From contig OX638152.1 in NCBI GenBank assembly GCA_951804945.1, forward strand, positions 48,112,001 to 48,176,000: a stretch of 64,000 nucleotides of DNA. Reading direction: 5' to 3'. The notes under the pieces were generated by a model. That model was not told the origin of the DNA, searched no databases, and saw nothing but the letters and a program-made list of their open reading frames with translations. The DNA comes from Podarcis cretensis (Eukaryota). Shown here piece by piece: positions 1 to 64,000 of the stretch (position 1 is the stretch's first letter; every line of letters starts with the position of its first letter). The position numbers and the translations under genes are program-made.

Positions 1-1996
1 CAATGCAACGTCCAACTGCTGTAACTGTCACTGCTCAATGGGAGGCCAGTCAGCCAGTCTATTTCATAAACTTTTAATCATGATAATGGAAAACAATTGT
101 CAGAAGCATCCTAGTGAATATTATTTGAGGCTGGAGGAGTTGGCAGCCATCTGTTCATTAATGTCTGCCATTGACACCTATCAAAAATATTACAAAGCTT
201 CAGGAGTGAAGACATTACAACTTTATTTCTTGTACAAATGGATTACTATCTTTGATAACTTTTAATTATTTGTTATTATGCCACATTTGTTTCGAGACAG
301 ACGATTAGCAACAAATATGCCTCCAGCTTCCCAAGATGTTCTAAAAGAAATTATTCTTTGTGTCATACTTCTGGAAAAAACCAAAAACTTATTGAAACAG
401 TTATCATGGTTAACAAGGAAATCATATTTTCACGATGTCAGAAAGCAGGAGGCTTGAAATCACCACAGATTCAGATTCAGAGGTCACAAGTCACTCATCT
501 GAGCTAGTCGCCCACCTTTGAAAGTGCCTGGCAACCTTGTTGCTGCCTCTGGGAATAGACAGCTGACATCTCCAGCTCCTGAATGTCACAGCCAGTAGAG
601 GGCAAGGGTAAACCAGGTAATAAGCTGCTATTTTTATTCCTCAAGGGAGACAGCTGAGGAACAACAATATTGAGGAATACAGTCCAAGACTCGTATGCCT
701 TGAACAAGCAAGAGACAAGCCCCAGATGAAGTCAGATCACAGCAACGTATAGAATCCAAGCAATTGTAAGCAAATAAGCTCAGAAACAGCAGCAAAGAGT
801 GCTTGAGAGCCAAACTGGTTGCATGTATTCCCCCCCCCCCCCCGTCAAACAATGTGCCAGTATATTATTGTTTTAAATGGGCGGGGGGAATGTGGTGAAG
901 GTTGCACTGGAAGGGATGGGAACATAGCAAGGGGAAGAAACTGTTTAATGATTTCCTTCCTCGCTATTTGTTAATTGAAACTGCTCCTCATGCTATATAA
1001 ATAGGAATCCTTTCAGCAATGGCAAAAAGAACCCTCTCCACCCCCTGCAGTACTATTAGGCTTAAAAAAACCCCTCACTTTTGGTGCCAAGGGGTGCACC
1101 AACTACAGCATGGAGGAGATGATTTTTGTTGTGTTGCAGTTGGGATGGTGGGGAAGGGTTAAACCTCCTCCCTCTGCATTCCAAATTAAAATTGACCCTG
1201 CACATACAATTAAACTTTTCAATACCACAGTGTGGTGGCTGTGAGTAGGTGTGATGCAATTAACATCACATGTCATTAGGCCCTAAGTAGAGGGCACTGG
1301 GAAACAGAGTGAAGTAGGTCCTTTCTCTACATACTGTACATGCACTTCTTTCACTTCTTAGTTTAATATTCCGCAATAGCCTTGTTTTTCATTTAAAAAA
1401 ACCTGCCATAAGAAAAACACACAACCATGGGCTCTTCCAGACGACTTGTTTATTGAGCGTTCATCCTTGTTTGTTTTCACAAAAGTTGTGCAGTTTTTTT
1501 AATTGTTTCTTTCCATGGAGGTTACAAGATATCATGTCAAACCATTGCTTTCCCACACTTCCCAATGGTTCCCCATTGCTTTCCTTACTGCAAAAGTCTG
1601 GGTTTGGGGCCCAAGTGGATTTTTGCCCAAGACCACTAAACCCACTTCAGTTGTGCAAGCTAAATTTGACAATGTATGATTGAAGGCCACCCTCAAAATA
1701 GCGGCAGTCTGGAAGCAGCTGTGTATCTAGTTTGGCTCTGGATCAGTACCTTTTTATTTTCTCAGCAGTACTTCCTAACCCCAGATTTAAAAACAACAAC
1801 TCCCTACTGTACTATTTTGATTGGAGAATTTTTTTTTTTTCCCGGATAAAACCCAACCCTTAAGGAATTCAAGAATACAAAGCATTTTGGATGGATACTG
1901 AAAATAGGTTGCACTTTGCATGCAAGTTTGGAGGATAGTTAATAATAAATGGGTTGAGTGTATATGCTACTTGTACACAAAATAGTTTTGCAAGAG

Positions 1997-2430
1997 AGGT
2001 TAAAAGTTCAAAGTTGAGCCTGAGTCTATACTGCCTTCACTGTTCTCTTTTAATTATCTGAGGTCAGGAAGTTAATAATACTAGAAATACCCACTAGAGA
2101 CCTCTTGCTCACTGTATGAACTTTAAACTTGTCTGCATTATTTTTTTTTTTGAAAGGGTAAAAAGTTCAGTGAAAACATGATGGTTTTCTCCTTTGGCCT
2201 ACACTAGTTCAACCTCAAGGGTTAAAAGTTTAACTGTAAAAGAGGAACCTTTGTTCGCTGAGGTAATTTCAAAAGTTCACTTATTAAAAGGTAAGATTTC
2301 AAATAAAAGGCAAAGTCCAGTGTGATTCTATTCCACAAGAATGAAAACCTTGTGACAAAGGAATACTCTTTAATCTGTTGTCACATCGGAATGACCTTCA
2401 CATTTTATTGTCTTTGTGTTTTGAACTTTG
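1997..2430. promoter_or_regulatory. Cluster of nuclear-receptor response elements (DR2/DR1/HNF4-type), candidate enhancer
   Basis: DR2-like at 1997-2010, 2156-2169, 2219-2232, 2266-2279; DR1-like at 2005-2017 and 2117-2129; AGGTCA at 2061; CAAAGTCCA at 2311-2319; TGACCT at 2392; TGAACTTTG at 2422-2430. Confidence 0.5.
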
Positions 2431-2573
2431 GAAAAGCAATGTCTCCTGTAAGCCAACTTTATAGGTTTAACGTCAACACACAGCACTGGATAATTCTTTA
2501 TATTTTACAAATAAATGCAATTTATGTTTACCACTTACACATTAAGTTCATTCCTGTATGCCTTGTGTTGCTG

Positions 2574-3252
2574 ATACCGCTTTCTTATAGATGGCAAGTA
2601 GTGATTCATAAAAATATGCTTCTTTCACACATTGGTAGATTACGCTAAACTGAACCATGGCTTAGTGCACATGTATAAACATGCAGGTTCCTAGGGAAGA
2701 GCTCACACCTGCTATGTTCTTCCTTGGTCCCTTTAGCTCAGCAGAGCACTGAGCTAAATAAACCCTGGCTATAAGTCATGGCTAAGAAGGAGAAAGCTTA
2801 ACCATGAGCCCGGGTTTGGAGAACAGGCCACCCTGAATCACTACTGAGCTAAAGGGCCAGGGAGGAGCAAAGCAGCTGTGATCTCCTGTCTGGGAACCTG
2901 CATGTTCATGCCTATGCATTAAGCCATGGTTCAGCTTAGCAAACTACAGTGGTACCTCAGGTTAAGAACTTAATTCGTTCTGGAGGTCCATTCTTAACCT
3001 GAAACTGTTCTTAACCTGAGGTACCACTTTAGCTTATGGGGCCTCCTGCTGCTGCTGCACTGCCGCCACGCAATTTCTGTTCTCATCCTGAAGCAAAGTT
3101 CTTAACCCAAGGTACTATTTCTGGGTTAGCGGAGTCTGTAACCTGAAGCATCTGTAACCTGAAGTGTCTGTAACCTGAGGTACCACCAATGTGCATGAAA
3201 GAAGCAGATTTTTTAAATAAATAACTACTTACCATCTATAAGAAAGTGGTAT
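2574..3252. mobile_element. Long palindromic MITE-like element interrupted by a second MITE
   Basis: ATACCGCTTTCTTATAGATGG (from 2574) pairs with CCATCTATAAGAAAGTGGTAT (to 3252); GCTAAACTGAACCATGGCTTA (2644-2664) pairs with TAAGCCATGGTTCAGCTTAGC (2920-2940). Confidence 0.75.
2947..3186. mobile_element. Tigger/pogo-like MITE
   Basis: TA followed by TIR CAGTGGTACCTCAGGTTA ... TAACCTGAGGTACCAC (last bases lost); internal TGTAACCTGAAG repeats; same family at 52320. Confidence 0.8.
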
Positions 3253-5814
3253 TTGAAAGAACAATGCACAACCCTGTAAATGTAGATCAGAGCCCTCAAT
3301 GCTAAACCTTTGAAAAACTGAGCTAGGGATACCTTGGTGTTTATGAGTGAAGCACACCACAAAGTTCCACCCACAGTAGACTCTAACCCTCTTCAGGTCA
3401 GTTGTTGTCATGTTGTGTACTGAAAACACTTGACTTATGTTGGGAGGGTCAAGTGTGCAACATGCATCACATTTATATAGTGTTCGGACAAAGTGCTTCA
3501 CACCCATTATCTCAGCTCTTTAAGCTCAGTCAAGGACTTAAATTGTTGCTAGGTACCCTGAGATCAGTGAATTTGTTTATTATACGAATAAAGTGTTGTT
3601 TAATCGTATCTTAAACTGTTGTTACCCACCCTGAAATCTTCTAGGATGAACAATGGGATAGATAAGATCAATTTTTAAATAAATTTCTATTGATAAAATA
3701 AATTTAAAAATAAATGTCACTATGCCCATATTGTGGTTTGGAGTGAGGAAGGAATGAAACTGAAAAATAGTGGCTTGCTTGAACCCACGTAGTTCATTTG
3801 TGAGTAAAGTGAGAATTTGAGCCAGTAGCTGATTAGCTCATATGTCACACTCTTAGCTGTGACATTACCCTACATACTGGATCCAAAGCTTTCCTTCTCT
3901 AGTATTTTTGCTAAGAGATCCATTAATTTTGCCTCGGTGTCCTTAATTTTCAGACCTTTCTTTGCATCTCTAACCAAACCATCTCTGTTTCTGTTCCCAA
4001 TGTAAAAGCTGTACGCTACATTGCTTCAAAAGTTGGATTCAGATCATTTTTCTTTATATAAAAACTAGGAAGTGTATTTGTTCTCATTAAGGCACTCTTC
4101 TTAAAGTGACATAAATTCATTTCCTTTATCTAGTTAGCAAATGGGAAGTGCTCGTGTTTGAGGCTCTTCCAGTTTCAGTGCAGTAAGTGTCAATGGACAG
4201 AAGCCAAATTTGTTCATTTGGCCTCGTAGATCTTACAACGGAAAAAGAGGTGATTTGGATTTATTTATTTTTTAAAAAAATGTAATTGAAATTATAAGCA
4301 GAGGCTCTATATGGACATATGCTGTGAATTATTTCAAATACGTACCGGTATGTTGCTTAGATAATTGGGAAGCAGCATGAAGGTTGCGTTCTCAATTTTC
4401 CTTGGCATGCTGTTTTAAACATTGTTTTGTATTGTGTTGCCTTGAATCCACTCTTTTTTTAGGATTAAAATCCACTATCCGGGTGCTAGCAGAGTCCTTC
4501 TTTGGTAGTTGCTCATGTTCTGTCCCTCACAGTTAGGTACCCAGGAAAAGCCTATCATCTCCAGATCAATATCCCAAACTTCTGTGCCCCTAAGGGAAAT
4601 TTCATTTTGCTATCATGCAGGGCTCCAATTATGAAACAATGGGTAGGAGGTCAGTCCACAAGCTCCATCCTCTGGTTCCTCCAAATTTTAGCCAAACCAC
4701 ACACCCTGTCTAAAGACTGAAGCAAAGGAGCAGAGCAACACAAAAGCCCCCCTCTTTAATTCGAGCCATGCTATCATATTAGAAAGGAAGCTTGTGTAAC
4801 ACCATGTCCTCAAGGAGCAAGCATGATGAGGGGAATATATGTATTAACTTGACTTGTCCTAGTCCTTGTCATGCCTACTAGCTCTGCATTCTGTAGAGCA
4901 GAGGAGGGGAACCTGTAGCCTGCCAGACATTGCTGGACTACAACCCCTAACCATTGGACATGGGAGTTGGAGACCAACAATTTCTGCTTGGCCACAAGTC
5001 TACTACTCCTAGTGAAATGGAAATATAGGCCCTTACTGTTTATTAGGAAAGATGGCAAGAGATTTGAGGCAAAAACTAAGGAGTGAACTAAGTGTCAGAA
5101 CGAATGAAGAAGCTGCCACGAGAATTTTTATACTGAATCTTTAGAGTTGCTGTTCCTGTAGAATAGCTTGTATGTTTGTTGAGATCAAGATATTTCATGA
5201 TAGAAATATTATGCAAAATTGACAGTATGGTGGAGTAACAAAATGGCTATATATTCTTGAACATATAACCACATATTTCTTATAACGGTAGTCACATATG
5301 CACATTTCAGTGCCTAGTACTGTACACATGCTACATATTAGCAAATTCTGTTCCTGTAAACCTATAAAGGCAAGTTCTGCAAAAAAATACACAATCTTAT
5401 GTAGAAATGTTCACTTTGGTAAAGTACTGGGTCAAAGCTACTCTCAAATTTCAAGTTTTGTGCTGCATGTGCAGGGGGAAGAGGGTGTAAATTATGAAAT
5501 GTCCTAAAATATGAATAAGTCATGTGGAAATAATTAATCACAGGAAACTCATTAAAATTAAAAGTGTATTTTAAATGGTTTCTTGATTGAGTACAAATGC
5601 CTCATTAATTAAGAATGCATTGACTTAAGAACACAAGTGATGTCAAAAAGAGAATAATGACTGACATGACATGGAATACAACATGCTGTGTGTTCTCTGT
5701 CTCAAACACTCAGGAAGAACAGTCTCCACAAAAGGTCAGTGGATGCATAAGATGGAAAGCTCTTCAATGCCTCTTGATTATTTTAAAGTGCCATTGTACA
5801 CAGGGATGTTGGGT

Positions 5815-6470
5815 AGAATCATAGGATCATTGGGTTGGAAGGGAACTTGGAAGGCATCTAATCCAATCTACCACTGCAGGCAGGACCAGCAATGCTGGAC
5901 GCACTTACAGCATCCCTGACAGATGGTCTACTAGTCTCTGTTTAAGTTCCTCAAGAGAAGAAGACCCAACCATCTCCCAGGGCAGTCTGTTCCATTCTGA
6001 ACATTTCTTCCTGTTAGCAAGTGTAGCTCTCTTTCCCACTGAGATTGTCTTGAGGTATGACTGTATTCTGCTGGTTCTCTCCATTCTGTTTCCGTTATGC
6101 TCACTAGATCTGTGTTCTCCTTTATAACCAAGCATTCCAGCTTGCCCATCTTAACTTTGGGGCTTCTAGCATTAGCATAGAAACATCGGCACATGGTGTC
6201 CCTTTCTTTCCATCATGTGCATGTTTTTCCTGTCACCATTTGGCCTCTTTGACTGGCTGTCATGTTCTGCTGTAGGTTCTTGGCCTCTTTCCACATGGTT
6301 CCCCTGGGGGTAGGGAGAGAACATTTTCATCCCCATCCCTTAGGAATGATAAATCCTGAAGTGAATACTACTCCCGCTTCTGTTGGCTTTCCCCCAGAGA
6401 TCATTTTTAAAAGAGTTCTATCAACTTCTTGCTGTGCAGAACCAGCAGTTAAGTTCCATTCTGTGTTCCT
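5815..6470 (-). mobile_element. CR1 LINE remnant: ORF1 end and ORF2 endonuclease start joined to ORF2 C-terminus and 3' tail
   Basis: CFYANARS...DLVSITETEW (APE N-terminus, ~6060-6194); WNRLPWEMVGSSSLEELKQRLVDHLSGML* (ORF2 end at 5905); ATTCTA-type tail near 5815. Confidence 0.85.
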
Positions 6471-7534
6471 CTAGTGCTGCTGCTCCTTGATGTTTGTAGT
6501 TGTTTTAAGAATATTTCCATTTGAGTATGAATCTTTCAGGATTGTGTGATATCACCTTACAGATGACAAAATATAAAGGAAAAATCCATGTGTTGTTTGT
6601 TAGATTCGTCATAATGTTTAGTCACTGAAGTACTATACACATTTCAGTAATGCCCAACTCCCGTATCAGCTATACATGAGCAGGTTTTAAGTTCTGGGGG
6701 AAAAATATTTGGCTTGATAGATTAACAGAGCACTACTGGTACAGTATTGCATAAATATCAATAGAACTTGTACACAGACCACTTCTGAAATGATTCTGCT
6801 TCCTAATTGCAACAAGAACTAAGCTGCAAGTTTCTTTAACATTCACTCTATATCAAAGAACTTGTTTCCCAGTATGTAACTAAGCAACCAAATGTCCTTG
6901 TGTCTTCCACCAATCAAAAGCTGGCCATGCACAACGCTGCATATCAAATATGTGTCTGTTAAGCCATAAAGATCAGGCAGAACAATGGAAATGTGGATGC
7001 ATGCATTGTAGGAGAAGCTTTTCGGAAGGACTTTCTAGGTGCTTCAATTTTCCACCAGATCTTTATCGTTCTATTAACATGACTTTTCTGGGGGAAAGCA
7101 ATTGCCCATTTCCATGGTGTACATCATATTTGCAATGAACTATCTCTAGTGTGTGACACTTTGTAATAATTGGCCTAATCTTTATTAATTTCTCTGATGT
7201 TCATCGTAGTAACATTAATCATTTGATGCACTTTTGGTATTAATTTGAATGTCATAGGTACTTTCCTAGCAGTTCCATTGTAATTCTGGATTAATTAATT
7301 TACTGTTCCTGCCAATTTTGATTTAAAAATTAGACTTCTAGTACAAAATCCACCTTGGCAGTTACTTCTTCTTTTTTTTACATTTTTAATTGCTGGTGCA
7401 AATGCCGAGGGTATGGTTATCTTGTGTGGCTCCTGTTTCAACAAGAATTTCACATTTTAATTTTATTTAAATGTCGACACAACAGAAAGTCCTTGGGGAA
7501 ATTGCATATATACTAAAAGTTCAGATTTGGGACA

Positions 7535-8560
7535 TGTCGGGGATCTGCACCCTCCACCCTTTGTATCTCAGGGAGCCTCTTCATACCCTAATGAAGAACA
7601 CCCATAGAAGGTGAGTTATAAGGGGGTGTACTGCCTAGCAAAAGCAAACAGGAGATTATGGCTTGCTGAAGCAGCCAATATGGTAAGACTCTTCTAGAAC
7701 TTAGCTGCTGGTGAAATTAATGGGGGCCCAAAGACATGAGCATGAGGAGATTGCTTGAATTACATTATCCATGAAGAAGTGGAAGGAGACATTACTAAGG
7801 GATAGAATTGGCTTAAGATGTGGCTTAAGATCTAAATGTAATAGTAGTTGGAGAACATGTTGCTGAACTTTTGTGAATGCATTGATTAGGTTTCATCCAT
7901 TATTCTGCTGAATTTACCATATTGGTTTGCTGACAGTACTGGATTAGTTTGCTGACATCAATATATTTGTTTGGATGGCAAGAGTATCACAGGATAGAAC
8001 AGGGAGTGGCTTGGGAATCTGTTTACTGCTTTGCAGAAAGTATTATAAAAGGAACAGTTAAAAAAGGAACACCAATCTGTTCCAGTTGTTTTAAATTTAA
8101 AACAAGGTGATACATAGGCTTTCAAAAGGGACGTCCTGGTAAGTTATTCCAGGACAGTCTGCCTGTTCTGTTGGTGAAGACTTACCCTGGACTAACAGGA
8201 AAAGGTCTATGGCTCACCTGTAAATGATGATCAGAGGGACAGATCATCCCACTTCACTGTAGGTGTCAAGAGCAAGCAGTGAGTCATCATCATTTGATAA
8301 TTATCTCCTCTTGTGGCTAGAGCCTTGTGAACAGATTTATTGTAGTTGAGGTGACATGGCAAGTTTATTGTAGTGGAGTCTTCTGAGTGTACTGGGTCGT
8401 ACTTGTCATTAGGTGTACTAGATCGTACTTGTCATTATTGTAATGTCAAATAAAATTGAGTTGTCTCATATCCCTTTGGTGGTTTTCAACCCTTAAACTA
8501 TCCTGTGTCAGTGCTTTTACTGCTTCTCCTTTCTACCTCTTTTCCCTGCTTCTGCCCACA
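7535..8560 (+). mobile_element. Possible old solo LTR
   Basis: Starts TGTCGGG and ends GCCCACA; TATAAAA at 8044-8050; AATAAA at 8449-8454; internal ~25 bp tandem duplication at 8387-8437. No TSD found. Confidence 0.4.
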
Positions 8561-8687
8561 AGAAGACAGTAATGATTGCATCATGAGATTGTACATTCAT
8601 TTAAGTGCAGGAAGTCCCTGAATCTATGGTATAGAACTGCTTCTAGTAGACTAAGCATATGATTTTGAGTCCAGCTCTTGTTTTTGA

Positions 8688-8792
8688 CCAGTTGCTGGAG
8701 AGGGCTTCCCACAGACATCTGGTTGGCCACTGTGAGGATTACGAACCAGACAGGCCTTGGGTCTAATCCAGAAGAACTTTTGGGCTCTTATC
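8688..8792 (+). mobile_element. CR1 3' end fragment
   Basis: GGGCTTCCCACAGACATCTGGTTGGCCACTGTGAG...GGTCTAATCCAG; reverse copies at ~14900-14965 and 58791-58872. Confidence 0.6.
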
Positions 8793-9358
8793 TCAGAGTG
8801 TGGGGAAGCAGGGAAGAAACAAGCACTGGGATTCTAAATAACTATCATCTTCAAGTATAATAAACTCCAGGCCAGTTTATGCCAGTCTCCTTGGTGATGT
8901 CCACCAAGAGAGAGTTAAACGCACAGGCATTTATTTTATTGGTCCAAAAATAAATGCTACAAGTAAGCAGAAATGAAAGTGGTGTGGGTTTACCACTTTC
9001 TCCAGCAATGATGGCAGGAGCTGTCTCTGACATATTTTATTCCCTAAAAAATGTTTTCTTTTGCTTTTGGCAGTGGTAAATATGATACAGAAGCATTATC
9101 ACCAGCTCCTGGAAATACACTGGCAAATTGATGGCATTTGACCATCAGATGCTTACTTAAAAAGTAACTGCTGGAGAAAATGAAGGAGAGCTGACTATCT
9201 ATGAGGTTTATTGAGGCGGCTGACATGCTACAAAAGGCAGGTGGGTGTGAGGCTTGAATGGTTTACAACCAGCAATAACAAGACTGAAAATACATCTTAA
9301 TCATGTAATCTCCCACCACGTGATCCTATGCCTGAGGTGAAGGTGATGGGGATCATTC

Positions 9359-10136
9359 TGTTAGGGCAAGCTGGTGCCTTTCCAGGCAGATTACTGGGCA
9401 TGTTAACACAGAAGAAAAAGGATTGCTTTGCACATGACGTAAGGAAGAAAGGAGGTTATGCAGCACAAGCCACAGGAGGAAAGAGATCAGCCCCAGAGCC
9501 ACAAAGGCGAGGGACATGTGGAAAGCCTTGTGGCTAATCAGGGTCTACCTGCAGTGAATTTACCTTGATTTGTCCAGAGGAAATGTGAAAAGGAAAGTGA
9601 AAGTGTCTCAAAGAAAACAGTTTCTGTTGAGATAAAGCAGAATTGGAAGCCTTGGTCAAAAAGTTGTATTTGTGGATTAAGCATGCATGGGATTATTTTA
9701 GATTAAGTTTTTTTTGTATCTCTGTTGAAAGCTGTGGTCTGTCCTAAGCCTTTTGGACAGGGCACTCTGAAAATGAAAACATAAAGAGTTATACGTGTAT
9801 ATCCACATAAGGTCCCAAGCTGGGGATTTGGACACAGAAGAGTTTGTCAAAGCAGGAAGGGTCAAAAGAGGCCGCATGAAAGGCAGACAAGTGATTCTTG
9901 AAGCAGCTTTTAGACTGCTCTCTTATAGTGAGATGTTCTGATGTTTTTGTTTTCATTTGCTTTAGAGTAATCTTAACTTTTTGTAAACTGGCCTGGAACT
10001 TGTTAAAAGTATGGAGTATTAATCCCTAATGTGCATAAAAGGCATAGAACAAATATGTAAGGTATCCTTGCTAAACTCAAAGGCTTTTCCTAAGTCCAGA
10101 GCTGTGGTTCAGTTATTTCACAATGAATCCCTGACA
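9359..10136 (+). mobile_element. Possible old solo LTR (Gypsy-like)
   Basis: Inverted termini TGTTAGGG...CCCTGACA, ~780 bp; TSD not convincing (ATTC/ATGT). Confidence 0.35.
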
Positions 10137-10791
10137 ATGTTTTAATATTGTTTTGGCACTGCTTCAAAGAAAGAAAGCTCCACAGTATAAGTTGTGCATC
10201 AAGCCTCTTCATGTTAATGGCTGGGACCACTTATTATACTCAGAAGTGTGTCCCACTCAGTTCAATAGCACTTCCTTCTAGGTGAATGAGGATAGGATCG
10301 CAGGCCGATTAAGACGAGGATGAGATCAAGTTTGGGCTATAAAACTGCTTTTGGCCTTTGGTGAAGTGCAGGGCTATCCTATGCATTTTTACTCAGAGGG
10401 AAGTCCCACTGTGTTAAATGGGACCTTCTCCTGAGCAAGTGTGTGTTTAGAGTCACTTAACATGAGGAAAACACCACTGGAGATAATCTTCTGTAGCTAT
10501 AAGCAGTCAGGAAACAGAGGACATCCTCAACCATCAAGGCATTTCTAAAAAAGATGAAAAGCAAAAATACATTGATTGCTTTCCTATATGACAGCAGCGG
10601 TCCTATGTACATGCGTAATTCATAATGGAATGAACTGACAACCTACAACTCACTGATTTATAGATACGAGACATGTGATACTCTGGATTTTTAAAAACTA
10701 AATAAATAACCTGATAAATACATAAATAAATGGACAAAGCATTTAGGGTGCGTTGCTCAAGCTACTAAGAACACTCTTTAGCCATCCAGCT

Positions 10792-11578
10792 AGTTGCGTG
10801 TCGAGGTCCCCAATTCACCCCCCAAAATAACTCACAACGGACACGTAATTTTTGTTTAAGATTTTTGGCATGATTTTGGCCACAACTTTATTAAAATACA
10901 AACCGTGAGTGGTTGTTTAGGCATTGGTTAAGACTATCTGTCCCCCCGCCTGGGGACAGAACTGACTTCCGGGCACCACCGAAAGACAGTGTGGGGGAAA
11001 GCAAGTCGGGGAAGAATTGGAGCTGAGTCACAGACCCTCAACTCTCACCCGCCTGCTCCCCGAAGGCTTGCCCTAGTCCCATTCCAGGGATTGGACGAAA
11101 AGATGGCAAGCCCCAGGATTCCTTTAACGGAATTCCCTTTCCGCAGCAACCATGGAAGGGCAGGCCCAGCCTATCCTAACCCCTCCTCCACCAGATTTAT
11201 AACCAATGCCTAACCACAACCTTACAAGTTGTGACGATTTGCTACGCAGTAGGCAAAAACCAAATGGCCCAGCCAATCAGCCAGATGGACAAAATTCCTA
11301 CCAGGCCTCTGCCCCAACGGCAGACAACCCCATGACAGGCATAGCAAGGTCAACGCAACAACCCCTTACTCTAGGGCGGGTGGGTGGGTGATCCGTTGCA
11401 CGCAGCAAAAGAGAAAGTACAAGGCTGCGTGCAGAGTATTTAAACCTTTTACCCCTCCCACCAAAATTGCAACATAACTTTCCCCCCAGCAACTCGGCAA
11501 TCCAATCAATGCCCCCTGGCCATCTTGGAGAACTTACCCAGCAACAAAGGGGGTGGCTCAGTAGACCCCACCGCAACA
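10792..11578 (-). mobile_element. Solo LTR, relatively young
   Basis: GC/CpG-rich block. Minus strand starts TGTTGCGG and ends CGCAACT (short inverted termini); CCAAT at 11502-11506; TATA-like TTTAAATA at 11437-11444; AATAAAGTTGTGGCC with the hexamer at 10887-10892. Confidence 0.65.
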
Positions 11579-13600
11579 CGTGCTCTCCCTGAAGGAGAAC
11601 ACGCTTTCTCTTCTTGAAAATAGCAATTTGTTGTGTAACTTAATTTTTCTTCACTCTGCTTGTGCACTTTTCAAGTTATTTCATCATCAGCCATTTTTTC
11701 CAAGAGAGCAGAGATTCTGGACAAAATCTCTTTTAGTTTAACCCTCAGTGGCAGATTTACAGGTATGTGCAGTAGGAGCAAGAAATTGGGCCCCGTAATA
11801 ACCAAGTTATTAGCATACATTGTTAACTAAGAGGATACCTTTGAAAAGTGTCTACAAACAATGAAGTGCCCTTGTTGATTTTAAGTACAGTATTTTAGTT
11901 CCTTGCATTTTGGATCTCCCAGTGTTTGATTTTTATGCCTCTAGATCTCTCGCAACTTTGTGGCATTGAATGAGCTGTCAGATACATTGTGCATGGCCAC
12001 AAGCCTTTACTGGGGGCAGGTGTGTGTGTGTCTTGCTTAAAATTACTCCTGTATTACTTCCTGCATATAGAAAGCTGTGACATCAGGAAACAAATGATTT
12101 GACATGCTAGCTTTCCACCAGCTTTGCAGGCAGATGGTATATTAAGAGAACGAATGAATAGACTTTGATGTTATATTAATATGGTATATTAACTAATGGT
12201 GTGAGATATCAAATAGGTAGAGCCAGGATAAAAATTGTGCAAATTCTTGAGGATTCTAACTCTAGCTCCAAACTAGATGTTAGTGAGAAACATGATGGTT
12301 AGTTTCAAAAACTTAATTTGCATCACATAGGATTAGTGTTGCAGTGAAGCTGTTCCTATTTCATTATTAACGGTACATTTCTTAAGCAGGTAGCAATCTT
12401 TTTAGAAAGGACAACTTTATTGGCCATTGAAGCAGAATTTCTCAAGTTTGACATTCCTTGGTTCTTAGTATTGAAAATGTCCTAATATGTAGTGCTTTAG
12501 AGAATCCAAAGTGCTTCACATATGTCTGCTTCGTAATGCTATGAACCTCTTTTCCCTTGCCTCAGTTTGTTCCTGTCTGACCCTACCAGTTAAACTGCAC
12601 ATATCACAACAATATTCAACATGCTTTGTTACTACTTAGAATGTGTAGCTTTGTTTATTACATGTAAGACATGTCTTCCTTATTTATGAGCACAGAAAGA
12701 TTACTAAAATGAGTAACAGAAATATATTTATACTTTCCAAAACTTGGATATAAGCATAAGAGGAAATGGAAATTCAAGCAGATGGGAGATCATACCAAAA
12801 AAGGGTGTGGGCTGTCAGGAAACAGCAAGCAAAAACATGCTTGTTGACATTCGGTAATGCAACATAATACACAGTGCTCTGGAAAGAAATTTTTTAATAT
12901 GGTGCCATACTGTAGCCAAAACCATCTCCCTTGTCCTTGATGGATTACACAAATTTCCCTCTGTCTAAAAGCCCATAATTTCATTTCCTAGACCCCAGAG
13001 TGATGTGCTTCTTCAGCATGACATACTTTCCTATGGCCTTTTATTCTAATTTTCTATAATTATGATCATCATTACTCACTGTGACAAGGGGCACTACTGT
13101 CCTACTTCTGCCATTCTGCTCAGTTCAGACAGGGCACCCTTCTAATTTGCCATGGCCAGTGATGATATCACCCTGGTGTGCTGACTGTCAGGAGCCTATT
13201 CAAGGAGGGCATTGATGGATGGACAGCTGAAGCACAGGAGTGGATGAGCCAAGCCTGCTGTGGCATCCTCAGAAGAGCCCTTTTTAAGGAGGGCAGGGGA
13301 ACCCTTCCTTCCACCTCAAGGAAGAAAAGGAAACTGGAGGCAAACAAGCTGTGTTAGCCAGGCAGGCTGACCCTGGTCACAGGACAGAGAAGCTTTCCAG
13401 GCTGCTCTGGCTTGGTCAGGGTAAGGCAAGCTGAATCCTACCTTGTCAATGATGTTAACTCCCTTGAAGTAACAAAGACTTGGTGAGAACAGAGAGCCTA
13501 AACCTTAGTGGTGTGTACTTCTCCTGGAGGAAACTCATCGATCCATATGAAGTAGAAATCTTCTCAGTTCCCAGCCCTCAGATCATGCTATCCCATAAAT

Positions 13601-13728
13601 CAGGCTTCCTCAACCTCGGCCCTCCAGATGTTTTTGGCCTACAACTCCCATGATCCCTAGCTAGCAGGACCATTGGTCAGAGAACTGTAGTCTCAAAACA
13701 TCTGAAGGGCCGAGGTTGAGGAAGCCTG
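13601..13728. mobile_element. hAT-type MITE
   Basis: Perfect 23-bp TIR CAGGCTTCCTCAACCTCGGCCCT; 8-bp TSD CCATAAAT (13593-13600 / 13729-13736). Confidence 0.92.
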
Positions 13729-16700
13729 CCATAAATAATTCAGATGTTCCATGATCTATCTCCCGTAACCAGCAAGGAAAAACTATGCATGGATACTGGC
13801 CTCATTTGTATCAGCACATTGCAAAAGAGACTAGTGCTCAGCATGTCAGTTGACCCAGGCTGGTAATTGAGTTTAAAGGTGGGATGAAACTGCACTCATC
13901 CTCCAAGCGCCAAAGGATCAGAGTTGTGGCCTGAGCAACCTAGAAGAATACTGGATTGAAACCTAAATAACGCTGACAAATGCAGGATCACAGAAAATGG
14001 ATTTGCCTAAACAACAAAACCAAGAACTTACTTTCTCCATGCCTCCCAGAAACCCAGAGCAAGAGCATTTGTTTAAAAACAATGGCAACAGACAGCGCTT
14101 CAGTATATGGGAAAATAAGTGTTTGGACATACTGACAATAAACAGGACCAGATGCTATGCATCAGTTGCACCTGACAATCTTGGGAATGACTCCTGGGAG
14201 AACATTTCAAGTTAGTCAGAAGAAATACAAAATTGTTAGACACCAGATCAGTACTTCAACTTCTGCAGTGTTAGCACTTTAAGGTAGAGAAGCTGCATCC
14301 AGATTTATACCATTTGAAGATTTGGCAGGTAGCAGCCAAGAAATAGAATTCATCTTCACTGGGCATAATAATACGTCTAAAGATATCTTTCTATAGCAAT
14401 TGTGCCATCTCATTATGATCCGTTATCCACTTTCATTTCTCATTCCATCTATTATTAAATTAGGTTGTTCAACAATGTAGCTATTACGAAGTTATGGACT
14501 TCCATGTCCCCTTTCAAGGCAAAAAGGCTCTCCAAGATTTTGCAATTTGGAATTTCAGGTCTGCCACTACAGCTAAAGTGGATGATAACAAAATGCAGCT
14601 TGATTTACATTTCAAAGCTTTCACTGAATATAAAGCCGCTCTATTGGCCTTTAAGCACTATATCATCTGTGTCAGGCATATTTAAGCAAATTGTTGGCTC
14701 TCTTAATGCCATATTGAACACTGCAAACTGCTGATGCAGTCTTTATGGCTACATCGTAAGCTACATAAGCTGAAATTGTGTTAGTCTACATAGTGTTTAG
14801 CTATGCTCCTTAAAGAAATGGAGCTATCATTTCTACCTGGTTTTCAGCATTGTCCAGCTATCTTTGTCATCGTTTTGTCATTATCACATCTTTTCTGATG
14901 TCCTTCTAGTCCAGCACTCTGTTCTCACAGTGGCCAACCAGTTGTCCATGGGAAGCCCATCAGCAGAATCTGCTATTATGGGCTGTGTCCGTAAGACACT
15001 GGACTCCTGATTAAGTAAAACACACAGTCCCAAAACCATAGAACTTTGCTATTTTTCTCCTTCAGTAAACATGGTTAGTTCTCTTGTCAATATTTATATG
15101 TATAAGTGTTGTCACATTTTGCCTGTGCTGAATGATTATCTAGGTGCTTCACCAAAGTGCATGTTTCTGCATGAAGACCTTTCACCTGCCGAACAGATGA
15201 TCAGCTTTCACAGCACTGATGACTTGTTTGGGTTTAAGGAGCAGGTTGTCTCCCGAGACAGATGGATGCCAACAAACCAGGAACTTGCCATACCCTGACT
15301 CTCCAAACAGCTGATCAGCCCTTTCCAAGTGCCAACCATCTGTTCAACAATGCATAGAGTTCTGAATACAGGATTCTGCCCCCATCCCCGCTTTCCAATG
15401 CCAAATTCTTTAGTCTGTGCGAAATTTGATCAAGGGAGGTGATTTTCCAATAGAATTCTGTTAGCTCTCAGAAAGATCACTTTTTCTGGTTTGGAATGAC
15501 TGCAGGCTTAGCAAAAATCTGTGACCATCCCAAGCACTATATTGACATAGGGCTACATGGGAAATAATACAACATTCAAACATGTAACAATGTCTGATCA
15601 CTATAGTAAAAATGGAGCAACTGCAATGAATATATATAAAATTTTCTTTCATATTCATGACCATATTCATACCTTGCCTGTGGGGAATGGACATTCATGT
15701 GTTAAGCAAAAACAGATAACAGTGAACACGTGTTGAGGTAATTGCCAAAAGAGGCTCTGGTCAACACAAGTAATCATGAAAAAATTTTCAGAAGACAGGT
15801 TGCAGGCAGGGATATAAGAGCAGGCAACAATATAACAGGAGTCAAACTTTCCCCATCCATTGATATGCAAAATGGGAGAAGAAAGATTGGTTCTTAGCAG
15901 CAATCTAATAAATCCAGAAATAAGTAAAGTGGTAAAAATTCAATGATGTGTGAGTTAAATGTGTGAAAGAACATTTCTGTCATTTCAGGATTCTGTTTCC
16001 ATTTGTTGCCAAACGCCTCATACATTTTGTGTTTTATTTGTTAAAATTTGATTTCTTCTCATTTGTTTTTGTTAAAATCCCATTTCCTTCATGTCTTGAT
16101 ACTTTTGTTTCCTGTTTATTTTTTGTTCCACTTTTTGTCACCTGCAGACATCCGTCCAAGGTCCAGGTGGACAGGATCCTAAACACCAACAAAACAGCAG
16201 AATGCAACAGATGGGCATGATTTGACTTCTGTTTGTGCCTATTAGTTTCCCTCTGGGTTTGTTTTGGATCAAATAGAAATTCAACTGAATAGACACCATT
16301 CAATTCTATTTTCCATTTGTCAAATAAATACACACTCCCACTTTTTCTACTTCAGAAAGCATGGCTATTTCTCTGGTCAGTATTCATATTCATAACTGTG
16401 GTGACTGTGGTGGAAATGTGGATGTCCCACCAAAGTTAAACAGTAGTGTTTATGTGTTGAACTGGTACCAAAAGAAGCCAGGTACACTAAAGGGGAACTT
16501 GTGGCACTCTCAATGTTTCTGGGCTCCTACTTCAGTCAGACAGTAGGGCCAATGACCAGAAATGTCACACCTCTATCCGGACACAGTGGAGTCCATATGC
16601 TGTTGGAGGGCAACAGGTTCCCCATCCCTGGGGTAAAATAAACTTGCTGGAGATAATAGACCAAACACTAATTCATAAGTGTCTTTCTCTCTGTGTTGCC

Positions 16701-19259
16701 TGAGAAATGGAATTGTTGAATTGAAGAAAAGAAAAAAAAACTTACTTCAAGTTGATTGATGTCTGTGTAACGACTTTCATCAGCAATGCTCTGAAACAAG
16801 ATTAATGCTACTTTTCCCCTTTAGAGGTAGACAGGTGTTATCTTTTCCTATCAGATAGTCCTTGTTCATTCACACTGCTGGAACTAGGGAAATGATATGA
16901 ATTTGACATACAAATTATGCATCAGTTTTTCAGAGGAAGCAGAAATCGTGTCGATAAAGGGAACTGCATATCAGTAACCAATAGGAAGTGAGGAAATACA
17001 GCCTGTAAGCTTGAGCCCCGAAGGAGGCTGATGGACAGAAGTATATGAGAAGCAGGAGAAGATTTTCATGTTATCAACTGTACCTAGAAGCACTGTTTTG
17101 TATCTAGCATAGTGGTGCCATGAGAGATGGCAGAGGAAAGGGAAGAATGGCCTTGGTGAGAGCTTGTTTACAGTACCCCCAGTGCATGAACATCTAGAAT
17201 CTTTGCCTATGTAGAAACAATAGCTGCCTGTGGTCACTTCTTTCCAGACTTGAACGTGGAAGTGATTTCTTGTGCTGTTGTCGTTTTGTTCCTTATTCAA
17301 AAAAACCCAACTTCCTTTACTTTCTAACAACATCACAATGTTTGAGAGGAATGGTAGAATTTTTGGACAAAGATAATCACTTTTGTGTTTTTCCCACACT
17401 GTCTGCTGCACTGTAAAATGGTATAAACTACTTGCATTGTAACTTTCCTTGAATTCCCAGTGACTATGGAGTACTATGCAAACGATAGTATCTGAGTTTG
17501 CAGCAGTAAATTGCAGATTGTAAGTGATGGCTCTGAACCTTCAGGAAGTGTAGCAGCATTCATTTATATGGGTCTTAGTAAATGTGACATAGGAGGACTG
17601 TCCGAAAGCTAATTGAAGTGGCAAAACTATCACAGTGAAGCTGGTGAAAGCTCCATGATCTTGCTGTAAAAATATGATTATGTCTATGACTGAAAATGTA
17701 AAGTCATTGCTGCCCATTAATTATAAATTATAATGAAGATCACAGTTTGCAGTTTTTGCAGAATGGAAACCTGAGCCAGCTCAGGTCATCATTAGATAGC
17801 ATTTGACCAGGGAATTCATATGACATATGCCACAATGCCCTGCATATAATTTGAACTGATATGCTCTGGGGGTACAATTACTCTGTGATCCTGAAGTATA
17901 TAACCTTGCACTGTAGAGAAGTGTTTCTCCAATGGAAATAAAGAGAAGAAATTCATCAGCAGTGACTTTGGAATGATGATTTGTATTTTAATGCACAACT
18001 CCCGCTGATAACTCTCATCAACACTGTTTGTCTCAGAAACATAAAAGGAAAAAAATTCACACTGATTTAAAAGTGATCATAGATCAGCAAAGAACATTAT
18101 CTCTGAGAAAAATTGCCAAATCAGAATCTATTCATACACCTGATTCTGAACAAGTTAAAGCTGAATAATTTCTCTAGCATCAGTCTCAATAACATATTCC
18201 ATGCTGAGGAATTAGAAAAGACTTTTGCCAGAGCTACGAAGTCAAAGAGTTTGCTTTCAGCTAGACATGGGCCTTTAAAACATGCCTACAAACATTTTCA
18301 GCCAAGGCCTTCTGTTGGGGGGAAGACTCGTCATAAAGAGCTCTTGAGAGGCAATTACATTTGACACATGGTCATGACAGTCAGGCTTGGAACCATTTTA
18401 ATCTGATTTCAGTTGAAAGTTTCTTCTTTCAGACCTGCCCTGAGCCACTGAGAAATGGGAACTAGAAATGGAAAGCTACGGATAAATAAATATTCCAATT
18501 TAGGTTGTCCAGCGGCATGACCGCCAAGACATTCCCTCAGTCTCTTAGCCCAGTTCTGTGAACTGCCGCACCAGTCGTCATGACTGCAGCACAGTTAATG
18601 TTGAGACAGCACAAGAGAGCAGCCCATTCTGCTGTGCCAATATTGTGAACCGAAATGGTTCAGCCAGAAAAATAGGTGTTACCGTGACAGCCATGGAAAA
18701 ATACGCAGGGATGATACACAAAGCATGTCTGTTATTTTCAGATCAAATGCCTGTACATTCAACAAACCAAAGGCTTACTGCGTACAAGAGCAGGTATCTT
18801 TCTTGCTCAGATGAGCGAGCAAGCCTTCTTTAGAAGCTTTTGTGAGGGACCCACTGGGCTATTGGAAGAAAGGGCTATCCAGGCTGGTGTGGCTACTTGT
18901 GTGAACTTCTTATCTGACAAGCATGAAGACATGTGCCTCAAGTTCTACAGGTTCTGAAAAACAGAAAAGGGGTTAGAATGACAGTCTAAGACAGCAAGCA
19001 GTTGGTTTATATAGAGTTTTAGCCACTGTCATTCAACTAGAGTGGGAATACTGATATTTACCAATTAAAAGGTTTGCTTTCAGTGTTCAAAACTGTTCAC
19101 ATATAGATCAACTCAGCAATTCTTACAACAGCAGTGGGAAGCAGACTAGAATTATGATACCATGTTGCTGATTGTGGGAGGCTGATAGCAGATAATGGTT
19201 TGCTTAATACCGCATAGTAGTAGTGGGTTTGTGGCTGGTGTATGGTTTGAGATGTCATG

Positions 19260-19425
19260 GTTTCATATTATTTATTGAATTTATATACCACCCTGTACCC
19301 GCAGGTCTCAGGACGGTGCACAGGGTAAAACCAGAATATAAAGCCGCAAAGTACATAATCAAAATAAAAACAACAACCCAATGTCCCCCCAACACGTTTT
19401 AAAATGGCATAGGATGTCAATCAAA
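19260..19425 (-). mobile_element. L2 LINE 3' tail fragment
   Basis: TTTATTGAATTTATATACCACCCTGTACCCGCAGGTCTCAGGACGGTGCACA resembles a reversed squamate L2 3' end. Confidence 0.5.
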
Positions 19426-20001
19426 TCATCTCACTCACATATCTCACTCACTTACACAATATGCAAGCCCAACTCTTTGACCAAGAGCAAGGGTGGTACA
19501 GTGACAAGAGCCTAGCTCAGAGCGCAAGAAGAGGCTATAGTTACTTTAATTAGTGGCTACTTAAGCCATTCATGAGCCAACTATACTGGTGAACTTCTAC
19601 TAATAGTTAGTAAATCATTGGAGTATGAATGCTGCTGACACACAGCACAGAAGGGTGGATTTGTCATGTAAGACAGAGTATAGCTGTAGCAACAACAGAT
19701 AGCAACAACAAGTATGTTTCTAGGACTAGGATGCTGCTTGCTGTCCTCCTTATCCATGATTCTGTTCATTGGATTTATTCAGTGATATTCTTTGATGTTC
19801 TTTCTCATACACACAAAACTGTTTTCTTTTCCACAACACCTGTGCAGTGTATTTATTGGAGGCATAGGTTCAGTTCATATGCTACTGATACAGTACAGTA
19901 ACTGCTAAAAAACAAACAACAACCGACCAACCAACCAACCAAACAAACAAACACTTGCTTCCATGTGGGTTAATCTCACTTCACAGGAGTAATGTCTGAA
20001 G

Positions 20002-20026
20002 CACACACACACACACACACACACAC
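20002..20026. repeat. (CA)n microsatellite
   Basis: About 12 CA units seen directly. Confidence 0.95.
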
Positions 20027-21140
20027 CACACAAGAGGCAGTAGCCCCATTCCACTGTCCTGCTTCATTGCCAGTCTCCCTGGCCTCTAGGGCCAGAGAGG
20101 GACCAGTGGCAAAGCCCTGCATAACATCCCCTCTCCTTCCAAGTCAGTAAGAAGGGAGGTGTTCCACCACCCAGTTTTGCTGCCAGATGAGAAGTAAGAT
20201 TTCTCCTCCTGCCTGGTGGCATGGCAAGAATTGTAAGGTGGTTCACAACATGATTGAAAAAGTCAATCATAAAAATACATACTGTATGTGTAACATCCAC
20301 AAAGCAGTAAGTATTTTTTGTAATCAACAAATTATGAACATGGAAGCCTGATGGATCTGTGAGGAGAGAGTATTCCACAAAATGGATGTCACCACTGAGA
20401 AAGCCCTTTTCCATATCGTCATGAGATGTATTTCTGTAAGAAATGGCATCCTGTGTGGTAAGGAGGGCATCCTGTGATGTTTGAAATGGTTGGGCTCATC
20501 AATATGGGGCATTCTCTCAGACAGCCTAGTCCTGAACTGTTTAGCATTTTGTAAGCTTAAACTTGGCTTGATAGCAAATTGGCAGCCAGTACAATTCCTT
20601 CAGCACAGGAGTGCTTAGCAGCACATGACCTTTTAAAGTAGTGGATCATTTTAGTTTAGCAGTTAAATATACAGTAAGTGGGAGGCATGAATCTTAAGTG
20701 ACAACTATTAGGTGAGTATGTTAACATAGTTGGGGCCTTTTCAGTGGTAGCACCTCAGTTTTGCAATGCCCTGTGTCAGGGGTGAGGATCTACGGTATTT
20801 TCAGGCTAAAGGCCACATTTTATCTTGGGCTGCCTTCTGCAAACTGAATGCTTGTGAATGGGAAGGCCAGCAGTAAAAAGTGCATAGAGTCACAGGTGAA
20901 AATGGATGGGGCAATATGTGTGAATCTTGCCTTTCTATATCCCTTCCACACACAAGTGAGAATTCTTTATACACACATGCACACACCTCCATCCAGTTAG
21001 ATGAGATGTATTATCATAGTTCAATGGTACATTCCATCCAGATAGAGGGACTCAAGGAGAACTTGGAACAGGCTAGGTAAGAGATGTGGTCTGGGGAGAG
21101 TCCCAATGGCTGGATAGTGAAGGTTGCTTTCAGCACCTAA

Positions 21141-21221
21141 TAGGGTCGTCATACGTTGGAAGCAGTATCCGAGTGGAAATCAGCAAAATGTCTGGGGAAA
21201 TCTGGTTGTATGGCAACCCAT
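21141..21221. mobile_element. Tiny hAT (Blackjack-like) element
   Basis: TAGGGTCGTCATAC ... GTATGGCAACCCA imperfect TIRs. Confidence 0.45.
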
Positions 21222-21284
21222 GTCGGCAACCCAGCTCACAACTTTGCTCAGAAAGCTCAACAACTTTTGTGTCCGGATTTTCAG

Positions 21285-21323
21285 TTCTTCTTCTTCTTCT
21301 TCTTCTTCTTCTTCTTCTTCTTC
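21285..21323. repeat. (TTC)13 microsatellite
   Basis: Seen directly; explains the poly-S, poly-L and poly-F ORFs. Confidence 0.95.
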
Positions 21324-23254
21324 ATTGTATTGCCACCTTTCACCAGCAGTTAAATTACAGTCACAGTAATTGGGTGGGTCCTAAAACCATACATCTTGGG
21401 TGCCAAAGGGCAAGGTAAAGTAGTGTGCCTTAAGCATTTGCTGAAAGCTATGAAAGCTATATAGTGAAGATAGCAGATATGCCTCTGTGAGGAGGGAATT
21501 CCACAAATTATGCCATTTCAGCACCATGGGAAGGCCTCCTTATTTTCTCAGGCCTTTAAATTCTTTCCTGATTTAAACACCTTTGTTTTTTATGCTGCTT
21601 TCATATGTTTTACTGATCTAATTGTGTATTCAAATGTGTTTTTCCCCTTTCCTGTAAACCACCCTGAGAACATGGTGAAAGGGTGGCATATGTATATTTT
21701 AAACAAACAAAATAAAAATAGATCCTGTGCTAATGACTACCAAACGAAGTCATTTAAAAAACAACAACAACAACTGAAAATCTGAGGCAGAATATATATT
21801 TGGCTACATAGTCCTTCAACATCCGTTCATTTTATCACAGGAACTCCAGTGTGAAATTTGAAGTGATTTTTGCTGGAGGCAGGGAGAGGCAATGCTAATT
21901 AATAAACAGTCCTAAATGACTGTCAACTTGCCCCACTCAGTAGCCTTATCAACTAACAGGCAGGGAAATGTTTTTAACCAAGATCACCTACAAACCACTT
22001 GCCTTTGAAAAGGGTTTCCTTTTCTCTTCCCCAGACAATTCTTCTTGCACATTTTCCAGCTAGAACTGATATTGTACATGGCCCAATAATGTGCAAAGCA
22101 AATCAGACTAACAAGAAACAAAGGCAAGTCTTATTTTTTTCCGGAAATGAAATCATGGCCTAGTTCTATTTCCTGACCCCGGGCAAATGATTGACATTGG
22201 AGTAGACGGTGACCTGCTTAGAGTGGTTTAGTGTGTCAACTGCCACCTGGTTTTATGTCACTGGGCATGTAATGAAGCTGACTAAATAAGGCAGAGCTAA
22301 CCTAGAAAAAGACATCAGACTTAAGTTATATTTTTAGGCTGATTTCTTTTCACATAAATTTAAATACCAACTGGAGTCATTCACTATGAAAGACCGTGCT
22401 GGCTTTCTTATGCTATCAGGAAAGATTAAGGGCTCAGGTTGGTTACGTGGTGTTCTGGCTTCGCCTGGCAGATCTCCTTGGTTGGAGCTTAAAATGTGTA
22501 GTAAACTAGGCTACTTTTCTTCTTAGATGCATAATGCAGCGGATGGGTCCCTTTTATGTGACATTTTGCTCCTGGAAAATGCAGGGGAAAGGTTGCCTTT
22601 CCAGGCAGCGTCAGCACCAATAACTAGGCAGACGGCAGCTTTTGACTGGCGACAGCAAATATTAAATCTATTTTTATTAATGTAATTGGAGTGGTTTCAG
22701 GATTTGGCAAACCTACTCCCTGCTTTTTGAAAGACATGGAGAAAGGCTGCATCTTATGGGGTGTGTCCTATATGAAAGGCTACGTTCTCTTCCTCAGCTT
22801 ATATCATGGCTAGATTTTTCTGCACAACTCAGTCCTTATTACAGACTGAAAAGGGAATGCGGTGTTTGGGTTGAATTGTCCTGTGGCAATATATTGTCTT
22901 CTTGAATTCCTAACTGCACATAAAAGGCTGCGGCCGCTGTTTACCTTCTCCAAATAGTCCAAGCTCCAGAATATTTCACTCCTGAAACACACTACCTGGG
23001 TTTGTAGTATCCCATGAAGTTGATGTGAATTAATAGGGTTGCCTCCTTTTTCTTAGCCCCTGAAACTTATTTGTGTGCACCACAGAGACTAAATGGAGGT
23101 GGATACTCATTCAAGATTACTGGTCTCAAGCATTCCAGGTTGTCTGTTAGCTCCCCATCCCAACCAAGATAAATAGGCACTGGGGAGTTTGGTACACTTT
23201 CAAAGCAACTTGCTAAGCTGCTCTCAGAAATGGAATATTGCATTATATTGTGGA

Positions 23255-23370
23255 TAGCCAATTTGGTACCCTCCAGATGTTGTTGGAACCCAATTCTTAT
23301 CAGCCCACCTTGCATGTCCAATGGATGATGGGAGTTGTAGTCCAACATTATCTGGTGGGCATGATGTTTG
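23255..23370. mobile_element. Degenerate hAT MITE (same family as 13601/48876)
   Basis: CCCTCCAGATGTTGTTGG ... GATGATGGGAGTTGTAGTCCAAC...ATCTGG. Confidence 0.65.
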
Positions 23371-23809
23371 TTACCCCTGAGATATATGGACCATCCTTGC
23401 TTAGAAAGAAAAATAAGTATGAGCATTGAAACCCACACATAACTAGGTGAGTGGTTATTCACAAGGCTTGGTTTTTTATTGTACTCAATGGTATGGAGCC
23501 CTGGTACCTCTTATTTTGATGCCCATGGCAGCCATTTTCTGCTGGCACCCATCAGACCCAGTACCTCATTTTTAACAAAAATTAAAAGACTGACTATTTG
23601 TATGTCAGAACTCAGACTCATAACTCTTGGCTACCCTGTGCACAACCTTTTTCGAGAATGTGGTCCCATATGGGAAAGTCCCACTCGTGTTTTGAAGCCA
23701 AATTTCTGGATCTTGGCATGCAACAAAGGCAATTGCAGAAGCCCAGGCTTCGTTCTCACACCCTTCAGTTTCAGTAAATGGTGAAGCTATGCACTGTTCA
23801 AACTGATGA

Positions 23810-24225
23810 TGATAATTACTATTACTAATACCCTGTCTATCTGGCGTTGTTTCTCCAGCCACACTGGGTGGTTTCCAGAAGAATAGTAAAAACACGACAA
23901 AACATCAAATGTTCAAAACTTCCCTAAACAGGTCTGCCCTCAGATGTCTTCTTTGACATCTGAAGGGAGGGTGTTCCACAGGGAGGGTGACACTACTGAG
24001 AAGGTCCTCTGTCTAGTTCCCTGTATCTTCACTTCTCACAGTGAAGAAATCACCAGAAGGCCCTTGGAGGAGGACCTCAGTGTCCGGGCTGAGCGATGGG
24101 AGTGGAGACACTCCTTCAAGTATACTGGGTCGAGGCTGTTTAGAGGGCTTTAAAGGTCAGCTCCGACACTTTGAATTATGCTTGGAATGCACTGGGAGCT
24201 AATAAAGATCCTTTAGGACTGGTGT
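23810..24225 (-). mobile_element. L2 LINE 3' fragment
   Basis: Reverse-complement homolog of 27895-28308 (GGGAGGGTGTTCCACAG...GAGAAGGTCCTCTG...GGCTTTAAAGG). Confidence 0.85.
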
Positions 24226-24232
24226 TAAATTC

Positions 24233-24381
24233 TAGGTTCAATCCTTGGCATCTCCAAGTAGAGCTAGGAGAATCTTCTGCCTTAAATACTGCAGAGCAGC
24301 TACTGGTAATTATAGGCAATATTTAGCCAGATGGACCAATCAATGGTCTGATTCATCAAAAAGCAGCTTCCTACATCCCTA
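24233..24381 (+). mobile_element. Squam3-type tRNA-derived SINE, 5'-truncated
   Basis: B-box GGTTCAATCC, then GGCATCTCCA...GATGGACCAAT...GCAGCTTCCTA. Confidence 0.7.
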
Positions 24382-24486
24382 TGTCCTAGACTTATTACTT
24401 TTGATTCTTTAGAAGCATTCTTAAGAAAACTAAGATTCTCGTCCAGATGCATGTACGGTGGGAAGAGGGTATTTATGAAGTTCACA

Positions 24487-24722
24487 CACTGGCGTATGAA
24501 GGGGGCGGGGGAGCGCACCACATTGGGTGCCATTTGGGGAAAAGGTGCCATTGTGGCCGTGCCCCTGGGACATGCAACCCTGGGACATGTGCCATGCCCC
24601 CACGGGCAATGTGCCACGCTGATGCACCACACCCCTGGGACACACGCCAGGCCCCTGTGGGCGACACGCCACTCCCCGCCTGTTGTCCACTCCAGGGGCT
24701 GCAGCATGTTGCTCCGCCACTG
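24487..24722. mobile_element. GC-rich hAT MITE
   Basis: Ends CACTGGCG ... CGCCACTG; perfect 8-bp TSD AGTTCACA (24479-24486 / 24723-24730); internal CCCTGGGACA repeats. Confidence 0.88.
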
Positions 24723-25514
24723 AGTTCACATATTACAAGACCTGGAAAATATGTGTGAATTTCTAAAGAGCCCAGTTGGCTGGATGTAGCAGGATAGACT
24801 GTACACAAAGTAAGAGCCAATATACATAAATAAGTGATTATGTAGCTCTCACAATGCGGACTGCTGCAAACTTCCATTTGGAGATTAGCAGCATCACTAC
24901 CCAATCCTACTTCCTCCAGTTTTCACTGAACACAAGTATACACAAACAGATTACTGGGGTTAGGGAGTGGGAGCAGAGAGCAATTGAAAGCAGCCATTGC
25001 TTGTTCATGTGCATCAGCGGAAGTCTGAAGAACAACAGTCCTATTCAGACAATGCTCAGCAAAAGAAGAACATGGATACAGTGAGGCTGTAGGGCCATAT
25101 GTTTGGTACCTTATTTTTCCAGTGAGACTGAAATGATTAGATTACAAATTTTGCATTCACTTCCACTAAAAATCTGATTAACCTTGCAGTCTCAACCTTG
25201 CATTATTAAATGGTTTCTTTATTTTTCCTAATCCCTGTATGCATTGAAATATTGTCATGAAAAGAAAATATAAAAAAACATTAAAATAGGTATATTATAC
25301 AAATAGACACAATCAAAAAAGTCATACAACATTCTATTAATTAACAACTTAGATAATGGAAAATATGTTATTACAAAAGGTGGAGTTATGGTAAATATAT
25401 TTTCTTTCTTTTTTTAAGTCTTATTTTATGCCTACAGCATTGTTACTCTGAAAGTTCCTTGGCCGGCAGTATCTCCCCTGAGTTGGTGATTAAGCCAATT
25501 AAGGTTTTGAAATG

Positions 25515-26290
25515 TAATGAAGGCACCAGGTGAGTCTCCCTGGGGAAAGTATTCCACAAGCAGGGAGCCACCACAGAAAAGGCCCATTTTCATGTTGCCG
25601 CCCTCCAGACCTCTCACAGAGGAGGTATACAAAAATGGGACTCAGCAGGGTCAGTTCATATGGGGAGGGATGGTCCTTGAGGTGTGTGGTCTTGAGCCAT
25701 TTAAAGCTTTATAGGTCAAAAACAGCACTTTTAATTGGGTCCGGAAACTAGTTTGCAGCCAGAGCAGTTGGGTCAGGATTGGTGTAATATACTCAAACCG
25801 TCTTCCTGGTAAGCAACATGGCCGCTGAATTCTGCACTAGCTGAAGTTTCCAAGCTGTATTCAGAGGCAGCCCCACACAGAACATGTTGTCATGATTTAA
25901 CCTAGAGGTTACCAGAGCATAGACAACAGAAGTTAGGCTTTCACTGTCTAGATAGGAACACAGCTGAGCCGCCACACCAGCTGCAGCTGATGGAAGGCAC
26001 TCCACACCACTGAGCCCCCCTGAGCCTCAAGCAACAGTAATGGGTCCAGAAGTACCTCCAAACTCCCTCCTTCAGAGCAGGCCTCCTCTCACCCATCTGG
26101 TTTCGGGAACCACTACTAACAGTTGCTTAGTCTTATCTGCACTGAGCTTCAGTTTATTGACTCTTATCCAGCCAGACTCTGAAGCAAGACATTGGTCCAG
26201 CACATCCACTGCCTTACCTGCAGATGTAAAGGAAAGGTAGAACTGTGTGTCATCAGCATATTGCTGATCATTGGGTGTAAGGCACCATTT
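25515..26290 (-). mobile_element. L2 LINE ORF2 fragment (RT end and C-terminal region)
   Basis: QQYADDTQ at ~26243-26266; VVYALVTSRL...VGLPL...KLQLVQNSAAMLLT. Confidence 0.9.
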
Positions 26291-26829
26291 GCCAAATCTG
26301 CTTTCAAAATATGACTTTTTTCTGTTTCCAGTCCTGCTCTTTTAGTATAGTGTTGATCCCATTTTGAATTTGGAATAGGATTTATTGCTTTTTCCAACAT
26401 GTGCAGGGTTAATTTTTGTTTGTTGTCAGTGCATGGCTTCATGATGCTGCCGCCACTCCCCTCTGGCTTCTTCCCATGTAATGCAGGTGGCTGTGATCAT
26501 ATTACAAGGAGATTATGAAGGGCTGCACAATCTTTAAAACGTGTCTCTCGTTCTGTCCATCATGGTCATTTCAACAGCTCTAGCTGCTTCACAAAGTGGA
26601 TGTTTCCAAATGATAAAATACAAAATTGACTGGAACCATCCCAAGAAGTTATTAAAATAATGGAAGTTCTCTAGGATCTCATCCCCAGTATTGGCTGCTG
26701 TTACTTCTGAACTGAGGAGCTGAAAGAATTGAAGGACTTCAGAAGGTTTAACTTTTATCCTAGGCTACTAGTCTTTCCAGTGCACCATCATTTGCAGTCC
26801 AGTGCAAGAGAAAATCTTGGTTTTAACTA

Positions 26830-26965
26830 GCATAATGATATGAGATTGGGATACCTGGGTTTAAATTTATGCTGGCTCATGAATCTCATAGGGTTGTGTG
26901 GTCATGAGCAAAAACAGCATCACTCAATTGAAACTATCTTACAGATTTGTTGTTAGGAATTAATG
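26830..26965 (+). mobile_element. Degenerate MIR/CORE-like SINE
   Basis: ACCTGGGTTTAAAT B-box-like head and CTATCTTACAGATTTGTTGTTAGGAATTAA core-like tail. Confidence 0.45.
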
Positions 26966-27673
26966 GGTTAGAAATGTATGATAGGTCCAGGGTCCCCTCC
27001 TCCTTTGCATCCGTTTGTTTTTCTCAAAACTATTCCATTTTCATAATTCAATTTGGCAGCATCCAGTTATATTTGCACAGGCAAATCCTTGTGTGGAGCA
27101 TGCTATCAGCACAGTAAGGAATTACTTGCCTAAGGTAGCAGATAATATATTCCAATTAAAATACAGCTAGAGCCAAATTCTAAAGAAGAGCTGATACATC
27201 AAATCCTTTATTAGATTGAATGCTGAACCCTGAATTTATTACACTGCACAAATTCCTAGGGTGGAAAAGGGAAATGAAATATAACATTAATGGCTTTGTT
27301 GGGCATTAATAATATAATATATGTTTTTTCCCTAATGTTTCCAGTTAGGACAAAGTCTTATTATGTGCCATTTTAAAAGAAGCTTCAAAATGTTGCCAAT
27401 GTGCTCTTTCACTTTTTTAAAACATAAAACCCACTAATGCTGTTTAAAATTGGTTCACGATATTTCCGCAGGAAAAATGTATTGTAAAGGTTACATATGA
27501 TAAGAAACTGAGGTTTGCCACTGAAAGAACTCCAATGGCAAGTTCGCCCCTTCATAATATGTAGTATGACTCCATTGAGTTGTGTAGTTCTCTGGCAATG
27601 AAGCTTCGGATCATTGACTGCTACTGGTGCTTGCAGGAAAAAGTTAAAAATAGTCATGGCTGAACAGAAATTA

Positions 27674-28445
27674 GGGCCACATTCACACCATACGTTTAAA
27701 GCACTATGAGACCACTTCAAGCTGTCATGGACAAAGAATCCTCGGAGCTGCATTATGTTAAGGATGCTGAGAGTTGTTAGGACACCACCCTCACAGCGCT
27801 ACAATTGCCAGTTTCCTGTGAAGAGGTATTGATTGTTAAAGCACTCTGAGAATTGTGGCTCAGTGAAGGGACCATATAACAGTGGTCCTAAAAGAATTAC
27901 ATTGGCTCCCATTTCTGAGCACAATTCAAACCGTTGGTGCTAGCCTTTAAAGCCCTAAATGGCTTCGGCCCTGTATACCTGAAGGAGCGTTTCCACCCAC
28001 ATCGTACAGCCCAGACACTAAGATCCAGCTCCGAGGGCATTCTGGTGGTTCCCTCACTGAGAGAAATGAAGCTACAGGGAACCAGGCAGAGGGCCTTCTC
28101 TACAGTTGCACTCACTCTGTGGAACACCTTCTCATCAGATATCAAAGAAATAAATAATTATATGACCTTCCATAGACATCTCCATAGACAAAAGGAAGTT
28201 TGTAGTGTGTGACGTGTTGTGTTTTTACAATTTTTTGTTGGGAGCTGCCCAGAGTACCTGGGGCAACCCAGTCAGATGGGTAGCATATAAATATGTTGTT
28301 GTTGTTATATTAGGGAATAGGGCTCTCCTCAGCACCCTTAAAAAACTACAACTCTCAGAATTCTTTGGTGGAAGCCTCACTGTTTAAGGCTGTTTAATAC
28401 TGTTTAACTGCAACAGTAGCTAAATAATATGTGGGTGGATTTGCT
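27674..28445. mobile_element. MITE (possibly Harbinger-like) split by an L2 insertion
   Basis: Left arm AAAGAATCCTCGGAGCTGCATTATGTTAAGGATGCTGA pairs with right arm TCAGCACCCTTAAAAAACTACAACTCTCAGAATTCTTT. Confidence 0.6.
27895..28308 (+). mobile_element. L2 LINE 3' fragment
   Basis: LHWLP / VLAFKALNGFGPVYLKERF / RAFSTVALTLWN; (GTT)n tail. Confidence 0.9.
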
Positions 28446-29046
28446 AGTACGATGTCTTGTTAACCATTCTTACTCTGCATAGTTATATAATAGCATGCAA
28501 AAACCATTTTTATTACTCTTCAACCATATTGTACTTTATAAATAATTAAATGTGACTTCCTTGTAACCAATCAATGGGGTTTCACAATTGTCTGCACAAT
28601 TTCCAATCTCAGTAGAGGTATGTCCACAAAATCCTGCTTCCAAGGGCATGCAAGCTCTACCTATATTTAGGTGACACTTTTCAAGAAAAAGTATCCAGTT
28701 ATGTTTAATATGTTTACGGATGACTGCCGGACCATATGTGATTGTTTTGGAATCCCTGGTACAGGGATTACAGTAGAGCTTTTTTGAGACTTTAGCTTCA
28801 CTTCCTCCAAATAAATCAACATTTCAAGGCTCTGGTCTATTCTACTGGGAACTGGATAAACGAAAATGACAAGGTCAGTAGATATTTTAAGCATACACAT
28901 CTAATTATACGAAAAACAGTATTAATGAAGACTGAAAGCAAAATTTATAAATATATTTCCCTGGAGAACTGCACATGGAGAAACTAATCTAGAAAAATAA
29001 TAAGCCAAATCACTTCATTTGATATGAACCAGGATGTGATGCTGAC

Positions 29047-29120
29047 ATAGAATCATAGAATTGTAGGGTTCGAGGGGACCTCAAGGGTCATTTAGACCAA
29101 CCTGCTGCAAAGCAGGAATC
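29047..29120 (-). mobile_element. CR1 3' end
   Basis: CATAGAATCATAGAAT octamer tail followed by GGGACCTCAAGGGTCATTTAG...GCAGGAATC. Confidence 0.8.
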
Positions 29121-32100
29121 AACTAGATCATGAATGATCCAAAGCACTTTCACATTCATCAGAACTTTGTTATTTTGGAGCTATTCAGTTGCTTAATGTG
29201 TGCTTCATTCATTTAGATGTGGATGTTCTATTCACAGGGCTTCATTACTTCTTCCAAGGAAACAGGAACAAATCCCATGCTGGGAGTCACTATTCACTGC
29301 AGAATGTACATAGAATTAGACTCACAGTATCTTGTAGCCTGCATAGCAGGCAGGCAGTTGTGGCAGGGCGTTTTCCGTAGTAGTCCCACAACTATGGAAC
29401 TCAGTTTCTTCTGAGATTAGGCAAGCTTAATTACTAGTGAAGGACTCGCGGCTTCAGGATCTGGTGATGATTGCAGATTTAGAGATCTAAATGTGGAGGG
29501 AGGGGTTTTTAATGGGGGGAGTTTACAGGGAGGAGGGGAGACTTAACTCATCCCCTCCACAGCTGTAGCACCCTGAAATCACCCTTGTGATGCCAATTAG
29601 GCCTTCTTTTCAGCCTAATTTTCCCTGCAGGCCCCAGGGAAAACCTTTTGTGTCTCCAGGCACCACGTTGGTGACCCATGTGCTAGGCTATTGTTATTTC
29701 CTTCCCTTTTCTCATCCCTTCATCTTTCTTTGGTTTTTCTATTCCTGCTTTGCCAGAAGCAGAGATTTCTGAACTTGTTGATCTGCTATATTGGATTGGT
29801 AGGCATGTTTTTCTCTCTTTCAGACTTAATGCTAAAACACTAAGGATGCTTTTAAGCTAGATGGGCTAGAGGAAATATCAGCAGGAGGTAATGTAAGACA
29901 TGGCAATCAACCAACCAACCAGGCAGTCAGTCAACTGACCATCTTAGCTGTGAGTCCTGAGGGACTTGCCCCCTGCCTTGCAGGCCTTTTCCCACCTGGC
30001 TTGGGGTGGCAGGGCTCTGACTGACTCCAGCTACAAAACCTGCACCTGTTGAAGAGGCCAGAGACCATCTTGGTTGTCTCTTAGTGCAGACCCAGGTCAT
30101 CAAGCCTAAACTTCCACAGCCACTGCCCACCATGAAGCTCCATTGGCAGGTTGGGCAGCAACAGCAGCAGGTATGTTCTGTGCTTATGATGATATGTTAT
30201 TCTCTTCTTAATTATGCTGTTTTACATTTTATATCTGACATCATTGAGTAATGTTTTCTTTTGAAACATTTAAGATAATTTTTGCTGTTAACTTGGCTGT
30301 GTTAGATGTGGATTCTGTAGTAGACCTCCTTTGTAATGTTTTATTTTGAAATCTTTAAGATAATAGTTTAGTTTCCTGTTAATTATGCTGCTTTGAATGC
30401 ATACTTTATAGTTAACTTTCTCCAGTAATGCTTTATTCTGGATTGTTTCATTGGATATTTAAATGTGTTGTAAAGCCCTTTGAGATATTTTTCTTAAAAA
30501 TATGAAGTGGTATAGGAATGAAATAAATCACCACCACATTGCTTTATTATAGTTCTCATTCTTTATGCATATCAACCCTTGATTCCTTTATAGTTTACTC
30601 TTAGTGTTTGGCTTGCATTGGAGTGCTTGGATTGAATTTCTTTTCTGTACTTCTGGAGTCATTTGGGCCACTAATTTTTATTATCTACTGTTTCTATATT
30701 ATTTATCAATAAACTATTTAATTCATTTCAGTTATAATCTTTAGTCTATGGTCTTTCTGCTTTAATCCCTGGGGTGCAAATTTGAATGAAACTAGACCAA
30801 TTATCTCCAGCTAAGATACCAGCATGCTTACAGAAATGGTTACACTTTACATTTGAGACAATATCACCTCACTCCACAACGCAAGATTTCTGTTTTTTGG
30901 GGGCTGGGAGGGGAATAGTTGTGGCTGGGTGCCTTTCACTTCAGTGGTTAAACCAAATCTACTCTCAGTTCTGTTACTATATATACCAATGAATTGTAAC
31001 AGAAGTCTTTACCGTTCAAAACACTGAAGTCGGTATCAGCTAATCAAAAACAAACACTGCCTTTGGCTATTTTATTAAGCTTTCCTTGTGAAATGTTACT
31101 CTAGCTAGCATGAGAGCTAAAGTTTACTCCATTTATTATAATATTCGTAGTAATACTGTGCAGTCAAGTGCAAATGATCTTCCGCCTTCTCAATTAACAG
31201 AGTATTAAGACTTCCCTGAAGAGCAATAAACTCCTTTAATATGACAGGGGTACAAGTTCATTTATGCGCTTCTTCCAAGGTGCATTTCCAAATCTGTGTG
31301 AAATTCCCTAAGCTCCTTATTGATTGTCAAGGCGAATCAAGGCAGCTATGTTTTCCTCCGTTGGTGTTTAAATCATATCCCATAGGAGATAAACTAGGAG
31401 GAACTTTGTAGATACTTATTTAAAAATATTGTTGTTGCATCATTTCAGAAATGCTGTCTTGAGTGGCCTGTGAAGTAATATTCATGTATATCTGCTTCCC
31501 TAGCCACACATTTCTTCTCCTGTTCAGTATTTTACATAGCTACCCAACCAATGTGATGTGCCAAGAACAGAGTGTGCATGCTGGATCATCATATAAACAG
31601 ATCATCATATAAATGAACCACATGGTCACTTAAAACTAAAGGCTGTGCACGCTCATATTGCACCTGGAACTATGTGCTCCAGAGAGGTGTCTGCTTAGGA
31701 GGGGAAGGGGAAGAAAATTGCTCACTTGCAGACAGAAACGGGTTCCAATTCAAGATTTCAGTAATATGATGTGCAGTGCTCCTATTCAGGGCTTCAGCAG
31801 GAGTGTTTCCCCAGAATTCTGCATTCCATTCACCCTCTTCCAGTTTTCCATTCTTGCCCACTTCCAACAGTGAGCCAGTATTTCAAGGCCACTGAGCATA
31901 CTCTGTTCTCATCTGACTGTTTTGGGTTTTTTTCCCAGCCAAAAAGGGTTTTTTCCTCGATTCCTTTCTTCTTCTTTTGGTTCTTGTGCAGACCTCAAGG
32001 TTTCCCCGAGTCTGCTGATGCCTCATTCTATTGTGTGGGTCATGCTGTTTTGGCTATGTAAGGATCAATATGAGAGTTGTCACAACTTGTGACAATGTAT

Positions 32101-33558
32101 CTGTTTTTATTTTGCTTGAATTTATTTTTCTTTAACTTTTAATTTCAGAAACCTGGTTGTTATTAAAATATTTAGGTGGGAAGAAACACTCTTGAGCGTT
32201 TCGTATCAGTATATAGATTAGCCACAATTCAGTCTAGAATAAACCATGATTAAACCTCATTGATTTCCAAATCTGACTGAATTAAAATCACTGGTTTTTT
32301 TAAGTATAGGCAATGACCATTTTGTGTGTGTTCAGTATGTGCAAAAGCCAGAAGTGACTAGAGTGCAGAAAGGGCAAAAATGGTGTGATGACAGGACCTA
32401 GCAATCCCACAAGCCTTTGCAAGTTCAATCCCAGGAGGCCTTGCACCAACCTGTGAGGCCTATGCAGAGAAAGCGGTTTCAATGGTGTTCCCAATATACA
32501 CATTTCGCTTAAATGCACAGTGCCTAAGAACATAAACCCTGCGTTAATGGGGAGTTGTCTGTATGCAAAATTTGTGGCAAACTGTATCTTTATATGCTGG
32601 TACAATTTTTTCTGAGACCTGTTGTACAAGCGAATAGCTGAACTTGAGCGATGCATCTTGACCCCACTCTGGTAATCTACTGAATATCAATGGTGGTGCA
32701 TACCTTAAAGAAAGAACTGCACTGTAAATGGATACACTGTGTGTCTCTGCATTCAGAGACACACAACTTTACTCAGTTTTATTTTCATTCGGATAAAGCC
32801 TCCTGAGCCCAGAAACTGCTTTGTACAGCTCTGCTTCTCAAAATTGGGGTGCCTAGAATCTAGCTCAGTCAAACCATTTTATTTCTCTCTCTCTCTTTTT
32901 AATTTGGTGGTTTTGCAGAATAACTGCAAAAGTAGAACGCTGCAAAACAGAAGGAAAGCATCATCTTCTAGCCCCATATAATGATCACAAAGACTTGACC
33001 GTATGCATAGCAATGGTCACCTGAAGAACAAATGACACCTCTGACATCTACTTTTGGTGGCTATGAAGCAGCAGCAGATGATAAGAGGTCCACTCCAAGT
33101 ACTTTGAAGGGGAATCATGCTTGAATTAGAGGGCAGGAGCTGAATTTGTTGCAAATGGTGGCACAATTCATCTTGCTCATACTAATACAACTGCACTCAG
33201 AAGCACAGACTAGTAAGATGAAGGTAGATTAGCTGGTTGATTGAATAATCATAGGGCTAAAAGAACACAGGCCAAGCTCTTACTCTGGGTGGACTCTATG
33301 GGATTACATGGAATAAGTTGGACTGCTTGTGAGTTCCTGATCTAGGAGGAATGGGATGCGGTATGGATTGTATGTATAGCCTATACCTGGGACTTATGCA
33401 TGTGGCTACCACAAATATGCACAGCTGTAACTGAATAGAAATCGCTGATCTTCAAGCAAACACACACCATCAGGGGAACTTTTGAGCAAGCATTGTTAGC
33501 CTACTTACTGGCTGGACAATAAATAGATTAGACCTTCAAAGTCAATGCATTTTTGTCA

Positions 33559-33564
33559 TTTATT
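33559..33564 (-). terminator. Probable distal polyadenylation signal of NRIP1
   Basis: Minus strand GAATTTG-AATAAA-TGACAAAAATGC, followed downstream by U-rich TCTATTTATTGT and GU-rich GGTGTGTGTTTG. Confidence 0.6.
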
Positions 33565-35809
33565 CAAATTTTCTGTAGGAAGTAAACACTGAAAGAATTA
33601 AAAAAAACCTCACACTGCAGTATGTACAGTTTTGTGACATCACATGAATAAATCATTTCCTAATAAAAATGAGAACAGTTAAATTAGTGAAATTCCACAA
33701 TGAAAAGATTGCATAAACCCCAGAATTCTTGTGTGTGGTAATGAAACCAGTATTGCACATATCTAGCAATACCAGAATAGAATTGCAGTGGTTTGAAATG
33801 GAATAACAAAACGTTAATGTTTGCTTTTGGGGGTGGGGAGGTGCTCTTTACGTTTTAAAAAATGAAAAGGAAAAAAAGATTGACTTTCCCCCCAGACCCT
33901 TTCATTTGAAGCACATTCTTTCACAAAGCTAAAATACCACAGCAGAAGTCATGTCCAGAAACAGAATACAATTGTGTTTGACAAACATCTGGTTTGACTT
34001 AAGACATATTTGCCATTGCAGAGATGCATAGGGTCTCCCATGCATTTTTCATGCAGCAGGTAATTACAATATTAAATAAAACATTTTCTATACATTCTTC
34101 CAGACTTGCAAATGTATACATACATGCAAAAATTTTTAAACCTATGTGATCATATTTACATTTAATATATGGAATATACATAACAAAAAGATTAAAATGT
34201 TTTTTTCCTTTGCATTAGATAGAATACAAAATATGTATTTTTTCATTAAAGAAACCACTATTTACATCACTTTTTTAAAAATCAATTTCAACATGTATGT
34301 GTAACAAGTCTATATATTTACATATGTATACATATACATATATATAAAATATAACTTACCAGTTTACTCAACTAAAATGCAGCAGAGATAAACTGGCAAC
34401 ATTTTGTTGTCATTAATGACTGCTCTATCACATTTCACTGATGTTTTGCTGGGGGAAACTTAAATCATTTATTTCAAAAAAATGTAAATTAAGCACTTTA
34501 TAATCTATTTTTTAAAAATATATAGCTTAAGAAGTAAATACATGGCTGATTTCCCTTTCAAACTGTTGTGTTCTATCTTCAGAGATGAACTGCTCTTACA
34601 GAAATGGGTTTTCAAGGTAATCCTAAACATGCTCAGAGGTTTTACTGAATTCCATCAGATTTCCTTTCAGGTAAGCAGGCATAGGATTCCAAATGTGCCA
34701 CCCAATCCTACCCATGTCTATTTAGATGCAAGACCCACTGTGCTCAATTGGGTTTACTTCTAAGTGAGGAAAGGATTGCTGCTTTAAGTCATTTTCTCTA
34801 GTAAAATATAGTGCCCATGTTTTTCTGAAGTTCTAATTTGTGTTTGCCTTTACAGAATGAAATGAGAGAAATGTTCCGACACAGGTCCATATTTTTCCTC
34901 TTTCATACTATGTGGGAAGACAGCGAATTATTTTTTCTTCTGTCCTTATGATGAAACTCTTAATTTCATTCATCCTTTCAACTGTACCAATACAGGTCTC
35001 TAGTTGCAACTACAAAGTTGCAGGTCCATGAATTTAAATCTGCCTCCACTCATGTAAAATGGGGGCTGGGCCTCCACTTTGAACGAAAAGGGGTTAGTGG
35101 TTGAGAAACCCAGAACTCCCCCCCTCCCTTTAGTTTTTCCTCTTCTTCCTCTTCCAGGTAGACTGATGGATTAAAGTCCTGCTGAAAGAAGCCTTTGGAG
35201 AACAGCAGGGGGCTAAGTGTAGCTGTACCTGCATGTTGCCATCAGTCCCCTATTTTACACACAATTGGGGCAGATCAAAGTCTCAGGTTTAAGCACATAG
35301 CTATGCATCATAGTGTATAAATTGATCCTGTGTCAGATATTACACTGATGTATACCTGGCAGGTGTGTGCTTTGTATTCAGAACTATGTAACATGGTTAC
35401 AAGCAAAGCATGGTCTTGCCCCACCTTGTTTCCTAAATTACATTTTACTGGTTAAGGCAGGTAATTACATATCTAAAATCTTTTTGAAATAATGTGTTCT
35501 ACCCCGTTATTGAGATTTGTGGTGTCAATGAAATACATTACTGAGATGAAATGTACCAACTGAACTGCTGTCATTATAAGGTTCACTATGGGGAAAATTA
35601 ATCTGCAATGTGTATTTGTCTATAAATACAGGTAAGCTGAGCTCTTAAAATATTTGTGCAAATAACTCCCAAGAGGAATATGTAAACTGTTAACTATCAG
35701 AATTGTCATCTCTAGCATCTGTGATGAAAAGCCCACCATCCACTAGAGTATCTTCCTAATTTAGAATATAGAAATGCAGTCTCTATGATTATACCAAGAT
35801 AGTATAAGA

Positions 35810-35921
35810 CAAAGGCAACTTATGGCCCACCAGATGTTGTCCCAAAAGCATGGCGAATAGTCAGGGGCGACAGGATCTGTAGTCCAATAACTCCTGGAGG
35901 GCCACAGGTTGTCAGTCCCTG
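35810..35921. mobile_element. Degenerate hAT MITE inside the inferred NRIP1 3' UTR
   Basis: TGGCCCACCAGATGTTG ... TGTAGTCCAATAACTCCTGGAGGGCCACAGGTT, homologous to the 13601/42617 family. Confidence 0.6.
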
Positions 35922-36109
35922 ATATAAGCTAACAGTTGTTTGTTATGAAATTAAAGTACACCTGAAGGCGCCATTGGCAACAGGAACAGAATGACTAAAT
36001 GGTGGGATACAACAGAGCTTTAGCCAATTTTTTCATGTCAATTTGCACTGGAATTTTCCTATACATTTGTATTTCCTCCAGGGCTATGAATCTACTTGGT
36101 CTGTCATTC

Positions 36110-36113
<4 letters not shown>

Positions 36114-36175
<62 letters not shown>
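36114..36175. repeat. Compound microsatellite (TC)17(AC)14 in the 3' UTR
   Basis: Seen directly. Confidence 0.95.
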
Positions 36176-36177
<2 letters not shown>

Positions 36178-38049
36178 TTTAAAATATTAGTATTAATTAT
36201 ATAATGTAAATAATAATAATAAAGCTGTGATACTCTGTAGACTAACAGCTGGAACAAATATTTCTAATGCATTTCTCTACCAGGGCAAAGAGAAAAGGTG
36301 TTCAGCGATAAAATAAAGTAGTTTGAATTATATAGCTTTACAACTGATGCCGAGCTTATGGTGGAAGGTAAAACAAGATCTGGTTGAAAATATTTATCTT
36401 CTTGTATGTAAAAGCTTTATCCAGTCAGCAGTAATATATATGCTTTCACCATAATTAAAATCACTCATTGAGTTGAGATGCACTGAACTTGTCTGATTTT
36501 TTTTTCTAGGACATTGATAAAAAAAAATCCCCTCAAAATCAATGAAAGACTTCAACACATTTGAACTGTGCTGCAATAAACTTTTTAGCTCAGAAGAGTG
36601 TAATTTAAAAAAAAAACATATAGTAAATTATACAGAAAAGTGAAGTAATCAAAACCCAACTTAACAAACAGTGCAATTCTATACATGCCACTTAGAAGTA
36701 GGTACCACAGAAATCAAGGGGACTTATTCCCATGGGTGTATAAGGGTTTTGGGGGGGCAGGGACTTGGGCCCATTAGCCAAATTAGGCTTTGCAGCCATA
36801 CCCACTCATCAACATGGCTCATGGGTGGGGGAATCCTGTTGTACAACCCTAGTGTATAGGATCACAGCTTAACTGATCTTCTGAGTTAGACTGCTACATG
36901 TTTAAAAGCACTGCAGTAGACACAGGTTTTACTGAAACTAAAATTCAGTACAAACTCAAAATATCCTACTTAGGTAAATTTTGTCTAAGAAGTTGGAGAG
37001 CGATAAACAGAACTTTTAAAAACTGCCATTCCGTTCTTTCAATTTACAATACTTCATTTCCCTTAATTCTGGTTTATTAAATATTAATTAATTTACCACA
37101 AACGATCTTTTCACTGACCACTAATATCAATACATATGCCACCTTCTTACCAAAAAGCCTTCTAAACTTGTCAGCATTTTCAATACTTCAGTAGTGCTCA
37201 TACTGTAAAGCAAGACTGAGCTGATGGGAAAAGATACCAACATGATGCGTTACCTATTCTTTTTTCTCTCTTAAACAAAATGCAACATTGATTCTGGAAA
37301 ATCCAAAGTTCACTAATGTGTTCCTTCACCAAGCATAAATGGGGAGAAACTGAAAGTGGGTGAGGGACATATTTTGCTACCAGGATTTTGCAAATCTAGC
37401 TTTATAAACTCATAGCCCAGGTTTTATATTTATTTCAGCTGAGTGTCCAGGGAAGGCATTCTCCAAATGCAACTAGAGAAAATACATAAGATATTTCTTG
37501 TGGTTCTCCCAGATATTAAAATGCAATCAAAAGCCATTAGGAAGCACCCAAAGGTTTCATTTCTATACATTTCTCCAGTTAACACTGAGGATGATTACTA
37601 ATATGCTAGAGTAGACTAATGCCTTGGTCTTGGTGTTCCATTTACAAAAAAGGGGTTCTTCACATTTCATACATGTATGAAAACACAAAGTTATACTGCC
37701 CCAGTGCTTAAGAGTTTCAAAAAGGAAAATATATCATGCGACAGGATGAAATGCTGCAAAACACTCTGCCAGCAGTGTCAGCTTTATGCATTGCATGTGT
37801 AATACTAGTAGTTCCAAATAAGTACCTTTTTATAATACATAACCCAGAAGAATTGCTGCTACCTCTGTATTTTCCCCCTACACTGGCTCAGATATTTGTA
37901 AATAATTCCACCCATGTGGTTCAGCTTCCTGCCATGTTTTTAACTGGGACCTGCTGGTGAAGGGAAGGGAATAAATCCTGAGGCGCCAGGCAAAAACTTT
38001 TATATATAACCAGGCCTTTAGCTATCTGTGGCCTTTTAGAATTGGGATG

Positions 38050-38180
38050 TCTTTTAATTTATGTGGTGATTTTTGTTTGTAAGTTGCTTTGGGTTGCCCT
38101 AGGCAAGATAAAGCGACTGACCAAATTCAAGAAATAATAATAAAAAGTAATAATAAATTTTAAAAATAAGAATAAATCAT
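38050..38180 (+). mobile_element. L2-like 3' tail, antisense within the NRIP1 3' UTR
   Basis: TGTAAGTTGCTTTGGG...GATAAAGCGACT...AAATAATAATAAA resembles squamate L2 termini. Confidence 0.5.
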
Positions 38181-38552
38181 ATACATGACATCCAAGGTCC
38201 ACAGGAAGATCATCTGCCATCATTTGTATGATTTGGAAACATATCAGGAAGCTGAACCCCATGGTTTTAAACCTTTGCACAAACACCAGCAGTCAGTTTT
38301 CTTATTAATTTTGATGTAACTAACATCTTGTGATGATAGGTGCCTGGTGACAAATTTCCTGTAAAGCAAAAATAAAAATAAAAAATTGCTACATGTATTT
38401 TAAATATCAGCAGAAAAAATTCATCAAACAAAACCATGTTTCAGTTATACCATGCTTTTCTCAAATCATGCTAGATTTATACAACACTTTTTTTTTAAAA
38501 AAAAAAGCAAAGATTTAAACCTGACTGTAAACACTTCTAATATGATTATAAT

Positions 38553-41500
38553 TTACTCTGGTTCTTTTTTAATTGTTAATACTTTGTCTAAGAGTCCGTA
38601 TACATTTCCATTCACATTGTGTTGAAGGGACACTTTATTACTTGAATGACTACTGTAAGTATTTCTTACATTATGAAATGGCATTTTACATTCTGCAACA
38701 GGCGATAACTCTTTCTTAAATGTGACAACAGATGAATGTTCTGTAAATGACGTATCACTCCAAACATCTTTGCCATGTGCTTCCTGAATATTAATGGAAT
38801 TCCCACCTTTCTGTAACATGTAATATAATATAGGATTAGTTTTGGTCAGTCTTGGGGAATCTCGCTCATGTTCATTTTTGTCCGTATCTGTGATGACCCA
38901 TTTTATAGGCCCCCTTTCTCTAGGTACATGGCAAACACTAAACTGGTCACATTCAGGTTTTGATGAAACTATGCCTCCCAAATGTTCAGTGAAGGGAGAA
39001 CTGGCAGGACTCCTCATTGCAACTGAATACTGAAATGTTCGGTGATCCAAACAATTGGTTTGCTGTCCAGGATTTCCCATTAGCGTATGTACTGAAGGGA
39101 CACTGAATTCAGTTTTGCTGTTATTTGTGAGGTTATTTTTTGTTCCTTTCTTTTTGCCATCAGTTACTGCTGAATTATTCCTATGCTGAGGCACGTCTTT
39201 TTCACAATTTTCTGACAGAAGCAGTTGTTTCAACACGTTAAATCCTTTGCTTTCTCTAGACCAAGTCCTATTTTCACTTTCATTATTTGAACCGTGACCT
39301 GAAGGGTATTTTAATTCAACATCAGTTCTGCTAAATTTCAATTCTTTCTGGTTGAGTCCAGGACCATACAAGGCATCTGCAGAAGACTTATGATTGTTTG
39401 CAGCATCAGATATGTTACCTTTCTTACCTTTTAGCAATTTCAAATGACCTTCTGAAGGTTCAGGATGCAGCTTCCTCTTCTTTGGGACTGTGCTGGGGCT
39501 TTTTGATTCCACAAAAGTCTGTTCCGCATTTCTGTGGCTCCTGTCCAGTTCATCTGCAGAATAGCTATCTTGACTCTGCCTCAGCAATCGACTTAGTAGG
39601 CCATTCTTTGAAAAAGAAAAGCCTTGAGGTGAGAGAGGGTTGGGTTTAAATTCCTCTGATGCTGGAGAAGTAGCTGAATGTCTCTCTAATGAATGAGCTA
39701 TTCCATGATATTTCTTGCTAACACTTTCCCTTACTTGCTGTGCATTCGGATTCTGAAGGGCATTTGATTCCTCAGAAGGTTCAGCTTTTATTTTTACAGT
39801 CAATATTTGTTCATTCAAAGCCTTTTCTGTCGGGTCTTGTAAACTCTCTTCTTTTGAATGCATCCTCTCCTTTGTTTCAGTCATACCTTTGTTGGAGGTT
39901 CCCAGAAGCAGTTGGAGGACAGTGCGTCTTTCAAGTAGATTCTGGATTTCTGAACTGGGAAATCTTTGTTCAGCTGGTAGAGGCTGACTACTGACAATTT
40001 TGTTTTCTTCAAGTGCACCTGATGCATTAGTAATCAGGGAGCTATTTAATCCATCTATCAATCCAACTGGTTTCTCTGGGTTTAGAGTCATCATTTGTTT
40101 GCCTGTCTGCCTTTGCTCATCTATTGACATGGAAGACTGCATCCCACATTGAGCTAAGTTTTGCAAAAGTTTACTTGCACTAAAAGATGGATTTGTTTGT
40201 ACAGTTTCATTTCTGCTCTGTTTAGTTCCTTGAATTTCTTTGTGTACTGTAAGATCTATCAAGTGTTTAGAAGCTGGATTAATTAGTCTTTCAGGCTGTA
40301 TGATGCAAGTGTATGGTGGTGAATTATGTTTGACCAATAAAGGAGAATGGTGTGAAAGGTTGATGGGGGAATCCGCTTGTGTAGAATTTAGCAGAGGAGG
40401 AGTGTTTATTGGAGTAATTTGATTTGTACTAGAGCAATCTGTCATAGGAGTTCTGTTACCCATTGCTAAATTAAATTTTGTCACATCAGCTGAAACTAAT
40501 GCACTCTCAGTTTCTGTGATTTTCTCAACATTGTCTTCATTTTTATGGCCAAGTAATAACTGAAGCAAAGTTACTTTCTGATGTGGATTGAGTTTTGCAT
40601 TTTTAGAGGGACTTTTCTCTTCTACATTTTCTAGACAAGGAACTTTTGAATCCCAGTTGTGAAGTATGGATTGGGTTAAATTGTCTAGAGAAGCTGGCTG
40701 CGCAGAATCTGGTTTATTTGTTTTCTGTTTGAAAGATAAGTCTATAGGAAGACAATTAGAATGAGAACTTTCATCATCACTGCTGTCATCTTCTGTAAAA
40801 CTTGGATTGTTGTCAGAATACTCATCAACCGTAGTTGGTGTACTACTCTCCTCAAAAATACTGGACCTTTCATTCTGTTCATATCCTTTAGTCTGCTTAG
40901 TAGCACTGTGATTTTTAAGGAGATGTAAAAGTAAACTACTGTTGGTAGGTGGTTTCATATGATTTTTTTCCATCGTTGTTTTGTAGCCTATGCTTTTAGG
41001 AGATGAATGAATTACCCCCATAGGACTCTGAAAATGTGTCATATTGCTTTTGTTGGTTATTGATTTGGTTGAAGATCTTACCTGACCATTAGGATGGCTT
41101 TCAATTCCTTTTGACAGTTTGAAATGGCCAACATCTTTCGGAACACTTTCTTTTAATCTTGCCATAGCAGCAAGTCTCTCACTTGCAATTTGACTTGCAT
41201 TTTGTGCTTTCAGAGCATGTTCTCTGGAGTACTGCTGCAAGTGCGCTTCACTTGAAAGAAGCAAGGCTAGCTGACTACAAGCCACACTGGGTTTAGGAGA
41301 CGTAGCAGGACTAGACCTTTTTTCCACCATGCTTGCAACAGCTTGTAATCTTGCAGCACAAGACAACGACTCACTCATCACCTTGGAACCACTTTGTCCT
41401 GTATGCGAAGATTCTATAAACCGATCTTTAACCAGATTAGCTGTTAGCTCAGGCAGACCAGTCTCCAGCTTTTCATCTTTTGCTTTGCTCTTCTTCAGGA

Positions 41501-42062
41501 GAGTCTTCAAGTGACTGGATGCAACACCATAGCACCTTAAGTCTTTCTCAACTTGCAGAGAATCGTGGCTAAGGGAATACCCTTGCTCCTTGAGGCTCTG
41601 CCTAATCTGTTGTGACAAAGCAACACTCTGCAGCCTAGAGCTGAATGACTGAAGCAAAGAGGCCAGTAATGTGCTATCCTGTTTGCCTTTAGGCACATTT
41701 TCAACCATGCCAGCTAACAAAGCTTCTTTTTCCCCATTTAAATCCACAATAGAATCAGACAAGCGTCTTCTCTTTGCTGCATTCCAGTCTTCAGAAGACT
41801 GCAATAGCCTTGCCTTTTTGTGATGCAGCATGCCAGAACCTTGATATGTATGTGTGTTAGCAACTGAACCATCTCTCTGACAGCTGGGAGATGTATTTCC
41901 AGAAACCCTGAAGTTCTGATCTTCTGCACCAGGCCCAACAGGCTTTTTGTCAACCGCAGAACCCGAACCTCCTGCTGCTTGATGCATTAGTAATCCCTCT
42001 AGGTAAGTTAGAACAACGGAATCCTGGTGCATCTCAGAGACAAGCTCTTCTCCATGAGTCAT
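38553..42062 (-). CDS. NRIP1: Nuclear receptor-interacting protein 1 (RIP140), intronless CDS, 1169 aa
   Basis: Begins MTHGEELVSEMHQDSVVLTYLEGLLMHQ and ends LTIKKEPE. Nine LxxLL boxes (LEGLL, LASLL, LKTLL, LALLL, LLHLL, LQLLL x2, LSRLL, LKQLL) plus LYYML; CtBP motifs PIDLS and PINLS; SUMO motifs IKAE and IKKE. Start set at the ATG at 42062, not the TTG at 42083; an in-frame TGA lies 13 codons upstream. Confidence 0.98.
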   Translation of the reverse strand: MTHGEELVSEMHQDSVVLTYLEGLLMHQAAGGSGSAVDKKPVGPGAEDQNFRVSGNTSPSCQRDGSVANTHTYQGSGMLHHKKARLLQSSEDWNAAKRRRLSDSIVDLNGEKEALLAGMVENVPKGKQDSTLLASLLQSFSSRLQSVALSQQIRQSLKEQGYSLSHDSLQVEKDLRCYGVASSHLKTLLKKSKAKDEKLETGLPELTANLVKDRFIESSHTGQSGSKVMSESLSCAARLQAVASMVEKRSSPATSPKPSVACSQLALLLSSEAHLQQYSREHALKAQNASQIASERLAAMARLKESVPKDVGHFKLSKGIESHPNGQVRSSTKSITNKSNMTHFQSPMGVIHSSPKSIGYKTTMEKNHMKPPTNSSLLLHLLKNHSATKQTKGYEQNERSSIFEESSTPTTVDEYSDNNPSFTEDDSSDDESSHSNCLPIDLSFKQKTNKPDSAQPASLDNLTQSILHNWDSKVPCLENVEEKSPSKNAKLNPHQKVTLLQLLLGHKNEDNVEKITETESALVSADVTKFNLAMGNRTPMTDCSSTNQITPINTPPLLNSTQADSPINLSHHSPLLVKHNSPPYTCIIQPERLINPASKHLIDLTVHKEIQGTKQSRNETVQTNPSFSASKLLQNLAQCGMQSSMSIDEQRQTGKQMMTLNPEKPVGLIDGLNSSLITNASGALEENKIVSSQPLPAEQRFPSSEIQNLLERRTVLQLLLGTSNKGMTETKERMHSKEESLQDPTEKALNEQILTVKIKAEPSEESNALQNPNAQQVRESVSKKYHGIAHSLERHSATSPASEEFKPNPLSPQGFSFSKNGLLSRLLRQSQDSYSADELDRSHRNAEQTFVESKSPSTVPKKRKLHPEPSEGHLKLLKGKKGNISDAANNHKSSADALYGPGLNQKELKFSRTDVELKYPSGHGSNNESENRTWSRESKGFNVLKQLLLSENCEKDVPQHRNNSAVTDGKKKGTKNNLTNNSKTEFSVPSVHTLMGNPGQQTNCLDHRTFQYSVAMRSPASSPFTEHLGGIVSSKPECDQFSVCHVPRERGPIKWVITDTDKNEHERDSPRLTKTNPILYYMLQKGGNSINIQEAHGKDVWSDTSFTEHSSVVTFKKELSPVAECKMPFHNVRNTYSSHSSNKVSLQHNVNGNVYGLLDKVLTIKKEPE

Positions 42063-42414
42063 GTTCAATACAAGTATCCACAAAGGCTCCCTTTTTATTC
42101 ACTTTAAGGACTAACTTGTTATTGGTGAACTGAGATTCAGATTAATAAGCAAGTCTACTGTTGCCTACAAAATGTGATGCAGAACAGGTGCAGTAGTCCT
42201 TGATTGATTCTCTCATTAAGTTTTTGTGGAAAACTAAAAGTTCCATTTTTATGCATCTCTGCTGCGGTATGCACATGCATTTATGAAGGTGATCCAGATT
42301 GACTTATTTAAAACATGGTTCCAGAGGAAACATATTCATATTCTTCTAGTAGATTTCTGCAGCTGAGGTTTTCTTTTTTCAGTCTTTTCTCATCATATTG
42401 CACATGCTTAATTC
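42063..42414 (-). other. NRIP1: 5' UTR portion of the NRIP1 coding exon (acceptor AG at 42416-42415)
   Basis: Minus strand gctgattttttttccttttttgcttcatag|GAATTAAGC is a strong polypyrimidine tract plus AG, 352 nt upstream of the ATG. Confidence 0.7.
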
Positions 42415-42616
42415 CTATGAAGCAAAAAAGGAAAAAAAATCAGCAAAAGTATTTTGAAGGTACCAAAATTGTATTCAAGCAAAAACAGAAGCACATCACA
42501 CAGCTCTGTAGTCTTTTGATCAGCTAATTCTTCCTGAACAAACCAGCACCTTGCACTTTTGTTTCCTTATAAAGTGTTGCTTGAGAGCCCCTCTTCACAC
42601 AAATGATAGGTTACAG

Positions 42617-42752
42617 CAGGCATAGGCAAACTCGGCCCTCCAGATGTTTTGAGACTACAATTCCCATCACCCCTGACCACTGGTCCTGTTAGGTATGGAT
42701 GATGGGAGTTGTAGCTCCGAAACATCTGGAGGGCCAAGTTTGCCTGTGGCTG
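42617..42752. mobile_element. hAT MITE
   Basis: TIR GGCAAACTCGGCCCTCCAGATGTTT / AAACATCTGGAGGGCCAAGTTTGCC; TSD GGTTACAG/GATTACAG. Confidence 0.88.
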
Positions 42753-43621
42753 GATTACAGTTAATAGAATGTCCCAATACAGGCATTGAAAAGAGGGGGA
42801 GGGCACAATGGGCTGCACAGAGTCAGGGACAAACTGAAGCACCTTGGCTGTCCTGTCCCCTGCCCCAACTTGAAGCCACGGAATAATGGCAGAAACTGGA
42901 AAGCAAGCACTTGATGTTGGTGTCTGCCTTCCTTAACAAATACATGATTCAGATAGAGTTTACTGTGATACTGGTTATCATCATCATCTCAGAAAGAGGG
43001 ACACCCCCTCTCCCTTTGGTATTCACTACTATACATGGTATTGTGTGTCACCATTTGGAAATGATCATGAAAGAGAAGAACACGGAGGCTTTTATGGAGC
43101 CAGCAAACTGCTAAATGTACCCTGTCTTCCAGAATAACAGGCTAAAGATATATCGGCATGGATAGAACAGCAAAGGATTTGGGCCACAGTCTAGAAAGGC
43201 TACTTTCCACGTATGACTATGTGCAGATTTTAATAACATTTTTTTGTACAGCCAATCAATTGGCTAGATTTATATGGAAAGGTGGGCTGCCGCTCCAGCC
43301 AAGTGAGTGGGCACATAAAAAAACCCAAAACTGACTGCTGACTTTGTTGCTCTGGACTTTTATGTGCCAATAAAGTTTTTTAAAAAGGGAAATGGTAAGC
43401 ATTAAAAAATTCAAGACAAATATTTATTTCCTAACTTAAAAATGATGTAATAACTTTAAAACAAGTCTATTAACAAATCTCTGTCATAAGAGCCAGTGCC
43501 TAATGAATGAAGCATTAATCTAATGAGAATTAGCTAAAAATCAAAGAAAATAAACATCAAAATTAGTGTCAGTTATACAAGACCCACCCTATACCTGTGA
43601 CTGTGAACTGTTTTAACCGCT

Positions 43622-43635
43622 TTTATTATTATTAT

Positions 43636-43666
<31 letters not shown>
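43622..43666. repeat. (TTA)n/(ATA)n microsatellite
   Basis: Seen directly; partly self-complementary. Confidence 0.9.
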
Positions 43667-43668
43667 TA

Positions 43669-44241
43669 CCGTATTTTTCGCCCTATAGGACGCACCGTCC
43701 CATACGGCGCACCTAGTTTTTTGTGGGGGAAATAAAGGGGGAAAATTTATTTCCCCCCCAGGCACGGGGCTGGGGAAGCCCGAGCTTCCCCCGACCCCAG
43801 CCCCCAGAGCAGGCAACTCTCTGCAAGCCGCGGAACCCCAGCGCAGGGCTCCCGCGCCTTGCGGAGAGCTACCTGAAGCCCCGGCGCGACTGCTCAGTGC
43901 GCCGGGGCTATGGGATAAGAGGCAGCTTTGCGCAAGCCGGGGGAGCCCTTCCGCGGCTTGCGCACAGCTACCCAAAGCCCCGGCGCGACTGCTTAGCGCG
44001 CCGGTGCTTCGGGGTGCAGGCAGCTCTGTGCAAGCCGGGGGAGCCCAGGGGGAACTCCCGCGGGCTCCCAAGGCTTGCGGATAGCTTCCTGAAGCCTGGA
44101 GAGGGAGAGGGGTCAGTGCGCACCGACCCCTCTCGCTCTCCAGGCTTCAGCGAAAGCCTGCATTCGCCCCATAGGACGCACACACATTTTCCCTTCATTT
44201 TCGGAGGGGGAAAAGTGCGTCCTATAGGGCGAAAAATACGG
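43669..44241. mobile_element. Tc1/mariner-superfamily (Tc2/pogo-like) non-autonomous element, CpG-rich
   Basis: Perfect 27-bp TIR CCGTATTTTTCGCCCTATAGGACGCAC; TA on both sides (43667-43668, 44242-44243). Confidence 0.93.
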
Positions 44242-47200
44242 TACTTTTATTATTTATAATTTTAACACTGTTGTACCATGAACTGAAACCAGCTGGTGAA
44301 GGGTGGGTGTTAATAATAAATATTATACAAACTCTGATAACAAAAAATACCGCCTCCAGGGTAACTAAACTCTGGATACAATAGATATGAATGAAATATT
44401 TATGAAATAATTAGAATCCAGCTATTTGAGTATAAACAAATGTGTAGCAATGTATCATCAAATTGCAGCCTTTGATCTTTGACCCTTTGCATTATCTGCC
44501 ACTTTTATGTCAACTTCTAGTTACTCTGTTTAAGCTTCTCCTACCTTCATCTGCCCCAATTCTCCTTCTCAGGGCCTAATTTGATTTCTGCCTTCTGTAG
44601 TCCCCACCATAGTCAACACCAGCTGCTCCCTCTGCCTCAAACAGATAGTGGGTCAGTCCACATGTGATACCAAAGCATGAATTGTTACAGGAACAAGCCC
44701 TGTGTTCATGTGCTGCTTTCCCCTCACATTTAGTAAGAATAGAATAAGGCTTAAAAATATGTTGTTTAGCTTTCAGAAATGAGGTGGCTAGTTACAAGTC
44801 CTATTTTTAAAAAATTAGTAACAAAAACTCATTAAACCGACTTTTGTAGAGTTACTAGATTTTAATATGGAGAAATGTCATTGTTCTACAAAATAAATTT
44901 GTCACTGAATGTCTATAAGTACTCCGAAAGTGATTCATGTGTTATGAACTGAGGCTGGTATGTGTGCGTAACTGTTCACACAAATGATTTGCTTGCGTGA
45001 TGCGTATTCATAAAGGAGGTGACTCATGAAAGACATGGTGGGAACTTCCATGAGCAGAGAAAATGAGTATGTCAGCTTTTTAGAAGTTACACTTCAAATA
45101 CTGGCTTGTGGAAACAAGGAGTTGTGTCTTTCCTCTCCCCAAATCTGTTCCAGGGAGTTCTCCAATGAATTGGAGCAGACTTTGAGGGTGCACAGGGCGC
45201 TGTAGGGGAAAAGAGAGCAAGAAGATCTGCTAGGCAAGTGAAGGTACGGTGTGTGAGCGGAACAGCTTCTGCACGTAGTCAAGCTGTTTCAAAACGAATG
45301 AAATTATAAGGACATGTTTCTACAGAATTCTTTTATGAGTTAAGAGTTCTACTAAACAGTGAAAATCTTACCAATATTATACTAAATCCACTACATAAAT
45401 TGCCATACGAGTTAGTGATTTGTATGTGCGGTCTACTATTTTATGTTTGCTAACATGTCAAAAAAGGGGGGGGGGAATCAGTGATAGAGATCTGAATTCA
45501 GGACATCAAGAATTCACGGTAGTCTTGCAGCAGTTTCTCTGACCTCGTGTGGAGGATTTTTCATTAGTATGTTTTGATAATACATAAAAGAGATATAAAT
45601 AAAAACTTTTAAGATTGTGATGTTTATGACATTAGAACAGCATAATTACCAGTCAACAACTAATATTTGGAAATTTGAAAGTGCTGAGATGATATGGGCC
45701 TAGAATATACAACTGTGGTAACACTACTGTCCTTTACTACAGTAAATAACTTCCACAGTATTTTCACACACCCCTTTGCCACCACAATATAGGTATCCTT
45801 GATGCATATCTGGTTCTCAATCAAGTGATCCTGAGATCTCATCCTCTGGGTTGAACCTAAGGCAAATAAACCCTTCTGCCCTCTTACTAAATATCTTTTT
45901 TAATTGGGAGAGGACTAGGCTGCATAAGCACTGTTTTCCTCACGTATCTCTGGATTGGGGGCAGTAATGCAGTACAGGAAGAAAAAGGTTATTTAGCTTA
46001 AACATTCACTCCAAGGACACACACTCTTAAGTAATTTATCAAATTTATGTTGATAAAATGTCAGCAATTTTGAGCAAAAGACATGATAGATAATCAGAAA
46101 GTTGTGGCCATAGCTCTTAGTAGAATGTTTTATATATGTCTTCATGAATGCTACGGAAAGAAAGTAATTGCAAAATAGCAAGAAAGGGCTATTTATCTTT
46201 GCTACTTGTTCTATTAATGATAGTTGTTGAAATGAATCTTACTACCTAAGTAGTGGAAATCAATACTGACACATCTGCAAATATCAGGTTTCCCATTCAA
46301 ATCATTCTCCCAAGAATAAACATTGTACTCAGTATGAGAACTTCACAACCAATTAATTTGCAGCTTACATGACTAATAATAGTGTTATTAATTGGGGGGT
46401 GGGTGCAGACTCCCCATAATCCTAACTTTAATAGAAGGCAGATTTTAGCCAGTATTTGAGTATGGAGGGAAGATGCTAGGCCAGTGAAAAATACAGGCTG
46501 AACCAGTCCTCCTATTCAGAAAATGGTTGCTAGTGATGCCCTTAAGAGACCCAAGTACTGGGCCATTAAGAACAACTGACCATGCAGATGCTGTCCTCCC
46601 TGCCAACAAAGAAGTGCAACAGAAGAACTGAGAGAGGGAGGTTTCCAGTGGTAACGCGGTATGATGTCACCACAGGAAAAAAGGTATCCTTTTAAAACAG
46701 GTTTTGCAGCAGGTGTTTTGGGGAAGAAGAATGAAAGGCACTGGTTGGAGGAGGCTGCACGCAGAGCCTGGAGAGCCTGGTCCCCTTCTGCTTTGGATCC
46801 AAACATGCCAAAGCTATGAGAGAAGCAACAAGAGACCCCCTTGCAGTGTGTTGTTCTGCACTTCCTCCATCAAAACTCAGGTTATAAATGTGTGTGCAAA
46901 GTAAACCACATTTCATAAAGACAGGGCAGTTTCTGCTGCACTTCATTCCCAAGGAACACAAATCCTTGTTAGGGGCCCAAGACCCCTGGGATCTTGTTAC
47001 CGCTCAGCAGAGATTGGGGTGGCCTGTAACACTAGGAATAAAATGGGAAATTGTTTTTAACCATATTTCCTTTCATAACATGCTTAAATCAGACGTAGCT
47101 TAGGACTGCACATTCTAGCCAAAACCAACATTCAAAACAGGGTATGTGGATTTAGGCTAATTTAACTTGCCGTAACAACTGCTTTCTGCTGTTCAAGGCT

Positions 47201-48875
47201 GTTATGGTTCCCATATTTTGCACTTCAATGGAAGCAACTGGTGGGGGCGAGAATAGTAGCCAAGTGTTAAGTGTCACAGGGAATGATATGAGGAACACAT
47301 TACAGAGAGTTTATATGTGTACATATGAGGGAGAAAAACACTGTGTGAATTATTGAGAAATTAGCAGCCTGCTCTTCATATTAGGAAAATGTAACTATAA
47401 GATTAAGATTATGATTTAACGTTAGTATCAGTATAACATTCAAATTCAACTTTAAGTCATCTCTAGTCTTAATTATTGCATTATAATTGCATTATAATGT
47501 GTTGCATATGAGGCCTTCTTAGAAATGGATTCCTTGCCTATGGAATGGGAGGCCTGCCTGGTGCTGACATTAACATCTTTTCAGCAACAGACAAAGCTTT
47601 TTCTGTTTTTCTAGGTATTTGGTTGTTAAGATCTTTTGTATTTGGGTGGACATTTTAGCTGGTTTGAAAAGTGAAGCTTTACTAAAACATACACAATTCA
47701 TGACACCACAGAAATCTGTTTTGAAATATTGATGGAAAACATCTAGTTATTAAAATGGACCACTTTAAATTATATATGAATCAAAATTAATATTTTTTTA
47801 GAATTAGGAAATGTATTTTGACATTATTGTGTTTCAGTACATTCCAAAGTCTCAGTCGATGCTTGAACAAAGTTAATTACATGATCATTTAACTTCAGTA
47901 CTGAATTATTAATAGAAGAGTAAAAATGTAGATAAGAATGCATAAATAAATGTATCAAACTCAGTTATAAAAATGAATTTGAGAGCTGGAGAAGACTTGA
48001 TCACAAAGTATATGCGTGCACACACCCACACCCATTATTGACAATACACATTTTGGGAAATATTCTAAATCACTATAAATAATTGTACTCTTCTTAAAAA
48101 TATTTTATCATTACTGGAAAAAGAACAAAATTAATAACTGTTTTGAACTTTTAAATCCTATTGAACAATTATTAAAGTTGCAGTAAAATCCTATGGTTTG
48201 TTTACTGCTAAAATAGATTTGACATAGGCATGGTACAAGTTCAAGGTCACTGATCAGGAAATAAGATTACAAATAGGACTGATGTAACAGCTGGCTTCTG
48301 ATCAAAGCTTCAGGGATTTTAATACACTTACCAGAAAATACACTGCATTTCCTTATATAGTGTAGTTTTTAAGGTATTATAAACAAATCCATGTATTTAT
48401 TTTCTGTAGCACAGCATTCAAAACACAACATCAAACCCAGAGAAAACTAGTCTATGTTAATGAAAGAAGTGTTATTTTCTGTCACAAGCTATTGTCTGAA
48501 TAAAGTAGGTAACCTATTGATTCATTCCAACCTACAGTTCTATTGTTAATCCAAAGCAGCCTGTGCATAAGTGCAAAGCAGTTTTGTGTGACCACAGGAT
48601 GCTGCATTCCTATTATGACACAGCTCAGTGTTGAATAGGTTCCCCACCACCTTTTAAAACAAAGATCTCTGACATGGTTTGTATGGGTCCAGTGGCATCA
48701 TTGAGATCTTCCCCTGGTGCCCATGAAGCCTCTGAGTTTTTGCACCAACTACCCCATGATGATGGGGTGATTATATTCTCCCCCACTTCCCCAAAAAAGG
48801 AGGTTTGAAGAGTGACATTGCTTCCAATTTCTTCTTTCAGATCTTTGGGCTAAAATCAACAAGTCCCGCTAGACG

Positions 48876-49013
48876 CAGTGTTTCTCAACCTGTGGGTCCC
48901 CAGATGTTGTTGGACTACAACTCCCATCATTCCTAGCCAGCATGACCAGTGGTCAGGGATGATGGGAGTTGTAGTCCAACAACATTTGGGGACCCAGAGG
49001 TTGAGAACCGCTG
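48876..49013. mobile_element. hAT MITE, near-perfect palindrome
   Basis: CAGTGTTTCTCAACCT...GGACTACAACTCCCATCAT / ATGATGGGAGTTGTAGTCC...AGGTTGAGAACCGCTG; CGCTAGA on both flanks. Confidence 0.9.
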
Positions 49014-49799
49014 CGCTAGAGGAATGGATTCCTCCCCATCTCCTTATGCAACCTCTACATCCCTCCCCAAATCTGTTCTGGAAGGTCAGAAGAAAGCCCA
49101 GAGCAGGGTGCAGGGCAGGAGAGGGCAGACTGTTCCATCTGGCAAGAAGAAATCCTTGCCCTGACAGAACAATTGCCTTGGCACATGGCTGAATTCCATC
49201 TTGTGTGTTTTGTCAAGGCTAAAAAGATTAGTGACCCTATTACGTTTTGGAACAAGTTTCAGGAGAAATATATATAAAATTTTAATACAATTTATCTGCA
49301 CTGTTGTAATATGATAATTCTCATGCCATGTATCATTATCTATTTGTACAAATATCCTGTGTTTTTGTTCTCACAACCAGGGACAATAAAAATAAACAGA
49401 GGCTTTGGGTGCTTTTGGGGAGCACAGAAGGTTACAGTAAGGAAGATGGGAAGATGTGAGAGCCATTTTCCATTCACAATACGTTGGGTACAGCCCTATA
49501 TTTGCTTAATGGACAAAGAAATAGGCGAAAGGATGGGGAATCAAAGTATCTTAGGCACAAATGCTACAAGCAGATATATGCTGGATACAAGTCAACTTCA
49601 AACCTAACTAGGAGGTTGTTGTAAACCAGGATCGCTCATCACCGCACAATGTAACTTTGATACTGTAAAAGTTAAGCTAAGCTTTGCCAAAGTCTAGATC
49701 CACCAGCACAGGAGGTGAGGGGGGCGGGGAGGACCACATCAGACCAATGCTTTGCTCTGACCCATTCACATAGCACTAGACTATAAGTGTCTATCATGT

Positions 49800-50440
49800 T
49801 CCAGTCCAAGGGTCACACTCGCCAATTATTCTGTAATAATTGTCTTTCAAATTGTGAGCTCTGGTTTGGGGAATCCATTTTTTAAAAAATCAAACTTAAA
49901 CATATCATGTAACTGATGATACTGTAACCAAGCAGTAACTTGGCTCCTTAAGTCTTCCACTGGGTTCAGTCTGGGTTCCCTCCCTGTAAGGCCCAACCAT
50001 TCCCTATAGGTCACCCATTGTCTATCCATATTAATTCTCTTAATTGCAATTGCTTCAGTGGGGGATAGCCATAAAGGTGCTTTTCTTTACAGCAAGTTTT
50101 TATATTTATCCCAAGCTCTATACAAATCCTTCCTAACAATCTGTTTTGTAAAACCTTTATAAACTTTAGCTTTCCCATACATACCAAAGGCATGCATGCC
50201 AGCCAAATTTCGTATCATGGCCTTCCAAATCTAAAATGTCTGCATTTTCAATTCAATCCATTCCTTTAGCCAACACAAGAAAGCTGCCTCGTTAAAAGTC
50301 TGGCAGGGCAAAGCCTCCTCTTTTATATCTGTCCAATTTTTATGTTTAATTTGTGGCTTTCCCCCCTGCCAGATAAATTTAGAAATATATTTTTCCCTTC
50401 TTTGAGGCTACTTAATTTACTTAAAAACAGCCTTTCAATA
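49800..50440 (-). mobile_element. L1 LINE ORF2 fragment
   Basis: Minus strand encodes SKFIWQGGKPQIK...RGGFALPDF and WLQYHQL, typical of the post-RT region of L1 ORF2; frameshifted. Confidence 0.8.
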
Positions 50441-52072
50441 AGGTTGATGGGAGGAGAGCAAAACACTGTCTCTTAATCTGCAGGGCATGTTCTGTAAATA
50501 TCAACTGGCAGTGTTTCCTACCCCACCTTTTTTTCTGTTACCAGTGCTTCTCTCAGCTACTGACTCCAAGAAGAGAGGAACTGCCTGCCAAAGAAAGAAT
50601 GATCTCTGCAGTTCCTGAACGCATACTTAGGCTGTTCTTGAAGTCAGCAAGTAGGAAGGAGTAGCACTACCTATACAGAAAATACTGAAGATAGTGGTGC
50701 TAGTGGAACTTGCTAGACATAGCGGAAAAAGCCACCATCTAGCACAACTGTTTCTTCCAACTACACTGGGATAGGTATCATTTATTTTAAAATATTTATA
50801 GGCCACTTTTTCTGAGTCAAACTATCAAGAAAGCTTAATGTAATAACAATTTAAAATTACAGCTTCAACAATAAAACAATGGAATAAGAAACAAATTGCC
50901 CATAACTTCAATAAAACATCAATACTAAAATTCTAACGCTCCTACAATATAAAACACAATTCCACCTTAAAAATATCCCTAATTGCATTGCCCTCACAAG
51001 ACAGGTGGCTGCATTTTGAGCCAGCTCAAACAATAGCAGCACACAGGAACAAAACAAACAAACACACTTAAAGCTTTTGCAATTAAAGTTTTCCCCCAGG
51101 AAAAACTTATTTCCCCCTCCTTGAAAAGCACTACTATTGACCAGAAAATTGAGCCACCACTTTATGTGGTCCTCCTTCGTAAGTACGATATGGCAAGATG
51201 TAAATACTATAAATATTCCCAATTTGCCATGAATTCATGATCTTTTAACTGTATTGCTACAGCAGAAAAGAAAAATATGCCATTTGCCAGCAGGGAAAAA
51301 TGAGCAGGGCTGGAGTGGCAGCAACACATTTCCAGTGATGGTGCTGCACTCCCCAGGATACGTAAAGCAGTGATGAAGTCAGGGGAGCTCCAGGTGGCAC
51401 TGCTGCCAACTTAGAGCTCCCCCAACCTTACCCCACTGCTACTCCATACTTCATCATCTGCCACTGCCGCTATTTACCCTATGCAATCTAGGTAGCAGTA
51501 AAAGACATACTTAAATGGGCCAAACAAAAGCATTCTCCAAGTCACCAGTCAAGACATACAAATTTGAATTTGATACTGTGTTAAATCAACAGTGTTACCT
51601 AGTTTGGGTTCCTACCTACATGTATTTTTAAATGACAAAAAGCATACAGAAGTTGTGTGCATAAATTGCACTTAACTGTGTGCATGTAACTACAGAAATT
51701 TAATTAATAGTCAACCCTAATGGTCTTGAGAACACCTTCCAGTGGTTGAATTAGATTTGGAGATCCATGACAAATGAAAAAAACAAAAACATCATTGCTG
51801 ATGACCAGAGAGCTTTTGAATCATGCCAGTTGTAATAAATAGGATTCTACTTCTGCTGCAGAGCTAACAAAGGGACTTCATGGGAGAATAGCATGCAGCT
51901 CTCCTTATGGACACAGCAGTAGTGAGATGTTACAGTTGTGGGGTGACGGCAGGCAATATCAACATACTTCACTTGTGCCTTGGCATGAGCTGCTGACATA
52001 AGGGAAGCTTACCAAAAATAAAAAAAATCCACCCCACTCAAGTTTATGTCAAGATTGTGGAGTCTGGATTAC

Positions 52073-52257
52073 CTGATTTTGTTTGCAGAGTTCATCTGAT
52101 GATCCTCCTTTTGTTTCTTTTTCTGGACTTGGTTCAGACGGCTGAGCATGGACAATCTGCCACTTTTCAGTTTATGTCTTTTTCCTTCTTGGAGGCTACT
52201 GATGTGTTCATGCACTGTTTTAGTAGATGTACATATGCCCTCAAATACCTCAGTAAT
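52073..52257 (-). other. Candidate upstream 5' UTR exon of NRIP1 (185 nt)
   Basis: Acceptor tttttttctttcttctcttacag|ATT and donor CAG|gtaatc on the minus strand, with a purine-rich interior; NRIP1 is known to have non-coding upstream exons. Confidence 0.55.
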
Positions 52258-52319
52258 CTGTAAGAGAAGAAAGAAAAAAAGATGTTGTAAATTATGCAGT
52301 TTAGAATTTTAAGCGTTTA

Positions 52320-52490
52320 CAGTGGTACCTCGGGTTACAGACGCTTCAGGTTATAGACGCTTCAGGTTACAGACCCCGCTAACCCAGAAATAGTACCTCA
52401 GGTTAAGAACTTTGCTTCAGGATGAGAACAGAAATCGTGCTCCGGCGGTGCGGCGGCAGCGGGAGGCCCCATTAGCTAAAGTGGTGCCTC
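52320..52490. mobile_element. Tigger/pogo-like MITE, truncated, opposite orientation to the 2947 copy
   Basis: TA + CAGTGGTACCTCGGGTTACAGACGCTTCAGG...; reverse complement aligns with ~3020-3186. Confidence 0.85.
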
Positions 52491-55400
52491 CTATTAAGCA
52501 ATGATATACTGATACCAACTTCACTCTCACCCTGAACCTTAGAGGAAGAGGACTGGTGCACAAAGACAAATCATAGATTAATGGAATATAAATTGTAAGC
52601 GAACACAAAATGAGAGAGGATATAACTTTGATACTGCTTATATAATGTGGAAGTTAAGGCATGAGCGTAAATGACAACGTTCTGATTTTTGGTGCGTCAG
52701 TGAATTTGTAAAGAGTAATAACCCTTGTTTTAAATGGATGGTTTTTAAAAATCTTAGAATGTTTCTTTATTTGATATTTTCTTTCATTGCACGTCTATTT
52801 CCCGCCAGCAGAGGACCACTAGATGGATATGGATAGGTGAGGCTGTGAAGTATCTGCAGTCCCAAAAAGAATGGACTGTAGGGCTCAGGGAATAGGGTAT
52901 AGCATGCAGTGCAAGTCTAAATACAGAGTGTGCCTCCAAATATTGTGGGATTCCAAAATAAACCTAGGTTCACCAGCAGGGCTTTGGTAGACAGCCAATA
53001 ATCTGCTCTAGCAGTGGTCTGGAGTGGAGTCCACCATGACCTGAAATAATCTCTACCTCCCCAAAGGAGCTCTGTTTCTGAGATGTATGCTCCAGCTGAG
53101 CTGTGGTATGTTTTGTAGCCTCTTGTACTGGTGTACTGGTAATGCCTGGCAATTGCTTTCTTTCTCTACTTTTTATTCCTGCAAAGCTGACATGAATCAA
53201 GACCTCATCTTAAAAATTCCTTAATTTTTAGGGTAGGGTTGGCTGCTTGACGGTATTAGTGGAATCTTTTAAGTTTTGCTTGGTATGCAAGTTAAGATAA
53301 ATCACATTCTTATACTAATTACATATATAATTATGTGCTCTTCTTTAAAAGCAATTGCATACAGTTACAAAGAAATTTCTTCATTATCCCATGTTACGTA
53401 GGAAGTATTGCAGAGGTACAAAGAAGGTTCTAATTGGCACTTTCTGTATCAAGGTATCTTCAGATGGGATGTTTATTGGAGCATTGAATGGAATGTGTGC
53501 AGTTTGAGATTACTTGAACTTACAGACATGCAACACTGGCAAAACAGAAATATTAAACCAACAAAGAGCACTGGACACAGAAACAATTCTCATTCTGAAT
53601 ATATTTTCATTTTCTTAAAGTAATCTCCGACTAGTTGAATATACAGAATTGGCATATATGTGGCAATATTCGTGGAGTAGACCCTCTGAAATAAATGGAC
53701 TTAATTACACTGATTTCTCTGGGTCTACTCTGAGAATGATAAGTCAATCACCCCAAATATTTCCAGAATTTTTTAAGCAGTTATTTTTAAAAAAGAAAGC
53801 AGCCAACCCTACTCATGGCTGGCATGCTGTCTCTATTCCCCAAATGATAGATACTAATTAGCACTAATTGACAACCTGGTTTGCTTTCTCAGGAAAGCCA
53901 GGTCAAAGATTAAATAGGGATGGAGAAGAACTATTATGTGAGCCATAGTTTATAAATGTGACAAAGATCAATCCCCGAGACAAAAACGTGAGAAGTCTAA
54001 AGTTCCTAACCACTATCTGGAAGAATAGTTCATTAATGATGTAAAATATTGTGTTTTTCCATCTAAATTGAAAACAGAATTTAGAAAGAATCAACCTACA
54101 CCTTGTCTAAATAATTTAGAGAAAGATATAAATTACAGTAAAAGTAGTTGAAGTTGTAGGAAATCCTTCATTTTTACCCTATTGGAGGACATCCCTTTAA
54201 ATTTAGTAAGAAGGAGAACTTTACCCAGTGCTAAATCAAGTGTCTGTAACTTTATATGAGAGACCACTTCCCCCTATATTTAGGCTTTGAAATGATCCAT
54301 CTTCTAAAAGAATCAAGGTCAGAATACTCAGTACTCAGCTTAAGCAGTCCAACGAAGATAAATGTTCTCTATTTTACTGTGCTTCCTTCAATGTCATCAT
54401 GACTATACACTTTGTAACCCAGGTCCATTACCAGAGGATTATCTTATCTTTTTTCTTCTGAAACACCAGCTTGTTTTCACTGGTTTAAACTTTGTTCTTT
54501 AACAAGAGACAGGTGCTTAAGGTTTATTTTTGGTGAATTCTAAGGTAATATTCAACCAACTTTTGGTCAGAGTAGACTCACTGAAATTAATGAACATGGC
54601 TAGGTTAGGCCCATTAATTTGAACAGGTCTACTTCAGAAGGGCAGGGTATAAATAATAAAATTGTGTGAACTCTGCAACACTCTGGACCTTTGTCTCTCA
54701 AGTTAAAATTGACTTGATTATGGAAGTCTGGAGTCTGAATATAACAATGGAAAAAGCTGGGGGCGAAACATCATATTTCTTCTGTAGTTTACATACAATT
54801 TAACCTTAAGGTTGTATCCAGTGGTGTCCCTTGCACTGAAGGAAAGCCCAAACTGGGCTCTGTAACCTGAACAAGAAGAGAAGGGATGCTGATTCCGCCT
54901 TCCTCCTTGGGACAACCTAGTATGCAGTTCTGAAGAGTTCATCAACCCTTTAGAGTAGACCTTGGAAGTATACAGGAGGCTGAATCCAGAGAAGATTCAA
55001 GATCTTAAAGAGTGAATCAGCTAATACTACCTCCCTGACCACTCTGCTGATGGAAGCCTCATCTGAATCAAAGGCCGTTCCATCACTGTAAGAGGTATCA
55101 ATGAATGAAACCCTTGATTTTGTTTATTTTTCATTTTTGTTCCACATTTTAACCAAAGGAATGTTACCGCCATAAGACATTAAAAAGATTTAAAACACAC
55201 CAAATACTGCAATACTAATGTCACAACCAGAACAAAGTACTATAAATTAGTAGTATAAATAATGGAATTCCTTCAGCAACTTTTCCAACTCCACAACTAA
55301 GGGCTAAAAATGTGTTATGTAGCAAATCCAGTATCAGATTTCCTGATGTTCTTTCCTCTAACTTTTAAAGAAGCTGTGGGGGCTCCAATTTTCACTCAAT

Positions 55401-55800
55401 CAGTGGCACTAAGGAAGGGGGGCATATCCTTCACCTCCATATTTTTCTCTCTAAATTACTACCCCCAAATCTGTTATTAAACCAGTAGTGGGGAAAAATA
55501 CATGTATCTGTACTGTGCCTACATTTTCTCCCCTGGTAAGCTAATAGCAGCTTCAGGAAGAGAGAGTTGATTTTGATAAGGAAAATCATGTGGGAGTTGG
55601 GAAGGAGGGGGGAAAATCACTTCTTTCCTTTTATGAACAAAATTAGAGCCCCTGTGATTGCTTTCAAATGGGGAATGGGAGAAATCACAAATTTGCTGTG
55701 TTACATCTGTTTCAGCCCTAAGACCTAGAGCAAACTGTGATGTTTTTAATATGGTCAAAGATGAGAGAGAACCTTGGCTTGTATAAACCACGGGCTAGGC

Positions 55801-56057
55801 TAGTGGTCAGCAAACTATTTCAGCAGGGGGCCGGTCCACTGTCCCTCAGACCTTGTGGGGGGCCGGACTATATTTTTTTTTGGGGGGGGGTAAATGAATG
55901 AATTCCTATGCCCCACAAATAACCCAGAGATGCATTTTAAATAAAAGCACACATTCTACTCATGTAAAAACATGCTGATTCCCGGACCGTCTGCAGGCCA
56001 GATTTAGAAGGCGATTGGGCTGGATCTGGCCCCTGGGCCTTAGTTTGCCTACCCATG
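55801..56057. mobile_element. hAT non-autonomous element
   Basis: Ends TAGTGGTCAGCAAACTA / TAGTTTGCCTACCCATG; perfect 8-bp TSD GGCTAGGC (55793-55800 / 56058-56065). Confidence 0.88.
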
Positions 56058-56201
56058 GGCTAGGCTCTAATGCAACCCTTTACCATTGTCTAGGCTAGTG
56101 GTAAGGATAACAATTCATGCTAGATAGTGGGAAGGAGCCAGAGGAAAATAACATGAATCCCAGAACCCACTTTTATTTAGCAGTGCTTAATTACACCTGT
56201 A

Positions 56202-56557
56202 GGGACGCAGGTGGTGCTGTGGGTTAAAGCCTCAGCGCCTAGGACTTGCCGATCGAAAGGTCGGCGGTTCGAATCCCTGCGGCGGGGTGCGCTCCCGCTG
56301 CTTGGTCCCAGCGCCTGCCAACCTAGCAGTTCGAAAGCACCTCCGGGTGCAAGTAGATAAATAGGGACCGCTTACCAGCGGGAAGGTAAACAGCGTTTCC
56401 GTGTGCGGCTCTGGCTCGCCAGAGCAGCGATGTCACGCTGGCCACGTGACCCGGAAGTGTCTCCGGACAGCGCTGGCCCCTGGCCTCTTAAGTGAGATGG
56501 GCGCACAACCCCAGAGTCTGTCAAGACTGGCCCGTACGGGCAGGGGTACCTTTACCT
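56202..56557 (+). mobile_element. Full-length Sauria SINE
   Basis: tRNA-like head (GGTGGTGCTGTGGG A-box, GGTTCGAATCC B-box), (ACCTTT)n tail, 15-bp TSD TTAATTACACCTGTA (56187-56201 / 56558-56572). Confidence 0.95.
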
Positions 56558-57218
56558 TTAATTACACCTGTACTGAGCATTAAGAAAAGAATAAGTGAAA
56601 AAGCTGTGAAAGCTGTGTCAAAAACCATTGACCAATCTAACAAAATCTCTACCCATGGTATAACAAATGAGAATTTTCAAATTACATACTAATTTGTTAT
56701 CAATATATTAATTTTTCTGAGGAAAAAATTCACTGGTAGATATCAACAAATAATGCAAATTCTATGACAACAGAAGAAGGACAATCTGGTTAGTGTAATC
56801 TCACATAGACTGTTCAAGAAGCAAGCTGAGCAGCTTGGGGAAAGGGGGAATAACAACAGCACCAGAAATGTGGTAGCTAAAAAAAGAGGGCAGGGTAGTG
56901 CCAATGGGTTTTGAAAACCTGAGCAGATAGGTGGAAAAAGTGGTTTAAAGCACAGAAGGGCAGGGATTGTTCATTTTAACTGCTTAACATTGCTTTTCCA
57001 GAAGCTCAAAAACATCCACAGAATCAGTACAATAACAATTAACAAAACAGGCCAGAAACAAAACAAATCTATCCAGAGTTTATCAATATAGAAGTTTCAT
57101 TCCCCCTCTGAAATTCTAACTTGCATGGAAACTTCAATATTTCCTCAGGCAACTACTTTCTTCCTAGCTGTTGATATCTATACTCAATAAAAGGATATAG
57201 CAGTTAGTAATGTTAACA

Positions 57219-57581
57219 GGACGCAGGTGGCGCTGTGGGTTAAAGCCTCAGCGCCTAGGGCTTGCCGATCGAAAGGTAGGCGGTTCGAATCCCTGCGGCG
57301 GGGTGCGCTCCCGCTGCTCGGTCCCAGCGCCTGCCAACCTAGCAGTTCAAAAGCACCTCCGGGTGCAAGTAGATAAATAGGGACCGCTTACAGCGGGAAG
57401 GTAAACGGCGTTTCTGTGTGCGGCTCTGGCTCGCCAGAGCAGCGATGTCACGCTGGCCACGTGACCCGGAAGTGTCTCCGGACAGCGCTGGCCCCTGGCC
57501 TCTTGAGTGAGATGGGCGCACAACCCCAGAGTCTGTCAAGACTGGCCCGTACGGGCAGGGGTACCTTTACCTTTACCTTTT
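57219..57581 (+). mobile_element. Full-length Sauria SINE
   Basis: About 97% identical to the 56202 copy; TSD TAATGTTAACAGGA (57208-57221 / 57582-57595, overlapping the element's first bases). Confidence 0.95.
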
Positions 57582-58664
57582 TAATGTTAACAGGAGAGGC
57601 ATCAACTGAAGATAGGCTACCAGGTATTAGTCCCAGGTCATGAAAGCCTTTAAAAGTTAACTCCAGCATCTTGAATTGAACCTGAAATAGTGACTAGTGT
57701 AACTGATACAGGTGCACAGCAGAATTCTGGACCAGTTGAAACTTCAAGGTTCTCAAGACCAGTCTCATGTAGAATGTACTTTAACAGGGAAGCTTAGCAC
57801 TTGAGCGTGGATCACTGTAGTGACAGGTAATCTATCCATAAGAGGTGACAGCCTATGAACCAAGTACATATGGAAAAAAGTGACTCTGAGCAATAGCACT
57901 AACATTCTTTAAAGCTCCCCCAAGCTGCTTATCTGTTCAGTTCAGGATACCATCCTATTACAAGCAAGCAAATACTCTCTATGCTAGGAATTTCTCTAAC
58001 TAATATCATCTCCATCTTTGTCAGCCAGTCAATGTTTTATTGGGTTTGAAATTGTTTTTAATTGTTTTTATACATGCAATTTTTAATATATATATTTTTA
58101 CTGTATTGCAAAATTGCTTTGAGATGCTTCATAGGAAGCTATTTATAAATGAGGTAAATAAATAGTTCAATCTTTCACATTAATCATGTTAATGGGACTT
58201 TCATTCTGTTCTAGCTTAACTTCTGACTTGCCAGGAAAGCACAAATGTTACCCATTCCTTAAGTCCTCCTAACCATGAAAAATGATGCAAGAGATACTTA
58301 GATTCAAATTTCCATTTAAAAAAAATATTTTCTTAAATAAATGACTAGTATTGTTTCCAAGCTATCTGTTGTTGCCCTGTTGCCATAAGTGGAAATTTTG
58401 ATCACATTACAAACTTGGTCCTTTTAAATAAATCTAGTTGTTTGATGTGTATCTCCAGCAACAAATCTGCTATTAGAGGGCATGATTACAGTTTCCATGA
58501 TCTTGCCCCTAACCTCCAAAGTTGTACAGTTTAAAAATTCTCCTAAACTCTCATAGTTCCACCAATGGCATCTGTGTGTGGCCAAGACTGCTTTTATCAT
58601 CTAATTCACAGACTATTAAGAACATAACACAAGAACCTTAGAAGTACAAACTACCTCAGAAGGT

Positions 58665-58790
58665 GCTGGACTGTCGTTCCTTGGACGCCCATCTGTCATG
58701 GATGCTTCAGTTGAGACTCCTGCATTGCAGGGAGTTGGACTAGATGACCCTCAGGGTCCCTTCCAGTTTTACAGTTCTATGATTCTATGA
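58665..58790 (+). mobile_element. CR1 3' end
   Basis: CCTGCATTGCAGGGAGTTGGACTAGATGACCCTC...TTCTATGATTCTATGA. Confidence 0.85.
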
Positions 58791-58872
58791 AGAGCTTGCT
58801 GGATCAGGCCAATGGCTCATCTAGCCCAGCATCCTGTTCTCACAGTGGCCAACCAGATGTCTGTGGGAAACT
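58791..58872 (-). mobile_element. CR1 3' end of a second subfamily; its tail appears displaced to ~58617 by the preceding insertion
   Basis: GCTGGATCAGGCCAATGGCTCATCTAGCCCAGCATCCTGTTCTCACAGTGGCCAACCAG; TAAGAACATAA at 58617. Confidence 0.65.
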
Positions 58873-59129
58873 GAACCCAAGCACATAAACACTCTCTTCT
58901 ACTGAATACAATTGTCTGCCTTCTTATACATATTAGATCTTCCCTTACGCAGCTGTAGTGGATCTCTGGCCTATAAGGCATTTAATAAACCTCTCGTGCA
59001 ATACTTAGTCCTATTCACACAGTAAAGGAAAATTTAGGGAGAGTAAAGTGTGCAGAGGATACACATGCCAGTCCTGTTAACACGAACCTTTAATCACGTG
59101 CAAAACATTATGACAATCATATATAATTT

Positions 59130-59203
59130 CATAGTATCGTAAGTTGTAGAGGTGGAGGGTACCACAAGGATCATCTAGTTCAACCCACTGCAGTGCAGGA
59201 ATC
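59130..59203 (-). mobile_element. CR1 3' end
   Basis: Reverse complement aligns with 58715-58789. Confidence 0.75.
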
Positions 59204-59229
59204 ACAACTCATTTGTATTATACAAATAT

Positions 59230-60310
59230 CTCGAAGTGACTTGCAAAATATCAAAATATACAAAATGGAATATTTAAAACAAAACACAATATTAAAGTAA
59301 TTAAAGCATAAAACAGTTCCTCTATCCCCTTCCAAAACAACAACACATCAGTCTGACCACCAAATAACAATCTCCCACAAAACAAACAAAAATACCACAA
59401 ACTGCTGCAAATAAAACTAAGATACCTGGGAGAATGCAGACATCTTTGTCTGGTGCCCAAAACATGCCACAGCTGGTGTCCAATGAACCTCCCTGAGGAG
59501 GGCATTCCATAAAAAGGGGGCCACTAGTGAAAAGGCACGTCCTCCTGTTGTCACCATACAAACTGCTGCTGGAGGGGCACACAGAGAGGTTGCCACCAAT
59601 GTTGAGCTTAGGGTCCAGGCAGGCTACTATGGGGAAAGCATTCCATAAGGCATCATATCCCTAGTCATGTAAAACTTTATTGTCCAAGACTCAGAAATCA
59701 ACTGGCAGTTGTATCAGAATTGGTTTGGTATATTCAGACCATGTGGTCCTTGTTTATAAACTAAATTCTAACCTAACCTAACCTAAATTATGAACTGTAA
59801 AGGAAGTCACATGCATAACTCGCTACAGTATTCCCGCCACATGTTTAGCACGACATAGACAACTGAGGCCAGTTCACCTGCATCCAGATAGAGCCACAGC
59901 TGGTCAACCAACCAAAACTGGTAGAAGGCATATCTGTAATATGGAGGCCACTTGTGTTCCAATGTCAAAGATGAATCAAAGCTGCATAGCTGAACCTTCA
60001 CGAGTGCCACCCCATATAGAACAGGCTGCACACTACTTATCTGAACCAAGGCACTTACTGTCTCTATCTTGTCTGGATTGAGCTTCAATTTATTGGGCTC
60101 ATCCAGCCCATTACCACAGCTAGACACTGGTTCAGAACATAATCTGCACTCCCAGTTCTGACAACTGCTCCAGAAGCATGCCACAGACAATATCAAAAGC
60201 TGCTGAGAGATCAAGGAGAATCAACACAGTCTCATTCCCACTGGTTCTATCCAAGGCTGTCTCAGGGCCATAACCAGGTCTGTATAAAATGGATCCCAAA
60301 AATGCTTGGG
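59230..60310 (-). mobile_element. Degenerate L2 LINE (RT to 3' end, with deletions)
   Basis: LLDLSAAFD at ~60192-60220, KLKLNPDK, RAFSLVAPFLWNAL. Confidence 0.85.
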
Positions 60311-63300
60311 TCTCTTTTGTGACCGCCCACTCAAGAATCTTGCCCAGGAAGAGGTCAATATTTATTCAGCTCTTCTGGGTTCATGGGATGCTCTTTTTTT
60401 AGGAGTGGCTCATTTAGGAGGCCCACACACCCCTATGCCTACTTCGGTTAGGTTCATCATCTCCCTGGCCCAATCCTACCAGATTTAATAAGCCATAAGG
60501 AGCAAGGAGCAATTACAGTTTAAATGCAATTCTATGTGTGTCCTCAAGAGAGATGTGTTTTTCAAGAACCTAGAGTTCTGGCACAGTAATAGACACATTG
60601 ACTTGCGTACTAATTACAAGGACAAAACAATATTATAATGTAGATGCAGTACAAAGCTTTAAATTTTATTACAAAATAAATAAATAAATACTTTGTATAT
60701 GCAGGCATTTATTTTTACAAAGGCTTGATAAATCCTACCCTTTATGAACCAACAGCTTAGCTTGATAAGTTCTATAGAATGAAAAATATGCAGACTGAGG
60801 TACGGAAAGTTAGTCTGTACACTTGAGGACAGACGAGGGGTGTTAGGGATCTGACAGATTGCAGTAGAGATCCAAGTGCAATGGACAGGTCAAAAGTAGA
60901 GCTTGCAGCATAAGCATGTACATACAGTCATGACCCCTACACACACACACCAGATTTTTTGCGTACCTTAATAGGGCTCTTTATTTTATTTTATTTTTTT
61001 AAAAAAGTTGTGTATATGTGTTAAGAGTACAATGAAGCACTTATCCAAAATTAACTACAAAAAAACTGCATACTGATGGAAGAATACTAATTTGAAAAAT
61101 TCCTGGAAGCTACAAGATCCATTGGAAGGTGTGTTTGATGGGTGAAAAACAAAATAAATGGAAGGAACTGGGAAGTGGAAAGTATTTGGAAGTAAAATTA
61201 AGAGGCATATTTCCTGTTGCATTCTTAAGATTGTATAACATTATGTACTACCAACCCACAGTAAATGGCCTCTTCCAAATCACTGTTTTGGATATGCTTC
61301 CTAATAGAAAGAAATTAATGCCCCAAATCGTATTTTAAAATTATGACAAGAAGAAATACAGATATAAATATATCTGACTGACACAAGATTATCTCTAATC
61401 AAAATGTTCAAAATCTCTGATACTCCCAGTATTCCTATGGTCTGATAGAAATTAAGGTATGTTCCACAAATAAATAATGATTCCCTATAAAATATTATAG
61501 GTGGTAGTTGCCAACAACTGAAACACAAGTCAGAATATTCTTAGAGTTTTGAAGTGGATTCAATGACTTTTGCTCCTTTTGCTTTTTTCCCCCTAGCAGA
61601 TTAAATTGTATTTAAAAGAAAGTTAAGCTCAGTCCAGTACAATTTTATTTATATGTTTGGGCAATAAATAAATCCCCAAAAAACACAAACACCCAATAAT
61701 TGGTTCAAAACAATGCAACACTTATTATGTCCAACAAAAAGTTATTAATTCATTTACTTATATTTAATGGGTACTGGGTAGCTCACAGAAAATTAAAATA
61801 ATGAAATACAATATTAAAAATGCAATTTGAAACAGTAAAAGTAGCATAAATGTTCATTCTTTCTGGCAGATAATAAATATTGGCATGGCAACTATCTTCT
61901 AACTTACAAGTTTTGCTGCATTTACCTGGAAGTCCTATGCACACTTATTTGAAAGCAAATCCCATTAAACTCAGCAAGGTTTTCTTCCAAGTGAACATGG
62001 ATAGAATCATGCTGTTGGTTTTATTTTTGATAGCTTTGTCATTTTTCAAGTAACTACTCATTTATTTCTATTGCATGTATTGCTTTCAGTTGACAACTTG
62101 TGCACCACAGAAACAGAGATTTAAACAACAAATTACATTACTTTGAAGTTGAGCATTATTTATTTGTTATTTATGTATAAGAAAACACATTGTAATGGTT
62201 TGTCCACACTTCTGATACTTACATTGTTAATGGGTTTTTATACTGAGTAATTTTTAGCTATTCACACAATTACAAATCAAATCTGATTCTAAACTCAAAT
62301 ATGCCCTTATTACAATAATCACTCTGTACATCTATAAAACATTAGCTTGAATGCAGAAGGCCATATGGTACATCATAACAGATCTTTGCCTATAGCTTTC
62401 AGTAATCAATACTTCATTTTCATACATTGTATTCAAGCTAAACTTCTTAATATCCATGTCAGTTTTGCCATTTACTCCAAATATCTTAAATGTTTCTGCA
62501 GATCTTTAGAGATGGGATTGCATTTCCTTTTGAAGCTATTGCTTGTGTTCTCTATCAGATTGAAATGCATTACACAAGCTTGCCACCTGTCCCTCATCTT
62601 AACTGCTTGTGATTTTCTGTATTATCAGGTTTGAAATAATTTAAATGTTTTAACGGAGCCAAAAGCAAATATCCAAATAATTACAAACACAACTTCAGCA
62701 ATGTCAACAATGGAGTACTCTACAGAGATCACTATGAAACAGTCTGAATCTTTATTAATAGAGACAGATAACTGAGATCAGCACAGGACTCAGGAAAAAA
62801 AAATACAAATGTATTAACTGATGAGATTTATTGCTGACTCGTTGGAAGAATGGGCACTACAGCACTTTCTTTACAGAATTACAGGAAATTATGGCAAATT
62901 AAAGTTAAAACAAATTTTAATTTTCATCATCTACATTTTATATCTACCTAGAGAGAGCATATTTTAATGGGGAAAAACTCTTTAGCATATTAAAGCATGC
63001 AGCATCTACCATTTGTGAGCATCTTTCCCTTAATTTCATTCTCTGAGCAGCACAGTGTGCAGTAGCAGTGCAGTGAAAGGCAGAAAATGTTAACTTGATA
63101 ACAAAACCATGTCCACAACCAAATATTTCTCTTATTCCTCTGCTTGTTCAGAACTTACAAAATTACTTGTCATTCCATCCATCTCTGCATGTTGCAAAAC
63201 ACTGACATACATTTTTGTTAGCATTCCATTTATGCTACTACTGGAATATACAGGAAAAAACGTGCCTCATTACAACTGGCTACATAGTTTACTGTAGTGA

Positions 63301-64000
63301 ACAAAGATACACCCTCTCATACTTTTCCATTCCTTTATTTCATTCCTTTACCATATAGCCATGTGCCAAAGAAACAGCTTAATGCTAAACATTCATGGAG
63401 TGTGACAATAGGTAATACAATAAAACAGATTACAACCATACCTTTCTTTCACAGCAGTGGTGCCAAGCACAGGTACACTGTAGCAATCAATTTGTTCTGC
63501 AGACAGTAAGGCTTTCATAGAATACTAATGCAAAATCTCTTTTCTTTCTCCTTCGACTTTACTCCCCAATGCCTGGGTCCCAACCAATACCAGGAGGAGG
63601 GCGGAATGTCTTCTGCTGAGATAACCACAACTACTAATCAAGTATACGTGTACAAGGGCACAGGATTAAGCCTCCACCAAGCTTGACTCAGCCACTGAGA
63701 GTAGCTAAACACATGCACAGCAAGGTCAGAAAACACACACCTACTTGAGTGAACTAATTCATCATACTTTACTATTGATGGCTTTTTACCTCAGGGAATT
63801 AAAATTACTTCCTAGCGAGATGTGAGGATTTGGGCACAGGAGCAGCCAACACTAATTCTCTTTTCACCAAAATGACAGGCGGTGAAGTGTGTTTTCTGTG
63901 CAGAATGGTTGACAGTTTTGAACCTAAAAAGTATTAGTAATTCCAGAAAAGCATAAATTAAATGAAAGTATGCTCCTAGCATCAGAACTGACGTTAACAG

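Follow-up and report, generated by a model that had tools for sequence, protein, structure and literature searches.

The analyzed window covers 64 kb of a 1.5-Gb genome, and some of the positions given below run beyond it in window coordinates. Its only long ORF with an ATG start (38553-42062, minus strand, 1169 aa) is the coding exon of NRIP1 (RIP140). A CpG island at ~113.3-114.5 kb was read as the main NRIP1 promoter, and a smaller CpG-rich patch is located at 43.5-44.2 kb, beside the coding exon. The corresponding 43501-44500 interval is a possible internal promoter; it precedes the coding exon by 1.5-2 kb, and two DR1 sites with one mismatch are found close by at 44272 and 44473. A stretch of 12 kb without match to the sampled background (30404-42605) spans the coding exon, the 3' UTR and several kb beyond, and possibly represents a long constrained 3' region of NRIP1. 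The cluster of nuclear receptor sites that is described here lies on the 3' side of NRIP1, 36 kb from the stop codon, 112 kb from the CpG island and ~42 kb from the CpG-rich patch. Its placement 31 kb downstream of NRIP1 in an earlier, sequence-only reading is consistent with a presumed gene 3' end close to the AATAAA at 33564.

On the other side of the cluster, SPIDER-domain exons mark SAMSN1, and the cluster is situated 5' of this gene. With an MLKRK start that we take to be the SAMSN1 N-terminus, the distance from the cluster to the SAMSN1 start codon is 118 kb, about equal to the 112 kb that separate it from the NRIP1 promoter island. A Pfam scan covered 149 frames outside repeats with a length of 85 aa or more, so that short exons would escape it, and revealed no further protein-coding gene between NRIP1 and SAMSN1; the sole frame that passed the Pfam cut-off encodes a reverse transcriptase. 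A nearer hidden gene was rejected on the basis of these frames and of a methyltransferase family search, which gave no match on the contig. A GC-rich retro-element with long frames and an RVT_1 domain (E 5.6e-14), unmatched in the sampled background, is located ~32-39 kb left of the window (L015:1000-8300).

The cluster is single-copy, with one genome-wide match in a search that skips very common words. BLAST of positions 1-2937 against ~1.06 Mb of other genomic DNA returned no match, which agrees with the earlier statement that no recognizable transposon is present. Together with the unique reciprocal match to a second animal (see below), these results rule out a transposon origin. Local tandem duplication was also rejected as the source of the repeats, as merely one 14-nt family with three copies was detected and the copies are conserved separately. 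The repeat closest to the element is a high-copy short interspersed repeat at 2938-3207 with up to 40 matches in ~1 Mb.

The claim that no comparable density of receptor sites exists elsewhere in the window was upheld by shuffled controls, sampled loci and the wider neighborhood. Within the 64 kb, the 450-bp window with the highest count was compared with 200 block-wise dinucleotide shuffles: six DR1/2/5 elements and ten DR0-8 elements with at most one mismatch were counted, numbers reached by none of the 200 shuffles in either case, and three DR2 elements at the same threshold were reached by 1/200. Weaker results were obtained for DR2 elements with at most two mismatches (five; 13/200) and for perfect half-sites (eight; 10/200). 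Real DNA served as a second background, with overlapping elements merged, and comprised 80 sampled 10-kb loci and the remainder of the 264-kb neighborhood. Here, the cluster holds four independent DR1/2/5 sites, compared to a best count of two in all 80 sampled loci and of two in the rest of the 264 kb, and none of the 80 loci matched the cluster on any of nine density measures. The recurring word AAAGTTCA (pattern AAAG[GT]TCA) is present in five exact copies, with 0.052 expected per 450 bp. For RGKTWAAAAGTTYA, a pattern that was chosen post hoc, the count over the entire 1.5 Gb is 384 (control 761), and a 236-bp segment of the cluster accounts for three of these copies. The density of the cluster is not a product of chance.

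For the identification of an orthologue, an exact 21-base seed (the 1997-2017 composite) was scanned across metagenome contigs, yielding 23 matches. In 22 of these, the seed alone is shared; the remaining contig (L112), which we interpret as DNA from the host, a distant vertebrate, can be aligned to window positions 1934-2441 with 78% identity and finds a unique reciprocal match in this genome and nothing else. The core alignment reaches a score of 449, compared to at most 32 for random stretches, and the flanks are at random level, with equally good random stretches in 93/200 cases on the left and 172/200 on the right. Judging from this alignment to one candidate orthologue, the 1934-2441 interval is a real conserved non-coding element under selection. 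Its features, and the coding exon of the likely target gene, are as follows:

1934..2441, no strand assigned: conserved non-coding element and candidate nuclear receptor enhancer, with 78% identity to L112 over 518 columns (E 1e-114)
1938..1945, plus strand: GTTAATAA, HNF1-half-site-like, alternatively a weak AGTTAA half-site; identical 8-mer at the matching L112 position
1997..2017, plus strand: composite of three half-sites, a DR2 AGGTTA-aa-AGTTCA whose 3' half is common to a DR1 AGTTCA-a-AGTTGA; invariant run 1995-2018
2047..2081, plus strand: 35-bp invariant block in the L112 alignment with AGGTCA at 2061 (DR3 with one mismatch or DR2 with two mismatches)
Inside 2047..2081: GATA-like string at 2054-2059 (minus strand), ETS-like AGGAAG at 2066 and a second GTTAATAA at 2071, from consensus strings
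2095..2111, no strand assigned: 17-bp invariant block in the alignment without assigned motif, apart from a weak minus-strand half-site AGGTCT
2117..2129, minus strand: invariant DR1 AGTTTA-a-AGTTCA (run 2113-2132)
2156..2169, plus strand: invariant DR2 GGGTAA-aa-AGTTCA (run 2153-2178)
2208..2256, plus strand: 49-bp invariant block in the alignment with DR2 GGGTTA-aa-AGTTTA (2219-2232) and SOX/TCF-like CTTTGTT (2249-2255)
2266..2293, plus strand: DR2 ATTTCA-aa-AGTTCA of this genome only; the orthologue reads ATTTAC-ag-AGTTCA and keeps the AGTTCA half (2274) and the next 14 bases
2311..2319, plus strand: CAAAGTCCA, an HNF4-specific motif as defined in the partial text of PMC3384313; the first base is changed in the orthologue (TAAAGTCCA)
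2392..2400, minus strand: TGAAGGTCA, ERR-type extended half-site, unconserved; the orthologue has TGACTG where TGACCT stands
2419..2432, minus strand: invariant block in the alignment with CAAAGTTCA (HNF4/DR1-type 3' half; the 2422 site)
38553..42062, minus strand: NRIP1 (RIP140) coding exon with four NRIP1_repr Pfam domains, the likely target gene

All ten motifs quoted in the sequence-only reading are present at the coordinates given there (10/10), but several of those counted as separate elements overlap or can be read in two ways, as exemplified by the DR2 at 1997, which is also a DR1 at 1998. The HNF1-, GATA-, ETS-, SOX/TCF-like and ERR-type labels are taken here as consensus-based names of the respective strings. 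If DR1, DR2 and DR5 arrangements of RGKTCA with at most one mismatch are considered, the element contains DR2 sites at 1997 and 2156 and DR1 sites at 2005 and 2117, all of which are kept in the orthologue; at this threshold no DR5 was found in the element of this genome, and it has neither a conserved DR5 nor a perfect DR2. Every AA-spaced DR2 doubles as a DR1 reading, and for the three conserved AA-spaced sites the DR2 fit is slightly better (1, 1 and 2 mismatches vs 1, 2 and 2 for DR1). Simple consensus patterns detected two HNF1 half-sites (0.34 expected) and two FOX sites (1.8 expected); a full HNF1 palindrome is absent from the element, and these patterns revealed no FOXA/CEBP partner enrichment. 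An estrogen-type site was not found, as the 1900-2600 interval lacks an IR3 with at most two mismatches. The array is not homotypic, as had been assumed, but mixed, consisting of DR2, DR1 and HNF4-type sites and of long invariant blocks. As the invariant runs of 35 and 49 bp reach well past the half-sites, factors other than nuclear receptors matter as well.

The comparison with L112 distinguishes between members of the array. The DR2 sites at 1997, 2156 and 2219, the DR1 sites at 2005 and 2117, the element at 2061 and the site at 2422 are invariant, the identity of positions 1997-2017 being given by construction since this 21-mer served as the search seed. The DR2 at 2266, a half-site at 2206 and the TGACCT at 2392 are lost; consequently, the 2266 and 2392 sites, both of which had been counted as array members, cannot be retained as conserved ones, and the HNF4-type site has changed from CAAAGTCCA to TAAAGTCCA. 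With the seed excluded, the motif positions named in the sequence-only reading are identical in 79/84 cases, compared to 251/329 elsewhere in the element (Fisher p 1.1e-4), and in a circular-shift control this value was reached by 2/412 shifts and by 0/383 shifts of at least 15 bp. For a rule-defined motif set the excess is marginal (59/65 vs 271/348 identical; reached by 19/383 shifts). Conservation of the half-sites in one distant orthologue is therefore strong for the originally chosen set and marginal for the rule-defined one.

A further regularity concerns the weakness of the sites. In the conserved direct repeats, all seven non-consensus bases (7/7) are found at position 5 of the half-site, where 19% of background mismatches fall, and two of these seven deviations lie inside the search seed. 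The sole site that deviates elsewhere (ATTTCA in the 2266 DR2) is the unconserved one. Retention of the five position-5 bases outside the seed is not significant at a local identity of ~80%. In the visible part of a table of conserved RAREs, position 5 is also the commonest deviation, accounting for 6 of 12 one-mismatch half-sites (PMC7259794, Table 2). As far as the sequence goes, the pattern fits tolerated receptor sites.

A non-coding element of ~500 bases that is packed with receptor-type motifs and kept nearly letter for letter in a second animal is likely to be an enhancer. On balance, we favor as the most likely reading that the 1934-2441 interval would act as a multi-receptor distal enhancer of NRIP1 with an RAR:RXR component. 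In this model, RAR:RXR would occupy the three conserved DR2 sites plus the DR1 sites, and other DR1-binding nuclear receptors would dock there too, raising NRIP1 transcription, while liver, gut or kidney input would come from the HNF4- and HNF1-type sites at its margins. The element would contact the NRIP1 promoter island through a loop of ~112 kb, or the CpG-rich patch through one of ~42 kb, and the resulting RIP140 would damp liganded receptors, as in the known negative-feedback loop. RAR/RXR-bound regions commonly contain several and composite repeats (partial text of PMC4446430), and the heterodimers bind many spacings and half-sites; a preference for A in the spacer is reported for DR1 but not for DR2-DR5 (partial text of PMC6555819). 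In vivo, AGTTCA as 3' half is reported to be preferred by HNF4α rather than RXRα (partial text of PMC3384313). This half-site preference and the spacer-A preference of DR1 count against a pure RAR:RXR DR2 reading, and in mouse cells more than 150,000 good matches to DR2/DR5 stay unoccupied (partial text of PMC3091300).

The same two preferences lend some weight to an unlikely alternative, namely a tissue-specific, ligand-independent enhancer on which HNF4, along with HNF1, COUP-TF or RXR homodimers, would use the AAAGTTCA/AAAGTCCA sites and the DR2 spacing would be incidental. Five exact copies of AAAGTTCA, one CAAAGTCCA and two conserved GTTAATAA are in keeping with this arrangement, and HNF4α, RXRα and COUP-TF2 are described to lean on the 3' half of DR1 (partial text of PMC3384313). 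However, the three AA-spaced sites have no C/T-AAAG core and agree slightly better with DR2 than with DR1, the HNF4-specific 9-mer CAAAGTCCA loses its first base in the orthologue, and no full HNF1 palindrome accompanies the half-sites.

Assignment of the element to NRIP1 builds on published responses to retinoic acid (RA). The view of NRIP1 as an RA-induced feedback gene, on which the sequence-only reading relied, is documented, and NRIP1 responds directly to RA as part of a negative-feedback loop (partial texts of PMC2034384, PMC3091300 and PMC3261707). In mouse F9 cells, Nrip1 is induced by RA with values of 2.5-3.1, read as log2 fold change (PMC4446430 supplement), and in zebrafish endoderm RA raises nrip1a 3.9-fold and BMS493 lowers it 6.9-fold (PMC8608873). 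Samsn1 is absent from the searched F9 RA supplement tables in which Nrip1 occurs (PMC4446430). NRIP1 is the better candidate target, because it is a direct RA target and is induced in F9 cells and zebrafish, with Samsn1 missing from the F9 supplements.

Receptor binding 3' of the gene has been recorded in both species. Among the mouse F9 RAR/RXR peaks listed, at least one lies between 76.20 and 76.30 Mb (chr16:76,225,315-76,225,815, mm9), 62 kb 3' of Nrip1 (PMC4446430); the interval was searched by peak ends, and further peaks may exist. The coverage of this peak is 14, 92, 131 and 37 for RAR and 31, 118, 135 and 76 for RXR (PMC4446430, supplementary file 6) at time points taken as 0, 2, 24 and 48 h, and it belongs to the late-peaking cluster G. 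Around zebrafish nrip1a there are eight RARaa peaks, the strongest of which, 27 kb 3' of nrip1a, falls within an intron of a different RA-induced gene and does not appear in the authors' conserved-element table (PMC8608873). These 3' peaks provide modest support, since they are matched by position only and many peaks exist per locus.

It is considerably less probable that a receptor-bound enhancer at this place has SAMSN1 or an unannotated transcript, rather than NRIP1, as its main target. The element is situated 5' of SAMSN1 at a distance similar to that from the NRIP1 promoter island, in human cells a different element of the locus makes contact with both genes and increases their expression (partial text of PMC12271514), and the zebrafish 3' peaks were assigned to the neighboring RA-induced gene (PMC8608873), but the searched F9 tables name Nrip1 and not Samsn1, and the scan of frames of 85 aa or more found no other protein-coding gene in between. 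Very unlikely is a silencer or damper on which COUP-TF, TR2/TR4 or RAR:RXR would repress NRIP1 or a neighbor through the DR1/DR2 sites. Repressive COUP-TF2 shares DR1 sites (partial text of PMC3384313) and a conserved DR2 at Fgf8 is an RA silencer (visible part of the PMC7259794 table); in the systems examined, however, RA induces and does not repress NRIP1. Least credible of all is that the block is a conserved exon, belonging to an unannotated RNA that is either coding or structured and non-coding, or that the AT-rich cluster arose by chance. The long invariant runs do exceed the needs of single motifs, but a coding exon was rejected because both sequences have 6-16 stops in each frame and the alignment contains indels of 1, 1, 5, 2 and 8 nt, a structured RNA on account of folding z values of -1.29 and -0.49 and the lack of an Rfam match, and density and conservation are far above chance.

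The enhancer reading can be extended to a more specific and doubtful scenario, in which the element would be a feedback enhancer long conserved on the 3' side of NRIP1 and the orthologue of the late-filling RAR/RXR peak 62 kb behind mouse Nrip1. Its many sites would be weak on purpose, with each conserved deviation at half-site position 5, so that the corepressor would stay off unless retinoid levels are high or prolonged. If true, the element would be a threshold-and-delay device for receptor self-limitation.

Receptor-type sites also occur elsewhere at the locus. A second receptor cluster is located at ~139,990-140,130 (L009:5987-6129), on the 5' side of the NRIP1 promoter island at a distance of 26 kb. 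It combines the perfect DR1 GGTTCA-a-AGTTCA with two one-mismatch sites, a DR5 and a DR1, and with CAAAGTGCA, and it shares the AAAGTTCA word with the main element. Within NRIP1 introns, a perfect DR0 AGTTCA-AGGTCA is part of a triple at 48232-48255, a DR1 (49803) and a DR5 (49963) are located at 49803-49979, and a perfect DR2 AGGTCA-ca-GGTTCA is found at ~73591 (L002). A perfect DR5 GGGTCA-gtcca-AGGTCA at ~162367 (L011), ~48 kb 5' of the promoter island, belongs to the next-densest DR0-8 cluster.

RIP140 limits retinoid, estrogen and metabolic receptor signaling, and its own induction is a recognized feedback loop. Two distal elements, GH21J015439 and the rs1882961 element, are situated on the 5' side of NRIP1. 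They show that conserved elements more than 100 kb from the promoter drive NRIP1, as is proposed here, but they are not reported as direct-repeat arrays (partial texts of PMC9335095 and PMC12271514). In the RA-to-RIP140 loop (partial text of PMC2034384, citing Kerley 2001), retinoid receptors induce their own corepressor through the same gene as proposed here; the reported receptor sites, however, are at promoters (partial text of PMC9335095), whereas the candidate element lies 36 kb behind the stop codon. A site conserved from fish to mammals at nrip1a/Nrip1 (zebrafish 15:29,050,353; mouse chr16:76,319,589 and 76,321,604) is likewise non-coding, RAR-bound there and located at the same gene (PMC8608873, Table S6). 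As it is intragenic and 5' of the coding exon, it is not the same element, and the intronic sites at 48232-48255 and 49803-49979 are candidate counterparts of it. The mouse peak at chr16:76,225,315-76,225,815 shares the position 3' of Nrip1 and the 500-bp scale, is increased by RA (cluster G) and is a candidate orthologue by position, although its distance from the gene end is 62 kb and that of the element ~31 kb (PMC4446430).

In the full-text literature, with most subscription papers and genome-browser annotations, where the block or ChIP peaks may be catalogued, outside its scope, no account of an element 3' of NRIP1 was found, and six 14-mers from the element, searched on both strands, gave no match there. 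The element is likely a new example of the known feedback loop. The concept is unchanged by it, as distal RARE enhancers at RA-feedback genes are already well known. With described NRIP1 receptor sites located in promoter and intron, a compact, conserved multi-site element on the 3' side offers a precise target for testing the loop and bears on whether weak-site arrays set the threshold and timing of feedback. Close parallels are the conserved RARE enhancers of Dhrs3, Rarb, Hoxa1, Meis1/2, Nr2f1/2 and Tshz1 in the visible part of PMC7259794, Table 2, a paper whose main text does not mention Nrip1. These enhancers are conserved to reptile or bird and likewise contain DR1/DR2 sites with at most one mismatch, often at position 5. 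They carry RA-regulated histone marks and mostly one to three sites, many of them DR5, whereas the element 3' of NRIP1 combines at least five conserved repeats, none of them perfect, with no conserved DR5.
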